Assembly: GCA_964401865.1 (NCBI GenBank)
Contig: CAYNZZ010000005.1
Span: forward strand, 58,848-90,847
From: an uncultured Erysipelotrichaceae bacterium
Lineage (GTDB): Bacteria > Bacillota_I > Bacilli_A > Erysipelotrichales > Erysipelotrichaceae
Reading direction: 5' to 3'
Length of the DNA stretch: 32,000 nucleotides
The position numbers and the translations under genes are program-made. Under the pieces are notes generated by a model that saw only the letters and a list, made by a program, of their open reading frames with translations, had not been told where the DNA came from and ran no database searches. This document shows positions 1-32,000 of the stretch, one piece after another; position 1 is the stretch's first letter, and each line of letters begins with the position of its first letter.

Positions 1-774
1 ACTATATTGCCATATCTTAAATGGATAAATAAAATCTGGTTCATCGCTATATTGAGCAAACCAAATGTCATAGTTTAGTATTTGGTGTAAATCAAAAAAT
101 TCTGTACTCCAGTAAAGGTTGGTATATATCATACCTTCATATCCGTTTTCTGTGACTTTCTGAATAAAAGACATGGCATTATTGCTTCTTTGCTCGCCGG
201 AAATATCTTTTATACGGCTATCATCGTAATCGATTTCTTCCAAGTCATAGACAATGGGCAAGTCGATTTTTTTGTTGACGATATTTTCTAAAGTGAAGAA
301 AGCCTCTTCCATTGCTTCTTTTTCATCAATAGCTTGAGAGAAAAAATATACGCCAACTTGAAGCCCGGCTTCTTTAGCGTTTTTGTAATTGGTTTCAAAA
401 TATTTATCAATGCTTATTTTTCCATTTACATATCCACGATATCCTAAACGCAAGTACACAAAATCAACGCCACTGTCTTTTACTTTTTTAAAATCGACAT
501 CTTCTTGATGAGATGAAATGTCAATCCCGACAAGGGAGCGGTATTTATCATCTTCGTAGTGATAGTAGGGACTTGAATTATCTAGTTTAGTCCAATCGTA
601 ATCGTGTAATGTTAGTTCGGCTAAATCATTAACTTTATTATAGGAATAATTATAATAAACTGATGGGAAGAATAATAGTTTAATAATGGTAAAAACCGAA
701 ATAACGATTAGCACAAATGCGAAAAAAACAATAATCATTCTATCGGTACGAAGTTTTCTTTTTCTTTTTTTCAT
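1..774 (-). CDS. GH25-family lysozyme/muramidase with N-terminal membrane anchor (the gene's 3' end runs off the window)
   Basis: My own minus-strand translation from the ATG (complement of 772-774) gives MKKRKRKLRTDRMIIVFFAFVLIVISVF (TM anchor), then GIDISSHQEDVDFKKVKDSGVDFVYLRLGYRG, VGVYFFSQA, IWFAQYSD and WQYS, a typical glycoside hydrolase 25 pattern. The frame stays open to position 1, so it is absent from the ORF track. Confidence 0.85.
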   Translation of the reverse strand, partial: MKKRKRKLRTDRMIIVFFAFVLIVISVFTIIKLLFFPSVYYNYSYNKVNDLAELTLHDYDWTKLDNSSPYYHYEDDKYRSLVGIDISSHQEDVDFKKVKDSGVDFVYLRLGYRGYVNGKISIDKYFETNYKNAKEAGLQVGVYFFSQAIDEKEAMEEAFFTLENIVNKKIDLPIVYDLEEIDYDDSRIKDISGEQRSNNAMSFIQKVTENGYEGMIYTNLYWSTEFFDLHQILNYDIWFAQYSDEPDFIYPFKIWQYS

Positions 775-818
775 ACTTTTTATTATAAAAGATTATTGGA
801 ATTTGTTAGAATAAATTC

Positions 819-2189
819 ATGACATTATTAATACATTATTTTAAAGAATTATTTAAAGATAGAGATTTTATGAAAAAGGCATTGATGATCGCTATTCCGT
901 TAATGCTTCAACAACTCATTGTCAATAGCGTAAACCTTGTTGATAACTTGATGGTTGGTCAACTTGGCGATCACTCTTTAAGCGCTGTAAGTAGTGCTAA
1001 TCGTTTCTACTTTATTGCCACTATGGGCACTAATGGTATGATAGCTGCTTCAATTATTTTTTTATCTCAATTTAATGGAGCTAATAATTATGACAAAATG
1101 AAAGAAACATTCCGTTTCTCTTTTATTAGTTCTTTTATTTTATGCTTTGTATTCTTTGTGGCTGCTTTATTGTTTCCGTCTTCTATCATTCATTTCTTTA
1201 TTAATGATGCAACAATTATTTCGATAGGTTCAACATATTTAAAGATAGCTTGTTTTTCATATTTGCCAATGGTTATATCACTTTGTGTATCAAATGCTTT
1301 AAGGGCGATGGGAGAAACGAAATTGCCTTTATGTATATCAATTGTTTCAGTGGTTACTAATGTCATCTTAGATTATTTATTAATTTTTGGATTTAAGTTT
1401 ATTCCGGCTATGGGTGTGGCCGGAGCTGCCATTGCAACTCTTGCTGCTAGAGTATTAGAAGCGATTATTTATTTAATTGTCTTACATAAAAATGATTATC
1501 CATTTAAAACTAAGATAAAAGATATGTTTAAGATTGAGGGACATTTAGCCATGTCTATTTTAAAGAAGGCTCTTCCATTATGCGTTAATGAGATTTTATG
1601 GTCCGGTGGGATGGCGACTTTGCTAAAATTCTATTCAACTAGAGGTGTAGCTGCGAATACGGGATATAGTGTTTCATCGACAGTTGCCGATTTATTTTAT
1701 GTATTATTTACTGGTATGGCAACAGCTTCAACAGTTTTGATAGGTACAGCTTTAGGAGCTAATAAAATCGACGAAGCAAGAGATAGTGGGTATAAACTTA
1801 TCTGTTTCAGTATGATGTTATCATTGGTGTTTGGTTCAATGATGTTTACATCTTCATTTGCGGTACCATATATCTTTAATGTATCGGCAGAAGCTCAAAC
1901 AATTGCCTCTAATTTTTTAAGAGTCATGTCTGTTTTATTCTGGTTATATATGTTTAATACACAATGCTACTTTACTTTAAGAGCAGGAGGCGACACAAAA
2001 AGCACGATGTTTATGGATTCAGTTTATATGTGGACGATTAATTTGCCTTTTGTTGGATTACTTGCATATTATACAAATATCAATATTTACTTATTATATG
2101 TCGCTGGTCAATGTACCGATTTTATTAAAGCGCTATTGTCATTTCATCTTGTGCGAAAAGAAAAATGGGTTCGCAATCTAACCCATTAG
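819..2189 (+). CDS. MATE family efflux transporter
   Basis: 456-aa polytopic membrane protein. The N-terminus FKELFKDRDFMKKALMIAIPLMLQQLIVNSVNLVDNLMVGQLG is typical of MATE/NorM-type exporters, and the protein shows two-fold internal symmetry of hydrophobic segments. Confidence 0.85.
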   Translation: MTLLIHYFKELFKDRDFMKKALMIAIPLMLQQLIVNSVNLVDNLMVGQLGDHSLSAVSSANRFYFIATMGTNGMIAASIIFLSQFNGANNYDKMKETFRFSFISSFILCFVFFVAALLFPSSIIHFFINDATIISIGSTYLKIACFSYLPMVISLCVSNALRAMGETKLPLCISIVSVVTNVILDYLLIFGFKFIPAMGVAGAAIATLAARVLEAIIYLIVLHKNDYPFKTKIKDMFKIEGHLAMSILKKALPLCVNEILWSGGMATLLKFYSTRGVAANTGYSVSSTVADLFYVLFTGMATASTVLIGTALGANKIDEARDSGYKLICFSMMLSLVFGSMMFTSSFAVPYIFNVSAEAQTIASNFLRVMSVLFWLYMFNTQCYFTLRAGGDTKSTMFMDSVYMWTINLPFVGLLAYYTNINIYLLYVAGQCTDFIKALLSFHLVRKEKWVRNLTH

Positions 2190-2603
2190 TTCACATTTTA
2201 CGATACCGTCTAAATTTGAAAGGCGGTATTTTTTATTATCGTGTGTATAAATATCAATGATTATATCGGCACTGTGGTCATATTCTTCCAGTGTTTCTTT
2301 GATAATATCGATAGTATCACTGTCTTTTAATAGACCATATAATTCGCCAATGGTTACAAAACAATTCTGTTTAGTTCTAGTGCCATCAAAATCATAGAAT
2401 CTAGTCTGCTCAACATTTTTAAACAACTTGGCAAATTCTTCTTTAGAAAATAAATATTTAATCGCTTCATAATTTATTTTATCTTCGATCGAAATGATAC
2501 TAAGCTTTATCCATAACACAACATCTAGTGGAAGCATTGCCATATCTTCATCACTTGGTTCAAAACTAATTATTTGATTTAAATTCATATTATCTACAAG
2601 CAT
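2178..2603 (-). CDS. Hypothetical small acidic protein (about 141 aa)
   Basis: ORF track lists 2178..2624. I prefer the internal Met (MLVDNMNLNQ...) because GGTGAGG lies 8 nt upstream of it on the minus strand. I recognise no family. It overlaps the MATE stop by 12 nt. Confidence 0.5.
   Translation of the reverse strand: MLVDNMNLNQIISFEPSDEDMAMLPLDVVLWIKLSIISIEDKINYEAIKYLFSKEEFAKLFKNVEQTRFYDFDGTRTKQNCFVTIGELYGLLKDSDTIDIIKETLEEYDHSADIIIDIYTHDNKKYRLSNLDGIVKCELMG
2203..2236 (+). terminator. Intrinsic terminator downstream of the MATE gene
   Basis: ATACCG (2203-2208) pairs with CGGTAT (2224-2229) and is followed by TTTTTTATT. It lies inside the 3' end of the convergent minus-strand ORF. Confidence 0.55.
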
Positions 2604-2658
2604 ATTAATTACCTCACCATTCATTTATAACATAAGAGCGATAAAAAGTGGATATTGA

Positions 2659-3519
2659 TTATTTTAGTTTGATAATCCTATCTTGCATATACTCAGCATC
2701 TTTGATGACTTCTATTTCTCTATTTTCTATCATTTTATTTATTCTTTGCGCAGACCATAAAATTGGAAGATGATATTCTAAGAACTTAGAATGAAGTTGT
2801 CGTTGATTGATGGGAGTGTGTCCCAAAATATCTTTAATCATAAAATCATAAAAATCTTCTGGAACACTTATGATTTTGTCGTTGATTATTGAACGAAGAG
2901 GGCTATTGTCGCTAAGCAGTTTATGCCATATTTTGGCGTAGTGGTTCAAGATTTTGTTGCTCATTAAATGATTTGAAGAAAAATAGTTAGAATAGTGTTT
3001 AACACTGATTTCATTATAATTTAAGGTATGGTCGATATGTTTTGGGTTACTACTAGATATTTCATAATATGGTATATCGAAAATAAATACAGGGCATGAA
3101 TAGTCTTTTAGCACATCGCAAATAAAAGCTAGACCGCACAAAGAAGCCGGAGTTTTGTGATTCCATATGCAAAAAGGGAGTTCGTTTTTAGCATAATAGA
3201 TGATTTTATCGTAGCAATTAAGCATATTTTCTTTAAGAGAATTAAAACCTATACTTTCAGGTTTGCACTTTGGGTTACGAATTTTAGATAAGAATTCAAT
3301 TCTTTCATCACTAAAAATATTACTTCCTAACTTTCCAATATCTAAATGTAAGTTTAAATGAAGAAATATATCTCTGTTTTTTAAAACTTCAATTGATGAT
3401 TGTTCAGCATAAAAGTTATAAGAATTGAAGTCAACACCACTTTCAAAAATTAGTTGATTATTAAATGATTTTGGTTTTAATGGTTCAGTATATATTTCTT
3501 CAAATAGTATATTAATCAT
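2659..3519 (-). CDS. Hypothetical protein, possibly DUF1835/DUF3658-like
   Basis: 286-aa ORF. ELPFCIWNHKTPASLCGLAFICDVL and the C-terminal WHKLLSDNSPLRSIINDKIISVPEDFYDFMI resemble the DUF1835 plus DUF3658 architecture as I remember it. The family call is unverified. Confidence 0.6.
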   Translation of the reverse strand: MINILFEEIYTEPLKPKSFNNQLIFESGVDFNSYNFYAEQSSIEVLKNRDIFLHLNLHLDIGKLGSNIFSDERIEFLSKIRNPKCKPESIGFNSLKENMLNCYDKIIYYAKNELPFCIWNHKTPASLCGLAFICDVLKDYSCPVFIFDIPYYEISSSNPKHIDHTLNYNEISVKHYSNYFSSNHLMSNKILNHYAKIWHKLLSDNSPLRSIINDKIISVPEDFYDFMIKDILGHTPINQRQLHSKFLEYHLPILWSAQRINKMIENREIEVIKDAEYMQDRIIKLK

Positions 3520-3603
3520 GGTGACATTATAACATTTTTGTGCGTGGCAGGATGAGTAAGAGCAATATATATTTACATATTCAAATTGAAGCTTATCAGT
3601 GTT

Positions 3604-3632
3604 TTGTCATGTTTTTCTAAATGTGATAGTAT
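3604..3632 (+). promoter_or_regulatory. Sigma-A-type promoter candidate for the DUF885-like lipoprotein gene
   Basis: TTGTCA (3604-3609), a 17-nt spacer, then TAGTAT (3627-3632), about 36 nt upstream of the ATG at 3669. Confidence 0.4.
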
Positions 3633-3668
3633 GTAGGAGACTTGATGATATTGTCGGAGGAAAACACA

Positions 3669-5510
3669 ATGAAGAAGATAATAATATTATTATTGATACT
3701 ATCATTATTTGCATGCAGTGCTAAACCTAATGATAATACAAATGTTTCGGGTATTAATGTACCTAAAAATCAGTATCAATATGTTGAAAGATTAAAGAAT
3801 TACGAAGTCAAAGAGCGCCGAAAAGATGATATTGCTGATAATCAAGAATTTGATAATTATTTGACTGAATTATATAAAGATACAATGCAAGATGATTATT
3901 TGAGCATGCATTTTGGCATTGAAGACTATGAATCTTTTGGTATTACAAAACCAGAAGTGACAATTGGTGAATTAAGCTATGATTTTGTAGCTGAGATTGA
4001 AGAAACTGAAGAAGAATTAAAGAAATTACAATCATTTGATTATAATTCTCTTTCTTATCGTCAACAGGTTGATTATTCGGTAATGGAATATTCTTATTTA
4101 GAAACCTTGGCTAGCTTAGCCTATGGAAATTATAGCTTGTTATTTGACAACGGAGTATCTTTACATTCTAATCTAATTACCAACTTTACTGAATATGTAT
4201 TTAGAAGTGATGAAGATGTTGAAGATTATTTAATTTTACTTCAGGATATCGATCGTTATCTTGATGATGCAGTTGAATACACAAATAAGCAGGCTGAATT
4301 AGGAATCGCTTTACAGGATTATAGTTTAGACGAAACATTGGAATATATTGATGGTTTTATCGCTAAGGTCGAAGATAATGAATTGATTGTATCTTTTGAT
4401 AACAAGATTGATTTATTTGATGGTATTGATGAAGTAAAAAAAGAAGAATATAAAGCTCAAAATAAAGAAATAGTTATCGACGAAGTCATTAAAGCTTACA
4501 GTGATTTAAAGGATAGCCTAGAAGATTTAAGAGGTAAATCAAGACTTGATGGCGATGATGCGGGAGCATATGAATACGATAAAGGCTATGGTGAGATGCT
4601 TGTCTATCTTAATGCCAGCAACAATATGGAACTTGATGAATTATATGATGAGATTTATGATATCTTAGTTGATGAATTAATTGATATGTTGACAATCGCC
4701 GAAGAAAATCCAGATGATTATGAAGATGCAATCGATTTTATCTATGAACCTAGTACAAATGAAATTTTAGAAATGGATTTCTATGATGCCTTAGATTACT
4801 TAGCTAATTGCATTAGTCAGGATTATCCGGAAATTGGAAATGTGAATTATGAGATTTCTTTACTTGATCCATCAGTAGCCAATCCGAATATTTTAGCATA
4901 TTATGTTGAAGCACCATATGATAACCCAGATCACAATGTAGTGAGAGTTAATCCGACTTCATTAAATACCGGTACAGCATTTTCTTTTGCAACTTTAGCT
5001 CACGAAGGTTTTCCGGGACATCTTTACCAACACGCTTATTATTCAAAAGTTGGTCACAATCCTGCTCGTGATATTATGTCGTTCATTGCATATGGTGAAG
5101 GACAGGCAATGTTTGCGGAAATTGATGCCTATAACTATTTAAAAATCGGCAATGAAAATGTAACATTCGTTGTGGCATTTAATGATTTCATCTTCCCTTA
5201 TATCATTGAAGCAATTGCTGAAATGGGCGTTAATGGCTATGGCTGGTCAAAAGAAGATTTAAAAGACAACCTATCTACGCTTGTAAATTTAGATGACGAC
5301 GGTTTTGAAGCGATATACGAAGGTGCAGTCAGCGGAGCCGGCTCGTTAATTCCTTATGGTACAGGTTTAGCTCAATTCATTGAATTGGAAAAGGATTTTA
5401 TCGAAGAGACTGGTCTGAATAATAAAAAGGAATTTAGAGAACTGATTCTTAAAAATGGAGAAATGCCATTTGTAATCCTTGAAGATATAATTGATGAATA
5501 TGTAGATTAA
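3669..5510 (+). CDS. DUF885-family lipoprotein (putative metallopeptidase-like)
   Basis: GGAGG at 3656-3660 lies 8 nt before the ATG at 3669. Signal peptide with lipobox MKKIIILLLILSLFAC. The HEGFPGHLYQ motif is characteristic of DUF885. The ORF track start at 3642 (TTG) is probably too long. Confidence 0.75.
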   Translation: MKKIIILLLILSLFACSAKPNDNTNVSGINVPKNQYQYVERLKNYEVKERRKDDIADNQEFDNYLTELYKDTMQDDYLSMHFGIEDYESFGITKPEVTIGELSYDFVAEIEETEEELKKLQSFDYNSLSYRQQVDYSVMEYSYLETLASLAYGNYSLLFDNGVSLHSNLITNFTEYVFRSDEDVEDYLILLQDIDRYLDDAVEYTNKQAELGIALQDYSLDETLEYIDGFIAKVEDNELIVSFDNKIDLFDGIDEVKKEEYKAQNKEIVIDEVIKAYSDLKDSLEDLRGKSRLDGDDAGAYEYDKGYGEMLVYLNASNNMELDELYDEIYDILVDELIDMLTIAEENPDDYEDAIDFIYEPSTNEILEMDFYDALDYLANCISQDYPEIGNVNYEISLLDPSVANPNILAYYVEAPYDNPDHNVVRVNPTSLNTGTAFSFATLAHEGFPGHLYQHAYYSKVGHNPARDIMSFIAYGEGQAMFAEIDAYNYLKIGNENVTFVVAFNDFIFPYIIEAIAEMGVNGYGWSKEDLKDNLSTLVNLDDDGFEAIYEGAVSGAGSLIPYGTGLAQFIELEKDFIEETGLNNKKEFRELILKNGEMPFVILEDIIDEYVD

Positions 5511-5520
5511 AACTAAATAA

Positions 5521-5563
5521 AAAGCTATTAAGAAAGATAATCTCCCTTGATAGCTTTATTTAA
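5521..5563. terminator. Hairpin between the convergent DUF885-like and ung genes
   Basis: AAAGCTAT (5521-5528) pairs with ATAGCTTT (5550-5557), with a 21-nt loop and a T-rich tail. The long loop makes it weak. Confidence 0.35.
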
Positions 5564-5617
5564 TTTGCTTAATTTTTATTTATGAGTTGTAGGTTTATCG
5601 TTATATATTTTGAGTTT

Positions 5618-6286
5618 TTATTTGATATTAAAGTCAATAGGTGTCATGCCACTTTTAATTAAGAAATCATTAGCTCTAGAAAAAGGCTTAGAACCAAAGA
5701 AACCATTATGAGCACTTAGTGGGCTAGGATGAGCCGATTCGATGATTAGATGCTTTTTTTGGTCGATGAACTTCTTTTTGCTGCGAGCATTATTACCCCA
5801 CAGTATAAATACGACGGGGGTATTTTTTTCGTTGAGTTTTTTTATTATTTCATCAGTTAGTATTTCCCAACCCTTATTGGCGTGTGAATTTGCTTGATGT
5901 TCTCTAACGGTTAAAACCGTGTTCAACAAAAGCACGCCTTGTTTGGCAAGGCTGGTTAAATCGCCATGGTTCGGCGTTTTAATACCTAAGTCATTTTCCA
6001 TTTCCTTATAGATATTTTTTAAAGAAGGTGGAAGTTTCACCCCTTTTTTAACGGCAAAAGCTAAACCGAAAGCCTGATCGGGCTCGTGATATGGATCTTG
6101 CCCTAATATTACAACTTTGACATCTTGATATGGAGTAAATCTTAACACGTTGTATAAATCTTTAGCTTTGGGATAAATAGTATAGTTTTGATATTCTTTA
6201 TCCAAAAATGTTCTTAATTTTTGGTAATATTCTTTATCAAATTCTTTTTCTAGGATGTCATCCCAATCATTGCCAATAATTTTCAT
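5618..6286 (-). CDS. ung: Uracil-DNA glycosylase
   Basis: Family-1 UDG motifs: VVILGQDPYH (water-activating loop), GVLLLN and HPSPLSA. I place the start at MKIIGNDWDDILEKEF. The 29 upstream codons of the tracked ORF are hydrophobic and non-homologous-looking, and they overlap folC. Confidence 0.93.
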   Translation of the reverse strand: MKIIGNDWDDILEKEFDKEYYQKLRTFLDKEYQNYTIYPKAKDLYNVLRFTPYQDVKVVILGQDPYHEPDQAFGLAFAVKKGVKLPPSLKNIYKEMENDLGIKTPNHGDLTSLAKQGVLLLNTVLTVREHQANSHANKGWEILTDEIIKKLNEKNTPVVFILWGNNARSKKKFIDQKKHLIIESAHPSPLSAHNGFFGSKPFSRANDFLIKSGMTPIDFNIK

Positions 6287-6323
6287 ATCTAAATTATAGC
6301 GCAAGTCATTATTAAAGTTTATA

Positions 6324-7544
6324 ATGAAAAATATGTTTACTAATATTAATGATGCAATAGAATGGGTTACCAAAAGAAGAAATGAAACTAAGGATTTTGA
6401 AAGTTTTAAAAAAATAATCGCGAAGCTAAATAATCCGCAAAATGACTTTAAAACTATTCATGTAGGTGGTACTAATGGTAAGGGTTCAACTGTAACTTTT
6501 TTAAGAGATATTTTGATTGAACACGGATATAATGTTGGAACATTACAATCGCCACATTACATATCTCATTTGGATAGGATTAGATATAATGGCAACAATA
6601 TTGAAGACGAAGCTTTTCTTAGACTTTTAAATGAATATTATGATTTTTTTGTCGATAATCAACTCAATATGTTTGAGATTGATTTCATAATCATGTGCAT
6701 GTATTTCAAAGAAAAAAATGTTGATTATGCGATTGTTGAAGTGGGAATTGGCGGGCGCTTAGATTCAACTAATGTTATAGGCAAGCCGCTTTTAAGCATT
6801 ATTGTTACAGTTGGCTACGATCATATGGATAGACTGGGTGATAGTCTTGAAAAAATATGCATGGAAAAATGCGGAATCATAAAAAATAATTCCAATGTGC
6901 TAGTCGGACATTTAAACGATGATTTGAAAAAGATTGTGTGTAATGAAGCAATTGGCAAAAATGCTAATTATTTTGAGTTAGAAGATTATGCAGTGGTTAG
7001 TGAATCGACATTTGAATATTTAAATGAAGACTATAAAATATCTTCTTTAGCTTACTATCAATTACATAATGCCGCACTAGCTTTGAAAGCTTTTAATATC
7101 TTGTGTGATGTTGAAAATATTAAGTGTGATAAAACTAAAGTCAAAAAAGCATTACTGGAGTCAAAGTGGGATGGTCGTTTTGATATTATATCCGAAAATC
7201 CAAGAGTGATTCTTGATGGCGCTCATAATATCGATGGTATTAAGGCACTTAAAGAAAGCGTGAGCCACCTTAGTGGAAGTAAAGCTATTTTATTTGCGGC
7301 TTTAAAGACCAAAGAATATCAAAAGATGATTGAAGAATTGAAAATAGTAGCTGATAAATTGGTTTTGACAACTTTTAGTTATCCTTTAGCTTGTAAAGAA
7401 GAAGATTATCAAAGCTCAGATTATAATGGTGATTATGTATTAGCATATCAAGAATTAATTAAAAATTATGACAATATCATTATTGCAGGGTCATTATATT
7501 TTATTTCTGATTTTGTACAAGTTGTACTAAAAAGTGTAAAATAA
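6324..7544 (+). CDS. folC: Folylpolyglutamate synthase / dihydrofolate synthase
   Basis: Mur-ligase P-loop HVGGTNGKGST, then VEVGIGGRLDSTNV, DGAHN and a C-terminal GSLYFISD. An alternative start at 6333 (MFTNINDAIEWV) is equally plausible. Confidence 0.9.
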   Translation: MKNMFTNINDAIEWVTKRRNETKDFESFKKIIAKLNNPQNDFKTIHVGGTNGKGSTVTFLRDILIEHGYNVGTLQSPHYISHLDRIRYNGNNIEDEAFLRLLNEYYDFFVDNQLNMFEIDFIIMCMYFKEKNVDYAIVEVGIGGRLDSTNVIGKPLLSIIVTVGYDHMDRLGDSLEKICMEKCGIIKNNSNVLVGHLNDDLKKIVCNEAIGKNANYFELEDYAVVSESTFEYLNEDYKISSLAYYQLHNAALALKAFNILCDVENIKCDKTKVKKALLESKWDGRFDIISENPRVILDGAHNIDGIKALKESVSHLSGSKAILFAALKTKEYQKMIEELKIVADKLVLTTFSYPLACKEEDYQSSDYNGDYVLAYQELIKNYDNIIIAGSLYFISDFVQVVLKSVK

Positions 7545-7548
7545 TGCT

Positions 7549-10386
7549 ATGCAGAAAGATAAAATTGTAATACGTGGAGCGAGGTCAAATAACTTAAAGA
7601 ATATTGACATTGATTTGCCGCGCAATAAACTCATTGTAATGACCGGACTTTCGGGTTCTGGCAAAACCTCTTTAGCATTTGACACCATTTATGCCGAAGG
7701 GCAAAGACGATATGTCGAATCGCTTAGCAGCTATGCCAGACAGTTTTTAGGCGGAGTTGAAAAGCCAGATGTCGATTTGATTGAAGGTCTATCACCATCA
7801 ATAGCTATCGATCAGAAAACTACTAACAATAATCCGCGATCAACTGTTGGAACTATCACAGAAATATATGATTATTTAAGACTTCTTTATGCCAGAGTTG
7901 GTGAGGCTTATTGTCCGATTCATGGGAATAAGATTTCAGCTATGACAATAGGTGAAATGGTCAAACGAGCCACGAATATCGAAGAAGGACAACGCTATGA
8001 AATATTAGCTAATGTTATCATCGACCGCAAGGGTACTTTTAAGGAACTATTTGCTAAGTATAAAAAAGAAGGTTATCTTCGTCTATATGTTGATGGAACT
8101 TTATATTTAATTGACGAACTTCCAGAATTGGATAAAAATAAGCGTCATAATATTGATGTAGTGGTAGATAGAATTGTCGCTAAAAAAGGTATTGAGTCAA
8201 GAATTTATGATTCTATTGAGATTGCATTGGGATTGAGTGATGGAACTTGTATTTTAAAGGTTGGCGAAGAGAGAATATTATTATCTAGTAATTATGCTTG
8301 TCCAATTTGTGGCTTTACAGTTCCTAAATTAGAACCTAGACTATTTAGTTTTAATTCGCCTTTAGGAGCTTGTGATGAGTGCAAGGGCTTAGGCTTTACC
8401 CTTTCAGTAGATTTAGATTATTTAATGCCAGATAAATCATTATCAATCAATAATGGTGGTATCAGATATTATAAAAACTTAGTTAACACAACCAATATAG
8501 AGTGGCAGAATTTTTATGCTCTATGCAAACACTATAAAATACCTCTAGACAAGCCATTAAATAAAATGACTGATAAACAAATGGATATTATTTTATATGG
8601 TTCAAAGGAAGAAATAAAATATGAAATAGTGAGCAGTAGTGGTAATAAGTATTCTAAGAACACTTATATCGAAGGAGTAAAGACACTAATCGAACGCCGT
8701 TTTGAAGAAACGACTTCCAGTATGGCTAAAGATTACTATCGCTCATATATGTATGAAAGTGAATGTAAAAAGTGTCATGGAGCTAGATTAAATAATCAGG
8801 TTTTATCTGTTAAAGTAGGCGATAAAAACATTCATGAATTCACTCAGATGTCTATAATCAAGGCGTATGAGTGGTTAGATAAATTAGTTCTCGATGAAAG
8901 TAAAAAAGAGATTGCTAAACTATTGCTAGTAGAGCTTAAATCTAGACTCAAGTTTTTGATTGATGTAGGGTTAGACTATTTAACCATTGATCGTATGGCT
9001 TCAACTTTGTCTGGTGGCGAAGCGCAAAGAATTAGATTGGCAACTCAAATCGGTTCGACTTTAACCGGTGTTTTATATGTTTTAGATGAACCATCTATCG
9101 GTTTACATCAAAGGGATAACAGCAAACTCATCAATACATTAAAAAGAATGCGTGATTTAGGCAATACTTTAATCGTAGTAGAACATGATGCTGAAACGAT
9201 GATGGAAAGTGATTATATTGTCGATATTGGACCAGGAGCTGGTAAGGAGGGCGGAAGAGTGATGGCTTTTGGCACTCCTTTAGAAGTTATGAATAATCCC
9301 GATAGCATTACTGGTTTATATCTTTCTAATAAGAAGTTTATTCCTGTTCCACAAAGTTCAAGGGCAGGAAATGGGAAATTTATCAAGATATATGGGGCCA
9401 GTGAGAATAATCTAAAGGATATTGATGTTACAATCCCGCTTGGCAAGATGATATGTGTTACTGGTGTTAGCGGAAGTGGCAAATCAACGTTAGTTAATGA
9501 AATACTGACTAAGGCTGTCATGCAGTCATTAAATAGAGTCAGAGTAAAGCCAGGCAAGTTTGAACATATTGAAGGCTTGGAGAATATCGACAAGATTGTT
9601 GCGATATCTCAAGATCCGATTGGTCGTACACCTAGATCGAATCCGGCTACTTACACTGGTGTTTTTGATGATATACGCGATTTGTTTGCGCTGAGCCCAG
9701 ACGCTAAACAAAGAGGATATGATAAGGGCCGTTTTTCATTTAATGTAAAGGGCGGACGATGTGAAGCTTGTGGCGGTGATGGTGTTAAGAGAATATCTAT
9801 GTTATTTGTGCCGGATGTCTATGTCGAGTGCGAACAGTGTCATGGTCGAAGATATAATGATGAAACATTACAGGTAAAATATAAAGACAAAAATATTTAT
9901 GATGTTTTGAAAATGAATGTTAAAGAAGCTTTGGAATTCTTTAAAAATGTGCCAAAAATCAAAGACAAGTTGCAAGTGCTATATGATGTCGGATTATCTT
10001 ATATTGAACTTGGACAAAGTGCTACTACTTTATCAGGAGGCGAAGCTCAAAGGGTAAAGTTAGCAAGCGAACTGCAAAAGAAAGCCACTGGAAAAACTTT
10101 ATATGTCTTAGATGAACCGACTACTGGTTTACACACTGATGATGTCGCAAAACTAATAAAGATAATCGATCGCATTGTTGATAATGGTGATACTGTTTTA
10201 GTTATCGAACATAATTTAGATGTTATTAAATGTGCTGATCATATTATTGATTTAGGTCCTGAAGGCGGCGAAAAGGGTGGCAATATTGTGGCTAGCGGAA
10301 CACCAAAAGAAGTATCTCTGGTAAAGGACAGTTATACTGGTCAATATTTAAAAACTATTTTAGGAGGTCAAAATGAGTCAAAGTGA
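7549..10386 (+). CDS. uvrA: Excinuclease ABC subunit A
   Basis: 945 aa. Two ABC modules (GLSGSGKTSLAFDT, GVSGSGKSTLV), two LSGGE signatures, and zinc-finger modules CPICG...CDEC and CEACGG...CEQCHG. Confidence 0.97.
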   Translation: MQKDKIVIRGARSNNLKNIDIDLPRNKLIVMTGLSGSGKTSLAFDTIYAEGQRRYVESLSSYARQFLGGVEKPDVDLIEGLSPSIAIDQKTTNNNPRSTVGTITEIYDYLRLLYARVGEAYCPIHGNKISAMTIGEMVKRATNIEEGQRYEILANVIIDRKGTFKELFAKYKKEGYLRLYVDGTLYLIDELPELDKNKRHNIDVVVDRIVAKKGIESRIYDSIEIALGLSDGTCILKVGEERILLSSNYACPICGFTVPKLEPRLFSFNSPLGACDECKGLGFTLSVDLDYLMPDKSLSINNGGIRYYKNLVNTTNIEWQNFYALCKHYKIPLDKPLNKMTDKQMDIILYGSKEEIKYEIVSSSGNKYSKNTYIEGVKTLIERRFEETTSSMAKDYYRSYMYESECKKCHGARLNNQVLSVKVGDKNIHEFTQMSIIKAYEWLDKLVLDESKKEIAKLLLVELKSRLKFLIDVGLDYLTIDRMASTLSGGEAQRIRLATQIGSTLTGVLYVLDEPSIGLHQRDNSKLINTLKRMRDLGNTLIVVEHDAETMMESDYIVDIGPGAGKEGGRVMAFGTPLEVMNNPDSITGLYLSNKKFIPVPQSSRAGNGKFIKIYGASENNLKDIDVTIPLGKMICVTGVSGSGKSTLVNEILTKAVMQSLNRVRVKPGKFEHIEGLENIDKIVAISQDPIGRTPRSNPATYTGVFDDIRDLFALSPDAKQRGYDKGRFSFNVKGGRCEACGGDGVKRISMLFVPDVYVECEQCHGRRYNDETLQVKYKDKNIYDVLKMNVKEALEFFKNVPKIKDKLQVLYDVGLSYIELGQSATTLSGGEAQRVKLASELQKKATGKTLYVLDEPTTGLHTDDVAKLIKIIDRIVDNGDTVLVIEHNLDVIKCADHIIDLGPEGGEKGGNIVASGTPKEVSLVKDSYTGQYLKTILGGQNESK

Positions 10387-11326
10387 TGAATTGCAAGGAC
10401 GAGTTTATGTTCATGAATTAAAAAACTACTTTCACTTTCGCCAGATAACTGGAAATGAAGAAAGTTTAAACCGTTGGATTATTGCTCCTGATATCAATAG
10501 ACCAGGTATGGAGCTTTCTGGCTTTACTATTCAAAACGACTTAAAACGTGTCGTATTGATGGGCAATAAAGAAATCACCTACTTAAATGCGATGTCAGAA
10601 GAAAAAAAGAATATCTGTTTTGATATAATTACCGATCCTTATACTCCGTGTATTATTTTTTCTCGAAATAATGAAATTCCTCAGAATTTAATCAATATCG
10701 CTAATCAGAAGAATTTTCCTATTTTTCAAACCGAAGAAAAAACTTATCGTGTATTGATTGATGTCGTATCTTTTTTAGAGCGTAAACTTGCAAAGTCGGA
10801 AACATTACATGGTGTTATGCTTTCAATATTTGGCATCGGTGTTTTGCTGACAGGTCAAAGTGGCATTGGTAAATCAGAACTGGCTTTAGAATTAATTAGT
10901 CGTGGGCATAGCTTGATTAGTGATGATAGAGTAGATATCATTCGTGCTCATAATGATTTGGTCTGCTTTGCACCTGATGTTATTAAAGGGATGTTAGAAA
11001 TTCGAGGTATTGGCATCGTTGATGTCGCGTTGATGTATGGGGCAGCCAGTGTCCTTGATTACGGTAGCCTTGATTTGGTTATTTCCTTACAGGCTTTTGA
11101 TGAAAATAAAGAATATAATCGCTTAGGAGCCAGAAATATGAAGTTTGAGAAGTTTGGCTTAGAAAAACCTTTACTGGAAATCCCTATCCGTGCTGGTCGT
11201 GCAATGTCTGTTATCGTTGAAGCGGCGGTAAAAAATCAACGTTTGCGCGAAAAAGGTATTGATAGTGGTTGGGAATTAAGACAAAGAGTATTAGAAGATA
11301 TTCAAAAGAAAGCGGGGCAACAATGA
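10373..11326 (+). CDS. hprK: HPr kinase/phosphorylase
   Basis: Walker A GQSGIGKSELALEL, then SDDRV and LEIRGIGIVDV motifs. GGAGG lies 5 nt upstream. It overlaps the uvrA end by 14 nt and ends in an ATGA overlap with the next gene. Confidence 0.93.
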   Translation: MSQSDELQGRVYVHELKNYFHFRQITGNEESLNRWIIAPDINRPGMELSGFTIQNDLKRVVLMGNKEITYLNAMSEEKKNICFDIITDPYTPCIIFSRNNEIPQNLINIANQKNFPIFQTEEKTYRVLIDVVSFLERKLAKSETLHGVMLSIFGIGVLLTGQSGIGKSELALELISRGHSLISDDRVDIIRAHNDLVCFAPDVIKGMLEIRGIGIVDVALMYGAASVLDYGSLDLVISLQAFDENKEYNRLGARNMKFEKFGLEKPLLEIPIRAGRAMSVIVEAAVKNQRLREKGIDSGWELRQRVLEDIQKKAGQQ

Positions 11327-12774
11327 AATTTTTTCCAAATTCAAAAACATTTTTAAGTGTTGGCAGCTTCAGTATTCAATGGTATGCAGTACTGATTTTA
11401 ACTGGCGCTATATTGGCATATATTTTGTGCAAAAGAAATACTCGTAAAATGAAATATCCCGATGAAATCATCGACGATTTCTTTATTGATGTATTATGGA
11501 TTGGGATCATTGGTGCACGTATATGGTATGTTTTATTTTCTGATTTATCATATTATCTAGCGGATCCCATTCGTATCTTTAAAATATGGGAAGGTGGATT
11601 AGCTATTCACGGTGGAGTTATCGCTGGTATTTTATATAGCTTATATTTTACTAAAAAAAGAGGAATTTCTTTTTACCGTTTGGCAGATGCCGTATTGCCT
11701 AATGTATTGCTTGCCCAAGCGATAGGAAGATGGGGGAATTTCGTCAATCAAGAAGCACATGGTCCAATGGTTGATGAGAGTTTCTATAATGGAATTTTAA
11801 GCTTTTTAAAAGAAGGCATGTGTATCAATGGTGTGTATTATGAACCAACTTTCTTCTATGAGAGCGTGATGAATATCATTGGTTTCTTGTTGATAATTTT
11901 GGTGTTGAAAAGATTTCAAAATAAACGTGGCGATTTAGCATATGCGTATCTGATGTGGTATGGAGCTGTTCGCATTTTTATTGAAAGTCTTAGGACTGAT
12001 GCACTGTATATCGGACCATTTAAAATTGCTCAGCTAACATCGCTTGTTTATATAGTGATAGGTGTTTTAGGTTATCTTGGAATTATCGACAAGCTATTTC
12101 ATATTAAGAAAAGAAAACCTACAATGCTGTTTGATTTAGATGGAACTTTACTTGACACTGAAAAAGGTATTCATGAAAGTTATAAATATGTTTTTAATAA
12201 ATATGGGGTTGAGTTTACTGAAGAAATGGAAATTGAGGTTTTAGGACCTTCACTTATGCATATATTTGAAAAGTATATTCCAAGTGTTGACACAAATATT
12301 TTGGTTGAAGAATATCGCAATCATAATAAAAAGATATTTTCTTCGGTCAATAAACCTATGGATAATGCCGGTATGATTTTAAAAACTTTGAAAGAAAATG
12401 GTTACCACGTCGGTGTTGTTTCTACTAAGATGCACGATACAGTTGAAGATAACTTAAAGCTATATGATTTAAATCAATATGTCGATGACATTATCGGTCG
12501 TGAAGATGTGGTAATGGATAAGCCAAATCCTGAAGGTATCAACAAAATTTTGAAAAAGAATTGTTGGCTAAGAGATGAACTTATCTATGTTGGGGATAGT
12601 TATACCGATGTTGAGGCAGGTAAAAATGCCGGAGCTTATACTGTTGCTTACTATTTCAATCCATTAAAGAAAGATAAGCTGAAAGCCGCTGGTGCTGATG
12701 AATATATTGATGATTTAAAAGATATCCTGCCAATTGTTGAAAAACCTATTCACTTTACTTATAACCAAAAATAG
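11323..12774 (+). CDS. lgt: Prolipoprotein diacylglyceryl transferase fused in frame to a PpaX-like HAD phosphatase
   Basis: The Lgt part (11323 to ~12120) carries WEGGLAIHGG and GRWGNFVNQEAHG. With no intervening stop, a HAD domain follows from 12124 (MLFDLDGTLLDTE, VSTK, GDSYTDVEAGKNAG). The tracked ORF start at 11269 lies inside hprK; the ATG at 11323 overlaps the hprK stop. Confidence 0.85.
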   Translation: MKFFPNSKTFLSVGSFSIQWYAVLILTGAILAYILCKRNTRKMKYPDEIIDDFFIDVLWIGIIGARIWYVLFSDLSYYLADPIRIFKIWEGGLAIHGGVIAGILYSLYFTKKRGISFYRLADAVLPNVLLAQAIGRWGNFVNQEAHGPMVDESFYNGILSFLKEGMCINGVYYEPTFFYESVMNIIGFLLIILVLKRFQNKRGDLAYAYLMWYGAVRIFIESLRTDALYIGPFKIAQLTSLVYIVIGVLGYLGIIDKLFHIKKRKPTMLFDLDGTLLDTEKGIHESYKYVFNKYGVEFTEEMEIEVLGPSLMHIFEKYIPSVDTNILVEEYRNHNKKIFSSVNKPMDNAGMILKTLKENGYHVGVVSTKMHDTVEDNLKLYDLNQYVDDIIGREDVVMDKPNPEGINKILKKNCWLRDELIYVGDSYTDVEAGKNAGAYTVAYYFNPLKKDKLKAAGADEYIDDLKDILPIVEKPIHFTYNQK

Positions 12775-12777
12775 AAA

Positions 12778-12820
12778 AAAGATGTAGCTAAGACATAAGT
12801 ACAAAGCTACATCTTTTAAT
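12778..12820 (+). terminator. Intrinsic terminator ending the uvrA-hprK-lgt transcription unit
   Basis: GATGTAGCT (12781-12789) pairs with AGCTACATC (12805-12813) and is followed by TTTTAATTTT. Confidence 0.75.
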
Positions 12821-12831
12821 TTTATAGGGCA

Positions 12832-12854
12832 TAAAAAAACACCAACACTGGTGT
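12832..12854 (-). terminator. Intrinsic terminator downstream of tRNA-Lys (minus strand)
   Basis: ACACCA (12839-12844) pairs with TGGTGT (12849-12854). On the minus strand the hairpin is followed by a T7 run (complement of the 12833-12839 A-run). Confidence 0.7.
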
Positions 12855-12866
12855 TATATATTCAAA

Positions 12867-12942
12867 TGGTGATCCCCTAGGGATTCGAACCCTAGACCCT
12901 CTGATTAAGAGTCAGATGCTCTACCAACTGAGCTAGGGGATC
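12867..12942 (-). tRNA. tRNA-Lys (anticodon CUU), CCA encoded
   Basis: The reverse complement reads GATCCCCTAGCTCAGTTGGTAGAGCATCTGACTCTTAATCAGAGGGTCTAGGGTTCGAATCCCTAGGGGATCACCA. It has a full cloverleaf and an anticodon loop CT-CTT-AA. Confidence 0.93.
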
Positions 12943-12954
12943 AGTTGCTAAATC

Positions 12955-12983
12955 ATTTTAGCACAATAAAATATTTAAAGCAA
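12955..12983 (-). promoter_or_regulatory. Promoter candidate for tRNA-Lys
   Basis: Minus strand: TTGCTT, 17 nt, TAAAAT, then GATTTAGCAACT immediately before the tRNA 5' end. Confidence 0.5.
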
Positions 12984-12984
12984 T

Positions 12985-13006
12985 AAAAAACTCGTCATAA
13001 GACGAG
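12985..13006 (-). terminator. Intrinsic terminator between tRNA-Glu and tRNA-Lys
   Basis: CTCGTC (12991-12996) pairs with GACGAG (13001-13006). On the minus strand the hairpin is followed by TTTTTT. Confidence 0.6.
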
Positions 13007-13017
13007 AAATTTACAAA

Positions 13018-13094
13018 TGGTGACTTGTACGGGATTCGAACCCGTGAATGCCGCCGTGAAAGGGCGGTGTGTTAAGCCGCTTCACCAACAAGCC
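13018..13094 (-). tRNA. tRNA-Glu (anticodon UUC), CCA encoded
   Basis: The reverse complement reads GGCTTGTTGGTGAAGCGGCTTAACACACCGCCCTTTCACGGCGGCATTCACGGGTTCGAATCCCGTACAAGTCACCA. The acceptor stem pairs with one G-U, and the anticodon loop is CT-TTC-AC. Confidence 0.9.
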
Positions 13095-13101
13095 ATCATA
13101 A

Positions 13102-13177
13102 TGGCGCCTAAAACAGGGCTCGAACCTGTGACCTAACGGTTAACAGCCGTTTGCTCTGCCAACTGAGCTATTTAGGC
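13102..13177 (-). tRNA. tRNA-Asn (anticodon GUU), CCA encoded
   Basis: The reverse complement reads GCCTAAATAGCTCAGTTGGCAGAGCAAACGGCTGTTAACCGTTAGGTCACAGGTTCGAGCCCTGTTTTAGGCGCCA, with anticodon loop CT-GTT-AA. Confidence 0.92.
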
Positions 13178-13188
13178 GTTGCTAAATT

Positions 13189-13217
13189 ATATTAGCATAA
13201 GCATTTTTATAATGCAA
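13189..13217 (-). promoter_or_regulatory. Promoter candidate for the tRNA-Asn/Glu unit
   Basis: Minus strand: TTGCAT (complement of 13212-13217), 17 nt, TAATAT (complement of 13189-13194), then AATTTAGCAAC before the tRNA-Asn 5' end. Confidence 0.55.
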
Positions 13218-13559
13218 GTGTTTTTTAGAAAATACTTTATTTAGGATATATTAGTTTAATAACATGAAAGCACCGCAAGAGAATAATAGACAGATAATAA
13301 TTATAACGATAGTTAGATTAAGAAAACTATTCATTCAATTACATGGATAAGCAAATTTATTGAAGAAAGTTTATTAATGCTTAAATTGTACATATTAAAT
13401 TATATGAAATAGTTTTTTAATATAAGGTATTTTTAATTCGGGGGATATTAAGTATATCTCCTTTATTTATAAGGTTTTCAGCCTTTATTGGTATTGGTAT
13501 ATATGGTAAATATGAATATAAGTATGCGTAGAGTCATATTTTTAAAGGTAATTTTTTCC

Positions 13560-15677
13560 ATGGCTACAACGGATGAATTGATAAAACAATTAAGAGATAG
13601 GGCTAAATCAGGCAAAAGAGGATCTAAAACTGCTGCGAAAGCCTTTGTAAAGGATGCTAAGCCTTTGACCGCTGAATTATGTGGCATTGAAGTTAAGTGT
13701 CCTAAATGCGGTTCTGACAATTATGTCAAAGATGGTGAAGGAAGATTTAAGTGTAAGGACTGTGGTAAGAAATTCAGATCTGCTTCTGGCTCTCTTTTAT
13801 CTGGATATGATTTCACTTTTGATGAATGGCTCAAAATAATTGATTGCGTATTATCAGGTAGAGAAAATTCTAAGTTTACTGGTGCTGTTAAATATTCTAT
13901 GAGTGCCAAGAAGGCCTGGCTTTTAAGAATGAAGATATTGAGTTCATTCTCAAGAATGCCTCAACCTGTTTTAAGCGGTATTGTTCAGGTGGATGGCACA
14001 TACTTTAGAGAAAGCCAAAAAGGATCAAGAAGCCTTAAATCCTTTGTAGGAGAAAACTATATCCGCAATCCTCGATATACTCATGAGCCATCTGTTACAG
14101 GTGCTAAAGGTCAGAAGTTTGTGTGTTGTGTTACAGGCATTGATAATTCAGGACATGTCTTTGCTAAATGTATGAGTTATGGAATGCCTGACTATGATGA
14201 CTTTGTAAAACTGTTAGACCAGCAGATTCAAACACCGCTTTATATAAGCTCAGATAATCTTGATTACTATGAAAGATATTGTGATGAGAAATGCTATCAG
14301 CACTATATAGAACCATCAACCTTCAAAAATGAGAAACTGTTTTATGGTTTTGTTGTCCAAAATGATAAATATCATCCATTACCATTAACTGATAAAGAAC
14401 TAAAGAATAACCAGAAAGTCCTTGAAACCATGTATTATGAGCGTTCAGGACCACATATAAGAAATGCTGGCAATATGACTTATGATGCCTTTAAACAGAT
14501 CGTTGATGGCTTAGGTCAAAAGTATTTCGGTCTTGAAAGAGTAAACCAGTTCCATGGAGATTTAAAAACTCTGGTCAATACTTCAGGGTGTGTTTCTTCT
14601 CGATACCTACAAGGATATGTATCAATGATGGCTTACATCAGAAACTTCAAGGTTGATAATGGCCATATTATCGGAACAGATTTAAATGATTACGAGGTAG
14701 TCTTTAAGGATATCTTGAAATACTACGATTATGACTACTTCAAAAATGAGTTCATGGCTGATAAAAGAAATATCGAATTAAGAGGCAGACTGAACCACGA
14801 AAAGGAAAAAGCTATTAAAAAGGCAACTGGCCTATACTCAATAAACAAAGATGCTTTTGACAGTAATAGTGTTCAGGAGATGCCCGACATCTTTAATAAA
14901 AGAAGATGCTTCAGAGAAATGAAACCACATCGTATCAACTACCTTTGTGATTATTTCAAAATAGATACCAACATCCCGAAAACCAAAAAGTGTGATGCTT
15001 TAGCTAATCTTCCTAATGCCGATGAAATAATCTTCAGAGAGATCAAACTGCTCTACTTTGCAGAAGAAGATGAGGTCTTGGAAGCTATTAAAGATGGTTT
15101 TCTTGAAAACCCCGACAAGAAAAGAGTTGGAAGACCTAAGGGCATAAAGAAAAATCTCACCCTGACGGATGAGGAGTTAAATAGACTTAAAGGCCTTAAG
15201 AAAGCTGTATTTGATATTGAGACAACAGGTCTTGATAAAAACAATGATGAAATACTATCATTATCGATTATTGATGGTGATGGGAATGTACTGTTTGATA
15301 AACTGTTCAAACCACTACACAGAAAGAAATGGACAAGAGCGGCACAGGTAAACAACATCACATATGATCAGGCAGATAAGGAAAAGCCTTTCTCTTTCTA
15401 CAAAGACAAGATCCAGAAGATCTTTGACGAAGCTGAGCTTCTTATTGCCTACAATAATCCTTTTGATGTCTCTTTCTTGGAAGTTAACGGTATAGACCTT
15501 TCCGGCAAGGAACAATTTGATGTCATGGCCAAGTTCGGCGAAATACTTAAAGATGGTAGAAAACACAAATTAGCCTATTGTGCTGACTGGTATCGATTCA
15601 ATTGGCAAGAAGATCAACACACATCATTAGGAGATGTTAAGGCCACTTTGTATTGTTTTAATGAGATGGTCAAATAG
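13560..15677 (+). CDS. Fusion protein: IS1595-type (ISXO2-like) zinc-ribbon/DDNK transposase domain plus C-terminal DEDDh (DnaQ-like) 3'-5' exonuclease
   Basis: Zinc ribbon CPKC-x14-CKDCGKKF (13698-13763), followed by SGSLLSGYDFTFDEWLKII. DDE-like core: VQVDGTYF (D at 13992), YISSDNLDYY (D at 14253) and ERVNQFHGDLK (N, then K at +7). Linker KKRVGRPKGIKK (15117-15152). Exonuclease motifs: FDIETTG, AYNNPFDVSFL and HTSLGDVKAT. The start is taken at the Met of MATTDELIKQL; the tracked ORF starts at 13488. Confidence 0.75.
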   Translation: MATTDELIKQLRDRAKSGKRGSKTAAKAFVKDAKPLTAELCGIEVKCPKCGSDNYVKDGEGRFKCKDCGKKFRSASGSLLSGYDFTFDEWLKIIDCVLSGRENSKFTGAVKYSMSAKKAWLLRMKILSSFSRMPQPVLSGIVQVDGTYFRESQKGSRSLKSFVGENYIRNPRYTHEPSVTGAKGQKFVCCVTGIDNSGHVFAKCMSYGMPDYDDFVKLLDQQIQTPLYISSDNLDYYERYCDEKCYQHYIEPSTFKNEKLFYGFVVQNDKYHPLPLTDKELKNNQKVLETMYYERSGPHIRNAGNMTYDAFKQIVDGLGQKYFGLERVNQFHGDLKTLVNTSGCVSSRYLQGYVSMMAYIRNFKVDNGHIIGTDLNDYEVVFKDILKYYDYDYFKNEFMADKRNIELRGRLNHEKEKAIKKATGLYSINKDAFDSNSVQEMPDIFNKRRCFREMKPHRINYLCDYFKIDTNIPKTKKCDALANLPNADEIIFREIKLLYFAEEDEVLEAIKDGFLENPDKKRVGRPKGIKKNLTLTDEELNRLKGLKKAVFDIETTGLDKNNDEILSLSIIDGDGNVLFDKLFKPLHRKKWTRAAQVNNITYDQADKEKPFSFYKDKIQKIFDEAELLIAYNNPFDVSFLEVNGIDLSGKEQFDVMAKFGEILKDGRKHKLAYCADWYRFNWQEDQHTSLGDVKATLYCFNEMVK

Positions 15678-15871
15678 TTCTAAGATAAATAGACTATAGA
15701 CAAAACTTATATAATATTATTGAGAGATAAATTTTAATTTTATTCGTTAACAGGTATGTGAAAAATGCTTGTAAAAAGCTTTGGACATTGCCAAAAGGGG
15801 CCATTGTCAAACCACTTTGATAGCGAAATGAACAGACTTTGATTAGGATATGCTTACAAGGAGGTGACGAG

Positions 15872-16458
15872 ATGGAACTCGGAAAGCGAATTAGGAAATA
15901 TCGTCAGGAAGCATAATTATCTCAAGAGGATCTTTCAAGTCGAGTTTACGTATCCAGACAGACAATCTCAAATTGGGAGAATGATAAGAGTTATCCGGAT
16001 GTAAGCAGCTTGGTTTTGCTGAGTGAAATCTTTCAAATCTCACTTGATGAACTGATTAAAGGAGATATTGAAACTATGAAAGAGGTTATCAAAAAAGAAG
16101 AAATCGAAAAAATGAATCGCTATGGAGTTATTTATACCTTGCTGTTAATAGCGACAGTTGTGTTGGCAGTTCCACTGTTCATGTGGCTTGGTCATTGGGC
16201 AATGATTCCATGGGGAATGATTTTTGCTTGCGCAATGGTTTATGCTTTTAAAATCGAAAAAGTGAAGAAAGGTAATGATGTGCATACATACAGAGAAATT
16301 GTCGCCTTCTCAGAAGGTAAACTGCTGGATGACATTCAAAAACAGCGTGAGATTGGCAAGCGCCCTTATCAGAGGTTACTTTGGTGGTTGGCTGCGCTGT
16401 AATATCTTTTGTGGCGTGTGTTCTCATCGGTCTTATAATGAATCTCTTTTTAAACTAA
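15872..16458 (+). pseudogene. XRE-family HTH regulator with C-terminal membrane segments, disrupted by a nonsense codon and a probable frameshift
   Basis: AAGGAGGTG RBS, then the ATG at 15872. Translation: MELGKRIRKYRQEA-TAA(15914-15916)-LSQEDLSSRVYVSRQTISNWENDKSYPDVSSLVLLSEIFQISLDELIKGD, a canonical HTH_3 domain. It is in the same frame as tracked ORF 16010..16402. After ~16370 a different frame encodes a clean TM helix (VTLVVGCAVISFVACVLIGLIMNLFLN, ending at 16458), which suggests a 1-nt indel. Confidence 0.7.
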
Positions 16459-16533
16459 ATTTAATGCGTTAAATCTTAGGTCAATCGTTCATTTTGATTG
16501 AGAGATATATCATAATTTGTTGGAGGACACAAA

Positions 16534-16938
16534 ATGAAAAAATTAATATCCATAGTCATTTGCATTGTTGTTGTTTTATCGCTGACTGCCTGTGGCGGAA
16601 GTATCAAAGAGGCAAAAACTCATGATGTTGAGTCTGAAATGTACACCAAGGAAGATATCACATCGGCTATTGAAACTATAAAGAAAGAATTTAAGAGCAA
16701 CTGGGAAGGATGTTCCTTAAAAGAAATTTATTATGCAGGTGATGATATCGTAAAAGCCCATTAGGATTGGGCGGACAGAAACAATGCAGATGAGGTAATT
16801 GTTTTATTATCCTCCTATTATGTGGGACCTAACGGTGGGGATGGTTCTCTAAATCAGGATTACACATATACGAATTGGAACTGGATTTTAGTAAGAACAA
16901 GTGGTGGAAAATGGGTTCACGTTGACCATGGTTACTAA
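16534..16938 (+). pseudogene. Small lipoprotein interrupted by an in-frame TAG
   Basis: Lipobox VVVLSLTAC. The ORF stops at TAG (16762-16764), but the same frame continues as DWADRNNADEVIVLLSSYYVGPNGGDGSLNQDYTYTNWNWILVRTSGGKWVHVDHGY, ending at TAA (16936-16938). This tail looks coding. Confidence 0.6.
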
Positions 16939-16950
16939 TACAAATCTTAA

Positions 16951-17415
16951 TTTATTATCGCACCGTTGATCGAGTTTCTTTCAAATGGCGCTGGACCGGG
17001 ACTGACCGTAAATAAGATCTCTACATTCGATACGACCATCGATGGGTTTAAGAGCGAAAAAGTTGTAATCGAAAATGCAGATGAGATCAATCAGATCGGA
17101 TGCTGGACTTCACGGATCGAATATAATATTATGGATGATGTTAAAGTACTTGAAATCGAGGTGGAGATCCCTGAAGACTATAAACTGGTAACGCACATCT
17201 TTGATGAAGAACTTTACAAAGAAGATAAAGTAATCACTGAAACAGTCCTTAATCTATACTCTTATCTCAGGTGTGGCGGTCCCCTTGATGCGTATAATTC
17301 TCTGATATCTCATTTAAAGTAAGGGAAAATCATCGACTTTGAAAATGTCAATCGTGCAGGAACTGTTAAGATAACTTTATCCAAGGAAACATTCGATCGG
17401 CTTACTCTTAAATAA
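16951..17415 (+). pseudogene. Probable 5'-truncated gene remnant with an in-frame TAA
   Basis: Tracked ORF 16966..17322 begins at TTG and has no RBS or ATG. After TAA (17320-17322) the same frame continues for 30 codons (GKIIDFENVNRAGTVKITLSKETFDRLTLK). I recognise no family. Confidence 0.3.
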
Positions 17416-17481
17416 ATACATGTAAACGATATTTTATTAAAAATGCGGTAGAATGTTTTCTGTTCATGAAGGGAGTTCATA

Positions 17482-18069
17482 ATGGCTGATTTTACAACTA
17501 AAGCTATCAAAGAAGCCTATAAGAATCTGCTGGAAGAAAGGTCTGTCAGTAAGATAACAGTAAAGGATGTCTGTGAATGCTGTGGCATCCATAAAAATAC
17601 ATTCTATTATCATTTTGAAGATCTGCCTCATCTGCTAGAAGAAATCATGATCGCTTACGCCGACGAATTCATCGCTCAGTATCACGACATCAGTACCATC
17701 AATGACTGTATCGATTCTTTACAGAACTTCATCAAAAGCAATATCAAGGTCATTCGTCATATCATTGACTCAGGTAGCTACTCAGAAGCATTCCACAAGC
17801 TGTTATGGAAAATCTGTGAACATGTTTCTGATGAATATTCAGAACTCTTCGTCTCTAAAGAGCTGTTGAGTGAAGATAATCGCGAACTGCTTAAACATTC
17901 AATAAAATGCGAACTTTATGGTTATGCGGCCGATTGGATCTACACCGGCATGAATGGAAATCGGACCTATGACCTTATGAAACTCCATGAGGTTAAAAAG
18001 AGAGTCCTTGATAATATAAGCGAGAACCATGAGAAACTTCAGAACAGCGATCATATCGATCAGCAATAA
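17482..18069 (+). CDS. TetR/AcrR-family transcriptional regulator
   Basis: N-terminal HTH ITVKDVCECCGIHKNTFYYHFEDLPHLLEEI, typical of TetR regulators (the DhaS-like subgroup). GGGAG RBS 8 nt upstream. Confidence 0.85.
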   Translation: MADFTTKAIKEAYKNLLEERSVSKITVKDVCECCGIHKNTFYYHFEDLPHLLEEIMIAYADEFIAQYHDISTINDCIDSLQNFIKSNIKVIRHIIDSGSYSEAFHKLLWKICEHVSDEYSELFVSKELLSEDNRELLKHSIKCELYGYAADWIYTGMNGNRTYDLMKLHEVKKRVLDNISENHEKLQNSDHIDQQ

Positions 18070-18103
18070 AAACTAACATAACTATCGTCATTTAGACAGA
18101 TTT

Positions 18104-18134
18104 AGCCATGTGTACATATTTTGTGCTCATGGCT
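18104..18134 (+). promoter_or_regulatory. Inverted repeat between the TetR and MMPL genes (operator or weak terminator/attenuator)
   Basis: AGCCATG (18104-18110) pairs with CATGGCT (18128-18134), extendable imperfectly (AGCCATGtGtAC / GtGcTCATGGCT), and is followed by ATTTTTA. Confidence 0.35.
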
Positions 18135-18212
18135 ATTTTTACCTAATGAATAGCATTTTTAGCCGTAATAAGATTAGGAAGATAAAAGTAATATCCCAAA
18201 GGAGGGAGCGCT

Positions 18213-20282
18213 ATGAAATTTTCAAAATCGGTCGTAAAAAACCGCAAAATGATCCTCATCATTACGCTCATTCTGCTGATCCCATCAGTATTTGGCTACT
18301 TTGGCACCCGTGTAAACTACGATATGCTGACATACCTGCCAAGTGAAATGGATACAACGATCGGTCAGGAAGAGCTGATGAATGACTTCCATAAAGGAGC
18401 CTACGCCCTGATCGTTACTGAAAATATGGGTCAAACTGAGATCGCTGATCTGCAGAAAAGACTTGAAAAAATCGATCATGTAACTACTGTTATTGGCTAT
18501 GGCTCGCTTAATAATGGCCAAGTTCCTCTTGAACTGCTGCCTGAAAAACTGACAAAAGAATTCTATAAAGATGACGCTTCGATCATTGCCGTCTTCTTAG
18601 ATTCATCAACATCTGCCGACGTGACGATGGATGCCATCCGTGAGATGCGCAAAGTCTGCGGAAATAAATGTTTCGTTTCATCACTATCGTCGATGGTTAC
18701 TGACCTCAAAGATCTGTGCGAAAGAGAAGAGCCGATCTATGTGGGTATCGCTGTTGTTTTGAGCTTAGTAGCGATGGTGTTGCTACTTGATTCCTATCTG
18801 GCTCCATTCATCTTCTTATTGAGTATTGGTATGATGATCATCTTAAATCTTGGTACCAACTACTTCTTAGGTGAAGTATCCTACATCACCAAAGCTTTAT
18901 CAGCCGTCTTACAGTTAGCTGTAACCATGGATTACTCAATTTTCCTGTGGCACAGCTATAACGAACAGCTTAGCAAGAACAGTGATAATATTAGCGCTAT
19001 GGAAGAAGCAATCACACAGACCATCACTTCGGTTGTGGGCTCATCGATCACAACGGTTGCTGGCTTCATCGCTCTATGCTTTATGAGCTTTACATTAGGC
19101 AAAGACTTAGGAATCGTCATGGCTAAAGGCGTAGTGCTGGGTGTTATTGGCTGCGTTACTGTATTGCCGACCTTGATCCTGCTGTTTGATAAGGCGTTAC
19201 AAAAGACAAAACATCGAGCTCTCATTCCGGACATGAGTTCCATATCAAAAGGCATTGTCTCTAAATCACTGTTATTTATTCTGATTTTCCTGATTGCGCT
19301 TTATCCATCGATCTATAGCTACCGCAAAGCTAACAGTGAGGTCTATTTCAATCTGCAGGCAACGATGCCGGAGGATATGGACTTTGCTGTCGCTAACCGG
19401 AAACTGCAGGAAGATTTTGATATTGCTTCTACACATTTGCTGCTTGTCGACGCCAGCCTAGATGCCAAAGCTACAAAACAACTGGCTAAAGAAATGGAAG
19501 AGGTCGTCGGCATTAAATATGTGCTGGGGCTTGATGCGCTGACTGGCGGTCAGATTCCAGACGAGCTGATACCCGTCTCACTTAAGGCGGATCTGGAATC
19601 TGATAAATGGCAGCTACTGCTGATCAACTCGGAATATGGCGTCGCAACAGATGAGGTAAATGAACAGATTGATGAACTCAATCAGATCTTAAAGAAATAT
19701 GATCAGACCGGCATGCTGATAGGTGAAGCACCATGTATGAAAGACATGATCGAAGTTACCAACAAAGACTTCTCAGTCGTTAGTGCAGTCTCGATCGTTC
19801 TGGTCTTCCTTATTATTGCGCTGGTTGAAAAGAGCTTCTCTTTACCGTTCATTCTTATTAGCGTCATCGAATTTGCGATCTTTATCAATCTAGGTATGCC
19901 ACATTGGCTGCATCAGTCAATGCCATTCATTGCGCCAACCTGTGTTTCAACGATTCAGTTGGGTGCGACTGTCGATTACGCGATTCTGATGACAACACGT
20001 TACAAGAGCGAACGCTTGGCAGGACTTGATAAAAACGAGGCTGTAGCCAAGGCTCTGAGCACTTCGATCCCATCGATCATAGTTTCCAGTTTTGGTCTGT
20101 TTATGGCGACATTTGGCGTAGCGTTCTATTCAGAGATCGACATTATAAAGTCGATCTGTACGCTTATAGCTCGTGGCGCACTGATCTCAATGGGTTGCGT
20201 CGTGCTGGTACTTCCAGCATTGCTAGTCGTCTTTGACCATCTGATCGCCAGAACGACACTTGATATGCGAAAGACCAGATAA
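18213..20282 (+). CDS. MMPL-family (RND superfamily) membrane transporter
   Basis: 689 aa. Two repeated halves, each a TM helix, a large extracytoplasmic loop and a 5-TM bundle (e.g. LQLAVTMDYSIFLWHSY and IQLGATVDYAILMTTRY). AGGAGGGAG RBS. Confidence 0.85.
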   Translation: MKFSKSVVKNRKMILIITLILLIPSVFGYFGTRVNYDMLTYLPSEMDTTIGQEELMNDFHKGAYALIVTENMGQTEIADLQKRLEKIDHVTTVIGYGSLNNGQVPLELLPEKLTKEFYKDDASIIAVFLDSSTSADVTMDAIREMRKVCGNKCFVSSLSSMVTDLKDLCEREEPIYVGIAVVLSLVAMVLLLDSYLAPFIFLLSIGMMIILNLGTNYFLGEVSYITKALSAVLQLAVTMDYSIFLWHSYNEQLSKNSDNISAMEEAITQTITSVVGSSITTVAGFIALCFMSFTLGKDLGIVMAKGVVLGVIGCVTVLPTLILLFDKALQKTKHRALIPDMSSISKGIVSKSLLFILIFLIALYPSIYSYRKANSEVYFNLQATMPEDMDFAVANRKLQEDFDIASTHLLLVDASLDAKATKQLAKEMEEVVGIKYVLGLDALTGGQIPDELIPVSLKADLESDKWQLLLINSEYGVATDEVNEQIDELNQILKKYDQTGMLIGEAPCMKDMIEVTNKDFSVVSAVSIVLVFLIIALVEKSFSLPFILISVIEFAIFINLGMPHWLHQSMPFIAPTCVSTIQLGATVDYAILMTTRYKSERLAGLDKNEAVAKALSTSIPSIIVSSFGLFMATFGVAFYSEIDIIKSICTLIARGALISMGCVVLVLPALLVVFDHLIARTTLDMRKTR

Positions 20283-20294
20283 GGAGGGAATGAT

Positions 20295-22280
20295 ATGAAT
20301 ATTAGAAATAAAGTAATTATTGGCATAACAGGTCTGCTGGTACTAACAGGCTGTGCCAATGTAAATAAAAAAGATGAAGCCATTATCGCTCCAGTCACAA
20401 GTGAGAGTGAAAAGATCGTCTTAAGTGAAGATGGTGCAAATGAAGATATCATCTACATCATGCAGAACAGCGACGGCTCGCTTGATAAAGTCATGGTACC
20501 TGATAGTATAAAGAACAAGCTTATAGATAACAGTGGTACCGTTTCATCCTTTAAGATCACCGATATTGAAGGTAAAGAATTTGCCTATGCAGGAACATAT
20601 GAAAACGCAGTACCGGTAAGCGTCACTTATAGCTATTATCTGAATGGCAATAAACTTACTTATGAAGAATGCGAGGGCAAAAACGGTCACTTAATGCTGG
20701 TAATTTCTTACGACAATGCGACTGTTGATAAAATCAACAAGACTTGCGTACCATTCGCAATGGCATCAGTGATAAGTCTTGATGATTCATTTACAAATGT
20801 GGAAGTCGAAGGCGGAAAACTGCTGGAAAACGGCAACTTAACGATGGTTGCTGGACTTGCGATCCCTGGAATGAAAGAGTGCTTTGGCACTGATATTAAA
20901 GACGATGTGATCATTGAAGCTGACGTTAAAAACTTTAAACTTGAAAACATCTACACTATCGCAACAAGACTTGATTTGAATGATCTCGATTCAAAGAAGA
21001 TTGAAAACAAACTTAATGAACTCTACTCATCAATGACTGATCTTGATGACGCTATGAAGCAGTTAAAAGATGGCACCAGACAGCTGGATGCTGGTGCTGT
21101 AACTCTGAAGGATGGAGCCAATGAGCTTAGCAAGGGTCTGAGTCAGCTTTCTGCTAATTCAGGAGCTTTAAATGCTGGCTCTAAACAGGTCTTTGAATCT
21201 TTGCTGGCAACTGCGACTTCAACGATTAAGGGAAATGGCTTGGATATTCCAGCTCTGACGATCGCAAATTATGGCGATGTTTTAAAAGCGACAATTGATT
21301 CTTTGGATAAGGATAAAGTATATTCACAAGCCTACTCTCAGGTAAGAGCGGTAATTGAAGCTAATTATAAGGAACAGATCGTAAGTGCTGTAACAGACAC
21401 AGTTCAAGCTAATGTAGAGTTGCAGGTGACACAAGCTGTTAATGCTCAATATGAAGCAGCAGTAAAAGAGGCGGTAAGCGCTCAGGTTTTAGCGAACGAA
21501 GAACAGATAAGAATGGCCGTAACGCAAACTGTTAAAAGTCAGGTAGAGTCAGAGGTTAAAGCAGCGGTGCTTGAAGCTAAAGGTTTGAATGAAGAAGCTT
21601 ATATTGCATTAGACGATGAAACAAAAGCACTCATCGATTCTGCGATCGCTAATAATGTCGAAGATAAGATGGTAAGTGATGAGATCAAGACCTTGATTGC
21701 TTCTAATACAAATGAACAGATAGAATTGCTGATTGAAAAGACGACTGCTGAAACATTGGCTGAAAAACAGAAAGAGATTGCGCAGGTTATTATGGTTAAA
21801 ACGGCTGAACAGATGGCAAGCGATGATGTTAAAAATATCATAGCTGAAAATATTGAAGCTCAGATCAAATCTCAGACTGAAAACTATATCGCTAATGACC
21901 CAGATATTCAGATTAAATTTGAGGCTGCAGCTGAAGGAATCAAGCAGCTTCAAGGCGTTCTAGCACAGCTTGATGCTTACAACAGTTTCTATGTTGGTTT
22001 AAAGACTTATACTGATGGCGTCGATGCAGCGTATGCGGGTTCAAAGAAATTATCAGCCGGAGTCGATAAGCTTAAAGATGGAGCGAAGGAACTTCTGGAT
22101 GGCGTTGAAAAGTTCGATAGTGAGGGTATTCAGAAACTTATTGATACTGTTGATAGTGAACTCAAACCATTACAGAACCGTTTCAATACGATCAGAAAAC
22201 TGTCTGGAACTTATCGACCATTTAGTGATGTAAGCACTGAGATAGATGGTTCAATCAAATATGTTTTCTGCGCTAGATAA
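20295..22280 (+). CDS. Lipoprotein with YhgE/Pip-like N-terminal domain and Leu/Gly heptad-repeat and coiled-coil region
   Basis: Lipobox GLLVLTGC. LKDGTRQLDAGAVTLKDGANELSKGLSQLSANSGALNAGSKQ and the C-terminal LSAGVDKLKDGAKELLDGVEKF resemble the X-X-X-Leu-X-X-Gly heptads of YhgE/Pip proteins. A central Ala/Val/Gln-rich repeat reads AVTDTVQANVELQVTQAVNAQYEAAVKEAVSAQV. There is no C-terminal TM bundle. Confidence 0.6.
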   Translation: MNIRNKVIIGITGLLVLTGCANVNKKDEAIIAPVTSESEKIVLSEDGANEDIIYIMQNSDGSLDKVMVPDSIKNKLIDNSGTVSSFKITDIEGKEFAYAGTYENAVPVSVTYSYYLNGNKLTYEECEGKNGHLMLVISYDNATVDKINKTCVPFAMASVISLDDSFTNVEVEGGKLLENGNLTMVAGLAIPGMKECFGTDIKDDVIIEADVKNFKLENIYTIATRLDLNDLDSKKIENKLNELYSSMTDLDDAMKQLKDGTRQLDAGAVTLKDGANELSKGLSQLSANSGALNAGSKQVFESLLATATSTIKGNGLDIPALTIANYGDVLKATIDSLDKDKVYSQAYSQVRAVIEANYKEQIVSAVTDTVQANVELQVTQAVNAQYEAAVKEAVSAQVLANEEQIRMAVTQTVKSQVESEVKAAVLEAKGLNEEAYIALDDETKALIDSAIANNVEDKMVSDEIKTLIASNTNEQIELLIEKTTAETLAEKQKEIAQVIMVKTAEQMASDDVKNIIAENIEAQIKSQTENYIANDPDIQIKFEAAAEGIKQLQGVLAQLDAYNSFYVGLKTYTDGVDAAYAGSKKLSAGVDKLKDGAKELLDGVEKFDSEGIQKLIDTVDSELKPLQNRFNTIRKLSGTYRPFSDVSTEIDGSIKYVFCAR

Positions 22281-22656
22281 CTTAAAGCGAATATGAATAA
22301 AAGGGGTTGTAACCAAATCTAAAATTAGGAAGAGCGTTACAACTCTTTTTATATCCATGAATTAAAAAAGCCCAAGGAATCGAACCTGGGATGTTGTTAA
22401 AGCATATACTGCAAAATTTGAAAAAGGAAGATGCGACATTACCGGCAATATTGTGCCTTGCGGTTCCGGGCATTGTTATGGCAAAAGCACGTAATATGGT
22501 GAGAACATTGTACCTTCAGCAAAACATATAGGAGAAACAAATTTTAGTTCGACCGCTCAATCAAAGAAATAAAAAAGTAAATATTTAATCATGGTCGAGG
22601 CATTAAAACAGATTGCTTCGGCTTTTGTTTTAGATTTGCTTATAATTGGTCAACAA

Positions 22657-22709
22657 AAAATTACCCTTCGAAATGTAACTCTACGCACACTTATTTTAAG
22701 GGTAATTTT
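22657..22709. repeat. Perfect 12-bp inverted repeat with a 29-nt spacer
   Basis: AAAATTACCCTT (22657-22668) and AAGGGTAATTTT (22698-22709) are exact reverse complements. Confidence 0.8.
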
Positions 22710-22873
22710 CAATTTGCATTATAAATAAAGGGTTTCCGCATCCCTAAAATGGAAATATCTTATTTTAATAAGTAAAAATTGATCATTTCTATTTTTATCT
22801 TTTGTATAATGTAAAATATTTACAATGAAAATGATGAAATATATTACATTTTGTGAAAAAGTTTTAAAAAATA

Positions 22874-22902
22874 TTTACAATCGCTTTCAAACATAGTATA
22901 TT
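22874..22902 (+). promoter_or_regulatory. Promoter candidate for the peptide ABC transporter operon
   Basis: TTTACA (22874-22879), 17 nt, TATATT (22897-22902), about 34 nt upstream of the ATG at 22936. A duplicated copy of the -35 module lies 55 bp upstream. Confidence 0.45.
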
Positions 22903-22935
22903 TTTTTGTATATAAATAAAAAAGGGGGAGCAAAT

Positions 22936-23877
22936 ATGAAGAAGTATATTACCAAAAGACTCATCATGATGGTAATACTTTTGCTAGGAATGACATTTAT
23001 AGTGTTTTCAAGTCTATATCTAGCGCCAGGAGATCCGGCGGAAATAGCAGCAGGTGCTAGTGCGACAGAAGCAGAAATCGAGGCAATGAGAGAGTATTTA
23101 GGATTAAATAGACCATTCTTGGTACAGTATGGCACTTATTTAGTTAATTTATTACATGGTGATCTTGGAACTTCGTATATTACTCGTCAGCCAATATTAG
23201 ATGAATTATTAATCAGATTACCAAATACTCTTAACTTAGCAGTATCGAGTATGATATTCGCTTGCATTATCGGTATTCCACTCGGTGTAATTGCTGCTAT
23301 CAAGAAAGATTCGATTCTTGACAACTTGCTAACAACTGTTTCACTATTTGGTATCTCGGTTCCTAATTTCTGGTTAGGTTCAATTCTTATCATTGTATTC
23401 TGTGTACAACTGAAAATATTCCCTACCGGAGGAATGAGTGAACCATTCTGGACGGCTACCGGCTTCAAACAAGCTTTCTTGCCTTCGTTATCACTTGGTA
23501 TGCAAGTGGCAGCTAGTTTTATGAGAATTGGTCGTTCTAGTATGCTTGATGTACTACAATCAGATTACATCAGAACCGCAAGATCGAAAGGCTTAAAAGA
23601 AAAGAGTATTATTGTAATACACGCCTTAAAGAATGCAATGATACCTATCTTAACGCAAATGGGTACAAGTTTTGGTGGTTTGCTTGGTGGTTCAATGGTT
23701 ACCGAACAGGTATTTGCAATCAATGGTATTGGTTCATACTTGATTAATGCGATTAACCAAAGAAATTACTCAGCCGTACAAAGTACAGTATTTGTTATTG
23801 CATTTATGTTTGTTATTGTGAATTTAGTGGTCGATTTATTGTATAGCGTTATCGATCCTAGAATTCGCTATGAATAG
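22936..23877 (+). CDS. Peptide ABC transporter permease (OppB/DppB-like)
   Basis: AAGGGGGAG RBS before the ATG at 22936. The N-terminus ITKRLIMMVILLLGMTFIVF..LAPGDPA and the DYIRTARSKGL EAA-loop motif are typical of Opp/Dpp B-type permeases. Confidence 0.9.
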   Translation: MKKYITKRLIMMVILLLGMTFIVFSSLYLAPGDPAEIAAGASATEAEIEAMREYLGLNRPFLVQYGTYLVNLLHGDLGTSYITRQPILDELLIRLPNTLNLAVSSMIFACIIGIPLGVIAAIKKDSILDNLLTTVSLFGISVPNFWLGSILIIVFCVQLKIFPTGGMSEPFWTATGFKQAFLPSLSLGMQVAASFMRIGRSSMLDVLQSDYIRTARSKGLKEKSIIVIHALKNAMIPILTQMGTSFGGLLGGSMVTEQVFAINGIGSYLINAINQRNYSAVQSTVFVIAFMFVIVNLVVDLLYSVIDPRIRYE

Positions 23878-23890
23878 GAGGCAGTTATAG

Positions 23891-24763
23891 ATGAAAAAAA
23901 TGAATCCCATAACAACTGCCTTTCGCAAGTTGTTTAAAAATAAACTAGCTACAATTTGTTTTTTCTTAATCATTATTGAACTTACTATCGTAATATTCGC
24001 ACCGATGTTTACAAGTTATGATCCAATAGCTATGGACCCATCAATTCGTCTTAAACAAGGTTTTTGGGCGATAGGCACTGATAAGTATATTGCTGGGCAT
24101 TGGCTTGGAACTGACGAACTAGGCCGTGATGTATGGTCAAGAATTATATATGGTGGTCGTATTTCTTTGTCGGTTGGTTTTATCTCTACAACAATCGGTT
24201 TGATTTTCGGAACATTCTTCGGATTATTAGCCGGTTACTATAAAAAACTTGACAACATTATTATGAGAATAATGGATATCTTATTTACTTTCCCTGGAAT
24301 ATTGTTAGCTTTATTGATAGTTGCGATGTTAGGTGTCAATGTAATGAATGCCACAATTGCAATCAGTATCTGGTCGATACCTAGTTTCGCTAGAATGATT
24401 AGAGGTAGGGTTTTACAGATTAAAGAAGAAGAATATATTACCGCAATACGTTCTTTAGGAGCATCGGATTTTTGGATATTGACAAAGCACGTTTTGATCA
24501 ATGCTTTGCCAACTATCATTGTTATCGCTACAATGCGTATTGCCAGTTCAATTTTGTCGATTGCGACATTAAGTTATTTAGGTCTAGGCGTTCCACAACC
24601 AACACCGGAGTGGGGCGGTATGATATCATCAGCTAAAGCAGTAATGTATGACGCTAGTTACCTCATCTTTATCCCGGGTATCGCGGTTGTCATAACTGTA
24701 ATTTGTTTCAACATTTTAGGGGATAAATTGCGTGATATTCTAGACCCAAGTTTAAAAGATTAA
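23891..24763 (+). CDS. Peptide ABC transporter permease (OppC/DppC-like)
   Basis: HWLGTDELGRDVWSRIIYGGRISL and EEYITAIRSLGAS motifs are typical of C-type permeases. Confidence 0.9.
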   Translation: MKKMNPITTAFRKLFKNKLATICFFLIIIELTIVIFAPMFTSYDPIAMDPSIRLKQGFWAIGTDKYIAGHWLGTDELGRDVWSRIIYGGRISLSVGFISTTIGLIFGTFFGLLAGYYKKLDNIIMRIMDILFTFPGILLALLIVAMLGVNVMNATIAISIWSIPSFARMIRGRVLQIKEEEYITAIRSLGASDFWILTKHVLINALPTIIVIATMRIASSILSIATLSYLGLGVPQPTPEWGGMISSAKAVMYDASYLIFIPGIAVVITVICFNILGDKLRDILDPSLKD

Positions 24764-24776
24764 AAAGGAGAAAAGT

Positions 24777-26339
24777 ATGAAAAAAGTATTATTGGTATTA
24801 ACAGTATTTATGTTACTTATCACTTCTACTGCTTGTTCATCATCTAAGCCAAATACAGGTGATGATCAACAAAGCAGTCAAAAGACTACTATGCATATTG
24901 AACTTATAACTGCTCCAGTTGGTATGCATCCACTAAAGACAAATGACAGTCCTTCTACTTATGTCGGCGGTCAAATTTTTGAAACATTATATGAGCGTAC
25001 GGTTGGCGGTACTGAATATGTTCCGCTATTAGCTGAATCTATGCCAGAATATTCCGATGATCAACTAACAGCTACTATTCATCTAAGAAAAGGTGTTACT
25101 TTCCACGATGGTACTCCATTCACTGCTGATGCAGTTGCTTATATGATTGATTCAATCAAAGATCCAGATTACGGTTCACAAAGAAAATCAATCGTTGAAT
25201 CTATTGAATCATATGAAATTATTGATGAGAATACTATCGCTTTACATTTAGCATATGTTGATGGTGTATTAGTTTCTAAATTAGCTCATACTAATTCTGC
25301 CATTGTTAATCCTGAATTAGATAAAACTAAGGATTTATTGATCGATCCAACTGGTGCTGGTACTGGTGCCTATGAATTTGTTTCTTCAGTTCCTGGTTCA
25401 ACATATACATTAAAAGCTAATGAAAATTATTGGAATGGTGCTCCGGAAGTTAAAGAAGTAGTATACGATGTAGTTGCTGATGAAGCTACTGCTGTTGCTC
25501 GTCTACAAACTGGTGAAGCTGATTTCTTAACTGGTGTATCTGCTGATGCATATAACACAGTGTCTAATATTTCTGGATATACTACTATTAATGAAACAAA
25601 CAGTTCAATTTACTACCTAGGTTTAAGAAGTAATGAAGCTGCTATCAATCCATTAATGAGCAATGTTGAATTCCGTAAGGCAATTATTGAAGCTATCGAT
25701 TTTAATACATTTATCGATACAATGTTAAATGGTTTAGCTTCTAGATCTCAATCTATCGTAGGTCCTACTTTGGTTGGATATGTTAAAGAAATGGAAAATG
25801 CTGGTTACACATATAACCTAGAAGATGCTAAGAAGATTGTTGAAGACAATGGTTGGGCTGGTCAAGAAATAACATTATTTACTTCAACAAGAAAATGGCA
25901 GCAAGACCTTGCAGTTTATATGCAAGCTGAATTAGCAGAAGTTGGTATTAAATTAAACATCGTTTCAGAAGAATGGGCTTCATTCTTAACAAATGCTAAA
26001 GAAGATAAGAAATTCGATATCATTATCTTAACATGGTCAAATGTTACAGGTGATGGTCAACAAATGCTAGAACCTAACTTCTCAACAGCAAATGGTCTGC
26101 GTGTTAAATATAATAACGCTGAATTCGATGAAATGGTTCAAAATTCTGTATATACAACAGTTCTTGAAGAAAGACAAGCTTGCATGTTAGAAGCTGTAAA
26201 TAAGCTTCAAGGCGATGCAGTCGCTACACCAATTTACACAGCAAACCAAGTTTATACTTACAACTCAAACGATTTTGCTGGAGTTAAACTAGGCGCTGAT
26301 GGACAGTTTAATATTAAAGACTTCAAACTAGCAAAATAA
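24777..26339 (+). CDS. Peptide/nickel-family (cluster C, family 5) substrate-binding lipoprotein
   Basis: Lipobox LITSTAC. 520 aa, with the size and motifs (VTFHDGTPFTADAV, NENYW) of OppA/DppA-type binding proteins. Confidence 0.85.
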   Translation: MKKVLLVLTVFMLLITSTACSSSKPNTGDDQQSSQKTTMHIELITAPVGMHPLKTNDSPSTYVGGQIFETLYERTVGGTEYVPLLAESMPEYSDDQLTATIHLRKGVTFHDGTPFTADAVAYMIDSIKDPDYGSQRKSIVESIESYEIIDENTIALHLAYVDGVLVSKLAHTNSAIVNPELDKTKDLLIDPTGAGTGAYEFVSSVPGSTYTLKANENYWNGAPEVKEVVYDVVADEATAVARLQTGEADFLTGVSADAYNTVSNISGYTTINETNSSIYYLGLRSNEAAINPLMSNVEFRKAIIEAIDFNTFIDTMLNGLASRSQSIVGPTLVGYVKEMENAGYTYNLEDAKKIVEDNGWAGQEITLFTSTRKWQQDLAVYMQAELAEVGIKLNIVSEEWASFLTNAKEDKKFDIIILTWSNVTGDGQQMLEPNFSTANGLRVKYNNAEFDEMVQNSVYTTVLEERQACMLEAVNKLQGDAVATPIYTANQVYTYNSNDFAGVKLGADGQFNIKDFKLAK

Positions 26340-26367
26340 TCTACTTTTAACAAAAGGGGGTAAAGCA

Positions 26368-27336
26368 ATGGAAAAAGTATTAGATATTCAAAATTTATGC
26401 ACGACATTTACTATTCAAAAAAAGGATTATGAAGTATTACATGATATTTCATTTTCAATCGGTAGAAATGAGACGGTTTGTGTGGTAGGAGAATCAGGTT
26501 GTGGAAAGAGCGTTACAACTCTTTGTATAATGCGACTACTTCCTAAAAACGGAAAAATACAAAGTGGTCAAATATTATTGGATAATGTCGATTTAACAAA
26601 ATTATCAAAGAGAGAAATTCGTAAATATCGTGGTAAAAAGATGGGTATGATTTTCCAAGAACCAATGACAGCTTTGAACCCCCTTTTAACTATTGGTTAT
26701 CAAATGCGTGAAACTATTATGCTTCACCGTGGTTTAAACAAGAAGGAAGCTAATGAATTAGCGGTCAGCTATTTAAAAAAAGTAGGCATTGCTAATCCAG
26801 AAGATCGTTTGAAACAATATCCATTTCAACTTAGTGGCGGTTTAAGGCAAAGAATTTTGATAGCTATGGTTTTATCGGCACAGCCAGACTTATTAATCGC
26901 TGACGAGCCAACTACTGCACTAGATGTTACTATTCAAAAACAGGTATTAAATCTCTTAAACGATTTAAAAAAGGATATGAATGCCGGAATCTTATTTATT
27001 ACTCACGATTTAGGTGTTGTGGCTGAAATAGCTGATCGTGTAGTAGTTTTATACGCTGGTCGAAAAGTTGAGGAAGGAACTACTGAACAGATATTCAATA
27101 ATCCTCAACATCCATATACAATTGGTCTAATGAATGCAGTACCAAATGTCGATTTAGATGATTTTGATATTAAACCTATTCCGGGTATCTTCCCAAATAT
27201 CACCGAAGAAATAAAAGGATGTCGTTTTAATCCTCGTTGTCCAAGAGCTCATGAATGCCCATTGTGTTTTGAAAAAGCACCTGAAAGTGTTGAAGTAGAG
27301 AGCGGACACTTCGTATCTTGCCACTTAGTGAAATAA
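26368..27336 (+). CDS. Peptide ABC transporter ATP-binding protein (OppD/DppD-like)
   Basis: Walker A GESGCGKS, MIFQEPMTALNP, signature LSGGLRQR, Walker B LLIADEPTTALD, and the C-terminal oligopeptide-type Cys motif CRFNPRCP. Confidence 0.92.
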   Translation: MEKVLDIQNLCTTFTIQKKDYEVLHDISFSIGRNETVCVVGESGCGKSVTTLCIMRLLPKNGKIQSGQILLDNVDLTKLSKREIRKYRGKKMGMIFQEPMTALNPLLTIGYQMRETIMLHRGLNKKEANELAVSYLKKVGIANPEDRLKQYPFQLSGGLRQRILIAMVLSAQPDLLIADEPTTALDVTIQKQVLNLLNDLKKDMNAGILFITHDLGVVAEIADRVVVLYAGRKVEEGTTEQIFNNPQHPYTIGLMNAVPNVDLDDFDIKPIPGIFPNITEEIKGCRFNPRCPRAHECPLCFEKAPESVEVESGHFVSCHLVK

Positions 27337-27347
27337 GGAGAATGACT

Positions 27348-29069
27348 ATGAATGAAGAAAAAGTGTTAATAAAAGCTAAAAAACTTAAAAAATATTTTCC
27401 TATTTCTAAAGGAGTCAATCTTAAAGCTGTTGAAGATGTAAGCTTTAAGATTTATGAGGGTGAAAAGTTTGGAGTTGTAGGTGAGAGTGGCTGTGGTAAA
27501 TCGACACTAGGTAGAGTTATCCTTCAACTTTATCCTCAAACATCAGGTTCTTGTGTTTATCACGGGAAATCAATTCAGGAATTAAATCCTAAATATATTC
27601 AAAAAGAAATCAATAGTTTAAAGAGTTATCAAACCAGTGCTCAAAAGTTTTATCAGGATAGTTTAGAAATTGATAAAAAGGTTGAAGAACTTGTTGCGAT
27701 TCGTTCACAATTTGATAGTGATGGAAGTTCTACTGATGCTAAGAAATATGATAAATGTTCAACTGAAATAGCTAAATTAGAATTTAAATCCAAAGAATTG
27801 AAGAAAAATGCTTCCAGACAATTAAGAGAAGGGAGCAGAACTGTTGGTTCGTTAATATGCTGCGAGAATATTGACGAAATTGCATCGTTATTTTCTAAGG
27901 CTGAACAGGAAGTTCATGCCGCTCACTTAGCTCTGGTTAAAAGAAATGAGATGCAAAATAAATATGATGAAAATGAAGTTAATATTGGACATATCGAAAA
28001 TATTGATTCATCTATTGCTGAATTGCAGGCAAAAAAGGAACTCAATGAGGCTGAGAATTATCAATTAGCTGACTTGCTAGACATTAAAAAGAAAGTCGAA
28101 AAGTTAAAGATTGAGGATTTAAGGAAAGAAAATGAGACTTTAAAACCTGAAATCGAAAAGATGAATGTAGAAATTGAAGCTCATCATCAAAAAGAAATGG
28201 AATATCGAGGTATCGCTTTCTCTTATCGCGGTAAGAATATTTTGCCTATCACCGAGAGAACAAGTGATGAAGAATATTTGAAGAAATTAGATGATAACTA
28301 TGAAACAGGCATCAATTTAAATAAACTTACTAAAGCTGAGATGCGCACTATAAGAAGAGATATGCAGATGATTTTCCAAGATCCTGCTGCTTCTTTAGAC
28401 CCTAGACAATCTATCGGTAAGGCAATTGAAGAAGTTTATGCCTTAAATACCAATATGTCTAAGCGTGTCAGAAAAGAAAAAACCATGCAGCTGCTCACTA
28501 AAGTTGGCTTGAAAAGAGAACATTACTATTCTTACCCTCACGCCTTATCTGGTGGTCAGAAACAAAGAGTTGGTATCGCTAGAGCTATTGCTCTAGACCC
28601 TAGCTTTGTAGTGTTAGATGAAGCAGTATCGGCACTTGACGTTTCTGTTCAAGCTCAAATTTTGGAACTTTTACAGGAACTAAGCGAAGAAAAACATTTA
28701 ACTTACTTCTTTATTACTCATGACTTAGGAGTCGTTAAACACTTTGCTGATCGCATTATGGTTATGTACTTAGGTAATGTTTGTGAATTAGCTCAAAGCA
28801 AAGAATTATTTAAACATCGTCTTCACCCTTACACTGAGAGTTTATTGAACTCTGTTCCACGTTTGACATTGCAAAAAGATCGTAAAGCTAAGGAAGAAAC
28901 GATTGAAGGTGAGGTTCCAAGCGCTATTAATCCACCAAGCGGTTGCCCTTTCCATACTCGTTGTAAGAAATGCATGGAAATTTGTAAGACTGTGAAACCA
29001 AAATATGTTGAGGCAATGCCTAATCATTTTGTTGCTTGCCACTTATACGATGAAATGAAGGAGAATTAA
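27348..29069 (+). CDS. Peptide ABC transporter ATP-binding protein (OppF/DppF-like) with a ~250-aa coiled-coil insertion
   Basis: Walker A GESGCGKST (near 27480), then a Lys/Glu-rich insertion at about 27588-28340. The Q-loop MIFQDPAASLDP, signature LSGGQKQR, Walker B VVLDEAVSALD, H-loop ITHDL and CPFHTRC follow. The start at 27348 is chosen for AAGGAG 7 nt upstream. Confidence 0.88.
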   Translation: MNEEKVLIKAKKLKKYFPISKGVNLKAVEDVSFKIYEGEKFGVVGESGCGKSTLGRVILQLYPQTSGSCVYHGKSIQELNPKYIQKEINSLKSYQTSAQKFYQDSLEIDKKVEELVAIRSQFDSDGSSTDAKKYDKCSTEIAKLEFKSKELKKNASRQLREGSRTVGSLICCENIDEIASLFSKAEQEVHAAHLALVKRNEMQNKYDENEVNIGHIENIDSSIAELQAKKELNEAENYQLADLLDIKKKVEKLKIEDLRKENETLKPEIEKMNVEIEAHHQKEMEYRGIAFSYRGKNILPITERTSDEEYLKKLDDNYETGINLNKLTKAEMRTIRRDMQMIFQDPAASLDPRQSIGKAIEEVYALNTNMSKRVRKEKTMQLLTKVGLKREHYYSYPHALSGGQKQRVGIARAIALDPSFVVLDEAVSALDVSVQAQILELLQELSEEKHLTYFFITHDLGVVKHFADRIMVMYLGNVCELAQSKELFKHRLHPYTESLLNSVPRLTLQKDRKAKEETIEGEVPSAINPPSGCPFHTRCKKCMEICKTVKPKYVEAMPNHFVACHLYDEMKEN

Positions 29070-29070
29070 G

Positions 29071-30687
29071 ATGATATTCGATCCACTATTTCAAAATTAT
29101 CACTCAAATCGTTATCTCGTTACAGCTAAAAACGGAATGGTCGCTACCGGCAGCAATCTTGCCAGTGCTGCGGGATTAGAGATTTTACGAAAAGGCGGTA
29201 ATGCAGTTGATGCAGCAGTTGCGACAGCGGCTGCCTTAACGGTTGTTGAGCCCACTGCCAATGGTATTGGTGGTGATGCATTTGCGATAGTTTATATGAA
29301 AGATAAACTTTATGGATTAAATGCTTCCGGATATTCGCCTAATAATATTGATGTTGAAAAGATTAAATCAGAAGTAAGTGATGGGAAAATGCCAAAATAT
29401 GGCTGGACTCCTGTTACGGTTCCGGGTGCTCCAAAGGCTTGGGCAAGTCTAGTTGAAAGATTTGGCAATTTGAGCTTATATGAGTGCTTAAAACCGGCTA
29501 TTGATTATGCTGAAAAAGGTTATCCTATTTCACCAATGTTGGGCAAAATGTTTAAAAATGCCACCAAGAAGTTTAAAGAAACTCTTGGGGATGAAGAACA
29601 ATATGCCGAATGGTTTAAAACATTCACGAAAGAAAATAAAGAAAGTTATGATTTTGGTGACATCATCACTTTAAAGAATCACGGTAAAACTTTAAGATTG
29701 ATAGGTGAAACAAATGCTGAGGCTTTCTATACTGGTGAAATAGCTGAAAAAATTGATTTTCAAAGTAAAAGAGATGGCGGATATTTGCGATATGAAGATT
29801 TGGCTAGCTATGATGTTAGCTGGGTTGAACCAATTAGTGTTAATTATCGTGGTTATGATGTTTGGGAAATTCCACCAAACGGTCAAGGTATTGTTGCATT
29901 AATGGCTTTGAATATTTTATCTAATGGTGAATATCATAGTCGTGAAGATGTAAATACTTTGCACACTCAGTTTGAAGCTATGAAGATGGCTTTTGCCGAT
30001 GGAATGCACTATGTAACTGATCCTAGCAAGATGACTATTGATTATAATAGTTTGATTGACAAAGGTTATGGTACAAAGCGTTTTGAGGAAATAGGCAATG
30101 AGGCAAAGGAACCGGAAGTTGCAAATCCGCCAAAGAGCGGTACTGTATATCTATGTACAGCAGATAGCGAAGGAAATATGGTTTCTTACATTCAAAGTAA
30201 TTATATGGGTTTTGGCAGTGGCATTGTAATTGAAGATTATGGCGTATCTATGCAGAATAGAGGTGCAGATTTCTCTTTAGATCCAAAGTCGTATAATTAT
30301 CTATGTCCTCATAAAAAGACATACCACACTATCATTCCTGGTTTCTTAACAAAAGACGGAAAAGCAGTTGGGCCATTCGGAGTAATGGGCGGTTATATGC
30401 AACCGCAAGGTCATGTGCAAGTTGTTACTAATATGATAGACTTCCATATGAATCCACAAATGGCTCTTGATGCTCCTAGGTGGCAATGGGTGAGTGGAAA
30501 GAAATTTATGGTTGAACCTAATTTCAATAAAGCCATTGTTGAGCAGTTGATTGCAAAAGGGCATACAATCGAAATTGCAACAAGTTCTGTATCGTTTGGT
30601 AGGGGACAAATCATATTAAAATTAGATAATGGTGTATTGGTCGGCGCTTGTGAATCGCGTACCGATTCTAATATTGCATGTTATTAA
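29071..30687 (+). CDS. ggt: Gamma-glutamyltransferase family protein
   Basis: 538 aa. The N-terminus GGNAVDAAVA...EPTANGIGGD, the autoprocessing/nucleophile region PKSGTVYLCTADSEGNMVSYIQSNY, and FGVMGGYMQPQGH are typical of the GGT Ntn-hydrolase family. Confidence 0.88.
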   Translation: MIFDPLFQNYHSNRYLVTAKNGMVATGSNLASAAGLEILRKGGNAVDAAVATAAALTVVEPTANGIGGDAFAIVYMKDKLYGLNASGYSPNNIDVEKIKSEVSDGKMPKYGWTPVTVPGAPKAWASLVERFGNLSLYECLKPAIDYAEKGYPISPMLGKMFKNATKKFKETLGDEEQYAEWFKTFTKENKESYDFGDIITLKNHGKTLRLIGETNAEAFYTGEIAEKIDFQSKRDGGYLRYEDLASYDVSWVEPISVNYRGYDVWEIPPNGQGIVALMALNILSNGEYHSREDVNTLHTQFEAMKMAFADGMHYVTDPSKMTIDYNSLIDKGYGTKRFEEIGNEAKEPEVANPPKSGTVYLCTADSEGNMVSYIQSNYMGFGSGIVIEDYGVSMQNRGADFSLDPKSYNYLCPHKKTYHTIIPGFLTKDGKAVGPFGVMGGYMQPQGHVQVVTNMIDFHMNPQMALDAPRWQWVSGKKFMVEPNFNKAIVEQLIAKGHTIEIATSSVSFGRGQIILKLDNGVLVGACESRTDSNIACY

Positions 30688-30712
30688 AAAACGAGATTAG
30701 CTCTCGTTTTTT
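30685..30712. terminator. Bidirectional intrinsic terminator between ggt and alr
   Basis: AAAAAA, ACGAGA (30691-30696), loop TTAGC, TCTCGT (30702-30707), then TTTTTT. It overlaps the last codons of alr. Confidence 0.8.
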
Positions 30713-31818
30713 GTATGGTATTCATTAATTTCAAATCTTGGCGAAACGACATATTTGATATTTTTAGCATCATCAATGAAGATTCGATTGATACGGTCGG
30801 ATAAGTTGGTAATTATTTCATAAGGTATGGTGTCAAGTCTTTTGGCCATATCTTCTAATTTAATATGTTTGCCGAATATTTCGACCTTGGTATGTTCATC
30901 ATATTTGTTTTGACTTTCAATAAAACATTGATCCATACAAATATTACCAACGATGGTTGCGATTTCATTTTTAATATAAACCTTTCCGCCACTATTTTTT
31001 CTAATTAAACCGTCAGCATAACCGATAGGAAGAACGGAAATGTATTTATTCCCATCGCTAGTATATTTTAATCCATATCCGACTCCTTCGCCTTTTTCTA
31101 TTTTTTTCGATTCGATAACCTCGCTATAAAGCGATAGAGCGGGCTTTAATTCGCTTTTAGTATTTGAATAACCCCAAAGACCTAATCCGACTCTAATGTG
31201 GCTAGAAATGTCGTCTTGAAATTTAATACTGGCATCAGTATTTGAAGTGTGGATATATTTTAAATTAGTCCCTATTGCATTGAATGCTTCTTTGAATGTT
31301 TGATATTGCTTGTTAGTAAAAATATCATCAGGATTGTCGCTACATGCATAATGAGTCATTAAACCTTCAACTTTTGCGCCATGGAGATTTAGATAGTCAT
31401 AAATTTCTTTAGCATTATTTGGACTTATTCCAAGTCTGTGCATGCCGCTATCAATTTTGATGTGGAATTTGAGATCTTTTAATTCGCCTTTTAAGCTGTA
31501 AATGTAATTTTCTGATATTGTAATAATTGATAAATGGTATTTTTTTATTAAAGCTAAATCTTTTTTGTTTACATATCCTAAAATTAAAATGTCAATACTA
31601 ATATTATGACTTCTTAGTTTTAAAGCTTCGTCTAATGATGATACTGCAACGATGTCGATACCACTTTCTTCAAGTACTTTGGCGATAAAATAATCGCAGG
31701 TTCCGTAAGCATTAGCTTTTATGACTGGTATAATATCTTTGTTACTAATGTTTTTTAAATAGTCGATGTTATATAATAGACTATCAATGTTGATGGTTAG
31801 ATACGTATTTCTGTGCAT
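30697..31818 (-). CDS. alr: Alanine racemase
   Basis: 373 aa. PLP-lysine motif PVIKANAYG, plus GMHRLG, RVGLGLWGY and GYADG motifs. GAGGTA RBS upstream on the minus strand. Confidence 0.93.
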   Translation of the reverse strand: MHRNTYLTINIDSLLYNIDYLKNISNKDIIPVIKANAYGTCDYFIAKVLEESGIDIVAVSSLDEALKLRSHNISIDILILGYVNKKDLALIKKYHLSIITISENYIYSLKGELKDLKFHIKIDSGMHRLGISPNNAKEIYDYLNLHGAKVEGLMTHYACSDNPDDIFTNKQYQTFKEAFNAIGTNLKYIHTSNTDASIKFQDDISSHIRVGLGLWGYSNTKSELKPALSLYSEVIESKKIEKGEGVGYGLKYTSDGNKYISVLPIGYADGLIRKNSGGKVYIKNEIATIVGNICMDQCFIESQNKYDEHTKVEIFGKHIKLEDMAKRLDTIPYEIITNLSDRINRIFIDDAKNIKYVVSPRFEINEYHTKNES

Positions 31819-31863
31819 ATGAAGTACCTCGAAAAATTTCTATAAAAATAATAACATAAATTG

Positions 31864-31893
31864 TTGACTAATTATTAAAAAGTGTGGTATATT
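31864..31893 (+). promoter_or_regulatory. Promoter candidate for tRNA-Val
   Basis: TTGACT (31864-31869), 18 nt, TATATT (31888-31893), 27 nt upstream of the tRNA 5' end. Confidence 0.55.
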
Positions 31894-31920
31894 AGGAAAG
31901 CACTAAAGGTGCGGGACCAT

Positions 31921-31996
31921 GGAGGTTTAGCTCAGTTGGGAGAGCATCTGCCTTACAAGCAGAGGGTCAGCGGTTCGAGCCCGTTAACCTCCACCA
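31921..31996 (+). tRNA. tRNA-Val (anticodon UAC), CCA encoded
   Basis: GGAGGTTTAGCTCAGTTGGGAGAGCATCTGCCTTACAAGCAGAGGGTCAGCGGTTCGAGCCCGTTAACCTCCACCA, with a full cloverleaf and anticodon loop CT-TAC-AA. Confidence 0.93.
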
Positions 31997-32000
31997 TTTT

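Follow-up and report, generated by a model that had tools for sequence, protein, structure and literature searches.

The window, by which we mean the whole 32,000-nt stretch of DNA analysed here, contains on its forward strand a stop-free open frame (13488–15677) in which the ORF listing of the window places a start ATG at 13560, giving a protein of 705 aa; the family alignment identifies this same ATG as the conserved family start. A preliminary description of the locus had read the gene as a single uninterrupted 705-codon frame joining a zinc ribbon, a catalytic core, a basic linker and an exonuclease, and this layout is borne out, with each motif lying where it had been placed (Table 1). 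In the core, D145 is found in VQVDGTY, D232 in YISSDN, and N329, H332 and K336 in VNQFHGDLK; in the exonuclease domain, D552 and E554 belong to DIETTG, D636 to NPFD, and H687 and D692 to HTSLGD. The structure referred to throughout is an AlphaFold2 model with a mean pLDDT of 79 and values above 85 in the beta strands of the core. The linker, whose basic stretch KKRVGRPKGIKK spans residues 520–531 (15117–15152), is disordered in this model, which fits a tethered exonuclease module. That a basic linker lies at this position had been recognised before, but the AT-hook-like GRP core reported with it is kept in just 6 of the 14 sequences aligned from the window's clade, which rules out an AT-hook as a conserved family feature of the linker.

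Table 1. Features of the transposase-exonuclease gene and of the element that carries it (positions in the window)
Feature	Position	Strand	Evidence
Left 8-bp target-site duplication, TTTTAATA	13415–13422	.	Identical 8-mer just outside both termini
Left terminal inverted repeat, TAAGGTATTTTTAATTCGGGGGAT..., with hairpin 13440–13462 followed by TTTATTTATAA box	13423–13470	+	Pattern search, homology
Inner inverted repeat, left arm, 43 nt, directly 5' of the start codon	13515–13557	+	84% complementary to 22655–22697
Transposase-exonuclease gene, 705 aa	13560–15677	+	ORF listing, profile matches, family alignment, AlphaFold2 model, Foldseek
CxxC-x14-CxxC zinc ribbon (C47, C50, C65, C68)	13698–13763	+	Cysteine conservation, weak Zn_ribbon_IS1595 and IS1_IS1595_Zn profile matches
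RNase H-fold DDE-type catalytic core (D145, D195, D232, N329, H332, K336)	13971–14579	+	NF033547, model, Foldseek, conservation
Helical C-terminal extension, common to exo-less ~535-aa relatives	14592–15098	+	Alignment; helices 350–511 in the model
Disordered basic linker containing KKRVGRPKGIKK	15099–15161	+	pLDDT <50 at residues 514–534
DEDDh 3'-5' exonuclease domain (D552, E554, D636, H687, D692)	15198–15674	+	RNase_T above gathering score, TM 0.81 to Pol III epsilon
Cargo: XRE/HTH-type membrane-anchored regulator, pseudogene	15873–16402	+	In-frame premature stop, ...RKYRQEA*LSQEDLSSRVYVSRQTISNWEN...
Cargo: small lipoprotein-like ORF (16534–16764) and 118-aa ORF of unknown function (16966–17322)	16534–17322	+	ORF listing
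Cargo: TetR-family regulator	17482–18069	+	TetR_N 4.2e-5
Cargo: MMPL-family transporter (18213–20282) and 661-aa protein of unknown function (20295–22280)	18213–22280	+	MMPL 2.5e-50
Inner inverted repeat, right arm	22655–22697	-	Pairs with 13515–13557
Right terminal inverted repeat, degenerate, reverse complement TAAGATATTTCCATTTTAGGGATGCGGAAACCCTTTATTTATAA	22719–22762	-	Matches left end
Right 8-bp target-site duplication, TTTTAATA	22763–22770	.	Identical to left copy

The IS1595 family features tested here (zinc finger, DDE domain, D-D-N/E plus K residues, 8-bp target-site duplication (TSD) and terminal inverted repeats (TIRs)) are those listed in PMC8101967. The NCBIfam model transpos_IS1595 (NF033547) matches the protein at 4.9e-19 (69.1 bits vs a cut-off of 75), Pfam DDE_Tnp_IS1595 (PF12762) gives a sub-threshold match (17 vs 27 bits), and the zinc-ribbon profiles are rightly placed but below cut-off (PF12760, 18.3 vs 25.4 bits; NF050000, 25.2 vs 28). 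The best annotated match in tblastn searches is the ISSag10 transposase (32% identity over residues 47–242, 5e-16); the ISCaje5 transposase is also matched (8e-13), and Foldseek matches the RNase H-fold core of the model to the ISCth4 transposase. The four zinc-ribbon cysteines are kept in 62 or 63 of 63 family members. D145 and D232 are present in 25 and N329 in 24 of 26 fused proteins, and each of the three is found in at least 34 of 37 relatives that have no exonuclease domain (termed exo-less below); K336 is less strict (20/26 fused, 30/37 exo-less). This pattern of conservation upholds the earlier assignment of a DDNK arrangement to the core, D, D and N/E with K ~7 residues on being the spacing that we take, following the ISfinder description, to be diagnostic of the IS1595 family. 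Profile matches had been anticipated for both halves of the protein; RNase_T is indeed well above its cut-off, whereas the IS1595 models are significant (NF033547) or weak and all stay below the curated cut-offs. As judged from its sequence, the transposase half is an IS1595 homologue, apparently of a divergent branch that falls below curated thresholds.

The C-terminal domain matches Pfam RNase_T at 9.3e-14 (52.7 bits vs a cut-off of 24) and PHROG 192 at 7e-26. In the model it superposes on Pol III epsilon (2ido) with a TM of 0.81 and an rmsd of 2.6 Å, and many DEDDh structures are matched at probability 1.00 by Foldseek. The Exo I (DxE), Exo II (D) and Exo III (Hx4D) motifs of the DEDDh superfamily are all present; all 23 fused proteins compared have D552, E554, D636, H687 and D692 without exception, and the same five residues are found in 88–89 of 89 free-standing exonuclease relatives. 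The profile match and these invariant residues confirm the previous observation that all three DnaQ/RNase T-type motifs have their catalytic residues intact. By motif and modelled fold, the domain is a catalytically complete DEDDh 3'-5' exonuclease, with predicted activity and a predicted DNA or RNA substrate.

Because the proofreading domains of PolC and Pol III epsilon are what it matches best in sequence and fold, the domain could be a replication-coupling or proofreading module, engaging the replisome or editing the 3' primer terminus in replicative (copy-in/copy-out) transposition; IS1595-family relatives have been proposed to excise replicatively via a circle (PMC5704250). However, a likeness to epsilon is what the DEDDh fold alone would give, with nearly equal matches to RNase T, TREX and ExoX, and the scores lie far below the equivalog cut-offs (polC, 45.9 vs 1043 bits; epsilon models, 21–28 vs 196–245 bits). 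The modelled protein also terminates at the Exo III helix, without an epsilon-like polymerase-binding C-terminal tail. The domain shares the DEDDh fold and catalytic motifs with Pol III epsilon and PolC but is not part of a polymerase, and we regard a replication-coupling role as improbable.

The gene comes first among those of a 9,340-bp transposon (13423–22762). The chromosome is that of a Bulleidia-like member of the Erysipelotrichaceae, and the insertion site in it is AT-rich and lies 245 bp from a tRNA cluster. The ends of the transposon are three-part and inverted, about 135 bp long. At the left end, the pattern TAAGGTATTNNNAATYCGGGG has one match and none in 100 shuffles, and the sequence aligns to the junction-mapped left end of a related element (P0003, in contig L095); the hairpin at 13440–13462 is terminator-like in a terminator scan, and a promoter scan of the left end performed no better than shuffles. 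The first 10 nt of the right end differ from the left end at a single position and are accompanied by the same CCTTTATTTATAA box. When the two 140-nt ends are aligned globally, the score is 35, vs 3.5 ± 9.4 in shuffles. The inner 43-nt repeat is the longest inverted repeat in 12700–24000 and has counterparts in L095 and in a second contig, L108; taken alone, its blastn-short score equals the best of 60 shuffles and is not convincingly beyond chance, so that it gains its meaning from the homologous terminus, the common box and the TSD that accompany it. The duplicated 8-mer TTTTAATA occurs only 8 times on the forward strand of the 32-kb window. Both a pair of TIRs and an 8-bp duplication are thus present, 9.3 kb apart, contrary to the preliminary description, which had found neither. 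The compositionally foreign island at whose edge the gene had been placed is in fact the cargo of the gene's own transposon (13423–22762). Within it, the 18213–22280 stretch has a GC content of 0.40–0.45, vs about 0.33 in the flanks, and the ORFs within 16534–17322 are kept in all strains examined, although neither 16534–16764 nor 16966–17322 has a significant Pfam match. A minimal insertion sequence ending near 15868, where contig L001 stops, was rejected, there being no terminal-repeat-like sequence at that point.

The fusion recurs in at least 40 protein clusters and at least three deep clades, down to 26% identity, and these elements are hosted by gut Firmicutes and Actinomycetota. Recurrence had been proposed as a check of the architecture. 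Judged from rough NJ trees, the fusion may have been captured once or more than once. It might be asked whether the fusion is an assembly or sequencing artefact that joins two adjacent genes, as the exonuclease of one relative (P0012; L102, L103) lies in a separate overlapping frame and the gene is split in strain L081. These split versions are exceptions that resemble decay by frameshift, however, and a single frame recurs in independent assemblies from many samples and in the diverged clusters; the concern that a stop or frameshift separates two ordinary genes is effectively refuted, and an artefact is next to inconceivable.

The fused relatives lie within elements of their own. TIRs were found in the window, L095, L101, L002 and L108, with a single transposase gene plus passenger genes. 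The P0003 element (3.3 kb) encodes an identical protein between two different left flanks and two different right flanks, its junctions being sharp at TAAGGTATTACGAAT...ATTCGTAATACCTTA; no TSD was found pairing its flanks across contigs, and the metagenome contig may be chimeric across copies. In L002, the P0014 element (7.4 kb) is bounded by perfect TIRs of 24 bp and by the TSD TCTTTTTT, and it occurs with alternative left flanks. Contig L101 represents an entire element, with ends of the same type. In L108, the clade-2 element has a perfect 14-bp TIR and a flank repeat of only 6 bp. Other than in the 9.3-kb and 3.3-kb elements, terminal repeats were seen in fused elements of 5.0, 7.4 and 7.8 kb. 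No fused relative was found in the IMG/VR or JGI metagenome contigs scanned, and the exact terminal-repeat pattern is absent from the viral contigs scanned; a phage origin was ruled out, as phage records give just generic exonuclease and ISSag10-like matches.

Exo-less IS1595-like transposases of ~535 aa occur in Clostridia, Streptococcus and Fusobacteria at 26–35% identity. Zinc ribbon, core (QVDxTFxRESQK, D-D-N-H-K) and helical C-terminal extension are as in the fused proteins, but the DEDDh domain is missing and the terminal sequences differ, e.g. CCTATAACTC... and TTATATAGTCC..., and no exonuclease gene is found within 10 kb of these transposases. Their elements are 2.2–12 kb long, bounded by TIRs and loaded with cargo, and at least 8 loci have clean 8-bp TSDs. 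As read from these boundaries, the exo-less elements show transposition to be family-wide. That the exo-less relatives are transposons with 8-bp duplications implies that the exonuclease is accessory and dispensable for the core chemistry. Any role of the exonuclease has to be seen against this counterweight, namely that the sister elements transpose without one.

The 705-aa protein is very probably the genuine transposase of an element that is, or was until recently, mobile. Within its species, all 16 strain contigs examined have the window copy at one and the same position, and the ORF is under purifying selection (pN/pS 0.15–0.25; 13 nonsynonymous vs 16 synonymous differences; binomial p = 2.8e-5). 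In strain L081 the gene is frameshifted and split. No empty site was recovered: metagenome contigs gave no match to the joined-flank pattern, and when the flanking HPr kinase and OppC proteins were looked up exactly, every contig retrieved came from a near-identical strain and bore the element. Of the orthologous loci in sister species, one lies on a contig that breaks off after lgt, and in the other the position is taken by a different mobile element. The degenerate right end, the fixed site and the L081 frameshift suggest that the window copy may no longer move, and the fixed site together with purifying selection would be compatible with a host-beneficial role for this copy. Fixation (16/16 strain contigs), a degenerate right terminus and purifying selection could together be taken further, to an immobilised, domesticated transposase-nuclease used by the Bulleidia host for repair, recombination or exclusion. 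We think this improbable: the TIRs and an intact TSD are still there, the L081 copy is frameshifted without apparent consequence, a cargo gene has a premature stop and relatives are clearly mobile. Moreover, purifying selection over so short a divergence can equally reflect recent activity, and the near-identity of the strains makes fixation weak evidence. Of the three readings put forward in the preliminary description, that of a transposon type with an exonuclease is favoured, whereas the domestication and repair-enzyme readings are disfavoured because the relatives sit in TIR/TSD-bounded elements with varied cargo and flanks.

We lean towards a 9.3-kb IS1595-family cargo transposon whose transposase tethers a nuclease that processes 3' ends, at a step which we infer. 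In this element, the zinc ribbon and helical region would presumably recognise the three-part ends, and the DDN(K)-type core would cleave the 3' ends and transfer them into a target with an 8-bp stagger. The DEDDh exonuclease, tethered by the flexible basic linker, would be an accessory module acting in cis at the transpososome on free 3'-OH ends that arise from transposition. Candidate substrates are the 3' ends of the donor flank or target; an excised or circular intermediate could likewise offer substrates, as 3' overhangs or flaps. Trimming or resection of such ends might allow the intermediate to be completed, or prime replication or repair. That the exonuclease works on transposition intermediates at all is a serious but tentative proposition, on which we stop just short of an even call. 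We know of no IS1595 transposition step that requires a 3'-5' exonuclease.

DDE transposases usually rely on host functions or a second nuclease (e.g. TnsA) for the uncut strand. A distinct transposition pathway can be imagined, though we hold it to be unlikely, in which the exonuclease resects the free 3'-OH strand and converts a nick-only reaction into a gapped intermediate. Resection would follow DDE nicking and 3'-end transfer, at the donor-flank or target junction; the nick-only reaction would be replicative and prone to cointegrates, and the host would resolve the gapped intermediate to a simple insertion or a circle. The domain would then be a functional counterpart of Tn7 TnsA, by means of an exonuclease. 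Several bacterial IS1595-like clades and the eukaryotic KolobokD may have arrived at such a solution independently of one another.

Alternatively, the exonuclease may serve conflict with the host or with competing DNA, and not transposition chemistry, by degrading restricted or foreign DNA ends, aiding establishment of the restriction-modification cargo or countering host defence, in which case it would be fused for co-expression only. Restriction or defence cargo is carried by 4 of 7 fused elements examined (DpnII-type; HpaII and Vsr; EcoRV-type; GmrSD/HNH with three methylases) vs only 1 of ~14 exo-less elements, where the cargo is mostly surface proteins and enzymes; this sample is, however, small and not phylogenetically independent. 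The closest free-standing exonuclease relatives (40–49% identity) are small genes on plasmids and phage-like contigs, and the best PADLOC match is a Cas-associated DEDDh model (1e-24). The elements of the window, L095 and L100, by contrast, have no recognisable defence cargo, and a covalent fusion kept at such divergence argues for action on the same DNA as the transposase. A role in conflict is thus, in our estimation, rather unlikely.

In known systems, the closest counterparts of the whole element are the transporter IS of Firmicutes, among them MTnSag1, a cargo element of the IS1595 family that has TIRs of 25 bp, direct repeats of 8 bp and a circular intermediate (PMC5704250). MTnSag1 (with the ISSag10 transposase) and tISCpe8 likewise have an IS1595-type zinc-ribbon and DDE transposase gene first, with passenger genes between ~25-bp TIRs and an 8-bp target duplication, and the passenger genes of the window element are as in the known cargo-carrying ('+') IS1595 subgroups. 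In contrast, our element has three-part ends (about 135 bp), the cargo is larger (3–9 kb), and the transposase, with its ~170-aa helical extension and DEDDh domain, has 705 aa; no exonuclease is annotated in the transposases of MTnSag1 and tISCpe8, whose length is presumably roughly 300 aa. A description of a bacterial IS1595-type transposase fused to an exonuclease was found neither in the literature nor in the annotated collections searched, so that within this scope the earlier statement that no described IS1595 member carries an exonuclease holds.

A functional analogy is offered by Cas2-DnaQ of type I-E CRISPR adaptation, in which a DEDDh exonuclease is also covalently tethered to a DNA-integration machine and whose structure (8h18) is among the top Foldseek matches. 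Its DEDDh domain trims 3' overhangs of substrates before integration by Cas1. The analogy does not extend further: the integrase there is Cas1 and not a DDE transposase, and the window has no CRISPR context. KolobokD of animals (Kolobok superfamily), a DDD/E transposon lineage that also encodes a DEDDh (DnaQ-like) exonuclease, is the only precedent found for a transposon with such a domain. It differs in being eukaryotic, in its transposase superfamily and in the TREX/ERI1-type exonuclease, and has no homology-based link to the bacterial fused family. The role of the exonuclease is likewise a proposed one in KolobokD, whose describers suggested that DNA intermediates of transposition are degraded by it, starting at the 3' end (PMC9587614).

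Being small, with defined ends and TSDs, the elements lend themselves to a direct test of the exonuclease question, and a compact integrase with a built-in end-trimming nuclease is of possible interest to builders of DNA-insertion tools. Restriction-modification and other defence genes, as well as transporters and surface proteins, travel on the fused elements, which bears on how defence islands spread. For the family itself, the fusion, mirrored in the eukaryotic KolobokD, would suggest that IS1595/Merlin-type transposition includes a step of end processing that has gone unrecognised.

The open frame runs from 13488 to 15677 on the plus strand and, from the ATG at 13560, encodes a protein of 705 residues in which every motif named in the preliminary description was found where it had been placed. 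The C-terminal exonuclease domain expected there is supported by RNase_T (residues 550–700, 52.7 bits, gathering score 24), PHROG 192 'DNA polymerase exonuclease subunit' (7e-26) and the PADLOC DEDDh model (1e-24). The expected N-terminal IS1595 domains are borne out in part: NCBIfam transpos_IS1595 matches the N-terminal half (4.9e-19, 69.1 bits) just below its curated cut-off of 75, while the Pfam zinc-ribbon and DDE models remain sub-threshold, and the transposase is therefore a divergent IS1595-like enzyme and not a typical one. In an AlphaFold2 model based on the family alignment (mean pLDDT 79), the RNase H-fold core and the C-terminal domain are predicted with confidence; between them lie a helical extension and a disordered linker (residues 514–534). 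For the N-terminal ~450 residues Foldseek found the ISCth4 DDE transposase as a match, and for the C-terminal domain Pol III epsilon (TM 0.81, rmsd 2.6 Å), the PolC exonuclease and a Cas2-fused DnaQ. Both active sites are nearly invariant, with the DEDDh residues kept in 23/23 fused proteins, D145 and D232 in 25 of 26 and N329 in 24 of 26.

This gene lies in a transposon. The left terminus at 13423 (TAAGGTATTTTTAATTCGGGGGAT), 136 bp 5' of the ATG, is homologous to that of a 3.3-kb relative, the P0003 element, and the left-end pattern has a single match in the window and none in 100 shuffles. On the right, the transposon ends at 22762 in a degenerate terminus (reverse complement TAAGATATTTCC...), which has 9 of the first 10 bases in common with the left; both contain a CCTTTATTTATAA box. 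Directly outside both termini stands an identical 8-mer, TTTTAATA, of which the plus strand of the window has only 8 copies. The homologous left end, the matching right end and the flanking 8-mers therefore define an element of 9,340 bp (13423–22762) with an 8-bp duplication, as is typical of the IS1595 family (PMC8101967), where neither inverted repeats nor a duplication had been recognized before. The inner inverted repeat is listed in the table. No empty site was found among metagenome contigs, close strains and sister-species loci. Each end has a terminator-like hairpin that faces inward and is followed by a T-rich box, an arrangement that probably insulates the element against read-through transcription; the left end of the P0003 element (L095) has a similar hairpin with another loop.

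Features of the window element, its surroundings and its relatives (window coordinates unless a locus is named; R-M, restriction-modification)
Feature	Location	Size or ends	Remarks
Inner inverted repeat	13515-13557 with 22655-22697	43 nt	84% complementary
End hairpins and T-rich boxes	13440-13470; 22719-22745		left GGGGGAT...ATCTCC TTTATTTATAA; right, reading inward, GGGATGCGGAAACCC TTTATTTATAA
XRE/HTH-type membrane-anchored regulator	15873-16402		cargo pseudogene; in-frame premature TAA at 15914-15916 (MELGKRIRKYRQEA*LSQEDL...)
Small membrane or lipoprotein ORFs			cargo
TetR regulator			cargo
MMPL transporter			cargo
Protein of unknown function		661 aa	cargo
tRNA-Asn to element	13177-13423	245 bp	
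T-arm-like sequence, minus strand	22366-22395		GCCCAAGGAATCGAACCTGGGATG; in cargo near right end
Lgt-HAD fusion	11323-12774	483 aa	
Other mobile element, sister species	L107 11487-21452		large serine recombinase, Rep_trans, ABC transporters
P0014 element	L002	7,386 bp; perfect 24-bp TIRs, TSD TCTTTTTT	other left flanks in other samples; cargo DpnII-type R-M, Flg_new surface protein
Inverted segment	L002 13064-14064	1,001 bp; 17-bp inverted repeats (CTCAATGGAAAGTCAAT)	inverted relative to L003, L004, L005
Complete fused element	L101	~5.0 kb; ends of same type	cargo HpaII R-M + Vsr
Clade 2 element	L108	7,843 bp; 14-bp perfect TIRs, GGTAGA on both flanks	inner IR beside ATG; cargo GmrSD/HNH nuclease, three methylases
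tRNA 3' end (GGTTCAAATCC...CCA)	L108 ~17700-17760		~60-110 bp from right terminus
Exo-less element	L027 1-2511	2,511 bp; TIR to TIR (TTATATACGGTA...)	entire contig
P0012 transposase	L102/L103 654-2267		
P0012 exonuclease	L102/L103 2249-2782		overlaps transposase stop by ~18 nt
Free-standing exonuclease, region	L105 5834-7108		E. cecorum plasmid pEC67
Free-standing exonuclease	L104 5995-6522		C. perfringens plasmid

The 'compositionally foreign island' previously noted beside the gene is instead the cargo of its own transposon (GC 0.40–0.45). The premature stop in the XRE-type regulator seems to be common to the species, because gene callers in other strains begin the ORF further downstream. 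The T-arm-like sequence, at which ARAGORN calls no tRNA, may be a remnant of an earlier context of the cargo. The element is inserted between a tRNA-Lys/Glu/Asn cluster and an opp operon, in a chromosome for which the closest reference is a MAG of an uncultured Bulleidia (L006, 97%). Adjacency to a tRNA is seen in two fused elements of different clades (n = 2), which may reflect chance or a target preference. Nearby, Lgt (prolipoprotein diacylglyceryl transferase) and a HAD-family phosphatase are joined in one protein, an arrangement kept across Erysipelotrichaceae relatives and found in >100 clusters. The region downstream of lgt seems to be an insertion hotspot, because a sister species, with a 76% identical Lgt, carries a different mobile element there.

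All 16 contigs of close strains that were examined carry the window copy at one site; its right terminus is degenerate, the cargo includes a pseudogene, and the transposase is frameshifted in one strain (L081). The transposase ORF nevertheless has a pN/pS of 0.15–0.25 against the two most diverged variants: 13 differences are nonsynonymous and 16 synonymous, against a ratio of ~4:1 expected under neutrality (p = 2.8e-5). The copy is thus an old and possibly immobile insertion with a transposase that remains under constraint, which leaves a small probability that the copy has been domesticated by the host.

Relatives of the element show mobility. An identical P0003 protein is found with two different upstream and two different downstream flanks, and the junctions of its 3,279-bp element are sharp (TAAGGTATTACGAATCCGGGGGAT... 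left, ...ATCCCCGAATTCGTAATACCTTA right; TIRs ~24 bp). An 8-bp TSD was verified in two fused elements, and one more has a 6-bp repeat. The exo-less relatives (transposases of ~535 aa) are transposons as well, with TIRs and clean 8-bp TSDs in many of the 72 reference-genome loci scanned and lengths of 2.2–12 kb; none of these relatives has an exonuclease gene within 10 kb. The contig that consists of one such element comes from an isolate assembly (Clostridium lacusfryxellense DSM 14205), a pattern expected of a multi-copy IS collapsed in assembly. The inverted segment of the P0014 element overlaps the 3' end of the Flg_new gene and looks like a shufflon-like switch of the surface protein's C-terminus, carried as transposon cargo.

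The fusion itself recurs. A first search returned 14 clusters of ~700-aa fused proteins (38–99% identity), together with the ~535-aa relatives that end before the exonuclease; an index-free search added fused proteins of 711–1001 aa (26–34% identity), with a C-terminal RNase_T domain in all ten scanned against Pfam, and a further search extended the distant clade 2 to at least 20 clusters. One clade 2 protein, from an Atopobiaceae MAG, is in NCBI, annotated only as '3'-5' exonuclease' and not as a transposase. On rough, distance-based NJ trees fused and unfused proteins interleave, and the exonuclease of the window clade is 42–49% identical to free-standing plasmid- or phage-type exonucleases, compared with 26–32% to those of distant fused clades. 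Two histories would fit, an ancient fusion that was lost repeatedly or capture of the module on more than one occasion. The P0012 element has its exonuclease in a separate frame, identical in two samples; the probable cause of this split is frameshift decay in the A-rich linker, with programmed frameshifting of the IS1 and IS3 kind as a possible alternative. Free-standing 175-aa homologues of the exonuclease domain (40–42% identity) occur on Firmicutes plasmids, one of them apparently sharing an operon with DUF3970 and a small serine recombinase, and a further relative (P0070) is joined to a ParB_N domain. The relatives of this domain form a promiscuous DEDDh module linked to mobile elements.

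As homology and element anatomy establish, the zinc-ribbon DDE transposase inserts the element with an 8-bp stagger, presumably after recognizing the composite ends. The exonuclease would be an accessory acting on the same DNA, because it is intact, strictly conserved and flexibly tethered, yet absent from transposition-competent sister elements. Free 3'-OH ends arising from DDE transposition would be natural substrates for a DEDDh enzyme, candidates being the 3' ends of the target once strand transfer has taken place, that of the donor flank in copy-out and the 3' overhangs of an excised form. Trimming or resection of such ends is favoured for this reason and would help to complete or prime resolution of the intermediate. 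Such an inferred role in end processing has its analogue in Cas2-DnaQ, and eukaryotic KolobokD transposons encode a DEDDh nuclease for which the same role has been proposed (PMC9587614). A rival, conflict-related role draws on the restriction or defence cargo in 4/7 fused against 1/~14 exo-less elements, a small sample of elements that are not independent. Coupling of transposition to replication is weakened as an explanation, since the protein has no polymerase-binding tail and scores far under the equivalog cut-offs.

Among annotated transposases the closest is that of ISSag10. It serves MTnSag1, a cargo element of the IS1595 family that has 25-bp TIRs and 8-bp repeats and forms a circular intermediate (PMC5704250). 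Of the family's testable features, the window element has the zinc ribbon, D-D-N-K core, TIRs and 8-bp TSD; its IS1595 profile scores are under the curated cut-offs, and its protein is twice the usual length. Annotated plasmid and phage collections contained only the two halves of the fusion, apart. The view that no IS1595 member with an exonuclease had been described stands as far as full-text searches show, which gave nothing relevant except KolobokD. IS1595 elements with cargo are already known and a transposase-DEDDh fusion is not: with a function that is open to testing, the exonuclease is an unusual, conserved and recurrent enzymatic addition to an otherwise ordinary class of element.
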